Below are positions 1-64,000 of a stretch of 64,000 nt of DNA, one piece after another. The DNA is from Bugula neritina (Eukaryota > Animalia > Bryozoa): positions 17,390,633 to 17,454,632 of the forward strand of contig OZ037769.1 in assembly GCA_964035545.1 (NCBI GenBank), given 5' to 3'. The notes beneath the pieces are model-generated. The model made no database searches. It was given only the letters and a program-made list of their open reading frames with translations, and was not told the DNA's origin. Both the position numbers and the translations under genes were made by a program. Numbering within the stretch: the first letter of the stretch is position 1; every line of letters starts with the position of its first letter.

Positions 1-435
1 TGTTTTGGTTTTCTGGTATTTCTGTTGTATTGGAATGAAGTATTGTTTTGCTAAGCTTGAGATTACCTTGTCTCATTTGCATGCTGATGAGATGAAAGGG
101 GTTGTACTGCCTAGTAACATCATCTATACCGTGTTTACTGCTTCTACTTTCTAAATCCTACTAATCTAGTGACTAGAGGTAAAAGTTGCCTCATATCTGT
201 TTAGGTAATCCCATCAGTTCCATTACGTAGACTGTAGAGTGTTTGAGAATAAACTGCACTCATCAGAACTCAAATTATTTATTATCTAAAACAACATTAA
301 TCATCATTACTTTGTAATCACTTAAACATTTATTCTATGATTATTATTCACAATCTTAGGATGGTGATTGCCTGCTACAAGCTCTGATAAATCACTTATC
401 TTGTAGAGTAGAGAGAGTAGAGAGAGTATGCCAGC

Positions 436-3297
436 ATGTCTTTCACTGAGAAGAGTAATACCACTAAATCAGCTGGAGACAAGATGGCCGACGTACAACT
501 CAACACGTCCTATCTGATACCGTTAGTCAGCGCTCTAGGTGGAGTAGTGTTGGTGCTATCTGTAGTGCTGGCTGTCATATTCTGTCGAAGATACACGAGA
601 AGCAGACGTATGAGAGAAGCAGATGACATCAAGGTGAAGGTCATCAAATCAACTCTCTCTGACAATCATTTGGAGTCTTCAGACCGACTTAGTAGTTTCT
701 CAAGTTCGTCAACTACAGTAAATGAAGACAGTTCGTTGTCCTTAGGGCGTAGGAATGAGCAGCCCCAGAAGTTAATAAATCATGCCCCAGTTCCCGGGCT
801 ACATAACATCCCGGTGAGACAGAATTCTTCCCCTGAGAGCCCCAAGTCTCCTTCCTGTGAGTTGATGATTGGAGGAGACGACTACGTGAACGACACGAGT
901 TTTGCATTGCGCATTGTCCCGCCTCCACCGGACTCTAAATGTCCTTCACCTCCGACACCACCTGACGTGACTGTATCAGACTCGACGGCTGTCTTATCCA
1001 CTCCCGATCTCCCAAGAATCAAGGGTCGGAGGTCAAAAAATGGGCCACTCTCGCCTAGTTTACTCGCTAACAAGGAGGCAACGCTACAGAGAGCTTCCGG
1101 TCTCTTCCGCTCCGACACAAAGGCACACGAGTTCTACACCAAGACTATCACCAACTACGAGATGAACAGAAGTCAGCTGCAGTCTGTTAGGATGATCGGG
1201 AAGGGTCACTTCGGCTGCGTGTATTCTGGGAAGGCGAGTAAAGTGCCGAACTCGAGACAGAGGAATCTGAAGGTGGCCATTAAGACGATGAAAAATTCCT
1301 CCCCGGACAGTGAGAAGCAGGAGTTCCTGTACGAGGTGGAGATAATGAAGTTGGTGACGTCACTCAACCACCCCAACATCATCAAACTCCTGGGCTGCGT
1401 GACTAAGACTCAACCTTACCTCATTGTGCTCGAACTCATGAGTAATGGCAACCTGCAGCGATTTCTCCGCGACACGAAGACAGGGGATGTGTATTACAAC
1501 TTACATGATGATAGTGACAGTATTACTGAGCAACACCTAGTCAAGTTTGCTCTGGACATATCCAAAGGTATGGAGGGAATAGCCGACCTTCAGCTCCTTC
1601 ACCGTGACCTCGCTTGCCGGAACATTCTCATAGACCAGCACTTGACCTGTAAGGTGGCCGACTTTGGGTTTGCCAAAGACGTGCTGAACAAGCCGGAGTA
1701 TCAGAGCAAGTCGGTATTCCAGAGACCCCGCCCCACAAGATGGCTGCCCCCAGAGTCTCTCTTCACCTTCAAACACTCTATTCAAAGTGATGTCTGGTCT
1801 TATGGGGTCGTGTTGTGGGAGATTGTGACGCTAGGCAACCTTCCCTACCCACAGATGAGCTGTAAAGAGGTAGGTTCTTAGACTATGTAGTGTAAACAGC
1901 TAAGTTCTTGGTAAGAATGCATAAAATTGATACCTTACTGGGTAATATTGGTCGTGATGGAAATGAGATTTGTTTTGTGTGAATATTTTAAGACCGTACA
2001 TAAGCAATAAGGTGATCACTGCATCCAGTCTACTCTGTTTGTACACCAGAAACTATGCTATGTTGTGGTTTTCCTCTAATAGTGAACTTTTTACTTGATG
2101 AGGTAAAGAATGTGGAATGTGCTTCAATTTGATAAACAGTGAGAGATGTTTTACATATTGGCTGGCAGAGTCTTTTACTGCTAGCGAATCACTACATTGA
2201 CTGCATGACCATACTATCAACTGTGACGACACACTCTAGCAGGCTTACCCCATCAACTTTGTTATATGTTTCAGTATATTACCTCTCAAGTATAAATCTC
2301 CACGATGTTGTAGAGAAATATTGTTGGAATAAATGAACTCACATTTTATTATATTTTAAGCACAGCTTATGTGGGGTTTTCAACAAAACCCTGATGTTAA
2401 TTAATACAAGTGTGTAGATACAGGCACGTAGGGTAGACAATTCCATTATAACTCAGTGTGTATATCTGTGTGCAGGTAATGAGAGCTATAGCGAAGGGGT
2501 ACAGAATGCCGTGCCCACCTCACTGCTCTACAGATATATACAGTGTGATGACAGAGTGCTGGAGAGAGAGGCTGGGGGACAGGCCAACCTTTAAGGATAT
2601 CGTAACTAAGATGTCGGCACTGCACGCTCACTCTACAGGTCAGTCTACAGGTCACTCTACAGGTCACTCTACAGGTCAGTCTACAGGTCAGTATACAGGT
2701 TACTCTACAGGTCAGTATACAGGTCAGTATACAGTCTACAGGTCATTCTACAGTCTACAGGTCAGTCTACAGGTTATTATACAGGTTAGTGTGAGACAAC
2801 TCTAAAATGCATACAACATGCAAACTTTTGGAGAAACCGGATATCTTCTGTAGACTTGGCCAGGTGTACATTTATACTACTTCCAAGGCTATTTGATAAC
2901 TATATTATAAATAACTATATTTGACTCACTGTTATGTTAATCTAAGCTTTCAAGTCAGCAAAGATGGTGCATTTTCTCTCAGATTTTCAATCACATCATT
3001 CTTGTAGATCAACTACTTTGTATTTTATATAGTAGTGTGAAGAAGTTTAACTAAATATTTATTTTGATTAGACTTGCTTGTCTATAGAAACTTCCTCACT
3101 AGTATAACAGCCATGTTGTGTTGTAATAGACAGTAGTATCATTGGGTTCATCTGTCGGCCATATTGAAACGTTAAGTGTAATATGTGCAGGTCTAGTGAA
3201 TATGAAGAAGCTGTATGAACATGACTACTGTGATACGCTGCCGCCTGAGGAACAGGAAATGCTCATGGAGTATGCTGCCTCTGAGACTCTCTGCTGA
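436..3297 (+). CDS. Single-pass tyrosine kinase (RET/FGFR/Tie-like kinase domain) with minimal ectodomain; exons about 436-1869, 2476-2638, 3191-3297
   Basis: TM helix LIPLVSALGGVVLVLSVVLAVIFC followed by RRYTRSRR. Kinase motifs GKGHFG, VAIK, HRDLACRN, DFG, RWLPPE, SDVWSYGVVLWE; exon 2 supplies GYRMPCP..CW..RPTF. GT-AG junctions keep frame; the protein ends ...ASETLC*. Confidence 0.88.
2629..2790 (+). repeat. 12-bp tandem repeat (CACTCTACAGGT/CAGTCTACAGGT) starting at the RTK exon-2 donor
   Basis: Directly visible; nearly every unit contains AG|GT. Confidence 0.9.
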
Positions 3298-6007
3298 GTG
3301 TGCTGCCTCTGAGACTCTCTGCTGAGTGATGTCATTCTACCAACCTGCAGAAGGACAATCTGCAGAAGGACAGGCTGCAGAAGGACTAGTTGCAGAAGGA
3401 CTAGTTGCAGACGTTAACATGGGAATAATCATTATAGTGATAAGAAGCTGTGAGGGACATCCGACAGTAAACTGTGTGGACAATGACTTCTAGACCTCAG
3501 AAGATAAGCCTATGGAGGGACATCTGGAGATTTGACCTTTGACTGCTCACAATGGCTCTACTCTATAGTTAGATCTTCTATGGTGTTATATAGTTCCACT
3601 AATTCCTAATAAATTATGGTTGAAATGTTGAGAACTTAAACTAACACTGAGAAAAGATCTCAAGCTATTGTTGAAGTTTTACATCATGTATGGCTAATTT
3701 TATTTTCATATCTAGTGCATGCATACTGTGTGGTATGATAGAGCAATGAATCTGTACATATATATATGATGTGAATTATATTTAGAATATTTATAGAGCT
3801 GGTTGTTGACTTTGTATACTCAGTGTCTCTATAAGCACACAAAAGTTGTGATTAGAATAAACAGATGACACACAAGTCCTCCGACCTCATAACTCAGGCT
3901 AAAATTGCTCAGACTCCAACTTTGTTATTTCTCAGACTATACAATGTAATCATAGACTCATCAGCGCTAGACTGTTTACTTCCTTGTATACCCCCCCCCC
4001 ACTTTCTCCTCATAGTGGCAATAGTTCTAATGCTATAATAATTATAGGCTACATGTTGTAATAACACTGGAATATGTGAACACACCTCAGTCTGTTATAA
4101 TCATATGCAATCTTTCTCCACTCTTGATGTATTAGTTGGCAATGATTTACCTTTCTATTATTATCAGCTCTTGTGTCACTGAAGGTGACAATGTTTCACT
4201 TACTATGACTCATTGATACAGAAGTTCTACTGACCTATATCACTGACAAGTAGGAAATAAATTGGTGAATGTCACCAAATTGGAATTGTTGTGTCCCACA
4301 GTTTATATATGATTCATGTTTTGAATAAATTATAACTTCTATGGAATGTCTTGCGTTGTTTCTCTGGACAAACTGCTCATTAAATTGCCAAAATTCATCA
4401 AATACTTAGTGTACTTTCGAATTGCCAACTATGTTCTGAATCACCAAGTTGACTAAGCATGGGATGTACTGTAAGAGAATGCTCCATCAGCCAAAATACA
4501 AAAATAGAACGCATATTATGTAAGCTTTAACCTTGCATGAAAAACAAAGCTATATTATTAAACATAGCCTTGTTAATATAGTGTCAACTATTGACTCTGT
4601 TTCAACCTAGAAACAGTTTTTTATAGTTTCCAGGGCTAGAACAATATAAACCTTAAATATTTATATTAAAAGACAAATTTTGCTTTTCAGTCTTCGAAAG
4701 CAAATAACCTTCATACCTCCTCATTACGCAACAGTCGAATAGTGTTTTTAGATTTGGAGTTGCCCACTTCTTGAATATAAATTTTCGATTAAATAAGTTC
4801 TCAGGTACACACGCCCACCAAGAGTTAAAGGTGAACGCAGTCAAGCATAAACTGATAAAGAGCTAGCATAAGGTGTAAAACGTGATGGTAGTTGGAGCAA
4901 GAAATACAATTTGTTAAATGTGCGAGTAAAGTTGTCAAGGAATCAGCCAGTGTAAGATCAATTAATACGTATAATTTAAATTATCAGTCTGCCTATAACT
5001 ATAATATACTGCAATAACTTGAAGTGATTTATTGATATTTTTACCTACAACTACAAGACCAAGTAAAGTTCACTCTATTTCTACTTCGTTTTGAAGTTGA
5101 AGTTGATTATCAATATAAATATCACTAACTCAATATCAATATGAGTATCAATATTGTGACGGTTATGAATATCATTATGTTCACCACTAATTTGCGTATG
5201 ATTTTCACTGATGCCATCGTGACTTTGATTATCATGCCATTGCAGAAACTGGAAAGCAGACTAGAACTGTTCCAAGACTCAGACTGAGACTGGGCTTGAA
5301 CTTAAAGTTTATACACGACTACGTGAACGAATGATTTGCCCTAAATTTAAAGTTAAATTTAACAACTACGCTCACAATGACGACGACTCTGACTGAGGTG
5401 AATGATTATCAGTATGATTATACTTATAGTTATAATACTAAAGCCTGATGTAACACTTGTTGCTGTAAGCGTAGCACAGTCGATATCGTGATACCTAGTC
5501 CTATGGCTATCTTTTATGCTGATTCAGGTTGTCATTCTTATTATTCATTGTAGAACTAGAAGTAATCGTATTCACATTGATTTATATTTACTGATAGTGG
5601 TATTGTAATTTACCAATGATATATATTGTTACAATCGCATGCGTTTAGTTGTAGCAATTGCAGTAGTGAGTTTAATGACTTCAAAGTTGAAAGAAGAGTA
5701 ATATCAATATGAATATGAGTGTTTTGTTTAGAAGTTTGCTCTATACTTATACTTATAATTATAGCTGATTCCAGTATTTCTAAAATAAGTTTTATTAAAT
5801 ATCATAATGGTTATAATAGTTGCTGTTATAGTTGGTGTTTATACGAATACTAAATTTAATCATAACACTGTGACTGTTACCGTTACTATTATTTTATAGA
5901 ACTTAATGATGAAGTCAACCGATTTCTCTTTGCATTTAACTGAATATTGATGGGCTGCAGTTGACTAACTAATCTCATAATGATATATTTCAATGTAATG
6001 ACTTTAG

Positions 6008-9000
6008 ACTGCTACTCAGACTATTCTGTTATATACTGATGGGGAGTTGTCCACCGTATCTCCTTACTTGGGAGTGAAGGAGCAGCTAGTGAAATGTGTT
6101 GGAGTAGAAAGATATGTTATCCAGGAGATGCAAATGACCCTACCAAGTAGTGGCTGGCAGCATAACTGTGCATTGGTTGTCATAGCAACTGGAGAGGTAA
6201 ATGTTGGCTGTGTATGGTCGTCATGACAACTGATATACACTCACGGCTGTCGTATCGCGGTGGCTATCAACTAGTTATTTGCATGTGTTTCAGGTGCCGG
6301 AGCATGTGGAAGATGTACTCACAAAGTTTTTGGATGCAGGAGGCAGGATTCTCTCTCTCTGTTGTAATTTTGACAAGCGGTATTTTGGTCACGAAGTAAA
6401 CAGGAATAGCAAGGAGGTGGGAGACTTTATATTGAGATAATCTCCCAGATACTGCCTTGTGTTCTCCTTCTATGAATTGTATCAGTAAGACAGTAGAATA
6501 CTCTCAGCTGACAGGAAGTTATCTCTACATGGCTGTCTGCTGCTTATAACTCAGGTAGTTGAAGTGGAATATGAGGAGAAGTTGATGAAGGCAGTGGCCG
6601 GGGAGTATCATTATGTTGGTACTAAGGCTGAAGAATCTCTCCTCCAGACACACGAGAGTCACACGGTAGTGGCAGCAGGTAAGATGAGATGAACCAACTA
6701 TTCCTCTAGAATATAGCTTCTGTCTGCTGCTCTCTACTTCTCTTCTGGAATATTCTTCAGAGCTCTCTAACTCTAGTCATGGGAAGTGCGTCTGCACCCA
6801 AGTTCACCTGTACGGCTGCACAGAGTCGCCTGCTGTAGGGGTGGGTGCAGAGACCCCCTCAATATCAACTGAGAGTGGAGGTCTGAGGCTACAGGCTTTT
6901 GCTGATCTGCTCGTACGGCTCGACATAGATGTGTGTGACGACTACATCCCCAGGGGCGTGACTCTGTGTCACTTTCGGTGCGCTCAAGGTCAGGTGTGTG
7001 TCACATGGTCAGGTGTGTGTCACATGATCAGGTGTGTGTCACATGATCAGGTAAACTGGAGTCATTTCTACATAAAAGATACACATGTATTTCTAGTCTA
7101 TTGGAATATTTGTAGGAAATGTTGAGTGAATTCATGCGGAATATTTCCCTCCAGTATAAAGATGATATTGAGAGACATGTCCTCACTCTCCCGGAGATTG
7201 GACGTGTCAATCTGGTATCAAATATGGAGGAGTCTTTGCACTCATTTGATTGGACAGTGAGTTGACGCTGTCTACTCAATAGTGTGTATTATATATAATA
7301 TATTAGTGCTGTACTGATCTGTGTATTATATATAATATACTAGTGCTGTACTGATCTGTGTATTATATATAATATACTAGTGCTGTACTGGTCTGTGTAT
7401 TATATATAATATACTAGTGCTGTACTGATCTGTGTATTATATATAATATACTAGTGCTGCACTGGTCTGTGTATTATATATAATATACTAGTGCTGTACT
7501 GATCTGTGTATTATATATAGTATACTAGTGCTGTACTGATCTGTGTATTATATATAATATACTAGTGCTGTACTGGTCTGTGTATTATATATAATATACT
7601 AGTGCTGTACTGATCTGTGTATTATATATAATATACTAGTGCTGTACTGATCTGTGTATTATATATAGTATACTAGTGCTGTACTGATCTGTGTATTATA
7701 TATAATATACTAGTGCTGTACTGGTCTGTGTATTATATATAATATACTAGTGCTGTACTGATCTGTGTATTATATATAATATACTAGTGCTGTACTGATC
7801 TGTGTATTATATATAATATACTAGTGCTGTACTGATCTGTGTATTATATATAATATAATAGTGCTGTACTGGTCTGTGTATTATATATAATATACTAGTG
7901 CTGTACTGATCTGTGTATTATATATAATATACTAGTGCTGTACTGATCTGTGTATTATATATAATATACTAGTGCTGTACTGATCTGTGTATTATATATA
8001 ATATACTAGTGCTGTACTGATCTGTGTATTATATATAATATAATAGTGCTGTACTGGTCTGTGTATTATATATAATATACTAGTGCTGTACTGATCTGTG
8101 TATTATATATAATATACTAGTGCTGTACTGATCTGTGTATTATATATAATATACTAGTGCTGTACTGATCTGTGTATTATATATAATATACTAGTGCTGT
8201 ACTGATCTGTGTATTATATATAATATACTAGTGCTGTACTGATCTGTGTATTATATATAATATACTAGTGCTGTACTGATCTGTGTATTATATATAGTAT
8301 ACTAGTGCTGTACTGATCTGTGTATTATATATAATATACTAGTGCTGTACTGGTCTGTGTATTATATATAATATACTAGTGCTGTACTGATCTGTGTATT
8401 ATATATAATATACTAGTGCTGTACTGATCTGTGTATTATATATAGTATACTAGTGCTGTACTGATCTGTGTATTATATATAATATACTAGTGCTGTACTG
8501 ATCTGTGTATTATATATAATATACTAGTGCTGTACTGATCTGTGTATTATATATAATATACTAGTGCTGTACTGATCTGTGTATTATATATAATATACTA
8601 GTGCTGCACTGATCTGTGTATTATATATAATATACTAGTGCTGTACTCATCTGTGTATTATATAGAAATACAAGTCAGCGCTGACAAGTAAACTCATAGG
8701 AAATACTGTCATATACCAGAAGATAGCCTACACAACTATGAATAACCTTGACCCTTTCATAGCCTGTGTACCTGTCGGCTGTGGTCTGGTAGCTGTGGCT
8801 AGTAGGCAGCTTAATGGGAGAGGTGAGGCTACACTCTTCTAGTAGCTCTGAGAGTGTCAGGTGAGAGTGTCAGGTGAGAGTGTCAGGTGAGAGTGTAAGG
8901 TGAGACTGTAAGGTGAGACTGTAAGGTGAGAGTGTAAGGTGAGACTGTAAGGTGAGAGTGTAAGGTGAGACTGTCAGGTGAGAGTGTAAGGTGAGACTGT

Positions 9001-12000
9001 AAGGTGAGACTGTAAGGTTATAGTGTCAGGTGAGCTCTAACGTAAGCTGGTATATGCTAGGCAGAGCAGGCAACACGTGGCTGAGTCCCCCAGGATGTAT
9101 GATGATGACTTTGCATATAGTGACTCAGACTGGCACACCACTAGGTGACGCTGTCTACTCCGCTGCCAGGGATGTTCTACCTGCTATACCAGAGTCCGGG
9201 GCCTCGTATCTCGCTGTGTCGGTGGCTAACATACTCACCACTTTACCTGCGGTCAGTGTGGCCAGACTCATCAACTTCTACCTGCGAGAATACGTGAGTC
9301 TAAAACTATACGCTGCACTGTGTCCTTACAGGCTGTGACTAACAACTCTAGTTCTAATTTTTTTTATTTCATTTGTTTTCATAAGATTTGGAGTTGTGCA
9401 CTCAGTGAGAACTGCTGGCTGGTAAAGGTAGGGATACACAACTCCTTTGTATTACTTGTTTGTTTGTTTGTTTGGTTTATTTCATCAAAGGTATTTAATA
9501 ACACAAGGACATTAGAAAATGCCAAGGAGGCGATGATGAGGCCCATTGCGCTATAGCCTAGCTAGTCATGCGCGGGCCAACACGAGCTGACAGCGACTCT
9601 ATCCAGAAAAATACAAAAAAAAAAAAAATACAACTATTCTAACAGATAAAGCCTCAACTTCCTCCCAAATTCATTAGGGTTTCTAATTGACCGTAAAGGG
9701 ATTGGCAGTTCATTCCATAGTGCCACCTCCTGATAACAGTTTCTTCTGTGACCTGCTGCTGTTTGAGAGTGAGGAAGGGGGAGATTTATGAATGATTGAC
9801 GTGTATTGATAGAGTGAGTGGGAAAAAAATTGTCAGAGTAGAAAAAAGAATGAGCTTTCTTTAACACTTTAAAACGGTAAATCTGGTATATTGAGAGAAC
9901 TTTATGCTTAGTAAATAGAGGCGCTGATGGATGGTCAAACGGTTTTTTGTTCATGATACGCATTACCTTTTTTTGAAAAATAAAAATCTTGTTTAGATGG
10001 GTATTAGCTGCATTTCCCCAGGCCTCTGCACAATAATTTAACTTGGAATTGATGAAAGAATTATATATCAAAAGTAAAATTTTTTGAGGGAGATATTCAG
10101 AACATCGGTATATTAATCCACTAAGTGGTCGTAATTTTGTAAGTAGGTTTGAGATGTGCAAGCTCCAATTTAAATTTTTATCTATTTGTACACCTAGAAA
10201 AGTTATGCTGTTAGAGTAATTTATAGGTCTTTTATTTAATAATATACAGTTTTCTAGAATTTGAAAAGGATTTTGGTAGTTTTTTAAAACAATATAGTTG
10301 CATTTTTCATAGTTTATAGTGAGTTTGTTTTTATTGCACCAAATTGACAGAGAGTTTAGATCTTGATTTATAGCTTCCAAATGGGAGTTCAAATCTTTTG
10401 ATTCAAAAAATAAATTAGTGTCGTCGGCATAGAAAATGGGATTAAAAAGTTTAAATTGTTGAGCAAGATCGTTTATATATATCAAAAATAAGGTAGGGCC
10501 CAAGACAGATCCCTGGGGAACCCCACAGGTCACTGATCGTGAACTTGATAAGGTTGCATTTACTAGTGTGGAATGACTTCGGTTTGATAGGTAGTTAGCA
10601 ACCCATGACACTGTGGATTCACTAAAACCAAGTTTTCTCATTTTTGCAAGTAAAATATTGTGATTTATGGTGTCAAAAGCCTTACTAAAATCTATAAAAA
10701 TTCCGAGAACGCAATTTCCATTGTTAAAAGCTTCGAGCGTATTATTTTTAAATTTAACAACAGCATCTGCAGTACTTAAATTTTTTCGAAAGCCATATTG
10801 ATTCTTAGAAATCAAATTTTTAGATTCTAAAAAGTTTAAAATTTGATTGTTAACAATTTTTTCAAGTATTTTACTAAAAATGGGGAGGATTGAAATAGGG
10901 CGGTAGTTTTCACATCTGTCATGAGAACCTTTTTTGTAGAATGGTAATATTTTAGCAGTTTTAATTTGCGCTGGAACAATTTTTTCTTCTATGCTTTTGT
11001 TAAATAAATAGGCAAGTGGTGTAGATAGTGAAATTTTGCAAAATTTGATAAGTTTAGTCGGGATATTGTCTAAACCTATAGCTTTCTTGGAATCTAGTTT
11101 TTCAATGATCTCAATTATTTGAGATTCATCAGTTTTTTTTAAATGAAATTCTTCTTTAGTAATATTTGTCAACATTGAGTAGGTATCGGAGTTCGAATTT
11201 GTAAAATTTGAAGGATATTTGTAGACTGGGGCCAATGAGGACTACAGAAGTGTCAGGGTGAAGTGGCCTAATGATATCTTCTACAACAACACTAAAGTCG
11301 GTGGTGTTTTGGTTGACCTTCGAGCTGAACGTCAAGGTCATAGTCTGAAGATACACGCATATGTTGGTGAGTAGTCCTAGTCCTAGTCATTAATTTATCT
11401 GCATGTTTGAGGATTGTTCAGCTGAAGCAAAGATGTAGAGTTTGTTATGCAACTAGTCAGATTATAATGAATTCTCATTCCTTTAAAATACTCTTCACTC
11501 TTTCAGGTATAGGTGTGAATGTGACCAATCAGAAGCCAACTCTCAACCTCAATGATGTCATCACTGACTTCAACACAGCCAACAGTACAAACATTCCTCC
11601 TCTCTCTATAGAGTATGTTGCAGCTCGTGTAGCCTCAGAGGTTGAACTACTCCTCGGTAAGAGCCACTTCCTGTTACTCTACTAGTTGCTATAGCAACCG
11701 CAGTATAACATTACTGTTGGTTCTATATAAACTAAAAGATCTCAGACTAATATCCCACACACTAGTCTATATACAGGTGTAGCCTGTGTTCTATGACTAC
11801 TTAGTTCTACTGTAGACATGTACAACAGGGACTCCTCTCTCTACTTGGCTGAATACGAGAAATACTGGATGCATTCCGGAGACGTGGTGGATGTGAAAAC
11901 AGACGGCACTGAGATAAAGGGGGTGTCTGTCACAGGGGTGGATAAATGCGGCTACCTCAAACTACTTAAAGAAGACGGGATGACCTTGACCGTCCCCCCA

Positions 12001-12051
12001 GAAGGCTATAGCTATGATATCAATGATAAAATAGTCAAACCTAAATCCTGA
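6008..12051 (+). CDS. HLCS: Holocarboxylase synthetase / biotin-protein ligase; exons about 6008-6196, 6294-~6416, 6555-6678, 6761-6994, 7116-7256, 8666-8822, 9061-9293, 11225-11366, 11507-11656, 11816-12051; start codon probably in an upstream exon (candidate ATG|gtagtt at 4885)
   Basis: Spliced product contains RQLNGRGRAGNTWLSPPGC (biotin-binding GRGRxGxxW), VKWPNDI...KVGGVL, GIGVNV and C-terminal YEKYWMHSG..GVDKCGYL..PPEGYSYD. The N-terminal TILLY..W..NCALVVI resembles animal HLCS. Confidence 0.9.
7284..8665 (+). repeat. 37-bp intronic minisatellite (TGTGTATTATATATAATATACTAGTGCTGTACTGATC), about 37 copies, ending in the HLCS acceptor
   Basis: Directly visible; the last unit ends ...CTGTGTATTATATAG|AAATAC (exon start 8666). 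Confidence 0.95.
8850..9034 (+). repeat. 13-bp tandem repeat (GTAAGGTGAGACT/GTCAGGTGAGAGT) rich in AG|GTGAG donor-like motifs
   Basis: Directly visible, filling most of HLCS intron 8823-9060. Confidence 0.9.
9456..11220 (-). mobile_element. 5'-truncated non-LTR retrotransposon (CR1/L2-like LINE), antisense in an HLCS intron
   Basis: Uninterrupted RT ORF 9634-11235 (NYRPISIL, QYGFR, DFSKAFD, GVPQGSVLGP, YADD); no endonuclease domain. Minus-strand 3' end reads AATAAA-CCAAACAAACAAACAAACAA. Confidence 0.92.
9634..11220 (-). CDS. LINE reverse transcriptase (N-terminally truncated ORF2)
   Basis: RT motifs intact with no stops over about 530 codons; the ORF-track start (TTG) overlaps the host exon and is not a real start. 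Confidence 0.85.
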   Translation of the reverse strand, partial: KYPSNFTNSNSDTYSMLTNITKEEFHLKKTDESQIIEIIEKLDSKKAIGLDNIPTKLIKFCKISLSTPLAYLFNKSIEEKIVPAQIKTAKILPFYKKGSHDRCENYRPISILPIFSKILEKIVNNQILNFLESKNLISKNQYGFRKNLSTADAVVKFKNNTLEAFNNGNCVLGIFIDFSKAFDTINHNILLAKMRKLGFSESTVSWVANYLSNRSHSTLVNATLSSSRSVTCGVPQGSVLGPTLFLIYINDLAQQFKLFNPIFYADDTNLFFESKDLNSHLEAINQDLNSLSIWCNKNKLTINYEKCNYIVLKNYQNPFQILENCILLNKRPINYSNSITFLGVQIDKNLNWSLHISNLLTKLRPLSGLIYRCSEYLPQKILLLIYNSFINSKLNYCAEAWGNAANTHLNKIFIFQKKVMRIMNKKPFDHPSAPLFTKHKVLSIYQIYRFKVLKKAHSFFYSDNFFPTHSINTRQSFINLPLPHSQTAAGHRRNCYQEVALWNELPIPLRSIRNPNEFGRKLRLYLLE

Positions 12052-13602
12052 TATGACCTGTGGCTTTCATTAAGATTTAATCAACATGCTAGGTTTATAT
12101 TTTCTACTTACAGAGGAGCTCTTCTTATCCAAATCTAACATGGCTTTTCACTGAAAGCGCTTTTATTATTTGTATATAAAAGTTATTATGTGATTTGGTG
12201 CTGAAAATATGTTTTAGCCTTTACTGATATTATTGTATTTCACCTCTTACTAAATATACTGAAATAAATACTAAAGTCACAAGACAATACAGACTGTATT
12301 ACTGTCCGCTAAATAGAGATGTTAGTACAGGACATAAACCGGAAATAGATGATCAATAAGAGACAATAATTAATTTTGTTTGAAATTTGTGGGACATTGA
12401 ATGCGGTTTTTATAGTAATATAAATGGGAATACAACTACAACATATAATTATGTTCAAAATAAAACAGTAATTAGTAATTACACAGTTACAGATGGGCAT
12501 AACCACCACATCATGAAACTTTGCAATATTTTTGGACTAATTGACACTATAATATTTTTGATAAATAAAATAAAAGTAACCTAATAATATGATTAATATT
12601 AATTTGAACAAAAATGGATGACGAAATTATCTAACAAATGCTTTTCTAAATTTTCAATTGTTTGAACTATAAACTTTTAAACAATTAAAAAATAGTTGAA
12701 AGCATTATTTTTTACAAATGATAATCAAAACAACATAACATTTTTCCTGTTGGCTTGTAAAACCGACTAATACATCGAAACAGCTAATTCCGGTTTACAG
12801 ACATAGCGGCTCAAGCCCCTTTGCAGTAGTGTGATTGTTTCAAATTTTTTTATTAACTCTTTTTTATTATTTATAATTTGTTGACATATTGTTTAGTTAC
12901 TTTTACAATTGGTTAGTAAATAATCAGTATTTATTAAATTTAGGAGACTAATGTAAAACGTTCACAAAACAAATATTTAAGTAGTAAAACTACAACTATA
13001 ACTGTTCTACTTTTAGTTTTAGTCCTTTGGCTTAGCCCTTACCCTTAGGCTTAGGCCTTAGCTTAGGCTTATAGTTAGAGTTAGTCTCCATATTTTATTT
13101 GGTAAAAGTTAATAGTTATTAGTATTACTACTCTCATGCTCACTCCGGTAATTACATAGTCACAGTGAGTGCGACTGCAAGAGCAAGTATTACAGTCAGG
13201 GTAAGTAAATAGTGATGACTGATGAGTGATAACTAAGTCTAATGTAATTAGTGAAGGTCATTTGATTGAATTTTTTGAAAAATTGACTGACGTATTTTCA
13301 TGTTTAATTATTTCAGCTGAAGTATCAATTTCAAAATGCGTCAAGTGTTGAGCGCTGCATCAACGTGATGATAATGTAGATTGTAAATTTATTAATAGTT
13401 ATGTTGTGATTTTTGCAATTTTTGCAATACTTTTAGGATATAGTAATAGCAATAGGAAAAAGTAACCAATCTCATTCACTTAGAATAATAAATTGTACTA
13501 CTACTAAGAAAAGATGAATAACGACATGGTTTAACGCATATATCTTTCTTGTTAGTATATGCTAGTTACAACTCTTTTAGGGAAATAATCAAATTGATTA
13601 TA

Positions 13603-15261
13603 ATGAAAACCCTGGGGAAGTTTGTGCAGACTGTGATATTGCTGAGCGCACAGTATGCTAGTCTGTCAAAGTCAGCTGAGCACGTAGTAGCAGTGTATGA
13701 ACATGCTCACATCAGTGGGCCAGCAGCAACTAGAGAAGAAGCTCTGGAGATCATGAGGTCTAATGCTGAGATATATAGAGAGCAGATCAGTATAGCTAGG
13801 TCAAAGGTAGCTGCCAGAACTTTGTATGAGTATGAGCTAGCTGATTTGTGGGTTAACTAGTCAGTTAGTTAGTCAGTTGCTAGTCATAACAACATTGTGT
13901 TAAAAGCTTAACTCATCAGGTCTAAGTAGTTGTGTTGATTTCAGGGTGCGGAGTTGATTGTATTTCCTGAATACGGTCTGGTAGGAAGTATTCCTGGTGG
14001 AGATGAATACAGATCTAGTCTGTACCCCTTTGTGGAGACAATTCCCGATATTGGAGCAGATGAGTCATGTATGAGCTGTGACTCATATCAGACAGGAAGT
14101 GAGACTGTGAACTATATCTCATCTTTAGCTAGAAACTACAGCATGTATGTAGCAGTCAACCTGTTAGAGAGGGTAGAGTGTGACAATGTGAGTGGATGTC
14201 CATTTGGTGACGGTATGCTTATATATAATACTAACGTTATATTCAACCCTAAAGGGTGTATTGTAGCCAAGTATCATAAGTATCACATGTGGGGAAATGA
14301 GAAACATACGATTGATAGACCCCTAAGCCCCGAGTATGTTTTTATAGATACTCCACTAGGTAGGCTGGGAACTTTTATATGCTTTGACGCAGCTTTTAAG
14401 GAACCAAGTTCAACTCTAATCAATAAATACAATGTAGATACTATTCTATTTCCAACTCTGTGGACAATGCTCAATGCTAGCACCAGACTTTACCAGAACA
14501 TCATAGAATATTCCTCAGGGTTTGCTCGCCGTCACAATGTCAACTTCCTTGCCGCAAACATAAGAGACCACAGTCAGAATTGTTACGGTAGCGCCATTTC
14601 AACATCAACTGGAATTGCTAATGCATATTATGATCCACAAAACACCAAAGGAAGGTTGCTATTGGCTAAGATACCATCCACGTCAAATGAAAGGGTACAG
14701 AACAAGTATCTGCATCATATCAATACAGAGTTCAATACGCCTGCTGACTTCCATGTAGTCACTCCACCTGACGGCCGGGACTACCACGTAAACCCATTGG
14801 ATAAGACGAGTGACACGGTAGAAGTGTGTTATGATCAACTCTGCTGTAAAGTTGAATATGAGAATAAAACTGGTTCGGACACGATGATACTTGCCGCCTA
14901 CAGCGGCCTCTTGCTGAAGAATGACTCGCCATTTTCTCTCAGCTTAGAGGTTTGTCTGCTGCAGACGTGTAAAGGTGAGTCATATGACTCATGCTTTCAC
15001 TTCCCGATAGCTGAGAGTGACATCAGATTCAGTCACATCCGGGTATCCGGTCACTTCGTGTCCTCCTATGTCTACCCAATGGTGGTGAGCTCGGGATATG
15101 AGGTGGCGGGATTTGATTGGTCATACAGATATTCAGGGGAATATAACGAAATCGAGATGGAGGATAGTGATTGGTCAATCCAGAGCGCGGCTTTACAAAC
15201 AATAACTGATAGTGAGACTGAACCAGTATGTGAATCACACAACCAACAATGCAGCAGATGA
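13603..15261 (+). CDS. Biotinidase/vanin (pantetheinase) family secreted amidase; exons 13603-13806, 13945-15261
   Basis: Signal-peptide-like N-terminus; VAVYEH; SK|GAELIVFPEYG (catalytic E), AKYHK (K), FICFD (C); YNTNVIF; Cys-rich Vanin_C-like domain (VCYDQLCC, LEVCLLQTC). Confidence 0.9.
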
Positions 15262-15529
15262 CAGTCTGTAATCTCAATTCGAATGCCAACATATCGAAAC
15301 TTTTTTATATTCTCTGAAGTTTGTATTCAAGTGACAATTAGTTGTGTTTACTAAATTTGTTAAAGTTTATTTTTCTATTTTATTTAAAATAAATAATTAT
15401 TTTCAAGCAGAGACCCATTTAATAATAATTTAAAATATACAAATCTAACTCATTCCCTGTTCCTCAGTCAAATAGACTGTTCTATTATGTGTTACTTCAC
15501 TTCAGACACTTGATAATATCCCCAGTATT

Positions 15530-18500
15530 CTATTGACCTGACTTTCCTGCTCTCAGTGAAGATCTTCTCTAAAGAAAATGAAATAATTATTTAGGGAAAT
15601 ATTTTAGTTGAATTATGGTAATTTAAAATGTCTTTCCCACTATCAGATTACTTAAGTCTTTATTTGCTATGCGTTTTATAATGTATAATAGTATAAAGTC
15701 GTATTATATGATATATATGAGGCAGTACACACCGTATATATATATATATGTATGAATAGTATTTAGGTACACTGCATTATAATAGCGGCTATTATTAGGT
15801 CAACGTTACTGTGAATTATGTGAACCCCTGGTAACACCATCTTCTAGCTACTAATTATCTCACCTCAATCTTAGCCTCTCCCGTTGATTTACGTCTTCGA
15901 TGGATAAACATGGAGGAGCTTCTCTTCCTCCCACCTACAATATACATCTACTAGTTGTAACGTACATTTACTAGTTGTAACGTACATCTACTAGTTGTAA
16001 AGTACTGTATAACATCTACTAGTTGTAACGTACATCTACTAGTTGTAACGTACATCTACTAGTTGTAACGTACATCTACTAGTTGTAACGTACATCTACT
16101 AGTTGTAACGTACATCTACTAGTTGTAACGTACATCTACTAGTTGTAACGTACATCTACTAGTTGTAACGTACATCTACTAGTTGTAACGTACATCTACT
16201 AGTTGTAACGTACATTTACTAGTTGTAACGTACATCTACTAGTTGTAAAGTACTGTATAACATCTACTAGTTGTAACGTACATCTACTAGTTGTAACGTA
16301 CATCTACTAGTTGTAACGTACATCTACTAGTTGTAACGTACATCTACTAGTTGTAACGTACATCTACTAGTTGTAAAGTACTGTATAACATCTACTAGTT
16401 GTAACCTACTGTATAACATCTACTAGTTGTAACGTACTGTATAACATCTACTAGTTGTAACGTACTGTATAACATCTACTAGTTGCAACGTACTGTATAA
16501 CATCTACTAGTTGTAACGTACTGTAACGTACATCTACTAGTTGTAACGTAAAGATACTTAGACTATTTATTATACACAAGTAGGAGTAGCCTGTGGTACT
16601 CTGCTATCAGTGCAGTAGTTGTACCCACCCTCTGATGTCTTTCCTTTAGTTTTATCTTGATAACTGACCCCAAGTTGGACATCATTGCACTTAGCAACAG
16701 GGTGTGACCCAGCAACCGACTGTGATCTGTAACACAGCAATGTGTTAATTACATGTTGTCAGATTCTCTCTATCATAGTCATTAAGTCTCCCCTCTAAGC
16801 TAGCAGGTATCATTTCTGAGCTCCTGCTTATAGAGAACCGACTATTCTGTAACAGCCACGTTGCGTTGCCGTGTAAACAGATGAACATGGCATTAAAGGT
16901 GAACAATAAACCACATACTAGAATAAATACAGTTTTTATTAAGTATAAAGCAAAATAAACGGCTGAAAAAAACATCGCTTCAAAAATGTGCTGAAACTAG
17001 AAAAGTAAATCAAATCTCATTCCCTTGAAAAACTTTTTTCAACCATGATTTAAAGAATAGAAAATTTGTGTGTGCTAATATTATGACCTCTTTTCATTTT
17101 CAATAAACATTCTTTCATGGATGAATACGTTTCAGCTTATTGTCTATTACTGATCATCCACTCTCAAATAATTTACCTGACATTCTATATTAATTTATCT
17201 GAAGTTATGCCTCCAAATGACACTGCACACATTTATCTAATGTTAATGACAACACAGAGCATCTACTGAATACTAGTGCTCTATGAGTAAGTAACCTAGG
17301 TCTAACTTACATTTCTTCTGTTGCAATGACCTCATTCGGAGATGGAGCTACTTTTTGTTGAGTTTTGCGTGTCAACAGCCTCCAGAATCTTGAGTCTTTC
17401 AACTTGCTCTTTTCTTTCGTCTGGGGTTTCCTTTTCACGGATGGATCATCTGGCAGTTGGGTTTCTGACTGTAGATGAGTCATTGCAGCAGAGTGAGGTT
17501 CAGAAAGATAGAGTGAGGTCCGTGGTTGCAACTCATCTTGTACCAGGGCAGCTTCATCTTTTTGGGTCTCGTCTCGTAGTTGAAGTGGTTCTTGTGACTC
17601 ATCTTTCAGCCGAGACTCGACATTCACTTGACCTTCATCTACTTGAGACTCTGTGTGTTGGCGGCCATCTTGCTGCTGAATCTCAGGTATATGAGACACG
17701 GCTTTTCCTAAATCTTGTGGTAAACTCTGTAACGGAGGGGAGACGTCTGGTTGGCGGCTACTTTGAGTTCTCTGGTCGTCTTGTATATGAGACGAGACTT
17801 GCGTTAGTTCATCTTGTGGCTGAGGGAAAACACGTTTCTGCCGGGACTTATCTTGCTGCTTACACTTGGCTTGCAGTAAGAAGATGGCCAACGCAAGTGT
17901 GTACTTAAACAGAACCGAAGTCCAGCTCAGGAAGCTGACAAATCTAAAACAGACAGCAAACATTAAACACAGTACAAGTTGAGATTGAAATGTACATCCA
18001 TCACTTATGGCTTCTGTATACTTCTATAATTCTACATGTGTTGAAAATATTTCTACACTTCTACGTGTGTTGAAAATACTTCTACAATTCCACATGTGTT
18101 GAAAATACTTCTACAATTCCACATGTTTTGAAAATATTTCTACAATTCCACACACAGTTGGTTTAAGGTCATACTTTTCATTTTCTGGCTCTTTGCCAGG
18201 TGCTTTATGTTCTATATGAACAATGTTCCACTGATAGCTCGAACAGGTTGAATGTCACAGGAACAAAAAAAATATGAAAAGATAAAGAAACTTATGTTCT
18301 CCAATATACTTTTTTATTTTTTTCAAAAGCCAATTCATGTTTAAGTTATAGCTTGTTGAAAAACATAGTCCCCCTTCCACATTCTTTTCAATTTATACGC
18401 TCCTGACTTGTTATTGTGTCTCAATATGCCTTGTATTTGAGTGCTTGTTAGTCTCGCTTCACTAACTTTGCCTATACTTCACAAGTGCCAGTGCTGCTGG

Positions 18501-20885
18501 CTCAAAAGCTAAATGTTATAAACTGTCAGCTAAAACCCAATCTTGTATTCCTAGGTTGGTTGGCCTAAATAAAACAATAGTCAAATCATGATTTCATGTT
18601 TTAAAAATTTACTCTATTCTAACCTGCTGCCTAGCTAGTTCTATTTTTGATGTATAATTACAAAATTTGTGATACATTTTTTTGGCAACCATGTAATTTA
18701 TAAAATGCAGTAATGGTACTTATAATATTATATTATTATCATTATAATATATTATATAGTATTATGTGTGTTTTTATTATACTGCATAATATCTATTTTA
18801 TTATTGTTGTTGTGCAAACAAGTGCAATTAACCTAGTTTTCAAAATGTACCTCTAAATTATCAGAATATCAGTTTAGATATTTTCATGCTTTGTAAGGTA
18901 AACCTAAAAAAAGAGGCTGTATTCCCAAAGTAAAGGGTGTTGAACTATGAACTATATTAGATTAGCCACTCTGCTACCAAGTGCATCAGTATAATATTAT
19001 ATGAATAGCTCTGATGCTTTGTCTCCGGTGGCTGGCTGCGATATGATAACTTGGCCAACTTCCAAGAGTTTAAAATTGGCGCAATTATTCAAGAGGTTAC
19101 ATACTGCACAGAGCTAGCAGTGATAGTAACCTTGCTATTGGCAGTACTTATTACAACTGCCAGCATATAAGCTGCATTGTAGAATGCCGTTGGGGCAGGC
19201 TAGTAAAACCAAATTCTGCTCTCTAATATACCTTAGACAAAATGCAGCAACATAATTTTTAGTTTCAAATTACATTTGCCACCCTTACATGAGCTGTGGG
19301 CTTCATAAAGATTCATATGATTAGAGATTTATGCTATAGGCCCTATCTGTGCTAGTGTATGATGAAAATAACACACCATTGTCAAAGTTAACTTCAAGTA
19401 TGTTGTTTTCCAGAAACTCAGTAATGTCCATTTATCTCTCGCATACAAATACTTATGTAATACCATACAGTTTAAGTTTTATTTTAGAGCACATCTGCAA
19501 ACTCTACAATAAGAGCTTGCTTTACCAGTCTATTTCAGACCTGTTTTTGTAGCTAGTAATACGCAAGCTACTTATTTTTAAACTTTTGGGTTATTTGTTC
19601 AAAACCATTAGCTTTGCTAGTAACCCATACTATTGCAACAGTTGACTGCTATCAACATGAATTGACAGCCTAATAATTATAACCCTTTTGCGCGCGAAAT
19701 ATTTATGTAATGATAGTTACTCATATAGTGCGCGTCTTATTAATGATGACTGCGTGGTCTAGAGGTTAGAGGCGTCAGCGAGGAGTTAGTTGGTTATGGT
19801 TCAACCCTGTTTTGTCGCAATTTTTTTTGTCAACTTATGCAAATCCTACGCATGTATAATAAATATGGCTATAATTGTAAAGTTTTTTTTAACTTTTGTT
19901 CAACAGTAAGACAACATACATGCATAATAATTAGATACTGAACAGTGGACTAAACCTTAAATTGATCTTATAGAATACAATGTACTTAAAATAATCATAT
20001 GTGAATTAGAGAAACTGAAAGTACACCTGCTGCTCTATAGACAGACCTTTACTGACAAGACTGCAAAGTGAAGTGATTTAGCTGAAATTAACTCTGCCAA
20101 ACAAACAAAGAATTATGTTGTGCTGAGGCATTTTCAATATATTATTGTAACATAGTGAGATGATTCAGCTAAGTGCTAATGTAAAACAGGGAACATTATA
20201 TTGGCAGAAATCCAATAGACTGCCAATTTGTGCGAGAGGGTACTATATGTTATTGTGATAGCGCAGAGCGGCAAACGTACTAGGAATGTTATAATTAGTC
20301 ACAGGAGCGTAGCTAGAACCACCCTATGAAGAATTTAGAAAATTGCAGTGAAACTTGCAAAATGGTGTATGTTTTTACCAAATTGTGAAGAGCATAAACA
20401 GAATTTCAAAAAACAAAGAAAGTATATTAGAGAAAACATATCAAGGAATGTCAAGTTTAACTTTTATACTTTATAAAATGAATCCCCTGTGCTACAGCAG
20501 TGGAACATGGAGGGTGTAAAATTTTACTTATTATGCAACAACTTTCTCAAAAAAATTTTTATTGAGAAATTAAAAAAGTATATGAAAGAGGAATGCAAGA
20601 GCTATCTTTTCATGTAAAATTTGTTAATGTGAGACAAAAACTGTTCGAGCTATCCCCTGGAAACCGTTTATATATAACATAAAGCAGTGCCTGAATCTGG
20701 AAAGTAATGACCTTAAACCAACTGTGCATGTGTTGAAAATACTTCTACACTTCTACATGTGTTGAAAATACTTCTACAATTCCACATGTGTTGAAAATAT
20801 TTCTACAATTCCACATGTGTTGAAAATACTTCTAAACTTCTACATGTGTTGAAAATACTTACATATCTCCTATTAACCCCACCAT
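15530..20885 (-). CDS. Uncharacterised protein with N-terminal hydrophobic segment and Q/E/S-rich, basic tail; exons about 20885-20863, 17943-17311, 16727-16630, 15934-15864, 15568-15530
   Basis: Five GT-AG exons join in frame: MVGLIGDI|FVSFLSWTSVLFKYTLALAIFLLQAKCK...TEEI|SQSVAGSH...SE|GGRKRSSSMF...IE|RRSSLRAGKSGQ*. No recognisable domain. Confidence 0.6.
15944..16550 (+). repeat. 20-bp minisatellite (ACATCTACTAGTTGTAACGT) abutting a minus-strand acceptor
   Basis: Directly visible, with 28-29 bp variant units. Confidence 0.95.
18020..20862. repeat. 29-bp minisatellite (ACATGTGTTGAAAATACTTCTACAATTCC) split by the transposon into 18020-18152 and 20727-20862
   Basis: Same unit on both sides of the TIRs; the right end coincides with the minus-strand donor GTAAGTATTTTC. 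Confidence 0.85.
18153..20726. mobile_element. Non-autonomous DNA transposon, CMC/EnSpm-like (CACAG termini, 2-bp CA target-site duplication)
   Basis: Perfect 20-bp TIR CACAGTTGGTTTAAGGTCAT (18153-18172 / 20707-20726), extended imperfectly for about 150-200 bp (TGCTTTATGTT, GATAGCTCGAACAG, ATGAAAAGATA, ATATACTTTTTTA on both ends). It interrupts repeat unit AATTCCA-CA-TGTGTTG with CA duplicated. No transposase ORF. Confidence 0.85.
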
Positions 20886-22466
20886 AGTCTAACTCATGAA
20901 AACCAGGATGTGGAAATAATCTGCAAAAATCAGTAACAGCAAAAATGAAAGAATTTTTATGGGGAATAAACTTTGCTGTAGGACATTCTAAAAGTAACGG
21001 GATTTGGTCTGCGGCAGCTGAGAGCTACAATATTCCGTATATTAGGTGTTAGAGTAGTGTGGCTTAAGCGTGCTGATAGCTTTTATATAACTAAAACAAT
21101 TTATTCCAACTAATTGCAAGCTTTTCCTTATTACTCAGCGAGCTGTAAGAATATATAACTACTATCTACAAGTCACAGGAGAAAGTCTAGATTCTGATTA
21201 CTTGGAACAAAATTGACTCATTGACACAGGAAATAGGAGATAAATACTTACTGAGAGGTGTTAGTTTCCTTAGTACACAGTACTTCACCCTACAGCGTCT
21301 AGACTAGAGTGTATGTTGTAGACTAGAGAGTAACACTGACTGAAACTCTAAGTTATATAATACCTGAGGGGGCAGGTGATATCTATAATTATATTGTTTG
21401 TGTAAATACAATGACCCCTTGATTGTGTTATTGAAAGGTATACATAGAGGAGATATATTATACCAGGGTTCTACAGTCTTAGCCTCGGCACTATTATGAG
21501 TATGTACGTTGAGTAAGACAACTCCAAGAGAGCATTGGTACAGCACTTGTTTGGAGTTGTATACTCACATGTTGGAGTTGTGAAGTCTCGTAATAATGCA
21601 GTGTTAGAGACGTGAAGGATAATCTATATAGATGTAGGCTGTAGCTACATTATCTACAGAAAGTATAACTATATATAGCGGCTGAGTAGTCATTGTAACA
21701 TCAAAGCTTTATTTATTGCACAAGCTGTCTATTTTTCAATTTCACAAATTTTCCTTTTATTGGCCAACAGCCCAACAAAAAAATAACTTTTAACAAAATC
21801 ATTACGTTCTAATTTTTACGATAATCAAGAATATTTGCAATTATGTATTTGAAAAATGTACAATTACATAATACATATAAGCATAAAAATATATTCATTT
21901 CACTGAATAATTATTTAAGATGTAAAACAATTGTTACAAATAGACCAAATTAACATCATTTATATAAATATTTTTAACATATGAAGAAGGTATAAATTAC
22001 CTACTATATAGTATATACTATAAATATTATTATGGGAAGTGACCACCTGGGAACTATAAATTAGATGTGGAAACAACTCCAAACAAACTAATAGCTAGTA
22101 AATCTGTTACAAGAAACTCTGCAGCTAAACCCCAACTTTATGAAACAGTAGAAGATAACTTCACTTGCCTTCTCACACAATAATATAATAACATGAAAGC
22201 CATGGCATTACATTTGGTAGAAAAACCTATCAAGACTATAATAACTTCTAAAATATAAACAGAATAAAATAATACAAATAAATACTATATTTAAATGCTT
22301 TAGTAATAAAAGAGTATAAAGCTAAAAGCACCATATGCTGTATCTAATCACAATAATATATTAAAACAATAATATATAGATTAATAAACTACTTAGTATA
22401 TTCAACTACATAGAGTAGGGGACATAAGGTTCCCTACCGAGTACTAGGGGGGGGGGGGGAGTTAGC

Positions 22467-24367
22467 CTAACAACTGGGTGCTGACTGAGAAGAGTTGGGG
22501 GTACGTGACAGCAGCCCCACATCCTGAAAGCACTTCTGAGCATAGTCTCTCCAGTTCTGGTTAGCCGTGGGATTCTGAGGACTCGGATGCAGGAGGTAGT
22601 ATTGTCTGTGCGGTAGACGGGCCACCTGACAAGCTCGACGGATTCCCTCTTCCGAGAAGCGGCCGATCCCGACGAGACTGTGGCATTCTGGGAAGAGACG
22701 GATAGACTGAGCGAGAGCCTCGTCACAGAGGGACTGGAGAGGACGGCGGGCGGAGGCTGGCAGCTCACTCGGGGTGAAGTTCTTACCTGAGGAGACAGTA
22801 TGAGGGAGTAAGGTAAGTATATACTTACAGTATGCGGGAGTAAGGTAAGTGTATACTTACAGTATGCGGGAGAAAGGTAAGTACATACTTACAGTATGAG
22901 GGGAGAGTAAGGTAATATTTACTTACAGAAGTACGTTGCACACAGAGGAAAGTCACTGTATATGAAAGACAAGTCATACCTGAAGCCACTATGAATGAGA
23001 GGGGACAGTAGTTGTAGATGAAGCACCTGTCAAACAACTGCGAGGGGGTGTCAAAGTTCTCCCTGAAGAAACTCCACAGTCTACTTCCACTCACCTGCAA
23101 CACAACTTCTGACATGTCATTCTGATATATCTGACATGTCACCCTGATATATCTGACATGTCATTCTGATATATCTGACATGTCATTCTGATATATCTGA
23201 CATGTATGTAGGGTCACTCTGATATATCTACCTAACCAACATCTGTATGCTAGAGTACTTGTGAATTATACTGCGTATACAGCATGTATACAACAGCATT
23301 TAGTTATTGGAAAAACCGGTGCAAAGTTTGTAAGATTGATGCGTACAACAGAGTGTCCTATAGTTGAGTAACATAAGTGCTCATGATCTCGCGCTATGTA
23401 CCTCGCTGAGTGGACACTGAAACCCTGTAACTGGTCGCTTCTCATGCGTACTTCTGGGAGTCCCCACCTCTTCGTTAATCATCATCCACTTGCTTACAGT
23501 GTTCACTTCACCAAATGGAACCTGGAACATTCCGAGGACACTTTACAGATGAAGCGCTAAAGTGGCTTCAGATATTATGACTACCCCTAGAATTTAGAGA
23601 ACAGATGACAAGATATTTCACACAATAAAACTCACGCCGGTTTGAGCCATTCCCCGAGGTCCGGGATTCATTCCAACCAGAAGCACCTGAGCAGAGGTAT
23701 TACAGAACTTCCTGTAGTACTCCATGTGAGGCTTGTAGGCATAGTCTACGGGGTTGTAGATGTGAGTGACCTTGTTCCCGTAGTCTAACTCCATCAACTT
23801 ATGAGCAAGTCGCGTCTCTATATCTAACAACTGAGATGCTAGAGGATTGAGTGAATACAGTTTCCTGATCTCAGACAGTCTCATGTTAATGTCATAGGTT
23901 TCAGATCGGTCCAACATGCGAGATGAATTTACAGAGACAGTCGGGTGTATCGGGGCAGCTGAAGGGTTTACTGACGGAATATGTGAATACTTGGGAACAT
24001 TAGCCGGCACTGAGGTCTTGAAGTCACACATTTGACTTGCCGGATAAGATAGAAAAGTCGCCTGCGAAAACTCCATAGCATCTGACAGTTGACTAGATAA
24101 GACATGAGTTTCAGATGGTGCTATGGCCTCCTGTTTGAAATGGACAGGTAGCTGAGACTGACTACTATATGAACTCGGCTCATTATAGGCGCCATATAAA
24201 GCTTCATCATATTTATTTTCTTGCTTAATCAATGGAACATATTGTGAAGGATAATTGGTTTGAGAAGTTATAGCAGGACTAGATGATAAACTAGTTATCT
24301 CTTGCTTTACAGATACATGCTGACTTTGCTGACCAGTATAGTCAGGCTCTTTCAAGGTACTATACAT
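22467..24367 (-). CDS. SMUG1: SMUG1-like uracil-DNA glycosylase, copy B, with long N-terminal extension; exons 24367-23636, 23521-23402, 23094-22980, 22786-22467
   Basis: IYNPVDYA..GMNPGPRGMAQTG|VPFGEV..HEKRPVTGFQCPLSE|VSGSRLW..CFIYNYCPL..G|KNFTPSELP..LLHPSPQNPTANQNW. Confidence 0.9.
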
Positions 24368-25001
24368 CTACAACAGAGAGGGACAGGTTGAAGCCAAGTT
24401 GATATTTAATAAGAAATGAACATCAGTGCTATATAGTGCTAGTGTTGAGAATGTTTTAGTAGAGTAATAACAGTAATTCATAATATTGTTTTTGTTGTCT
24501 TATCATCTTAGATAAGACAACAATCATTACTTCTTAAATACTACTAATGCACTGTGTTTTTTGCAAGATTCTAACCCGAAATAAACATCAGTGAAGCTTA
24601 GTATGAGTCACAATTTTATTGAATAAAACTAGAGCAAAAAACTGGCAAATTTATTTGTAAACTAACCAATAAAAATATAAAAATTACATTATATTTTCTT
24701 GCATCTATAATTTTATGAATAAATTTCAACTGAAGCTTATGGGATGCTATAATAAATATAGACATATAACAATAAGTTTATATATTAAGAATATTGATAT
24801 AAGTTTACATTAGGAATATTGATTGTAAATCTGAGCATAAGTAAAATCGTTTAAAAGGAATGCGTAGGTCTAAAAATTTTGTATTAAAAATATAAACTAT
24901 GACAAAATATTCTAAATTACTATGCATGCTTAGAACAAACTCAAAACAAAAATATCACATTAGTGCTCTAATCATTTCAATATTAAACATTTCAACTAAA
25001 A

Positions 25002-26332
25002 CTATGGAATTAGTCCGAACTCTTTGAAAGTAGCAAGAGCAGAGGTTTCCCAATTAAGAGTAGCAGCTGGACTGCGTGGACTAGGGTGTAGTAAGTAGAA
25101 CTGCTGGTGAGGTAAGTCGTGGAGAGAACAGATCTCCTTCACACGTCGCTCAGTGAATCTACCAATACTGACGATCTTCCTGCAGTTCGGAAAGAGTTGT
25201 ATGATCTTGGCGAGGTTCTCATCACAGATATCTAGTAGAGGTTTCTTAACCAGCATCTGCATTGACGATGGCGTGATATTTGCACCTGTGAAATGAGAAA
25301 CTGACAATTACAAACACTATGAATAACATTTAGAAGTAGTTGCTAGAAATATTACCAAAACTCATAATTAAGCAAAGCATCAAGTTAGTAACATCTATAG
25401 AATTATTTAGACCACATTGCATCAACTAATTCAACGTACCAGTTTGGTTCATGAACACGAGTGGACAGTAGTTGTAGATGAAGCAGCGATCAAAGAACTC
25501 ATCTGCAGTATTAAAATACTGCTGAATAAACCCCCAGAGTCGACTGCCACTACCCTGGTGAAACAAGAATTCACAGGAGATAATGGTGAGTGTAGAAGGT
25601 GAAGTACAGGCTATAATACAGCTACAGTGTATTCGAGTAACTACCTCAGTCCTGGTTGTCTCAAAGCCAAGTATTGGTCTCTTTTCATGCTGATGCTCGG
25701 GTGACGCCACCTCTTCATTAATCTTCAGCCAATCAGTGACTGTCTTCATGTTACCAAAGGGAATCTGCCAATCACATGAGAGTGTGCATATATAGGTGTA
25801 ATCAAATTACAACATTGTTATTTTAATATTTTAAATAAACTTGAAAAATACTTGTGTTTGAAAAGTTAAAAATATGAAGCTCTACAAACTAAAAGCTTAA
25901 ATTTGAAACCTGAATAAATCCCGGAATAAATTTGATTAAACTCACCCCATTCTGCGCCCCACCAAAGGGTCCAGGATTTTCACCAATTAAAAGAACCTCC
26001 ACCGTGTTTTTGCAGAATTTCCGATAATATTCAAAATGCGGTTTGTAAGCATAGTCAACTGGGTTGTATATGTGAGTGATTTGCTTTCCAAAGCTAAGCT
26101 GCATTAGGTCGTTGGTGAAGTTGGTCTCTATTTTCAAGATTTTTGAAGCAACCGGATTTGACTTTTCCATTTTTCTTATTTCTAATAACCTCGTTTCAAT
26201 GTTTACAACCGGCCTATGAGCAACGAGCTTGCTGAGTTTAGTCTCAGAGCTACCAGGTTTTACCACATCTGTTTCTTGCTTTCTCTTTAGCTTTTTTGAA
26301 ATTGTTGTTGCAGAACCTTTTCTGTCTGCCAT
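25002..26332 (-). CDS. SMUG1: SMUG1-like uracil-DNA glycosylase, copy A; exons 26332-25946, 25764-25645, ~25554-25440, ~25285-25002
   Basis: IYNPVDYA..GENPGPFGGAQNG|IPFG..HEKRPILGF..TE|GSGSRLWGF..CFIYNYCPL..G|ANITP..LLHPSPRSPAATLNW; same intron positions as copy B. Confidence 0.9.
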
Positions 26333-26519
26333 CTTTGCATTCAGGATATATACCTTTCAAGAATGTTGCAGTTTAAACAATGTCAACCCTCTAGCCATAT
26401 GTATAATTATTATCGAGGAATGTTGCGCTAGAATATAAGCTAGCATCAACTCTATTTTTATTGAAATATCAAACAACATTAAACTGTGGGTATTTTATTT
26501 GAAAAAATTAAACAATTAC

Positions 26520-27805
26520 CAACACCTACTGTCTGTTTCAGATTTCTCTAAATATGTAGATAATCCACTCCACATCCACATATACTCACTCAACTCAGAT
26601 ACTGAGATAGCAATACTCATACTGATAGTCCACTGATACTCATACACTTACAAGTTACAGCGCTACGCTGATACCCATACTCATACACTCATACTGATAG
26701 TTATACTGATATTGATACTGTAATCACTAATTGTAATCAGTAACACTAACTGTAATGTGAGACTAACGCTCGCACTGAGAGCGAGTCAGAGTGTCACTGT
26801 CAGTGTGATATTGATACTCATAGTCAATGTCATACTGATAGCAATACTGAATCTGATACTTACTTAAAGTTAATCATAATCATTATGATAACGATAATGT
26901 CAATGATATTGATAATCAGTTTGAGTTTCAGTTTGAGCTGTACTTATAATTATACTTGTATTTAATTTTATATTAAATCTAATGTTTTACATTCAAATTT
27001 TGGCTGTAGTTTTAGTTAAATATATATGTTTATTATCATTATAAGTGCTAGCAACCTGTAATAATAATAATACATTTATAGATTTACTATCACCAACATT
27101 AAAACTGTCAGACTCGGTGTCACTAGCAGTGTTTGCTCTAACCGGAAACCAAAGGCGCAGAGTTAGCGTAATATTTATTTCAAATTGCTAACAAAAGCCA
27201 TCCCCACCCAATCTATTGAGACGGCGCAGTTAGGAAATGTCTATTGTAGCGTTTCCAATTCCTATTTTTCGTATTCTCTTCCCAACACCGATTTTCCTCC
27301 CTTATTTTTTGCAACTTACTGTGAGTGTTAATAGGCTATTCAACTTATTTAGTAGCTCTTATCTATTTTAAAATTTATTTAAATAGTTTTAAAACTTTTA
27401 TTCACAAAGGATTTTATTTTGAATATTTTTGATAATCCTAAATTAGTAATTATAATAATAATGATATTGATAAATTCAATATGAATAAGAGCATCATTCA
27501 CGGTCAAACTGAAACTGCATAATTATTAATAACAATTATTAACTATATTTATTTCACTATCAGTATTACTGTATCAGACTGCAGACTACACATTGTCTAT
27601 ATCTACACACTGTATATTTGGCTGACAAGTTTTCTTATATCTGACATATTGGGTGTTATAGTTAAGTATCTTCAAACAGTAGAAACTTTCATATTGTATG
27701 TCTCACCAGTTGTTATTCATAAACTTTTCACAATTCCCAGACAGTTCTTGTTATATGTTCATATGTTAATTTTAGAGATGTTCAATTTTTCATATTTGTT
27801 TTTAG
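26520..27805. promoter_or_regulatory. Probable bidirectional promoter and 5' UTR intron region between SMUG1-A (-) and UBA6 (+)
   Basis: Divergent ATGs at 26332 and 27826, each preceded by an acceptor; candidate UTR donors at ~26519 (-) and 27321 (+); a relatively GC-richer patch at 27110-27300 with ACCGGAAA. Confidence 0.55.
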
Positions 27806-27825
27806 ACGAATACCGGAGTGTAAAT

Positions 27826-30800
27826 ATGGATGTAACAGAATCTACCGAGCAAATAGACGACTCCCTGTACAGGTATATGAACTTAGTACTTACTCTATGT
27901 ACTTAGTACTTACTCTATGTATTAAATACTTACTCTACGTACTCAGTACTTACTCTACGTACTCAGTACTTACTCTACGTACTCAGTACTTACTCTACGA
28001 ACTCAGTACTTACTCTATATACTCAGTACTTACTCTATGTACTCAGTACTTACTCTATGTACTCAGTACTTATTTTATGTACTTAGTACTTGCTCTATGT
28101 ATTTAGTACACAGTACTTACCTTTACTCAGTTGGTATGTTGCAGCCGACAAAGGTATGTCCTCGGAGACAATGCCATGAAGAAGATGGCTCACTCTCACA
28201 TCTTATTGGTCGGTTTTGGTGGACTCGGCGTTGAAATCGGTTTGTATTCGTTTACTGCAATATACATTTATATACGTCACTGGCGTACGCCTGTATATAC
28301 CTGTACATACCTGAATATACCTGTACACCCGTATATACCTGTCTTTCTGACAGCGAAGAACGTCACTCTAGCCGGAGTAAAGTCGCTGACTGTCCAGGAC
28401 CACAGGAAGTGTGCTGTATCTGATCTCTCCACTCAGTACTTCATCAGAGAGAAAGACGTCGCTGCCGGCAAGTTCAGGTGAGTCACTGCCTCCTTCACCC
28501 AACAGGAAATACAAGTTACTCTGTCTGTAGCTGTGTGCTTAGACTCTCTAGTTGTGGTGGTAATATTCCTTCCGGAATGTTCCACAGGGTGGAAGCTGGT
28601 GTTCCCCGACTGGCCGAACTGAACCCGAATGTCAGCGTCCTGTCAGTTTCTGAACCTTTCGGGAAAAGAGAGTCTTCTTGGAGTTTCCTGTCTCAGTATA
28701 AGGTATTCTCTCTCTCAGTATAAGGTATTCTCTCTCTCTCAGTATAAGGTATTCTCTCTCTCTCAGTATAAGGTATTCTCTCTCTCTCAGTATAAGGTAT
28801 TCTCTCTCTCAGTATAAGGTATTCTCTCTCTCAGTATAAGGTATTCTCTCTCTCTCTCAGTATAAGGTATTCTCTCTCTCAGTATAAGGTATTCTCTCTC
28901 CCAGTATAAGGTATTCTCTCTCTCAGTATAAGGTATTCTCTCTCTCAGTATAAGGTATTCTCTCTCTCAGTATAAGGTATTCTCTCTCTCTCTCAGTATA
29001 AGGTATTCTCTCTCTCAGTATAAGGTATTCTCTCTCTCAATATAAGGTATTCTCTCTCTCAGTATAAGGTATTCTCTCTCTCAGTATAAGGTATTCTCTC
29101 TCTCAGTATAAGGTATTCTCTCTCTCAATATAAGGTATTCTCTCTCTCAGTATAAGGTATTCTCTCTCTCAGTATAAGGTATTCTCTCTCTCTCTCAGTA
29201 TAAGGTATTCTCTCTCTCAGTATAAGGTATTCTCTCTCTCAGTATAAGGTATTCTCTCTCTCTCAGTATAAGGTATTCTCTCTCTCAGTATAAGGTATTC
29301 TCTCTCTCTCAGTATAAGGTATTCTCTCTCTCAGTATAAGGTATTCTCTCTCTCAGTATAAGGTATTCTCTCTCTCTCAGTATAAGGTATTCTCTCTCTC
29401 AGTATAAGGTATTCTCTCTCTCTCAGTATAAGGTATTCTCTCTCTCAGTATAAGGTATTCTCTCTCTCAGTATAAGGTATTCTCTCTCTCTCTCAGTATA
29501 AGGTATTCTCTCTCTCTCAGTATAAGGTATTCTCTCTCTCTCAGTATAAGGTATTCTCTCTCTCTCAGTATAAGGTATTCTCTCTCTCTCTCAGTATAAG
29601 GTATTCTCTCTCCCAGTATAAGGTATTCTCTCTCTCAGTATAAGGTATTCTCTCTCCCAGTATAAGGTATTCTCTCTCTCTCGTCAGCATATCGTGTGAT
29701 ATATCGCGTGACACCTGTGAAACGTCATATCACGTAGTAGTTATGATACATATCATGTGATATACTATACTCTATAGTAACTATGCTGTGTGTTATATTC
29801 CAGTGCGTTGTACTAACGGAGGTCTCATACGACGTACAGATAGAGGTTGATGAATTCTGTAGAACTCAATGTCCACCAATACCAGTGAGTAGTTGTGGAT
29901 ATTCCTTACTATTCAGGTGATATCTAGAGATATATTACATAATACTTGTATACTCAGGTGATATCTGCAGATATATTACATAATACTTGTATACTCAGGT
30001 GATATCTGCAGATATATTACATAAGACTTGTATACTCAGGTGATATCTGCAGATATATTATATAATACTTGTATACTCAGGTGATATCTGGAGATGTCAA
30101 AGGACTCTTTGCGGTTGGTTTCTGTGATTTTGGACCAAACTTTGAAGTTCTGGATACGAATGGAGAGGAGGCAAGAGAAGTGTTTGTCTGTAACATCACA
30201 AAGGTACGTGACTCTGTAGTCAGTCTGTGGTTACTCTGTAGTTACTGTGTAGTTACTCTGTAGTTACTCTGTAGCTACTCTGTAGCTACTCTGTAGTTAC
30301 TCTGTAGTTACTCTGTAGTCACTCTGTAGTTACTGTGTATTTACTCTGTGGTTACTCTGTAGTTACTCTGTAGTTACTCTGTAGTTACTGTGTATTTACT
30401 CTGTGGTTACTCTGTAGTCACTCTGTAGCTACTCTGTAGTTACTCTGTAGTCAGTCTGTAGCTACTCTGTGGTTACTGTGTTGCAGGAGAACCCCGGAGT
30501 AGTGACGGTGTACGATGCCCGACCTCACGGCCTCGAGTCCGGAGACTCCGTCCAGTTCCGGGAACTCGACGGCATGGCTCAACTCAACAATCAAATTCGG
30601 CAAATCACAGGTCAGCTTCTCTGTAGCCTCAGTACCTGCTCTCTTCTTTTTAGCCTCAGTACCTGCTCTCTTCTTTTTAGCCTCAGTACCAACTCTTCTC
30701 TGTAGCCTCAGTACCAACTCTTCTCTGTAGCCTCAGCACCAACTATTCACAGTCTGAGTTCCTTACTTTGCTTACTCTTCTCTCTCTTGCAGTTATCTCC

Positions 30801-33800
30801 CCCTACCAGTTCACTATTGCAGACACGACTCAGTTCTCAGACTACAGAGGGGGAGGCATAGCCTGTGAACTCAAACTACCCAAACACCTCTCTTTTGTAA
30901 GTTCCTCTTCTATCATATACTCACAGACCGTATTTATAGACCATTTCATGCTATTTCTAAAATTGTTTTTGTTCTATTTATAGAATTGTTTGTTCTATTT
31001 ATAGAACTGTTTATTCTATTTATAGAATAGTCTGAAAAATGAACTGAATAGTCCTAGTCTTACATTTCCTGACCTCTGCAAGTTTTCTGTAAGTCAACTT
31101 TGTTATTCCACATATCTAATATCTCACTATCCTTCTTCTCCCTGTTTACCGGTTTCTCCCTGTTTACCATGTTCTCCATGTTTGCCGGTTTCTCCCTGTT
31201 GTAGGCCCCTGGAGTGATTCATCTAGCTTTCCAAGCCTATTACAAACTACTTCAGAGGTATGTAAAGCATCCTCTACTCTGTAACCATGTAATAACGAGG
31301 TTGTGAGATACACAGTGGTAACCGGAGCAGATAATTCTTATGTTGATGTAGTACCTTACTTTTGGGAAGTTGTGTTGTATAGAGGGACCCCACCTGACGC
31401 CCCTCTCTCTTGTTGTAGTGGAACCTCAAGCTATGATGAGTTCCTGTCAGCAGTGAAGGCAGCAAACAGCCAGCAGCAGTGTTCAGTAAGTCTCACAACA
31501 TCTCTTCAGTTCATATGTTCTGATATGACTGTGAGTAGACTGTTTCAAATGGAGATATCATAACTTAGAGCTAGAGTTTATGAGGGAATTATGAGTTTAT
31601 AAACAGTTTATAGACAGTTTTGTATATAGTCCGTAGATACTTTATATACAAGTTTGTAGACACTAAACTTTATAATGTTTTACATTCACTTCCCTGTTAA
31701 CTGCCTCCATGTTTGTTTTGACTGGTTACTATGGTAACTAAAGTCTTGTTGTGTGACCTCGCAGGTAGAACTAGACGACACTCTACTCAAGGCGTTCTAT
31801 TTAACCTGCGGGGGTTGCTTCCCCCCTCTCTGCACTGTCTACGGCGGATTTCTAGCCCAGGAGGTCATCAAGGCAGTGTCTGGCAAGTTCTCCCCCCTCA
31901 AGCAATGGGTAAGACTACTTGGTTCCTCAGTCTATCAGCTCTCCCCCCTCTCTGCTGTATCAACTCTCTCTCTCTCTGCTGTATCAACTCTCGCTCTCTC
32001 TCTGCTGTATCAACTCTCTCTCTGCTGTATCAGCTCTCTCTCTCTGCTGTATCAACTCTCTCTCTGCTGTATCAGCTCTCTCTCTCTGCTGTATCAACTC
32101 TCTCTCTCTGCTGTATCAGCTCTCTCTCTCTGCTGTATCAACTCTCTCTCTGCTGTATCAACTCTCTCTCTGCTGTATCAACTCTCCTCTCTCTGCTGTA
32201 TCAACTCTCTCTCTCTGCTGTATCAGCTCTCTCTCTGCTGTATCAACTCTCTCTCTCTCTCTGCTGTATCAACTCTCTCTCTCTGCTGTATCAACTCTCT
32301 CTCTCTCTCTGCTGTATCAACTCTCTCTCTCTCTGCTGTATCAACTCTCTCTCTCTGCTGTATCAACTCTCTCTCTCTCTCTCTGCTGTATCAACTCTCT
32401 CTCTGCTGTATCAACTCTCTCTCTGCTGTATCAACTCTCCTCTCTCTGCTGTATCAACTCTCTCTCTCTCTCTGCTGTATCAACTCTCTCTCTGCTGTAT
32501 CAACTCTCTCTCTCTGCTGTATCAGCTCTCTCTCTCTGCTGTATCAACTCTCTCTCTGCTGTATCAACTCTCTCTCTGCTGTATCAACTCTCTCTCTCTC
32601 TCTGCTGTATCAGCTCTCCTCTCTCTGCTGTATCAACTCTCTCTCTCTGCTGTATCAACTCTCTCTCTCTCTGCTGTATCAACTCTCTCTCTCTCTCTGC
32701 TGTATCAACTCTCTCTCTCTCTCTGCTGTATCAACTCTCTCTCTGCTGTATCAGCTCTCTCTCTCTGCTGTATCAACTCTCTCTCTCTGCTGTATCAGCT
32801 CTCTCTCTCTCTGCTGTATCAACTCTCTCTCTCTCTCTGCTGTATCAACTCTCTCTCTGCTGTATCAACTCTCTCTCTGCTGTATCAACTCTCTCTCTGC
32901 TGTATCAACTCTCTCTCTCTCTCTGCTGTATCAGCTCTCCTCTCTCTGCTGTATCAACTCTCTCTCTCTGCTGTATCAACTCTCTCTCTCTCTGCTGTAT
33001 CAACTCTCTCTCTCTGCTGTATCAACTCTCTCTCTCTCTCTGCTGTATCAACTCTCTCTCTCTCTGCTGTATCAACTCTCTCTCTCTGCTGTATCAACTC
33101 TCTCTCTCTCTCTGCTGTATCAACTCTCTCTCTCTCTCTGCTGTATCAACTCTCTCTCTCTCTCTGCTGTATCAACTCTCTCTCTGCTGTATCAACTCTC
33201 TCTCTGCTGTATCAACTCTCTCTCTGCTGTATCAACTCTCTCTCTGCTGTATCAACTCTCTCTCTGCTGTATCAGCTCTCTCTCTCTCTCTGCTGTATCA
33301 ACTCTCTCTCTCTCTCTGCTGTATCAACTCTCTCTCTCTCTCTGCTGTATCAACTCTCTCTCTCTGCTGTATCAGCTCTCTCTCTCTGCTGTATCAACTC
33401 TCTCTCTGCTGTATCAACTCTCTCTCTCTCTCTGCTGTATCAACTCTCTCTCTCTCTCTGCTGTATCAACTCTCTCTCTCTCTCTGCTGTATCAACTCTC
33501 TCTCTGCTGTATCAACTCTCTCTCTGCTGTATCAACTCTCTCTCTGCTGTATCAACTCTCTCTCTGCTGTATCAACTCTCTCTCTGCTGTATCAGCTCTC
33601 TCTCTCTCTGCTGTATCAACTCTCTCTCTGCTGTATCAGCTCTCTCTCTGCTGTATCAACTCTCTCTCTCTCTCTGCTGTATCAGCTACGTTGTTGGCAG
33701 TCTTTAGATCATAGCTGTTGTGTTCTTTTAAACTCTTAGCTAGAATGTTGAGTCTATCAGACTAGTAACTACTATTATGTGTATTCTGTTTCTATGGCAA

Positions 33801-36800
33801 CTCCGCAATGACCTCTAACTCTGTTTATTATATTCCAGCTGCACATGGATGCTTGTGAGGTGGTGGACATCATTGCCTTGACCTCTAGAACCGAACCATT
33901 CCCACTGAAAGGTGACAGATATGATGAGCTGAGAGCTTGTGTTGGAGATCATTGTGTGCAATCTTTAGCTAAACTCAAACTTTTCATGGTACGGAATAGA
34001 CTGTGATATCTCCCCTTTTTTTATACAGTGTAGAGTATACCATAGACTATAATATCTCCCCTTTGTTACAGTGTAGAGTATACTATAGACTGTGATATCT
34101 CCCCTTTGTTACAGTGTAGACAGTATACTATAGACTGTGATATCTCCCCTTTGTTACAGTGTAGAGTATACTGTAGACTGTGATATCTCCCCTTACAGGT
34201 GGGTTGTGGTGCGATAGGCTGTGAGATGATGAAGCTCTACGCCCTCCTTGGTGTAGGAACTGAGGGAAAACTCACCATCACAGACAACGACTTGATAGAG
34301 AAGTCTAACCTCAACAGACAGTTTCTCTTCAGACCTCACCATGTGCAGGTGTAGTAGCAGTTCTACCAACCTCACCACGTGCAGGTGTAGTAGCAGTTCT
34401 ATCAACCTCACCACGTGCAGGTGTAGTAGCAGTTCTACCAACCTCACCACGTGCAGGTGTAGTAGCAGTTCTACCAACCTCACCATTTGCAGGTGTAGTA
34501 GCAGTTCTACCAACCTCACCATGTGCAAGTGTAGTAGCAGTTCTACCAACCTCACCATGTGCAGGTGTAGTAGCAGTTCTACCAACCTCACCATGTGCAG
34601 GTGTAGTAGCAGTTCTACCAACCTCACCATGTGCAGGTGTAGTAGCAGCTCTACCAACCTCACCACGTGCAGGTGTAGTAGCAGCTCTACCAGACCCCTC
34701 TAGTATGTATACTATGTACTAGTGCAACATAACGTACAGTCATATCTGTGAATATTCTAGAAATCAAAGAGTGAGACTGCTGCCGTATCGTCACGAGAAA
34801 TGAACCCTCACCTCAAGATTGATGTCCAGCAGTTCAAAGGTCATTATCACCTCTCTACACTCTCAACCTTCATACAATATACACTATATATACTTACAGT
34901 ATATGTACTTACAGTGTATATACTTACACTGTATGTACTTACAGTATATGTACTTACACTGTATGTACTTACAGTATATGTACTTACACTATACATACTT
35001 TCACTGTATGTACTTACAGTATATATACTTACACTGTATGTACTTACACTGTGTATATTTACACTGTATGTACTTACACTATACGTACTTTCACTGTATG
35101 TACTTACAGTATATATACTTACACTGTATGTACTTACACTGTGTATATTTACACTGTATGTACTTACACTGTATGTATGTGTGTTGCAGTGTTTGAAGGC
35201 ACGGAGTACACGGTACACACAGACCAGTTCTTCACCGAGCAGGATCTCATTGTCAATGCTCTCGACAACGTGGAGACCAGAATCTACATGGACCAGAGGT
35301 GTGTGGACACCGGCAGACCTCTGCTGGAGAGCGGCACCACCGGGGCCAAAGGTCATACGCAGGTCATCGTACCTCACATCACCGAGTCTTATGGTAGTCA
35401 GGTGAGCTCTTCCACTCCCGCATGTCACGTGACTTCCTGTGAGACTCAACTGGCTGGTGTTTTAGCGAGTCCAACTTTACGTTTCTTGTGTTGCAGAGAG
35501 ACCCGACAGATGAAGACGTTCCGTTCTGCTCGCTGAAGTCATTTCCTGCTAAACTGGATCACTGTATCATATGGGCTAGAAACAAAGTGAGGGGCGTCTA
35601 CTACCCACCCTTACCGTGCTCTTTAGACTAATAGACTGTACTAACTCCTGTGTGATAGTTTCATCTCACTGTGTGATATTCTCTTGCAGTTCGAAAGTGC
35701 TTACTGTGAAAAGCCAAGAATCTTCAACAAGTTCTGGACTGATAACGGGTCACCTGATCGCGTGAAGGATGTATGTCAGCCAATAATATCCTTTGTTACA
35801 ATTCATTCCAACTATATTGTCCAATCAGCATCTTTCTTAATTTACCCAGCATTTATTCTCACTGAATCAGCCAATCATAATTGTGATTACTTGGTTACCT
35901 GCAGAGACTGTTGAATGGAGATATTCCCAAGTATTCCATGACTATGGCGAGACAACTCCGACAGAGGCCTGTGACGTGGGATGATTGTATCACAACCGCT
36001 CGGCTAAAGTTTGAGAAATATTTCTGTCACAAAGTAAGTAATTCTGTCACGGAGTAGATATAAGTAGACAGATAGATAGACAGACAGACATATAGACAGA
36101 CAGATATATAGATAATGTAGATATACTGCTCAACTTGTACTTCCTGTTCTATTCTACTTTAGGCAGAGGCACTGATACATGCATATCCACTGGACCATGT
36201 CAGAGATGATGGCAGTAAGTATTCTACCTGTTGCTATGGTTACTGTGTTGCTATGGTTACTCTGTTGCTATGGTTACTCTGTTGCTATGATTACTCTGTT
36301 GCTATGATTACTCTGTTGATATGGTTACTGTGTTGCTATGGTTACTCTGTTGCTATGGTTACTCTGTTGCTATGATTACTGTGTTGCTATGGTTACTCTG
36401 TTGCTATGGTTACTCTGTTGCTATGATTACTCTGTTGATATGGTTACTGTGTTGCTATGGTTACTCTGTTGCTATGGTTACTGTGTTGCTATGGTTACTC
36501 TGTTGCTATGGTTACTCTGTTGCTATGGTTACTGTGTAATTGTAGATCTGTTTTGGCAACTGCCCAGAAGACCTCCTCACCCCATCCAGTTTGACTCCAG
36601 CCTTCCTCAGTGAGTTGTTTAGTGTATACTACATACTACATACTATACTATGTACTATATGCATTATATTATATTATATTATATTATATTATATTATATT
36701 GTATTGTATTATATTGTATTATATTATATTATATTTTGTCATATTATATTATATCATATTATATTATATTATATGGTATACACCGATGTTTCAGTCACAT

Positions 36801-39800
36801 GGAGTTCATAACTAGTGCTGCCAGACTATTTGCTGACACTATGGCTGTTCCGCAGACAGATATTAGACTGGACTCTGAATATATTCTCCAAGTATTGAGT
36901 ACCGTCACCGTACCGGATTTCAGTCCTAAGTCTAAGGTCGGTTGAGTTTGGTTTATGGGCTATACATCATGTAATTAGGAGTTGTCTGACCTTATTGTTA
37001 AATTATTCAGTGTAGGGTACATATCCTCAGTGTAGGGTACATATCCTCAGTGTAGGGTACATATCCTCAGTGTAGGGTACATATCCTCAGTGTAGGGTAC
37101 ATATCCTCAGTGTAGGGTACATATCCTCAGTGTAGGGTACACATCCTCAGTGTAGGGTACACATCCTCAGTGTAGGGTACATATCCTCAGTGTAGAGTAC
37201 ATATCCTCTTGTAGAAAATAGTGGTGGATGACAGTGAGGCAGCGCCGGCTGACGTGGAGGACATGGAAGCTGATGAGAAAGAGATCCTGGACGTGCTGGA
37301 CGTGGTTCATAGGAGACACAACTCCAACAAGTGTGAGTCATAGTATATAGTTCCAGGGGTGTAGCCGGAAGGGGGTGTAGACAGCAACTCTCCCTATCTC
37401 TGCACTCAGCTAAGCTCATCACAAAATCTTTACTTCAAAATATTTGTATATAATATGTATTGAATGTTTCTCTAGATGTTTCGTAGTTGTCTTCTCATTT
37501 CTCCAGGATTATTGTTGCATGAAGTTATGAAAAAGCAGCAGTTGGTGGGAAACGGGAGGACAACTGCTTACACTCTGTGTTTATTGAGATATTGTCATGT
37601 TGTAGATTTTAGAGACATGATTTCCCAGGAGTTTGAGAAAGATGACGACTCCAACGGTCACATTGACTACATCGTAGCCACTGCTGTGAGTTTACCTACA
37701 TGGCCTTTAAATTACCTGCTAGTAAGGGAGCTGGGCTAGTTGACTGGAGGGCTAATTAACTGCTGGGCTAGTTGGCTGCTGGGCTAGTTGACTGGAGGGC
37801 TAGTTGGCTGCTGGGCTAGTTGACTGGAGGGCTAGTTGACTGGAGGGCTAGTTGACTGGAGGGCTAGTTGACTGCTGGGCTAGTTGACTGGAGGGCTAGT
37901 TGACTGGAGGGCTAGTCGACTGGAGGGCTAGTTTACTGGAGGGCTAGTTTACTGGAGGGCTAGTTTACTGGAGGACTAGTTGACTGCTGGGCTAGTTTAC
38001 TGGAGGGCTAGTTGACTGTTGGGCTAGTTTACTGGAGGGCTAGTTGACTGGTGGGCTAGTTTACTGGAGGGCTAGTTTACTGGAAGGCTAGTTGACTGTT
38101 GGGCTAGTTTACTGGAGGGCTAGTTGACTGCTGGGCTAGTTTACTGGAGGGCTAGTTGACTGCTGGGCTAGTTCACTGGAGGGCTAGTTGACTGCTGGGC
38201 TAGTTGACTGCTGGGCTAGTTTACTGGAGGGCTAGTTGACTGCTGGGCTAGTTTGCTGGAGGGCTAGTTGGCTGGAAAGCTAGTTGACTGTTAGATCAGT
38301 TACTGGAGGCGCCAGGGGGAGGGGGGTTTGGGGTTAAGACTTGTAGGTTAGTAGATTCAATGTAAGAGAGCTGGTAGTTGTAGTCCAGCCCTCAGCCATG
38401 TAATACAGCAGCTTAACGTTTAGATATACAGTTGGTAGAGTTAGGGCTATTCCACTCTAACATGTGCAGGGAAGTCTGTTTTCACCTCTTTGCAACGCGA
38501 GGAGAATATTTCCTTTACCCTCGAGTGGTCTGGGGATTTCCTCAGTCCACAGTTTCTGCTGATCGCGTAGTGATTGTGCAGTTTTATACATCAAATAGCT
38601 GTCACATTCCTTGCCAGTGCATTGACAGTGTTACACACACCTTGCAGGGACTGTCACTCATAATTAATGATAGATTATAAGCAACCATGTTGTATACAAT
38701 GTGGTGTTGCCATGGAAACGTTTGCAGATCACTCACAATTTAATAAGTGCTTCATCATGATGTAGATGATTTATGGAGCAGGTCAATAATTGATGATATC
38801 TTCAAATATGTACCTTTGGCCTGTAGCCAGTGTTTCTGGGATACATTTCACTGCTCACTCAGTTAGCTGTTCATCAGACTCGTGTCTGGTAATGGGCCGG
38901 GTTACCGTGACCGTGCATATTTAATTCACTGCATTTCCTGTCCTTTTTCTGCGTACATATATCCAGTTGAAGAATTTCTAATACTTGTTGAATAAAATGC
39001 AAATCCAATGTATGTCATTCTTGTGATATTTTTACTAGTTAGTAATATAATGTACTAAGTAGTAATATAATATACTAACTAATAGTAATATAATATACTA
39101 GCTAGTAATATAATATACTAACTAATAATATAATATACTAACTAGTAATATAATATACTAACTAGTAGTATAATATACTAACTAGTAATGTAATGTACTA
39201 ACTAGTAGTAATATAATATACTAACTAGTAATATAATGTACTAACTAGTAATATAATATACTAACTAGTAGTAATATAATATGACATGCTGTACTATAGA
39301 ATCTGAGAGCTGAGATGTATGGAATAGCCACTAGTGACAGATACAGTATTAAGAGAGTTGCCGGGAAGATAATTCCAGCTATAGCTACGACCACTGCTAC
39401 TGTGGCCGGTTTGGTGAGTCCACAGTCTCTACTCTCAGTACTACTCTACTCTCAGTACTACTCTACTCTCAGTACTACTCTACTCTCAGTACTACTCTAC
39501 TCTCAGTACTACTCTACTCACAGTACTACTCTACTCACAGTACTACTCTACTCACAGTACTACTCTACTCACAGTACTACTCTACTCTACTCTCAGTACT
39601 ACTCTACTCTCAGTACTACTCTGCTCTACTCTCAGTTGAAGTTAGCGTTAGGGAAGTGTTTAGTCTGAGAATGTGTCTGCTGCAGGTAGCAATTGAACTC
39701 TTCAAACTAATCAGAAAATCGTCTCTAGAAGATTATAAAAACTGCTTCTTGAACCTGGCTTTACCTGCCGTGGTGTTATCAGAGCCTGGAGCTGCTAAAG

Positions 39801-40863
39801 TTACTCAAATTAGGTGAGTGGGTAGGGAATGAGACTAAGTGGGTAGTGAGTAGTGAGTGAGTCTGAGTGAGTAGTGAGTGAGTCTGAGTGGGTAGTGAGT
39901 AGTGAGTGAGTCTGAGTGAGTAGAGAGTGAGTCTGAGTGGGTAGTGAGTAGTGAGTAGAGAGTGAGACTGAGTGGGTAGTGAGTAATGAGTGAATCTCTA
40001 AACAATTGGTTGAATTTTGTTTACATTTCTGGAAACTTACTGGCTTTTCACAATTCAAGTTTCTTTCTTTGAGCATTTATTTCCAGCTAACTTGTGTTGC
40101 GTAGCTCCTACTGTAGTATTATATATATATATGACAGGGACGGTCTCTCATTCACCCTATGGGATAAACTGCGTGTTCAAGGGACTGAGTCTATGACCAT
40201 GAATGATTTCATTGCTAAGGTCAAGGTGAGGTCACATAACAAAACACACTTAGCTAGGCTGTTAGATTATATAATACCGCATTGGGCCTCCCATATTATG
40301 TGGTGCTTGCTTTATCTTTATGGCGCCATTCAAATGATGCTGCAATATTATTGATTGTTGATTGACAGGAAGTGATGCAATTGGAAGTGGACATGGTGCT
40401 TCAAGGTTCTAGAATCATCTATTCGGCTATCTTGCCCACACATCGGAAAAAGATCAAAGAAAAGTAAGTGTAGTAGTGCAGTGTTACTAAGGTAAGTGTA
40501 GTAGTGTTACTAAGGTAAGTGTAGTAGTGCAGTGTTACTAAGGTAAGTGTAGTAGTATAGTGTTACTAAGGTAAGTGTAGTAGTGCAGTGTTACTAAGGT
40601 AAGTGTGGTAGTGCAGTGTTACTAAGGTAAGTGTAGTAGTTCAGTGTTACTAAGGTAAGTGAAGTAGTGCAGTGTTACTAAGGTAAGTGTATAAGTAGGG
40701 TTTTGTCACTCAGTAATTCAATTTACAAAATTTTAGAATGAGCTCGTTGGTGAGGATTCAGGGTGTGAAACCTTACATTGACTTGACTGTCTGCTTTGGT
40801 GGCCTGTCAGATGAAGTGTCAATGGATGTGCCACCTGTCAGATACCTGCTACCACCTGTCTAG
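27826..40863 (+). CDS. UBA6: Ubiquitin-like modifier-activating enzyme 6 (E1), about 29 exons
   Basis: IDDSLYS|[14 protein letters not shown] (UBA6-type), GFGGLGVEI|[41 protein letters not shown], catalytic [16 protein letters not shown] (35497-35586), [29 protein letters not shown] ending [11 protein letters not shown]. Confidence 0.92.
27880..28125 (+). repeat. 20-bp intronic minisatellite (AGTACTTACTCTATGTACTC)
   Basis: Directly visible in UBA6 coding intron 1. Confidence 0.9.
28691..29682 (+). repeat. CAGTATAAGGTATT(CT)n array, about 40 units, beginning inside the exon at a UBA6 donor
   Basis: The first unit spans ...CAGTATAAG|GTATTC (donor at 28702). Confidence 0.95.
29905..30095 (+). 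repeat. 41-bp tandem repeat duplicating a UBA6 acceptor (TACTCAG|GTGATATCT), 5 copies
   Basis: AGs end at 29916, 29957, 29998, 30039, 30080; only the last opens the coding frame VISGDVKG. Confidence 0.9.
30210..30480 (+). repeat. 11-bp tandem repeat (CTCTGTAGTTA)
   Basis: Directly visible; fills the intron. Confidence 0.9.
31928..33687 (+). repeat. CTGCTGTATCA(A/G)(CT)n compound minisatellite, about 1.75 kb, intronic
   Basis: Directly visible; explains three stop-free overlapping ORFs. Confidence 0.95.
33997..34198 (+). repeat. About 45-bp repeat duplicating the acceptor region (GATATCTCCCCTTTGTTACAG)
   Basis: 4-5 copies; the last ends CCCCTTACAG|GTGGGTTGTGGT (VGCG exon). Confidence 0.85.
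34334..34692 (+). repeat. 36-bp repeat duplicating exon end plus donor (CCTCACCATGTGCAG|GTGTAGTAGCAGTTCTACCAA), about 10 copies
   Basis: The first unit encodes PHHVQ of UBA6. Confidence 0.95.
34880..35180 (+). repeat. 15-bp tandem repeat (TACTTACACTGTATG)
   Basis: Directly visible. Confidence 0.9.
36228..36536 (+). repeat. 17-bp tandem repeat (CTGTTGCTATGGTTACT)
   Basis: Directly visible. Confidence 0.9.
37008..37214 (+). repeat. 20-bp tandem repeat (CAGTGTAGGGTACATATCCT) ending at an acceptor
   Basis: The last unit ends CCTCTTGTAG|AAAATAGTG. Confidence 0.9.
37733..38292 (+). repeat. 16-bp tandem repeat (GGGCTAGTTGACTGGA)
   Basis: Directly visible. Confidence 0.9.
39040..39992 (+). repeat. 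Three separate intronic arrays: 20-bp TAATATAATATACTAACTAG (39040-39282), 17-bp TCTACTCTCAGTACTAC (39425-39635), GTGAGT-rich (39813-39992)
   Basis: Directly visible in consecutive UBA6 introns; the third starts at the donor GTGAGT. Confidence 0.85.
40462..40692 (+). repeat. 28-bp repeat duplicating a donor (AAGGTAAGTGTAGTAGTGCAGTGTTACT), about 8 copies
   Basis: Begins at the real donor AA|GTAAGT (40464). Confidence 0.9.
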
Positions 40864-41839
40864 ACACCTGTCAGGTACCTGCTACCACCTGTCTAGACAC
40901 CTGCTACCACCTGTCAGACACCTGCTACCACCTGTCTAGACATCTGTCAGATACCTGTCAGACACCTATCAGATACCTGTCAGACACCTGTCCACAGTTT
41001 TGAATATGTTGACTCTAAAATTTCTTTTAATAATTTTTGTATTTCTTGTTATAATTTTCTAGCTGTTGAACTTCTGGTAATTTTCCTTTCCATATTTTCT
41101 ATTATTTTTCTGTCTTTTTATTCCTGAGGTCAACTTATCATTTTATTCATACCTGATGGTATTATTGCACAATAATATATTTATTCTCTCATTTCCTGTA
41201 CGTCATTACCAGGTGATGAAGGTATATAACCTATTGTTACATAACAACTCACATTATTTTGAAAATTAATTCCACTGTCCTTCGCCACATTTGGTATTGT
41301 CTTAGGAGCTGGTTTATACGTCTACTGCAGCTTTAAGTTCGTGCTAACATTATTCCAACAGTCGTGTACCTAGTTTATTTATTTCACTGAGAGTTCAAAT
41401 AGCTCTTTGAGAGGAAAGATGTTGTTTATATTTACTGGGAAAGAAAAGCAGAATGGGATATATAGATACACACGCCAGTCAGTATTATATAGAAAAATAT
41501 TTTTATCTGAAAAATATATATAAATGTTTCATATTGAAACATATGATTAGTTATAACAAGTTATAAATGAAACTAGTAATAAATTGTAACATTTTAGTAC
41601 ATGAAAACATTTATGATGCAATATTGCTTCGGCATGATTGTCATTTGAATATAAATGCGTAGCACGCTAGTATCAAATAAGTAGCTCCACAAATATATAA
41701 ACAGTTTAGTTTAAGATAAAAAGTAATAATCATTGCTTTGAAGTGATGATAAAAAGATTACAAAGACCGGCTGTATCTTCACACAATTATATATTAGACA
41801 CACTATAAATGTTTCTCATGACGTAACAGAGTAGGAAGT

Positions 41840-44800
41840 CTAGAGGTTGATGACCCAGGCTATTGAAGCCAGCAGTGCGGCAGCAACACAATTCCAACAT
41901 GGCCGAGTAGTGTAGGCAAAGTCAAAGACTACCGGCTGTCTCCTCAGATTATTGCTCTCTACAGTCGTTACCTCTTCATCAACATCTCCCTCTCCTCCCT
42001 CTTCTTCTTCTTCCTGTGTAAAGCATATCTTCTTCTCAGATCTGACGGGCGTAGTGCTGTGTTGGTTGAACATGCCGTTTGCCGCAAACCCATTTCCTTT
42101 TGCGAGCATCAAGTAGCGACATCCGTCAACTGAAATGTCGTCAGAGGCGGTATCATCTGTCTTACGAGTGATAACAGCCTCGGCCACGCCCTCATTCCAA
42201 CTCACCTGAATATCCTCATCTCCTCCCGCATCCCTCGCCGGTCTGCTGTACGCAGTGGCATACCTGCAGCACAACAAATCAGCTCCTTACGTCATAAATA
42301 TTCACACGTCTGTAGATTACTAACCTGAGGTTATTGTAAACTACAAATATTTACTATACTTAATGCAGGTGAATGTTTACATTAAACAGTATTTCTTACG
42401 TAAATGATTGGTAATAACTTCACCTATCAGATGGTACAAGGTCGCCCATCGCGCTGACCCCTACGTGAAGGACGTCAGTGTCCATCATGGCGATGTTATC
42501 CGAGATGCCGAGGGCCATCCACTCTCCTGATGTCAGCGGCGCACTCAGATTGAACACGACGGCTTTGTCACTCGGCAGGAACTTCCAGCTCACAGAAATC
42601 TTGTCTCCCTCAAACAGGTTCTTTGGTTTCTGTTCTGGAACTGTCAAACCAATCCAGAAATATCAAAGGGTGACAAGAAAAGTTGGCTATCGGGAGAAAG
42701 GTGTCTCAAACTAGACAACTATACGCCATGCATACAAAATTAATCTACTTGGGCTGGGCAAAATTTCATTTGCTGAAAACTAAACATAATGAAGCCCAAC
42801 CTATGCATATAAATTGGTAAAACTTCATACAATATTAGTTCTAAAATTTAATTTTGTTTGTCTCACCATCTAAGAAGTTGATACTGGCAGATCCCCTTTG
42901 ACCTCTATGTCCGTGATACATAAGGACATCCTTTCTATAGAAGAAGATGTCACTGACTGTACAGAGCTCCAGACCTGTTGGAGGATTGTGGTTGTAGTTG
43001 AGATGTTCCTGGCCATGTGCCCAGATGACGGTCATCACGGAGTCGGTGATAGAGTGGTCAAATGTCTCGGTAGCTGAAATCCAAAGAAGTTTTAATATTT
43101 TATAATTCAGAAGATGCATCTTGTAGCTTAGTTCTAATATATTATTTTCAATCTAGCTTTATAAAGTGCTTGCTCACAGTGAAATATGATACACCCTCTC
43201 AAATCAGAGAGATTTATGAAAGCTTTTGGATAATTCTCAAACAGTCCCCTCTGCAAACCGTTGCTAACTCACCACTGTGACATGCTTGATTTGTATCTAA
43301 AACTTGTTAAAACTGGCATATGTACGAGAAGGCCTAGCGCCATTAATAGATTTTGTAAAACTATTATCAAATATTTACCTTCCAGTTTTTTCCTGAAGAG
43401 GATTGTAGTCTCTCCGTTTACTTCTTCTCCTATGGCAGCAGTTAGACTGTTCTCTGCACCATAATATGTGTCAGCTTTTGGGGTACTCCTGTCTCGAGAG
43501 AAGGCATCATAAATACGAGACCTTTGACCTCTGGCAGCCATGATCACCATGTCAGTGCAATCCATTGGGTCTGAAAGTAAGTGCTTTAATAATTGGTGAA
43601 CTTGTTATGTACTATGGTTAAGGCCTAAATAATTTAAATTCAATCAAAATATGGGAGAGTAATCTTGAAATAACTTTTTTAATTCAAGATGGTAACTGTT
43701 CAATAAACACAAAGTTCAAAGCTCCCTGCAGATTTCTCAGCATAAAACGCCAACTTGCATTCTGAATAAGTACTGCACAGCTAGTATGGATTATGTACAA
43801 TAATAACTTCAGTTTCAAACTCACGGCCAACTCTGCCTGTAGGTACTCCAGGCTCTGCGGTTGATCCAGGTTCTGCAGTTGATACAGGTTCTGCAGTTGA
43901 TCCCGGTTCTGCAGTTGATATCGGCCCTGCAGTTGATCCAGGCTCTGCAGTTGATCCCGGTTCTGCAGTTGATCCAGGTTCTGCAGTTGATCCCGGTTCT
44001 GCAGTTGATCCCGGTTCTGCAGTTGATATCGGCTCTGCAGTTGATCCCGGTTCTGCAGTTGATATTGGCTCTGCAGTTGATCCCGGCTCTGCAGTTGATA
44101 TCGGCTCTGCAGTTGATCCAGGTTCTGCAGTTGATCCCGGTTCTGCAGTTGATCCCGGTTCTGCAGTTGATATCGGCTCTGCAGTTGATCCCGGCTCTGC
44201 AGTTGATCCCGGCTCTGCAGTTGATCCCGGTTCTGCAGTTGATCCCGGTTCTGCAGTTGATATCGGCTCTGCAGTTGATCCCGGTTCTGCAGTTGATATT
44301 GGCTCTGCAGTTGATCCCGGCTCTGCAGTTGATATCGGCTCTGCAGTTGATCCAGGTTCTGCAGTTGATCCCGGTTCTGCAGTTGATCCCGGTTCTGCAG
44401 TTGATATCGGCTCTGCAGTTGATCCCGGCTCTGCAGTTGATCCCGGTTCTGCAGTTGATCCCGGTTCTGCAGTTGATCCCGGCTCTACAGTTGATCCCGA
44501 TTCTGCAGTTGATCCCGATTCTGCAGTTGATCCCGGTTCTGCAGTTGATCCCGGCTCTGCAGTTGATCCCGGCTCTGCAGTGGATCCTGGTTCAGGTGTG
44601 ACATCTGGGCCTGGCTTACTTCCTGTCTCCATTTTGCATTTATATTGGGTCAGGGACTCATTCAAATCCTGAGCTGTAAATACAGAAACTGGCTCCAGTT
44701 AGCAACTTATTCAGACTAAAGACTGATTCACAACCCCGAAAATGAATTGACATCTTATTGGTAACAAACAAAACATAACTTGAGAAGTTGATGTTAAAAG

Positions 44801-47800
44801 TAGCAAAAAGAGATAGCAGAAAATGTAGTCTAAAACCAATGAACATGAGTCTTGGCAGGTGATGCAGTGACTGTCAACATATCTGCAGTTGGGCAACTTA
44901 CAACGAATGTACTCCAGACTTGAGTTTATCCAAATGCCAGCTTCTCTCTTCTTTAAGCGGGAAACCATTTTTCCATCATCTGGATAAGAAGTTACCTCGT
45001 CATCTTGATTGCTTCCATCATCCTCGCCACTTTCCGCTTCTGGAACAACCTCTGACTTGATTGTAGCTACAGATCATATAATAGACTTGGTTAGACAAAA
45101 CCTGTGTTGCTCAATGGCTGCAGGAAAATCTGCTTACAGTTTAGTCATTCTGATAATCAAAGACATGCCACAGAGACGAGACAGTACTCGTAGAGCATCT
45201 TAGTTACTCTTTGTAGTTTGTATATTCAGCATTATTTTCATTATATTATATATATTATATTATGTTTACATTATATGTTTTATAAACTGTAGAGTGTTTG
45301 AGAAGTTATAAAAACTGTAAATGTATGACTTTCACTGAATGAGTTTCTAGATTACCACTATTTGTCTTGTTATCAGATTAAACTCAACTGCATACGTATT
45401 CTCTCACCTTCCTTATCAATATGTCTGCAGTTAATGGATTCGGTAGGTTTCCATCCAATACCAACCCAAGTTTCTGTTTTCGCTTTAACAACTATCTCAA
45501 TCTCATCACCAATAACTCTGTGATGCAGAGCATATGTATCAGCCAACACCCGCTGAGTGTAGAGGGAAAGATCTAATTCAGCCAATGAGCTCACAGAAGA
45601 CATCTGTAACAACCAATGAAAATACAGTTTATTATATATATAATTATAGGCAAATAGACATTATCCCAGTAAAAGCGTATCCAAGAAGCTATTCTTTCAG
45701 CTTCGATTTTTTAGCAAGAGAACCACACTTGCTTACCTTTCCACACTTTTCACCGAAGTAACCTGCAGCACAGTAGCACTGCTTTCTCGGACTAGACACG
45801 GCGTGTGTATCAAAACATTCTCCTCCATTTAGACAGTCTGAGTCCACTTCACACTCATCTGAAACCCAGAATATGACAGCATGAGTCACTGTGAGCTAAA
45901 CGTAGCGGGGGAGGGGGGAGGAGGGGCGGAGTAAATCAGTTAGAGTGAGTTAGTTTAAAAAGTAAACCAGTTTATAGAGTTGGTTGAGTAAGTTAATTTG
46001 CATGTAGAGTGAAACAAAATAACGCAAGTTTAGGTTGCATTAACTTATGAAAAGTTGCAACTTTAGTCTTTTGAGTCATTTTTGAGATGTCAGCCTAAAC
46101 TGGTAAAACAAAATAAGCAGTAACTTTATATTGAATTCATCTTCAATATTCTGTTGCGTGTAGCTATAACTCTGATTTACTGTATCCAGAGTTGTGGGCC
46201 AACTGTGTCTGTTCAGCATTACACCAACTTAGCACGAAATTTTGCTGACACACTTAATTACACAGCCTTTTATGTCACCTCTAGCAATAAATTTATTTAT
46301 CAAAGTTGTCTTTGTTAAATACTCTATGCATAAACGAAAAACACAAGTTTACCCACCCCAATATTGACATCTGTCTCCGTAGTAGAACTTGTCACACTGA
46401 CATCTTCCATTCTGATAGGTTCCTTTGTTAGAGCAGAACTGAGAGGGGCTAGTAATGACCCTCACATCAGCACATGTCCAGAAGATGTAGTTTGGTCCCC
46501 ACTCTAAGGCCTGGCGTACCAACCTGAGGGTGCAGTTCTCACAGGTAAAGTTAGCTGGTATCAGGACAGTAGCAGACGTGGCTCTGTAACAGAGGAGTCA
46601 TTATATAGAATACCAAACTACTTGTACAGTTATGGAAGTCGTCTAGCATAGAAAGTATACCAGTTACATCAGTCATCTACTATCCAATCAGATTACTTGA
46701 AACAAACAATCTAAAACATATTAGGTTATTGGTTAAACTTGATGAAAAGCAGTACTTGAACATCATGCCAAGAATCTTGTTACTAAGTTGATAGACAATG
46801 AATTACACAATCATCATAATTGATTTGCCAAGTGCTACAACAGTGTTAAATATAACTACTTGTTGAATACCCTAGCAAGGTAAAGCATAAAATAGAATGT
46901 GGTACGTATGAGTTATAGTATTCAACACATAGTAGCTGTAGTGGGTGTATTTCCTCTCCTTTAGTGTAGCCAGTGGAAAGTCACACACACTGAGCTCTAT
47001 TGTCTATATTCAAAGGTGTGTATTGAATCCTAATTGATTGATATTTGCTGCGTCATGCTCACTACAACTCAGCTCAAACTTGTTTATTCCCTGTAAAGTT
47101 CTGACTCGAAGTTTATATAGTATTTGTTGTTATTTTATATTATAAGAAAAAGAGAGAAAACAATTTGAAGTTTTTAAGAAATATCAGTAAAGCAAATCAA
47201 AGTATCAGCTGTTCTGATAACTCTACTATCTGTTGATAGAGTTATTTATGTGTATAAGCAAAGCTTGTCATCATTACAAACATAGATATTCTTCTTTGTT
47301 ATTAAAATGTTTGAATTAAGTGCTGGCTGCATTTAACACTTAGCAGTACAATGCATGATTAGTACAGTAGTTAGAGTCTTACACAGTACTATGTTGATCA
47401 CAACTAATACTAAATATTAATGTGAATGAAAATACTTTTATTGGTTTAAACCTGAAACAAATGCTGATTCTGTTAATGTCCCATCTACACTTACTTTGTG
47501 TCATCTACACTTACATTATTTCATACACACTTACGTCGCGTCGTCTGCGCCAGTGAACTCTGACCCGTCAGCTGGTAGGATTGACATAGGATTCTCATCC
47601 TTCTCGTCCAGCAGCTCCACTCTGTATCCACCCTAGAATATGATGGACTAGAGTGTTAGCAGCTAGCAACTAGCAGTCTAAGGTAGCCTAGGTACCATGG
47701 TAATAACAGCTCACATATAACGAGTGGGTATAGGAAGCACCCTACTTACTCTGTGAGGATAACCCAGGTGCCAGGTTACAGTCAAGTTGTATCCAGCCCT

Positions 47801-48248
47801 CAGCTCTGAAAGAGGTTCTCCTGAAGATAATAATTGAAGATATTCATAAGTTTATGGGCGGAGTTAAGTTTAAACTTTGAACTTTCAAGTCTACTTATAG
47901 TAGCTAAGCTGTGTGTTGCAGCAGCTAAGAACGACATGCGACAGAATAAACACATGTATAATGAAATAACACTGTTTGAGCATAGAGCAGTCTGTAGATG
48001 ATAGCTAAGGTACTATAATTGAATATTTCATAAAGGAAGTGGATCAGGGATAATGCTCCACTACGTGTACTTCTAGAGCTAAGGCTATGTGACTCACCTT
48101 TAGGTTGACCTCCACAAGGACCTGGGGTCCTGCCGTTATCCTGGAAGTCATAGTCGACTCTACGAGGAAGCGGATAGGTGAGAGACACGTGGGACCAGCT
48201 ACTTCCTAGCTGAAGGGAGAAGACAACAAGGAGGGGCAGTAGACTCAT
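41840..48248 (-). CDS. Secreted/GPI-type protein, paralogue 1: signal peptide, His1 LPMO-like domain, 2 EGF, DOMON (split by GSTAEP repeats), DOMON, hydrophobic tail (nahoda-like); about 12 exons
   Basis: Exons about 48248-48098, 47820-47750, 47632-47535, 46584-46359, 45858-45737, 45603-45408, 45067-44902, 44673-43825, 43570-43379, 43072-42867, 42641-42424, 42264-41840 join in frame. EGF CSNKG..CQC..YYGDRC and CLNGGEC..CYC..YFGEKC; DOMON WVGIGW, HPMDCTDMV, WMALGISD..MDTDV. Confidence 0.85.
43850..44592 (-). repeat. Coding 18-bp repeat, (G/I)STAEP x about 41
   Basis: In-frame within an exon of paralogue 1. Confidence 0.92.
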
Positions 48249-48396
48249 CCTCTCGCATGCAGTGTGTTGGAACTGAGGCTAGAAAGTTGGAATAACTGCT
48301 ATATTGTTCTGAAGAAAGAGAGTAAAAATGGTTTTGCATAATTATTTATGAAATGATAACAAGAAATTAAAACATAGGATTGTTTCATCCACATAA

Positions 48397-48967
48397 TAAG
48401 TGTAGTAATATAAGCTGTAAGTGTAGTAATATAAACTGTAAGTATAGTAATATAAGCTGTAAGTGTATTAATATAAGCTGTAAGTGTAGTAATATAAGCT
48501 GTAAGTGTAGTAATATAAGCTGTAAGTATAGTAATATAAGCTGTAAGTGTAGTAACATAAGCTGTAAGTGTAGTAATATAAGCTGTAAGTGTAGTAATAT
48601 AAACTGTAAGTGTAGTAATATAAGCTGTAAGTGTAGTAATATAAGCTGTAAGTATAGTAATATAAGCTGTAAGTGTAGTAATATAAGCTGTAAGTGTAGT
48701 AATATAAGCTGTAAGTGTAGTAATATAAGCTGTAAGTGTAGTAATATAAACTGTAAGTATAGTAATATAAGCTGTAAGTGTATTAATATAAGCTGTAAGT
48801 GTAGTAATATAAGCTGTAAGTGTAGTAATATAAGCTGTAAGTATAGTAATATAAGCTGTAAGTGTAGTAATATAGGCTGTAAGTGTAGTAATATAAGCTG
48901 TAAGTGTAGTAATATAAGCTGTAAGTGTAGTAATATAAGCTGTAAGTGTAGTAATATAAGCTGCAAG
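48397..48967. repeat. 21-bp minisatellite (TAAGTGTAGTAATATAAGCTG), probably in the 5' UTR intron of paralogue 1
   Basis: Directly visible; lies between an acceptor at ~48280 and a candidate donor at ~49020 on the minus strand. Confidence 0.9.
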
Positions 48968-50133
48968 TCTCATAATATACTTTTCCTATGTTACTGAAGT
49001 AAGTAAACACGCTGACTTACTTTACAGGGTGCGTAAGTTACTCCAACTGTGCGCAGGTTACCTGTACATATAGTATAAGACTACACCTTTACCTGTAGCA
49101 GCGGAGTGACTTAGCAAATTTTTGTGTCGCACATTACAATAGCCGCAGCATAAAAGACCATTATGGATTGGCAGATATCAATGGGAATTCATTTGTTGAA
49201 AATCAATGACAGAGAAGCTGTGAATAGTGAGAGCTTTTGTTGTTGTCTTCTATATATTATATTATATAATTATCTACATAGAAAGAGAGTCTATATATAG
49301 TAGGCTACCAGTTGTTATATATAGAGTACCAGTTGTTTATGATACCAACCTACTATTGTAGGAGTATTTGAGTAGAAAGATATTGTGTTTATATTATATA
49401 TTTCAAAGTTATAGTTGATTTGAGTTCTCATGCCCTGGAAATGGCATAGTTTTGAGACATGTTATAAATTATTAATACTTCTTAGACTATTGTAAACACA
49501 AACATTAACTTAGGTATCAAATGTTGAAGTGTAGCTACTAATGCGCTAGTGGGTGTGTAGTATATGACTGGAGCAATGAATTGGGTTTAACGTATTGTAC
49601 TGCAGTCATCGCATATGTTGTATCAGTATAGGCCTCTTTAAATACTTCTATCGTAAATAAATATTTTTTATATAGCAGACAAATAAAGATACTTTTTTGT
49701 AATTCTTTATTAATAATAATAAATTAACTTTTGAATAAAACAAAACCAGTTGGGAAGTGGATAAGCAAGAAAGAATAAAAACAATAAATACAGAACATAA
49801 AGTAATAGCAAACAGTTCCGGGATTCAATGAATTTTGCCATGTTTGCCCATCATTAGTGAAAAAATAGCTAGTAATAATAATTATATTGCACAGGCTCAT
49901 AGTTTAGTTAGTGGCATATGACATTTTAGCAATATGATTAATCAAAAATTCTATATTCAAATATTATTTTTTCAAAATATATTTTGAGTTGAGTTGCAAA
50001 CCCTGAATAGCACTTGACGATTGCTTCAGCAACGCACAAACTGCAGAGATTTCTGGAACTTGAGAGATGACTGGATGTAAATATAAGAAAATAGAGAGAC
50101 TTAGTATATTGCAATGTATAGATGTTTGTTAGA

Positions 50134-53100
50134 CTAGAAAAGGAGTAAGATGAGACTAACAGCTGTAACCAAACTCGTACTGATATGCACAGATATGGCA
50201 GACGAGTTTTCTGGAACAAAACAGAGTTTTTGTGGTGAAATGACGGGCGTGTTGCCGTGTCTGGCGAAGGAACCTTGGCTGTAACCACTTCCTGTGGCGA
50301 TGATCAAGTGACGGCATTGGTCTACAGAAATATCATCTCCAGGCGTCTCATTGGCTGCTTCTACTGGTATTGTTATGACTGCTTTGACCACGCCCCCCGA
50401 CCATGAACTCACGATGTCCTCGTTGTTGGACGCATCGGCTGCTGGTGGGTCATATGATACGGCATATCTGAAATAAGGGAGATGGAAGTGAGTGACTAGT
50501 TATAGTGACTTATAGTAGCAGTTACTGATAATAGTTATTAAAAGGCAATGAGAGTTACTGTAACTGACCTATCAGAAGTTATTACTGTTCCGTCGTTCTC
50601 TATTCCGACATGTTTCACATCTGTATCCTCCATCTTTTTGTTATCAGAGATCCCCAGAGCTATCCAGTCTCCCTTATCAAGTTTACCATATAAGGTAAAG
50701 ATGACTGATTTGGAAACTGCATCATATTTCCACTCAACATATGTGTCATCATCTCGCCTGAACACATTTTCAGGCTGTCCACTCATATCTTCAAAGGGAT
50801 TAACGTTATAGCCATACATGTATATTGATTATTAAACAGTATACTTCATACAATTTGACATAGATTCATTATATATTGATACATATTATAAAACACATTA
50901 CTCTTAATGCTAATTTGCTTGAAGTTGTTCTCAAATAATATAAAATAACTAAGTTGAGCTTACAGAAATGGAGTCACTTAAAAGGCTTATGAGCAATTCA
51001 TACCATCTAAGAAGTTGATACTGGCAGATCCCCTTTGACCTCTATGTCCGTGATACATAAGGACATCCTTTCTATAGAAGAAGATGTCACTGACTGTACA
51101 GAGTTCCAGACCTGTCTGAGGATTGTGGTTGTAGTTGAGATGTTCCTGGCCATGTGCCCAGATGACGGTCATCACGGAGTCGGTGATGGAGTGGTCAAAT
51201 GTCTCGGTAGCTGGAGAGACAAGTTGTTATACTGTATTACAGAGAGACTTTTATGTAATCACTGATCAGTTGTATAACAAGGCTACCAACTGGCAGAGGT
51301 GTGAGTAACTTGCTAATGGAAGCAATAATCCTAACCTTTCTCAGGTCTTCTAGTAACACACTGTGTTTCAGGTCAGCTTCTATGAGGAACTCTCATGTCA
51401 ATGCACAGTATAATATACAGTATTACACATATCATAAGCTGTTATTCTATACCAACATCTCTGAAATATTTACCTTCCAGTTTTCTCCTAAAGAGAATTG
51501 TAGTCTCTCCGTTTACTTCTTCTCCTATGGCAGCAGTTAGACTGTTCTCTGCACCATAATATGTGTCAGCTTTTGGGGTACTTCTGTCTCGAGAGAAGGC
51601 ATCATAAATACGAGACCTTTGACCTCTGGCAGCCATAATCACCATGTCAGTGCAATCCATTGGGTCTGAAGAAATTGAAGTTATTTTGAGCTATCTGTTT
51701 GCAATACCAGCTAATACAGAAGTTTGAATCCCGATTAAAACAGCATCAGCAGAATTTTTGACTGCATATGACAAATCGTATTTCAAGCTGATGCATTAAA
51801 ATATGGTAGTGAATCTCAATGAGTAAGTACAGAGAACCTCCTTTCTACTATTTGAAAGTCTGTATAAGCTGTTGTAATCTTGGGGCCCTTTCAATAAGTT
51901 CATATTAATAAGTGTACAGAAGTTAAAGTATTCTTACGCCCAGCAGTGTTGCTTTCTCCTTCTGGCTCTGGCTCACTCTCGCCATGGCCTTCTGGCTCCC
52001 CCTCGCTGTGTCCTTCTGGTGTTGTTTCTGGTTCCGCTGTGCTATGACCTTCTGCTGTTGTTTCTGGTTCTGTGGTACCATGACCTTCTGGTGTAGCTTC
52101 TGCTTCTGGAACAGCTTTTCCACCGGATCCTGGACTGCATTGATAAGTTGCTAATGAACTGTCTAATCCTTGAGCTGCAATAAAAAAACGTAATATGAAT
52201 TTATTGCTATGACCATAATAATATGCATATGTAGAGCTTAGATTGTATCTGAGATAAGCTGGAGACTTTACTTTTCTACTTACAGATGAGGTACTCTTTG
52301 TTGCTGAGTATTTCAACAACACCTGAAGTGTTTGAAGAAGGCGGTAAAACAGTGCCCTCTGATGTTGGTTCTGACGCTGTGGACTCGGGGGTTGATTCTG
52401 CTTTTGGTGTTGTTTCTGATGTTGGCTTTGGCTCAGACTCAGCAGTACTCTCAGCTTCTGGAGTAGATTCAGACTCTGGTTTAGATTCAGACTCCGGCTT
52501 TGGGTCTGTCCCGATGGTGCGACAGTTTAACGGGCTGGTTGGTTTCCACCCCAAACCAATCCATGTGGTTGTTTTTGCCTTAACTACCATCTCTACTTCA
52601 CTCGCTATAACTTTGGTGTACAAGTCAAAGTTTTCTGACATAGTGTGCTTCCTGTGGTCACTTAGGTCAAGGTCTCCCAGAGTCTGAACAGTTGATACCT
52701 ACGGTCATATTGGTGCACACAATTACTTCCTTTTGTAGGTCAAAGTGCCAGCAGAATAGAGATTATCTTTAGGCTATCTCACATTACTATTTGCAAAATA
52801 ATTGCTGGTAGTTGTTTACAGATTACAGACTAGTTAGTGATTTAAAAAGAATATCTCACCAAGCTGCACTTTTCACCGAAGTAACCTGCAGCACAGTAAC
52901 ACTGTTTTCTTGGACTAGACACGGCGTGTGTATCAAAACATTCTCCTCCATTCAAACAGTCTGAGTCTACTTCACAGTCATCTACAACAGAACAACAGAG
53001 AACAATAAGTCATCACAAAAAGTTAGCATAAGTTCTTTCTTAAGTTATTTAGTTAGGTAAAAGCCTAGAGGAAAATGAGCATCTAATTGACATCAGAAAC

Positions 53101-56100
53101 AAACCCACCCCAATATTGACATCTGTCTCCGTAGTAGAACTTATCACACTGACATCTCCCATTCTGATAGGTTCCTTTGTTAGAGCAGAATTGAGAGGGG
53201 CTAGTAATGACCCTCACATCCGCACATGTCCAGAAGAGATAGTTTGGTCCCCACTCTAAGGCCTGGCGTACCAACCTGAGGGTGCAGTTCTCACACGTGA
53301 AGTTGGCTGGTATCAGGACGGTAGCAGACGTGGCTCTGTAACAGAAGAGTCATTATAAAGAATACCAAACTACTTGTACAGTCATCAGTGGAAGTGGCAT
53401 ATGATGTATATTGCTGAAGATACTACAAATTATCACATTGAAATGATGCGTGTGATCATATGACTTTGATAAGTTCTATATTTTCAGCTGGTACTGAAAG
53501 TTTGCTTCTATAGAACTCATATACAGAGTAAGTAGCTATGTGTTAGAACCTCATCTCATCTCTGCTGTAGACTGAACACCAGTATAATCAATAGAAACCG
53601 TAACTAAGCCACTACTAGAGAAAATGAACCTTTCTATTTTCAATAATGAGAATTATCTTCCCTTTAGTGTAATGGAGTAAAGTAGCAGCTTATTTGTATT
53701 AGCACCCAGTCACCTCATGACTACAGGCAGCGCTGACTTGCATAGTTCTAACAGAAAGAAATGAATTGCCTGTGCTGCATATTGCCTTCTGTGCTGCATA
53801 TTGCCTTCTCCCTTTGGCAAATTACGTGTGACCTGACTGACCACAAGACTGTGGGCAGCAGCTAGGGACCAAACCGAACAGACTCTGTGCTGCCTCACCG
53901 CTGCTGCCAACCATTGACTTGTCTCAACAGGAAATACGAACTGGGAACAGCATGAGGCACACAGCTGCTTGTCTCTACCATAGCTTCATTATACTCTCTG
54001 TTATATGGTAATTTATTCAGCGAGTCAAAACTGGATGAATTCCTCAAGGATTAAAGAGTTGAATGGCACGTTGCATTGTCTATTTTCTTAAAGATTACCA
54101 TAGCAAGACTCAGCTAGACTTAATGCTGAGCTACACACGCACACACACAGAACACACACAGCACACACACAGCGCACACAGCACACAGCACACAGCACAC
54201 AGCACACAGCACACACACGCACACAGCACACAGCACACAGAGCACACAGCACACAGCACACAGCACGCACACGCACACGCACACGCACACGCACACACAG
54301 CACACGCACATGCACACGCACACGCACACAGCACACAGCACACAGCACACAGCACACAGCACACAGAGCACACAGCACACAGCACACAGCACACAGCACA
54401 CAGCACACAGCACACAGCACACAGCACACAGCACACACACACACACACGCACGCACACACACGCACGCACGCACACACACACACACACACACACACAAAC
54501 TGCTGGGTCATAATCCTAACATTAGTGAATGAAAGCATCTTAATTGGTTATGACTTGCAAATTTTCCTCTTCACTTAATGTTGCAATAATGTTGCAATGT
54601 ATGCAATTTATGTTTAGTCTTAAATCTGATAATAAAAGATTAAAAGTAAGATATGAATATAAAATCTATTAGGCTATTTTCTCAGATGTAGATTATAATA
54701 TTTTGAGTTATAAACGTGCTAAAGTCTTATTATTGTAGCTTATGTGAAGATATTAACTTAACTGACAAAATAAAAGAGATTCCACCAACCAGATGAGTTT
54801 AAGCTGAAGTAATTAACAGAGAAGAAAAGTAAACAGAAAATAAGTTGAAGAGAATGTGAGGAAAAGCTTATTGACTGTGAAAATATAAATAGACAAGAAC
54901 AAACAGAATAGAAAAGAAATTATTGAGAAAATAATAGCAAAGTTTAGAATGTTGAGAAATAGATTAGTGAAATATAAAATAATACAGAATAAAAGTAAAA
55001 GTGGAACAAAAACATATAAGTGAAAGTAAAGCATTGACTTACGTCGTGTCATCAGCCCCTGAGAACTCAGTGGTGTTATCAGCTGGTAGTAGCTGCTTTA
55101 CTGGAGTATCAGTTTGGTCGAGAAGTTCTATTCTGTATCCACCCTGGAATATGTCAATAATTAGTATAATAACACAAATAAATAATATATTACGGTGTTT
55201 ACCATGCTAGATTTATATGAATTAAATTGAATAAGTAATTTATTATGGTGTTTACCATGCTAAATTTATATGAATTAAATTAAATATTATGATTTATTAC
55301 AACGTTAATATTTGGTTTTCAACTGGGTATATTGTGTAGAGTTCTATTAATCTGGTGTGGGACATACAACGTGTTGACTTCAACAAGCAAAGTAATTACT
55401 AAGCTAATGTATACTTTTAGAAGTTGTCTTCCCATGTTATTCTGAATAGTGCCACCACCAAAGTGAATGCTTACTATTGGAGTTAGCTGACCCCATGTGA
55501 CCTTGTGTGACCCCATGTGGCCTTAAAAATATGTGACATTAACCCCATGTGTTTTCTTATTATAAATTGTCACCTTGATGTCCACAATGACTCAGGATAA
55601 CTATCAAAAGATTCAGCCTATTTTGAACAGAGGACCAACTGAACTATATAATATGCCTACAGCCCATATGCTATGAGTTTAGAGTTTTCTCCATTATAGT
55701 GGAAAGTCGAAACAAATACTAGCCAACTTTGCTATTATAGGCAAGACGTTTCCACTTTGTATATAAATAGAAAATGTTGTTTTGCATCAGAAATACTTTT
55801 CAAACTTTTCAGGATGTGGAAATGTATTTTGACAAGATTCAATTTTCAGAAAGTGAATTTTTAGAAAACTGGCATACTTAAGAGAGCCAGAAATTTGACC
55901 TTCTAAAGCATTTTATTACAAAGTTGTGCCGAAGTTGAACAACAAATTAATAATGGGAAGTCATTGTCGTCGTGATGAATTGGTGAATACTGCAGGAGTG
56001 TAACACTGGAGCTAGTGTAACAGCCTCCTGTTTGCTATAGCATGCTACCTTATTCAATACCTCAAAATTATTGGAAAACTGACTGCAAAAGGAAGTGATT

Positions 56101-58863
56101 AATAAATAAAATACATTTTCAGTTGTCATTAGTTCTTATAAATAGCATTTAAATACCACAAAACAGGCTAAAGTAATTGTCATTGAGTTCTACAAACAAA
56201 TTTACACAGTATATCGATCCCACATTCATGTATATCTGCGTAGTTACTCTGTCTATTGCTAGATGTTAACAAACGTGAAGCCTAAAGTCACACAGCTGGA
56301 CAATGTCAACTATAGTTAGTTGGTACTTTATTCTCCTAATTCAGTAGAGGTTTGGGTGAATGATCTACTTCTCATTTAGTGTGGTTATTGGTACTTGCTA
56401 GGCCTGGGAAATTCCTACACAATGTACACTGTACAGTAAACTCTCTCTTTATTATCTTATAAAGTGAGAAACTTGTAATCAATGCGAACATAACAGCAGA
56501 ATAAAATAGACTGTGTCAAACATAGACTGTGTTACTGCCATAGCAACAGCTGGTTGTCATATAAACTTGTCACTTGTGCCAAGTGAAGCATAAATTACTT
56601 TCAAAACTTCCATCAATTTAGGCGGAGAAATCAAAGCAACGATGCAGGAGCTGCTGGAAGGTCTTTGAGAATATTTACTTTGATTTGTTTTAAGAGAAGA
56701 AAACTTCTTTCATCTTCTCAAACCCTTTGAATTGTTTCTCAATATGATTGTGTATCTGGTGTAGCTTACATGTTAATTACAAGTTATATCAAAGTTATGG
56801 CTATATGATAATTATTCTTGATAAGTTAAAGCAAGTGAGACAGACAGACTTAGTAGATGCTATAATAGCACACACAGAGAGCAGCTAGGGTAATGTAGTG
56901 CTAAGTATTATAATCCTTAATACAAGTAGAATACTTAGCATTCATTTGTTGATTATACAATATAGTCTTGACCTACTCTACAGAATCTCAAGGACACTTC
57001 TACTGTTCAGTATATACACCGGCAGCGTAGCCTCAGTATTCACAACTCAACACTGTAAGGGTGGCAGGGAATACCAGCCTTACTTTCTGCTAGGATAGCC
57101 CAAGTAACAAGTTACAATAGTAGAAGTATTACAGGTGTATATATTCTACTTGCTGCGTGAGGGTAGCCTGAGTACCATACTGCTAGCAGCTCACAAATAA
57201 CGGGTGGATATAGGAAGCACCCTACTTACTCTGTGAGGATAACCCAGGTGCCAGGTTACAGTCAAGTTGTATCCAGCCCTCAGCTCTGATAAAACCTCAG
57301 CTGAAAAAAAAACAAAATATTTGTTGATGAATTTTGAGGAAATTGTGTTCCACACAGCTCTAAAAATAAATAAATATTCCTTTGAAGGTGAAAACACCTC
57401 GGAAAGATTTTACCAGCTTGAAATAGAATATTTGACCTTTAACCTATGAATTTCTCCCCAGTGTGCTAATTTCTTGTTTTTGGAAATGAACAAAATACTA
57501 TAAATGATATTATAATGAGTTATTATTAAAATATTGTCAGTAGAGATTAACAATTGAATAGCATATCTGAAAATACTCTCAGTGTTGATATGGAATGTAG
57601 AACTAAGTTAATCCCCTCGGATCAGCTAAGTAAGTACATAGGATGAGCTAGCTAAGTAAGTACATAGGATGAGCTAGCTAAGTAAGTACATAGGATGAGC
57701 TAGCTAAGTAAGTGTGTACGTCATTACAATCAGTGAGTATATAAGTAAGGTGTTATTGTGGTTCTATGTAGTTCAGTAGTCTACCTCTAGGAGGTGATAT
57801 CTTGTAGCAATTACTGGCTCTCTCCTGACCTAACCACCTTATTAGTGATGCAATACACCACCACCCAGACCACGCCCTCTCTTCCCAGACCACACCCCTT
57901 TTCCAGACCGTGCCCTCTTTACTTTCAAGCAACATACATGCATATAAACCATTGGGATATGTTTTCTTTAGCTTCAGAGAGCAAAGTTGTTGGATGTTTC
58001 CTTATCAAAGAATATTTAATTATTGCATCTATAAGTGGATTACCAAATAAAACACCAAAGTGTTATAAAACTGTGAGAGAAATTTTGCTCATATATTAAA
58101 CTGTTTGGTAGAATGAGTGGAATGAATTCCAACAGCTTTAGAATTGAATGCAGTTTATGAGTGTAAGCATAATAACAGTTGATGGGTAGTAGCTGCAGTA
58201 TGCAAGGGTCTATTATAGTTTGTCAGTATTACAGGTGCAGGTATATTATTATGGTAATTTGAGGGACTTTGCATGTATAATATAGAGATGAGTCATTAAC
58301 CAGGCATAATCTAAGTGGTAATATAATGTAGTATAACACCATGTATCGTAGTAGTGTGTAGTATAACAATATATACTGTAGTAGTGTGTAGTATACTGTA
58401 GTAGTGTGTAGTATAACACTATATACTGTAGTAGTATGTAGTATAACACTATATACTGTAGTAGTGTGTAGTATACTGTAGTAGTGTGTAGTATACTGTA
58501 GTAGTGTGTAGTATAACACTATATACTGTAGTAGTGTGTAGTATAACACTATACACTGTAGTATAGTGTGTATAATGTATTAGGGGATTAAGACACGTGG
58601 AAGTGGAACTACCACAATATTTTATTCTGACACTAGCAACAACAATCAACTAAACTCTTTTAAACTAGATAATAATACCATCACACAAGTGATGTCATGA
58701 ACTTACCCTTAGGTTGACCTCCACAGGGTCCCGGGGTTCGCACGTTATCCAGGAAGTCGTAGTCGACTCTCCTCGCAATAGGGTAGGTCAAGGCCACGTG
58801 CGAATAGGAAGTGCCGATCTGCAGAGACGCAATGAGTAGAGTCACAAACATCTGGTCCTTCAT
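50134..58863 (-). CDS. Secreted/GPI-type protein, paralogue 2: same architecture (His1 LPMO-like, EGF x2, split DOMON, DOMON, GPI-like tail); about 11 exons
   Basis: Exons about 58863-58707, 57300-57230, 55143-55043, 53335-53110, 52981-52860, 52698-52283, 52174-51938, 51665-51474, 51209-51004, 50788-50569, 50467-50134. MKDQMFVTLLIASLQIGTSYS|HVALTYPIARR..., ending NSSAISVHISTSLVTAVSLILLLF*. Confidence 0.85.
54132..54497. repeat. (CA)n/(CACAGCA)n compound microsatellite
   Basis: Directly visible. Confidence 0.95.
58325..58572. repeat. Tandem repeat (TATACTGTAGTAGTGTGTAGTATAACAC variants)
   Basis: Directly visible. Confidence 0.85.
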
Positions 58864-59569
58864 ATTGCAGACAGGAAGTGCTGCTATAGTTACGAAGAAA
58901 CACAAAAGTCAAGCACTGTTTGCTATCAAATTGGAAACTTCTAACAGAGCTTTGGATAAGTGTTTTTTGAGAATAAAGAAATATGCCTTCAGAGTGAGTC
59001 ACCACTAATGTGAAGGGTGAAGGTCAAACAAACAGCTAGGGAATTATTAGATATAGTCTGTTGTATTATAATATAATATAACACGCTGTCACATAATATA
59101 ATATAATATAACATAATGTCATATAATATAATATAACACTGTCATATAATATAATATAATATAACATAATGACACATAATATAATATCCTATAATGTCCT
59201 ATGATGTAGCATAGTATAATATATTATAATGTGACATGATGAAATATATAATATAATATATTACAATATAATGTAATATGATATATAATTCTATATAAAG
59301 TATTAGATAATATACTATACATAGTATAACATAGCATAGCACAATCTAAGCATCATCTGTAAAGTATAACAGAACCGTCAGAGTAAAAACCTATATTTTC
59401 AAGAAGTTCATAAAAAATAGACCAACTAAAAACTTAGAAAAAACAGTGATTTTTATAGGAATAGTGTCTTACATTTCCCCGAGTTCTATCCGATAGAGCA
59501 GAGTCTACTTGTACCTGTAAGAGCAGACTCTGTGCTGGTAGAGAAATGAAGACATGTGGTACCCCTTTG

Positions 59570-59770
59570 CTATATAAAGGCTACAATTCCACCAATCATA
59601 CATGCTCTGAAAAATTCCACCAATCAGATACTTGCTCTGAAATATTCCACCAATCAGATACATGCTCTGAAATGTATTATACTGTCTTCAGCTAAACATC
59701 AGCTCTGAGTCACGTGACTTGTAATCCTATGAGTTAATGTAGTTGTTATTCTGTAACCTAGCAACCAAAC
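59570..59770 (+). promoter_or_regulatory. Motif cluster: TATA-like, three tandem CCAAT units, TGAGTCACGTGAC (AP-1/E-box), RFX X-box GTAACCTAGCAAC
   Basis: TATATAAA 59571; ATTCCACCAATCA x3 in a ~29-bp repeat; GTCACGTGAC 59709-59718; X-box 59753-59765. Lies between the divergent paralogue-2 and usherin-like genes. Confidence 0.5.
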
Positions 59771-60844
59771 TGCAGTCTAGAAGACTTTTACTGTGACTAA
59801 CAGGAAAAGGAGTGGATACAGGTATACATCGTAAGGTATCAAGTATTGTTACTCTACAACCCCCTTTCCACCTAATTAGGAAAGAATAGTCACTTGTACT
59901 GCATATCTTCTTGGTGTAAGGGACTTTTCATATTTGAAAGCAGCTTGGAATTCTGTATTCAGGAGTCAGACAACTCTAAATAATCAATCGGAAGAATAAA
60001 GTTTAAAGTTCCACAAGATAAAATTTAGACAAAGAAAAAGCTTCAATTGATCCTATTAATATAAACAACATTGTATAAATCTGCAGCTAAGCTGCATGAA
60101 GAAAGTGCATAACTCCCAATAGTCTGCAAGCAAAGAGCAGATAACTCTCTCATATCTTAAAATATGTTGAGCTCGGTTCAGTTTAGAGTTTATAGTTAGC
60201 AGCCTCAGGGTTCAGAGAGTGGGTTATTTTAGTTAGCAGAAATATGTACACGATCCCACAACTCGGCTGAGCATGGATTTTATTCCAATCAAATGACAAA
60301 GCACACTCATGTCTATCTAACGTCTGAGTCAACACTTGGGAGTTCAAGGGCTGTAAAACATGGAGAAAGGAAGTCAGGTGACTTCACTTGGACCAATCAG
60401 AAGCTCCAGCAGATAAGAGTTATTTTTATTTATTTTATTTGTTCAAGATTAGATAATGCACGGCTTAGCACAGGCATGTCTCCATTAACAACCTTTCCAA
60501 GATTTTGATAATTCAAGTACCGTTATCGGCTATCTAGTCTCTGTAAATTCTTAATTTTGCTTACATCACAGCCTGTGATACGCTCTGACAACAAATCTTA
60601 TTGTGTTTAGTTCTTAGTTTAAGCCTAGCTCCTCTGAATATAGATAAATGTATGAGAGTTACTTGAGCTTTGTTTCCTCTAAGTTCTGCAGTCAGTGAAC
60701 AGGAAGTGTGGGATTGTTTAGTTGATCATAAGACATGGCATTTCTGCGGTATGTAGCACTTAGATGATTGTTTACTAACTGAAATTTTAATATTTAAAGT
60801 CAATACACACACACACACACACACACACGCACGCACGCACGCAG

Positions 60845-60887
<43 letters not shown>

Positions 60888-61011
60888 CATAATATATACA
60901 CATCTTACACTACAATTAACACATGTATACACATCTTACACTACAGTTAACACTTGTATATACATCTTGCACTACAGTTAACACATGTATATACACATAT
61001 TACATTTCAGA

Positions 61012-64000
61012 GGCATCCCATTGGTACAGCTGCTGGGAGTGCTCATTATTCTTACCAACAGCCAAAACGTTACTAACTATTCCTATTTGATACCAACAAA
61101 CAATTTAATTTCCATACCAACTTATGAAGGATATATAAACGCGGAGGTTGAAATAAGCAACAGGGGTACCTCTGAGGAACACTGTGATCCTAGCGGGACG
61201 TACTGCTACGCCCCGCAAGATAAGAGCATCAATTCATCAACCTACTGCGGCTCTGCTAACGAAACCTGCCACTACCCCTCGTGTATGTTCCCTAAGGATA
61301 GACCTCTAGCAGAGTATCACATGCCAACAGAGCTACAGGTGTACAGAAATGGGTCCCTAACCCAATTCAATGGAAGCCTAGAGGAATGTGGGCTACTTTG
61401 GGCAGATGGGAGCATAGACTATGTAGATCCGATGAATGATACCGAGACGTGTGACCTTGAAGACCTCATCACGTACATCACGCTGACAGGAAGTGAGTTA
61501 GACCGGTTTACAGTCTCGTTCTCGGCCTGGAGCTCAAGGTATTCTCAGTTATATAACTTATAGTTGAACTCGATCTGCTACTCTGAAGTTTTGTAAAAAG
61601 CTAATACTGTAATCGAATAACATAACACATTGCTTAAATAATGCAATAGAAATGGCAAAGCTGTTGTCTGGATGAGGTTTAGCAATGTGATGTGTCACAA
61701 CAATTTAAAAGGGCAATATCTGAATTCTTTATACATGCCCCCCTTTGGTATCTGAGTTGCCTATCCACCCCTTTGGTTACTGTTAGTATTTGTATTTAGT
61801 TGGTAACTCCATATGTCTATGTATGCTCTGTAGTGTAGAGATGATAACTCCTCATGTCTATGTATGCTCTGTAGTATAGATATGATAACTCCTCATGTCT
61901 ATGTATACTCTGTAGCGTAGAGATGATAACTCCTCATGTCTATCTATACTCTGTAGTGCAGATATGATAACTCCTCATGTCTATGTATACTCTGTAGTGC
62001 AGATATGATAACTCCTCATGTCTATGTATACTCTGTAGTGCAGATATGATAACTCCATATGTCTATGTATACTCTGTAGCGTAGATATGATGCCACTAAC
62101 TCTAATATCAGCTGCTGCGGAAGGACTTTTGTACATTGACCTTAGTCCCAAATTCACATTGAATCTAACACTGCAGGTAATTCTAGTAACTAGATGCAAC
62201 TGCTTACAGCGTGCTTATAGTGTGCTTATAGTGTGCTTACAGCGTGCTTATAGTGTGCTTACAGCGTGCTTATAGTGTGCTTACAGTGTGCTTATAGTGT
62301 GCTTACAGTGTGCTTATAGTGTGCTTACAGCGTGCTTATAGTGTGCTTACAACTAGCAGGTGCTCAACCATTATAAACCTACAAGTTGCGGTAAGCTATG
62401 AATCCTCATGCCCAGTTTACAACAGATATCAACTATATTACATAACTTCCTAACATTAAAGTTTGATAGAAAATATTAGTCAACCAATCATTTCTACACT
62501 TTTAGGTACTTTTTGAGTAAATACAGTATTGAAACTATATCTTAAAATATATATTGTATCCTCTTTTACATACTAATACTGACTTTACACTTGAATGTAA
62601 TTCTTTCAAGAACATACGATGCATAATAACATAAAGTGGGCAACTCCAACATCTCTTTATAGATTGTGGGTCACACTGTCTATTTATATCTCAATGGAAA
62701 TTACCAACAAAAGTTTCAGCCAGAATTTTTCACTGGAAACAGCACGATACACTCTGTTGGCGTAGGATCGCGTGCCTTCAGGGGTTCCATACAGGACATA
62801 CAGGTGTTGAACACAACAGCTTCGACCAGGTAAAACTCACCTCAACTTTTACAGTATGTTAGAAACAGTTATGTGTCATGCTCAACAAAGAAGAATTTTC
62901 TTGTGGTTTCAATTTCATTTCTTACTACTAAAGTCTTATTTTTCAACTTAAACAACTTCTTGTAACTTGCGTCTGTTCAAAACATGCAGAACACCAAAAC
63001 GCAGTTAGGTCAATTCCGCTACAAGAACTGAATTAGAGTTTCATTCTGCAATTTTAGTCTCCGACTTCTATTTCCTGGTCACATTAAACACTCGGGCAAT
63101 GTGATGCTAGGAGTGTGGGACTTGTGTAAATCACTTCCTGTATGTTTTGATGGCCTGATTTGGCATCAGATTTTAAAATTAACATAAAATATTTCTACAA
63201 ATTTATATCAATAAGCAATTGTTCTCTTATAGTGAGATCTACGCGATGCAGAAAGGGTTGACACCAGTTCAGCACGTCGTCAGACCCGAGTGTGAATGTC
63301 CGAGGTATTACTTTGACTCATTCAATCTGCTAAACAAAGGGGCTGCGGGTGGCCCAGTTCTCAGTAGCACATGTGGAGATGACTCCCATAGCTCTACCGC
63401 AGGCAGGTTCGTCGAGTCAGATTCTAGTAACGGAAAGTACTCGGTGTTCACAGCAGACGGCTGGATGTCTCCCCTGGTGAACGAGTCAGAAATTACCATA
63501 AGACTACAGCAGTCTGTAACGGTGTGTTTATAGTCTGTTTATAGTCTGTAATGATATGCCTACAGTCTATAACGGTGTATAGTCTGTTTATAGTTTGTTA
63601 CAGTTTGTAGTATGTTTGCAGTCTGTGAATTAGTGTGTGATTTGGTTTGTCTATTACTGAATTATTCTTGGAAGTTGGACATCTGAATTATGCACTAAAT
63701 GAATACATATTTATATAGTTTGGTATAATCACTTTTCTATATTACAAGCTATATAATTTCTGAAAAAAGTATTATTGTTGCAAGGAAAATATGCTGATTC
63801 TGGTGTATAACGTAAATACGAATTAAAGTTCATTTTATTTATGTTTACAAAAAGGTGTTTTTAGTATCTGGAGTCCTCGATGGCCCACAGCCTGTGAATC
63901 TAGAGGTAGAGGTGTATGAGAGTGAGACGAGGCGGGTGGCTATGTATGTTAGTGATGACTGCATGCAAGACTATGGTATAGAAACTTACGATGTACAAGA
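61012..64000 (+). CDS. Usherin (USH2A)-like / laminin-N-terminal-domain protein, 5' part; exons about 61012-61538, 62080-62175, 62663-62829, 63233-63521, 63855 onward; continues beyond the window
   Basis: Hydrophobic signal-like LVQLLGVLIILTNS; LamG-like VYLYLNG..FRGSIQDIQV, then EIYAM..RPECECP, GWMSP..ITIRL, DGPQP. Motif order matches my recollection of the usherin N-terminus (FVGRMQDFRL..EI..HCRCP..WVS..SPQP). Start exon not identified. Confidence 0.6.
61806..62090 (+). repeat. About 41-bp repeat duplicating an acceptor plus exon start (CTCTGTAG|yGTAGATATGAT)
   Basis: About 7 copies; the last one opens the coding exon. Confidence 0.85.
62200..62351 (+). repeat. 11-bp tandem repeat (GTGCTTA(T/C)AG(T/C))
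   Basis: Directly visible just downstream of a donor. Confidence 0.85.

Follow-up and report, generated by a model that had tools for sequence, protein, structure and literature searches.

The 64,000-nt window, that is, the whole stretch of Bugula neritina DNA analysed here, carries a tandem pair of Nahoda-family genes, A and B, which, like all the features described below, lie on the minus strand. Gene A (50134..58863) runs from an ATG at 58863 to a stop at 50134 and encodes a protein of 747 aa in 11 exons (58863-58707, 57300-57230, 55143-55043, 53335-53109, 52981-52860, 52698-52323, 52174-51938, 51665-51474, 51210-51004, 50788-50569 and 50467-50134). Gene B (41840..48248), with an ATG at 48248 and a stop at 41840, encodes 972 aa in 12 exons (48248-48098, 47820-47750, 47632-47535, 46583-46357, 45858-45737, 45603-45408, 45066-44902, 44673-43825, 43570-43379, 43073-42867, 42640-42424 and 42263-41840). 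Every intron is of the GT-AG type and the frames contain no internal stops; junctions spanning exons 1-6 of gene A and junctions 1-2, 4-5, 5-6, 6-7 and 7-8 of gene B are present in RNA-type contigs, the RNA status of which is an automatic guess. Because the frames are open and spliced, we rejected the possibility that the two genes are pseudogenes. A third Nahoda-type copy in the same genome lacks exons 3-6, and a search for plasmids gave no match. The window proteins were searched exon by exon, with the joined translations serving only as frame and numbering checks.

Both genes encode, in this order, a signal peptide, a domain beginning with His1, two EGF-like repeats, two DOMON domains and a hydrophobic tail. 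Exon-wise alignment to orthologues, among them a Saccoglossus ‘Nahoda-like protein’ but not Drosophila nahoda itself, revealed homology over the N-terminal domain, the EGF pair and a split first DOMON (DOMON1), so that the genes belong by sequence to the Nahoda family, bearing out the resemblance to Drosophila nahoda pointed out in the preliminary description. The family, whose entries are annotated only as EGF/DOMON or uncharacterised, extends over at least six invertebrate phyla, with members in arthropods, nematodes, molluscs, annelids and hemichordates. The Bugula proteins contain two DOMONs and terminate in a GPI-like tail, whereas up to eight DOMONs per chain, SEA domains, basic cleavage sites or an apparent membrane segment are found in many orthologues. 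The shortest complete orthologue, of 458 aa, keeps the histidine-brace domain, two EGF repeats, DOMON1 and the anchor; it is intronless, and a microbial origin was considered and rejected, given that its gene-poor contigs suggest a eukaryote.

The predicted signal peptides comprise 21 aa in gene A (58801..58863; with a hydrophobic core and a Ser at both -3 and -1) and 19 aa in gene B (48192..48248), with cleavage predicted directly ahead of His1 in both, as had been proposed for the two paralogues from their His codons at 58800 and 48191. Cleavage at this point is supported by the orthologues, in which the residue at -1 is small (30/30) and that at -3 small or aliphatic (29/30). The histidine-brace domain is spread over exons 1-4, at 53208..58800 in gene A (His1 58800, His54 57235, Glu116 53256, Tyr121 53241 and axial-position Phe123 53235) and at 46456..48191 in gene B (His1 48191, His54 47755, Glu115 46504, Tyr120 46489 and axial-position Phe122 46483). 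The orthologue alignment called for in the preliminary description showed His1 in 33/33 sequences, always directly behind a signal-like segment, His54 in 43/44 and Phe122 in 42/44; position 115 is acidic in all 44 and position 116 aromatic in 42 of these. Such conservation across phyla rules out a chance motif. A profile of the domain aligned with the LPMO TdAA15A (E 7.5e-7), pairing His54 with His91 and Phe122 with Tyr184, i.e. in the LPMO register (TdAA15A copper ligands as in PMC5823890). In sequence searches of the PDB only the profile detected the relationship, a single orthologue finding no LPMO there. Exons 1-3 alone matched nothing in Pfam or NCBIfam.

Structural comparisons, all made with database orthologues (the Owenia N-domain and the full-length Glandiceps protein), led to the same superfamily. 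The Owenia model (pLDDT 93) predicts an LPMO fold across residues 1-130, and its best 21 structural matches were all LPMOs, X325 or fusolin, headed by AA15 (TdAA15A, PDB 5msz; Z 13.0, rmsd 2.9, 130 residues aligned). We conclude that the modelled Nahoda N-domain has the LPMO beta-sandwich, which, with His1, His54 and Phe in register, upholds the fold assigned earlier from the sequence. At 130 aa the domain is smaller than solved LPMOs (142-235 aa), and Nahoda proteins have no attached carbohydrate-binding module. From the fold and the conservation, His1 and His54 probably form a copper-binding brace above the buried Phe.

Within this superfamily, the domain could be assigned to none of AA15, SCE4755 and X325. 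With AA15 it shares the fold, the histidine pair (His1/His91 in TdAA15A), an aromatic axial residue and an animal distribution, but TdAA15A is longer (195 aa), and the Nahoda domain lacks the beta-tongue, has fewer cysteines and is fused to heme-type DOMONs on a tethered chain. Moreover, Ala89, Glu182 and Tyr184 of TdAA15A are replaced by Tyr, Tyr and Phe: in the sequence alignment the axial-Ala position is Tyr52 in 38/44 orthologues, and the Glu/Gln position two residues ahead of the axial aromatic is Tyr120 in 39/44, and membership in AA15 was rejected. Comparison by hhalign lent no support to an equivalence of Phe16 with Tyr24 of AA15, and Trp116 corresponds to AA15 Tyr166 in one alignment, although another register is possible. 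Pfam LPMO_10 was passed by one of ten orthologues (25.1 against a cut-off of 23 bits), with one below the cut-off and eight without a match. The bacterial LPMO-like SCE4755 family, itself uncharacterised (NF043005) is nearest in size and model shape (TM 0.76-0.77), and orthologues score 25-52 bits against it (E down to 7e-14; exon 4 of the Bugula genes, ~20 bits), yet the best score, 52.1, falls below the cut-off of 75 bits, so that membership was rejected here too.

The Glu/Gln position lost in Nahoda tunes catalysis in LPMOs (PMC11137697), and the second-sphere Glu/Gln of catalytic LPMOs is replaced by Tyr. As judged from the alignment, the second sphere of the copper site is rebuilt relative to the LPMO motifs compared; the two tyrosines may crowd the copper, and Glu115 may take the place of the missing Glu/Gln in space. 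This departure, which weakens a plain glycan-cleaving reading, escaped the preliminary description, whose interpretation is otherwise supported in part, namely in the fold, the brace residues, the Nahoda identity, the heme-type DOMONs and the membrane tether.

Two other explanations draw on these same residues. The protein might be a heme-fed copper oxidase or peroxygenase for non-glycan targets, generating H2O2 or radicals that cross-link matrix proteins or phenolics, with Tyr52, Tyr120 and Trp116 as a radical or small-substrate site. Two conserved tyrosines standing for the AA15 Ala and Glu beside the copper are in keeping with this, as are the small domain without a carbohydrate-binding module, the oxidase behaviour of LPMOs deprived of substrate (PMC10952591) and the precedent of Knickkopf, another GPI-type DOMON protein, which organises chitin and does not cut it (PMC11354708). 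However, the tyrosines are placed by alignment alone and the two hemichordate orthologues have Lys in place of Tyr120, and we regard this explanation as unlikely. Alternatively, the domain could capture or buffer copper in the manner of X325/Bim1, with Glu115 closing the fourth position around the copper. The hemes would set the redox state in which the metal is passed on, either to a transporter or to cupro-enzymes of the cuticle. X325/Bim1 resembles Nahoda in its small LPMO-fold histidine-brace domain and, in Bim1, a GPI anchor; its fourth ligand is Asp, and redox activity has not been convincingly shown (PMC10952591). The invariably acidic residue 115 and the His-containing acidic repeats of gene A (see below) would suit such a function, as would the match of LaX325 to the N-domain model (Z 10.7), while the Pfam BIM1-like profile (PF20238) gave at best 26.6 and 22 bits against a cut-off of 27, close in the first case but short of membership. 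Against it, AA15, AA16, AA10 and AA11 all rank at or above X325 among the structural matches, the domain retains the axial Phe, conservation does not extend to the His repeats, and copper binding alone would hardly account for up to eight DOMONs per chain. X325/Bim1 proteins are fungal and without heme domains, and Glu115 is only a candidate counterpart of their Asp. We consider copper buffering quite unlikely.

Downstream of the copper domain, the two EGF-like repeats occupy the end of exon 4 and exon 5 in gene B (45737..46445; Pfam EGF matches) and 52860..53197 in gene A, where they are 90-96% identical to exons 4-5 of gene B. DOMON1 follows at 51004..52698 in gene A (Met 51660, His 51052) and at 42867..45603 in gene B (Met 43565, His 42915; Pfam DOMON positions 4-42 and 42-101), and in both genes is split by an acidic, Pro/Ser/Thr-rich insertion of 130-330 aa. 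In gene A the insertion is rich in Glu, Pro, Ser and Thr and includes four Glu-Gly-His repeats; as these His repeats occur in gene A only, conserved His-rich copper repeats are ruled out. In gene B (43825..45066) it consists of an extra exon with a basic KKR site (45066-44902) and a stretch in which an 18-bp coding unit is present 41 times (43854-44593). Neither the insertion nor the extra exon figured in the preliminary description. Together with the EGF repeats and the SEA domains and basic cleavage sites of many orthologues, the mucin-like insertion would befit a protein with a role in structure or adhesion, whose LPMO-fold and DOMON modules serve as ligand-binding scaffolds and nothing more. 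This is improbable, considering that the copper and heme ligands are near-invariant across at least six phyla, whereas the non-heme DOMON of DBH has lost its Met.

The DOMON Met/His pairs singled out in the preliminary description are indeed invariant, in 39/39 orthologues for DOMON1 and in 27/27 for each residue of DOMON2 (50210..50788 in gene A, Met 50633, His 50259; 42010..42640 in gene B, Met 42488, His 42061). The DOMON1 Met falls at Pfam position 42, as does that of DOMON2, and both DOMON1 ligands are kept in 60/66 long His1 proteins, a count in which the rows are not independent. Over its whole length, DOMON2 matches the cytochrome b domain of PQQ-dehydrogenase (Z 12.8) and the cytochrome domain of cellobiose dehydrogenase (CDH; Z 12.2), its Met aligning to the Met of the cytochrome b domain 6jt6 and to a Leu of non-heme DBH; by position, its His is probably the CDH-type ligand. 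DOMON1, searched within the whole model, matched CBM9 only (Z 7.7) and no cytochrome, and its profile found nothing meaningful in the PDB. Given that the Met/His pair marks heme DOMONs (PMC10691727), DOMON2 of Nahoda probably binds heme b, and DOMON1 may do so as well. The pTM of 0.76 for the full-length Glandiceps model would allow a defined domain arrangement, although one loosely placed module could give the same value.

Both proteins end in a hydrophobic tail, at 50137..50205 in gene A (Kyte-Doolittle 2.29 over 15 aa, with 1 residue beyond) and at 41843..41900 in gene B (2.17 over the last 15 aa). The GPI-like anchor suggested for both fits gene A, where omega site, spacer and terminal hydrophobic tail appear to follow the expected pattern, better than gene B, a less typical signal; nor is it family-wide, for many orthologues seem to carry a membrane segment with a long tail behind it.

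Taken together, these features lead us to favour, with a probability of about 0.5, the view that Nahoda is an oxidative copper enzyme, tethered to the membrane and fed by its hemes, whose target is the surface matrix. Removal of the signal peptide would free His1, which with His54 would bind one copper above the buried Phe, and each DOMON would hold heme b through its Met and His. The Nahoda chain contains no flavin, b561 or dehydrogenase domain, and electrons must therefore come from outside; in CDH, by comparison, a flavin domain feeds the heme domain. The label ‘self-reducing’ was accordingly an overstatement, the chain being equipped to relay electrons but lacking a primary source of them. 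Single electrons may reach the hemes from ascorbate or from a cytochrome b561/CYBDOM reductase in the membrane, and the hemes would pass them to the copper as AA8 cytochromes do for fungal LPMOs (PMC8981238), but within one chain. Cu(I) would then activate O2 or H2O2 for the oxidation of a matrix component at the cell surface, the likeliest substrate being a glycan, for example chitin, or a glycoprotein, and the DOMON array between the anchor and the copper domain might act as both wire and spacer. A further-reaching version is rather doubtful, albeit conceivable: an unrecognised pan-invertebrate enzyme family combining, in a single chain, a histidine-brace copper centre and a heme-b relay that receives its electrons from a reductase of the plasma membrane, in which family the Tyr/Tyr/Glu second sphere supports non-classical chemistry, for instance radical cross-linking or selective apical-matrix oxidation.

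The AA8 cytochromes of CDH and of PQQ pyranose dehydrogenase share the DOMON fold with Met/His and are known LPMO reductants, but they are fused to a dehydrogenase and meet the LPMO in trans, whereas the Nahoda DOMONs are fused to the copper domain itself. CYBDOM/FRRS1 and Knickkopf are likewise animal cell-surface DOMON proteins, and the CYBDOM DOMONs keep Met/His; they lack the histidine-brace domain, and CYBDOM has a b561 membrane domain. A DOMON/EGF branch was noted in the LPMO tree of Voshol 2019 (PMC6950343), and some orthologues carry Pfam-derived LPMO_10/BIM1-like labels, so that the link of such sequences to LPMOs is not new. The single-chain combination of copper and heme appears to be undescribed in the accessible (non-subscription) literature, and a literature search consisting mostly of abstracts yielded no functional paper on Nahoda.

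The existence of a named Drosophila gene and of compact 458-aa orthologues opens His1, His54 and the heme Met/His to tests by point mutation. For AA15, the electron source in animals has only been suggested to be gut dehydrogenases (PMC5823890); if the favoured interpretation is true, Nahoda would offer a built-in answer to the electron supply of animal LPMOs and a model for heme-to-copper transfer. Should it prove catalytic, it would represent a new branch of the LPMO superfamily with an unusual second sphere; otherwise it would be a heme-coupled equivalent of Bim1 in animals. In both cases, a gene present in at least six invertebrate phyla would have to be annotated differently.

Two tandem Nahoda-family genes lie on the minus strand, gene A at 58863-50134 (11 exons, 747 aa) and gene B at 48248-41840 (12 exons, 972 aa); each is split by GT-AG introns and reads through without an internal stop, and re-reading showed the coordinates of the preliminary description to be exact. 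The predicted proteins comprise a signal peptide, a domain starting with His1, two EGF repeats, a DOMON domain split by a low-complexity insertion (DOMON1), a second DOMON (DOMON2) and a hydrophobic tail. Gene B junctions 1-2, 4-5, 5-6, 6-7 and 7-8 are spliced in contigs from four runs presumed to be RNA, as guessed by software, and exons 1-6 are contiguous in A-type contigs of the four runs; the modelled introns are absent from these contigs. Word depth, a poor proxy for expression, was far higher in A-type than in B-type contigs.

The window genes were searched one exon at a time, and the structure models are those of database orthologues. Exon 4 retrieved 311 representatives, in which, when complete, a signal-like segment is directly followed by His. 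Named members come from insects, crustaceans, chelicerates, a centipede, nematodes, a nematomorph, molluscs, an annelid, a nemertean and two hemichordates; the one from Saccoglossus is called Nahoda-like, bearing out the likeness to Drosophila nahoda noted earlier. No vertebrate, cnidarian or sponge sequence was among the named matches, which does not by itself establish absence from these groups. The minimal complete orthologue (458 aa) consists of the His domain, two EGF repeats, DOMON1 and an anchor; it is intronless, resides on marine metagenome contigs (L008-L011) and offers a handy construct for biochemistry. Elsewhere DOMON counts reach eight, the number found in an abalone orthologue, and several orthologues apparently terminate in a membrane segment plus tail.

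In the N-terminal domain of ~130 aa (gene B mature numbering), His1 directly follows the signal peptide, as had been proposed, in 33/33 rows, and His54, whose conservation had been in question, is kept in 43/44; Phe122 recurs in 42/44, and almost every row has the structural cysteines, the rows being collected by similarity and including many insects. For the Owenia domain as modelled by AlphaFold2 (pLDDT 93), the best Foldseek matches are LPMOs, and in a wide structural search TdAA15A (Z 13.0, rmsd 2.9, residues 1-130 versus 1-192) leads, followed by AA16, AA10, AA11, AA13 and LaX325 (Z 10.7), in agreement with the anticipated LPMO-like beta-sandwich. Among predicted models, bacterial SCE4755-like clusters are nearest. 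By sequence, the family profile matches TdAA15A (E 7.5e-7), with His54 on His91 and Phe122 on Tyr184, ligand residues as named in PMC5823890. Given this fold and ligand correspondence, a histidine brace is very likely and copper binding is predicted.

Profile alignment sets Tyr52 (38/44) opposite Ala89 of TdAA15A and Tyr120 (39/44) opposite Glu182, in a register identical to that obtained with an AA15 gene of the genome that carries the window. A conventional AA15-like LPMO gene lies elsewhere in this genome (G000:C4:2370302-2374081; L013). Residue 115, five positions ahead of Tyr120, is acidic in 44/44 rows, the same distance that separates Arg and Glu of the REF motif (ScAA10C numbering). 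With Phe122, the aligned second sphere would so read Glu-Tyr-Phe. In cellulose-active AA10/AA9, the equivalent of Tyr120 is Glu or Gln and tunes reactivity (PMC11137697). Glu115 could substitute for the absent carboxylate or bind copper like the Asp of X325 (PMC10952591). NF043005 and PF20238 scores fell below the cut-offs, and 1/10 orthologues exceeded that of LPMO_10; judged by sequence, the domain would work in the manner of AA15, SCE4755 and X325 but is assignable to none of them.

The Met/His pairs noted earlier in the DOMONs are invariant (39/39 for DOMON1, 27/27 for DOMON2), both Met residues occupying Pfam position 42; such a pair sets heme DOMONs apart from sugar-binding DOMONs and DBH (PMC10691727). 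In alignment, the DOMON2 Met pairs with a Met in the cytochrome b domain of PQQ-dehydrogenase (a weak sequence match, E 0.095) and with Leu in dopamine beta-hydroxylase. The Glandiceps orthologue was modelled at full length (pLDDT 87, pTM 0.76), and its DOMON2 matches DBH (Z 14.4), PQQ-dehydrogenase cytochrome (Z 12.8) and CDH cytochrome (Z 12.2); DOMON1, split and with extra loops, is structurally less certain. Both DOMON1 ligands are kept in 60 of 66 long His1 proteins, rows that are not independent, the six exceptions being truncated or carrying long divergent insertions.

Basic sites of convertase type are frequent in the DOMON1 insertion, most long orthologues having R-x-K/R-R there, so the chain may be cleaved inside DOMON1; gene B has KKR instead (exon 44902-45066) and gene A none. 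The gene A insertion (51938-52174) contains four Glu-Gly-His repeats, a possible metal-binding patch that is not a conserved feature of orthologues, and the annelid/mollusc proteins P0018, P0090 and P0036 apparently nest entire extra DOMONs inside their own DOMON1 insertions.

A third copy (G000:C1:18940624-18946340; L006 625-6337) retains exons 1-2 and 7-11; it looks internally deleted, because C1 as assembled holds no trace of exons 3-6 (the rest of the copper domain, the EGFs and the DOMON1 start) and exon 2 does not join exon 7 in phase. In exons 2, 4 and 5 and in the two exons bearing the DOMON1 ligands, identity between genes A and B is 90-98%, against 55-70% outside them, and in exons 1, 10 and 11 gene A is nearer to the C1 copy than to gene B; this mosaic suggests exon-scale gene conversion between the neighbours A and B. 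ORF reading, the sole means of identification here, placed in the window a receptor tyrosine kinase (436-2805), a biotin-protein ligase (9030-12051) with a minus-strand LINE reverse-transcriptase fragment inside (9634-11235), a vanin/biotinidase-like gene (13954-15261), two SMUG1-like genes (23618-26332), a UBA6-like gene (28131-40354) and an usherin/laminin-like gene start (60985-63533).

Fungal LPMOs are reduced by AA8 cytochromes through direct contact (PMC8981238), whereas in Nahoda the same two folds share one tethered chain and stay together across the long orthologues, as the retention of both DOMON1 ligands in most of them shows. The simplest reading is that heme would deliver electrons to copper for oxidative chemistry on the surface matrix. 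The chain contains no flavin, PQQ or b561 domain and thus needs an external electron donor; it cannot strictly be ‘self-reducing’, as was initially proposed. Glycan oxidation is the leading candidate function, at a probability of roughly 0.5; cross-linking or oxidase chemistry is rather unlikely, a role in copper handling slightly more so, and a non-redox scaffold improbable.

Voshol et al. (2019; PMC6950343) left unexplained a branch, early in the LPMO tree, that contained DOMON/EGF and LPMO_10 sequences, DOMON figures among the domains of weak LPMO candidates in a 2026 preprint (10.1101/2025.06.05.658061), and UniRef labels some family fragments ‘chitin-binding type-4 domain’. In the literature on nahoda, SCE4755, LPMO with DOMON and LPMO-cytochrome fusions, searched with scant coverage of subscription journals, neither the brace nor its altered second sphere nor the heme relay was found described. 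Nahoda is a known though unstudied family, an unclassified branch of the LPMO superfamily with a predicted heme relay.
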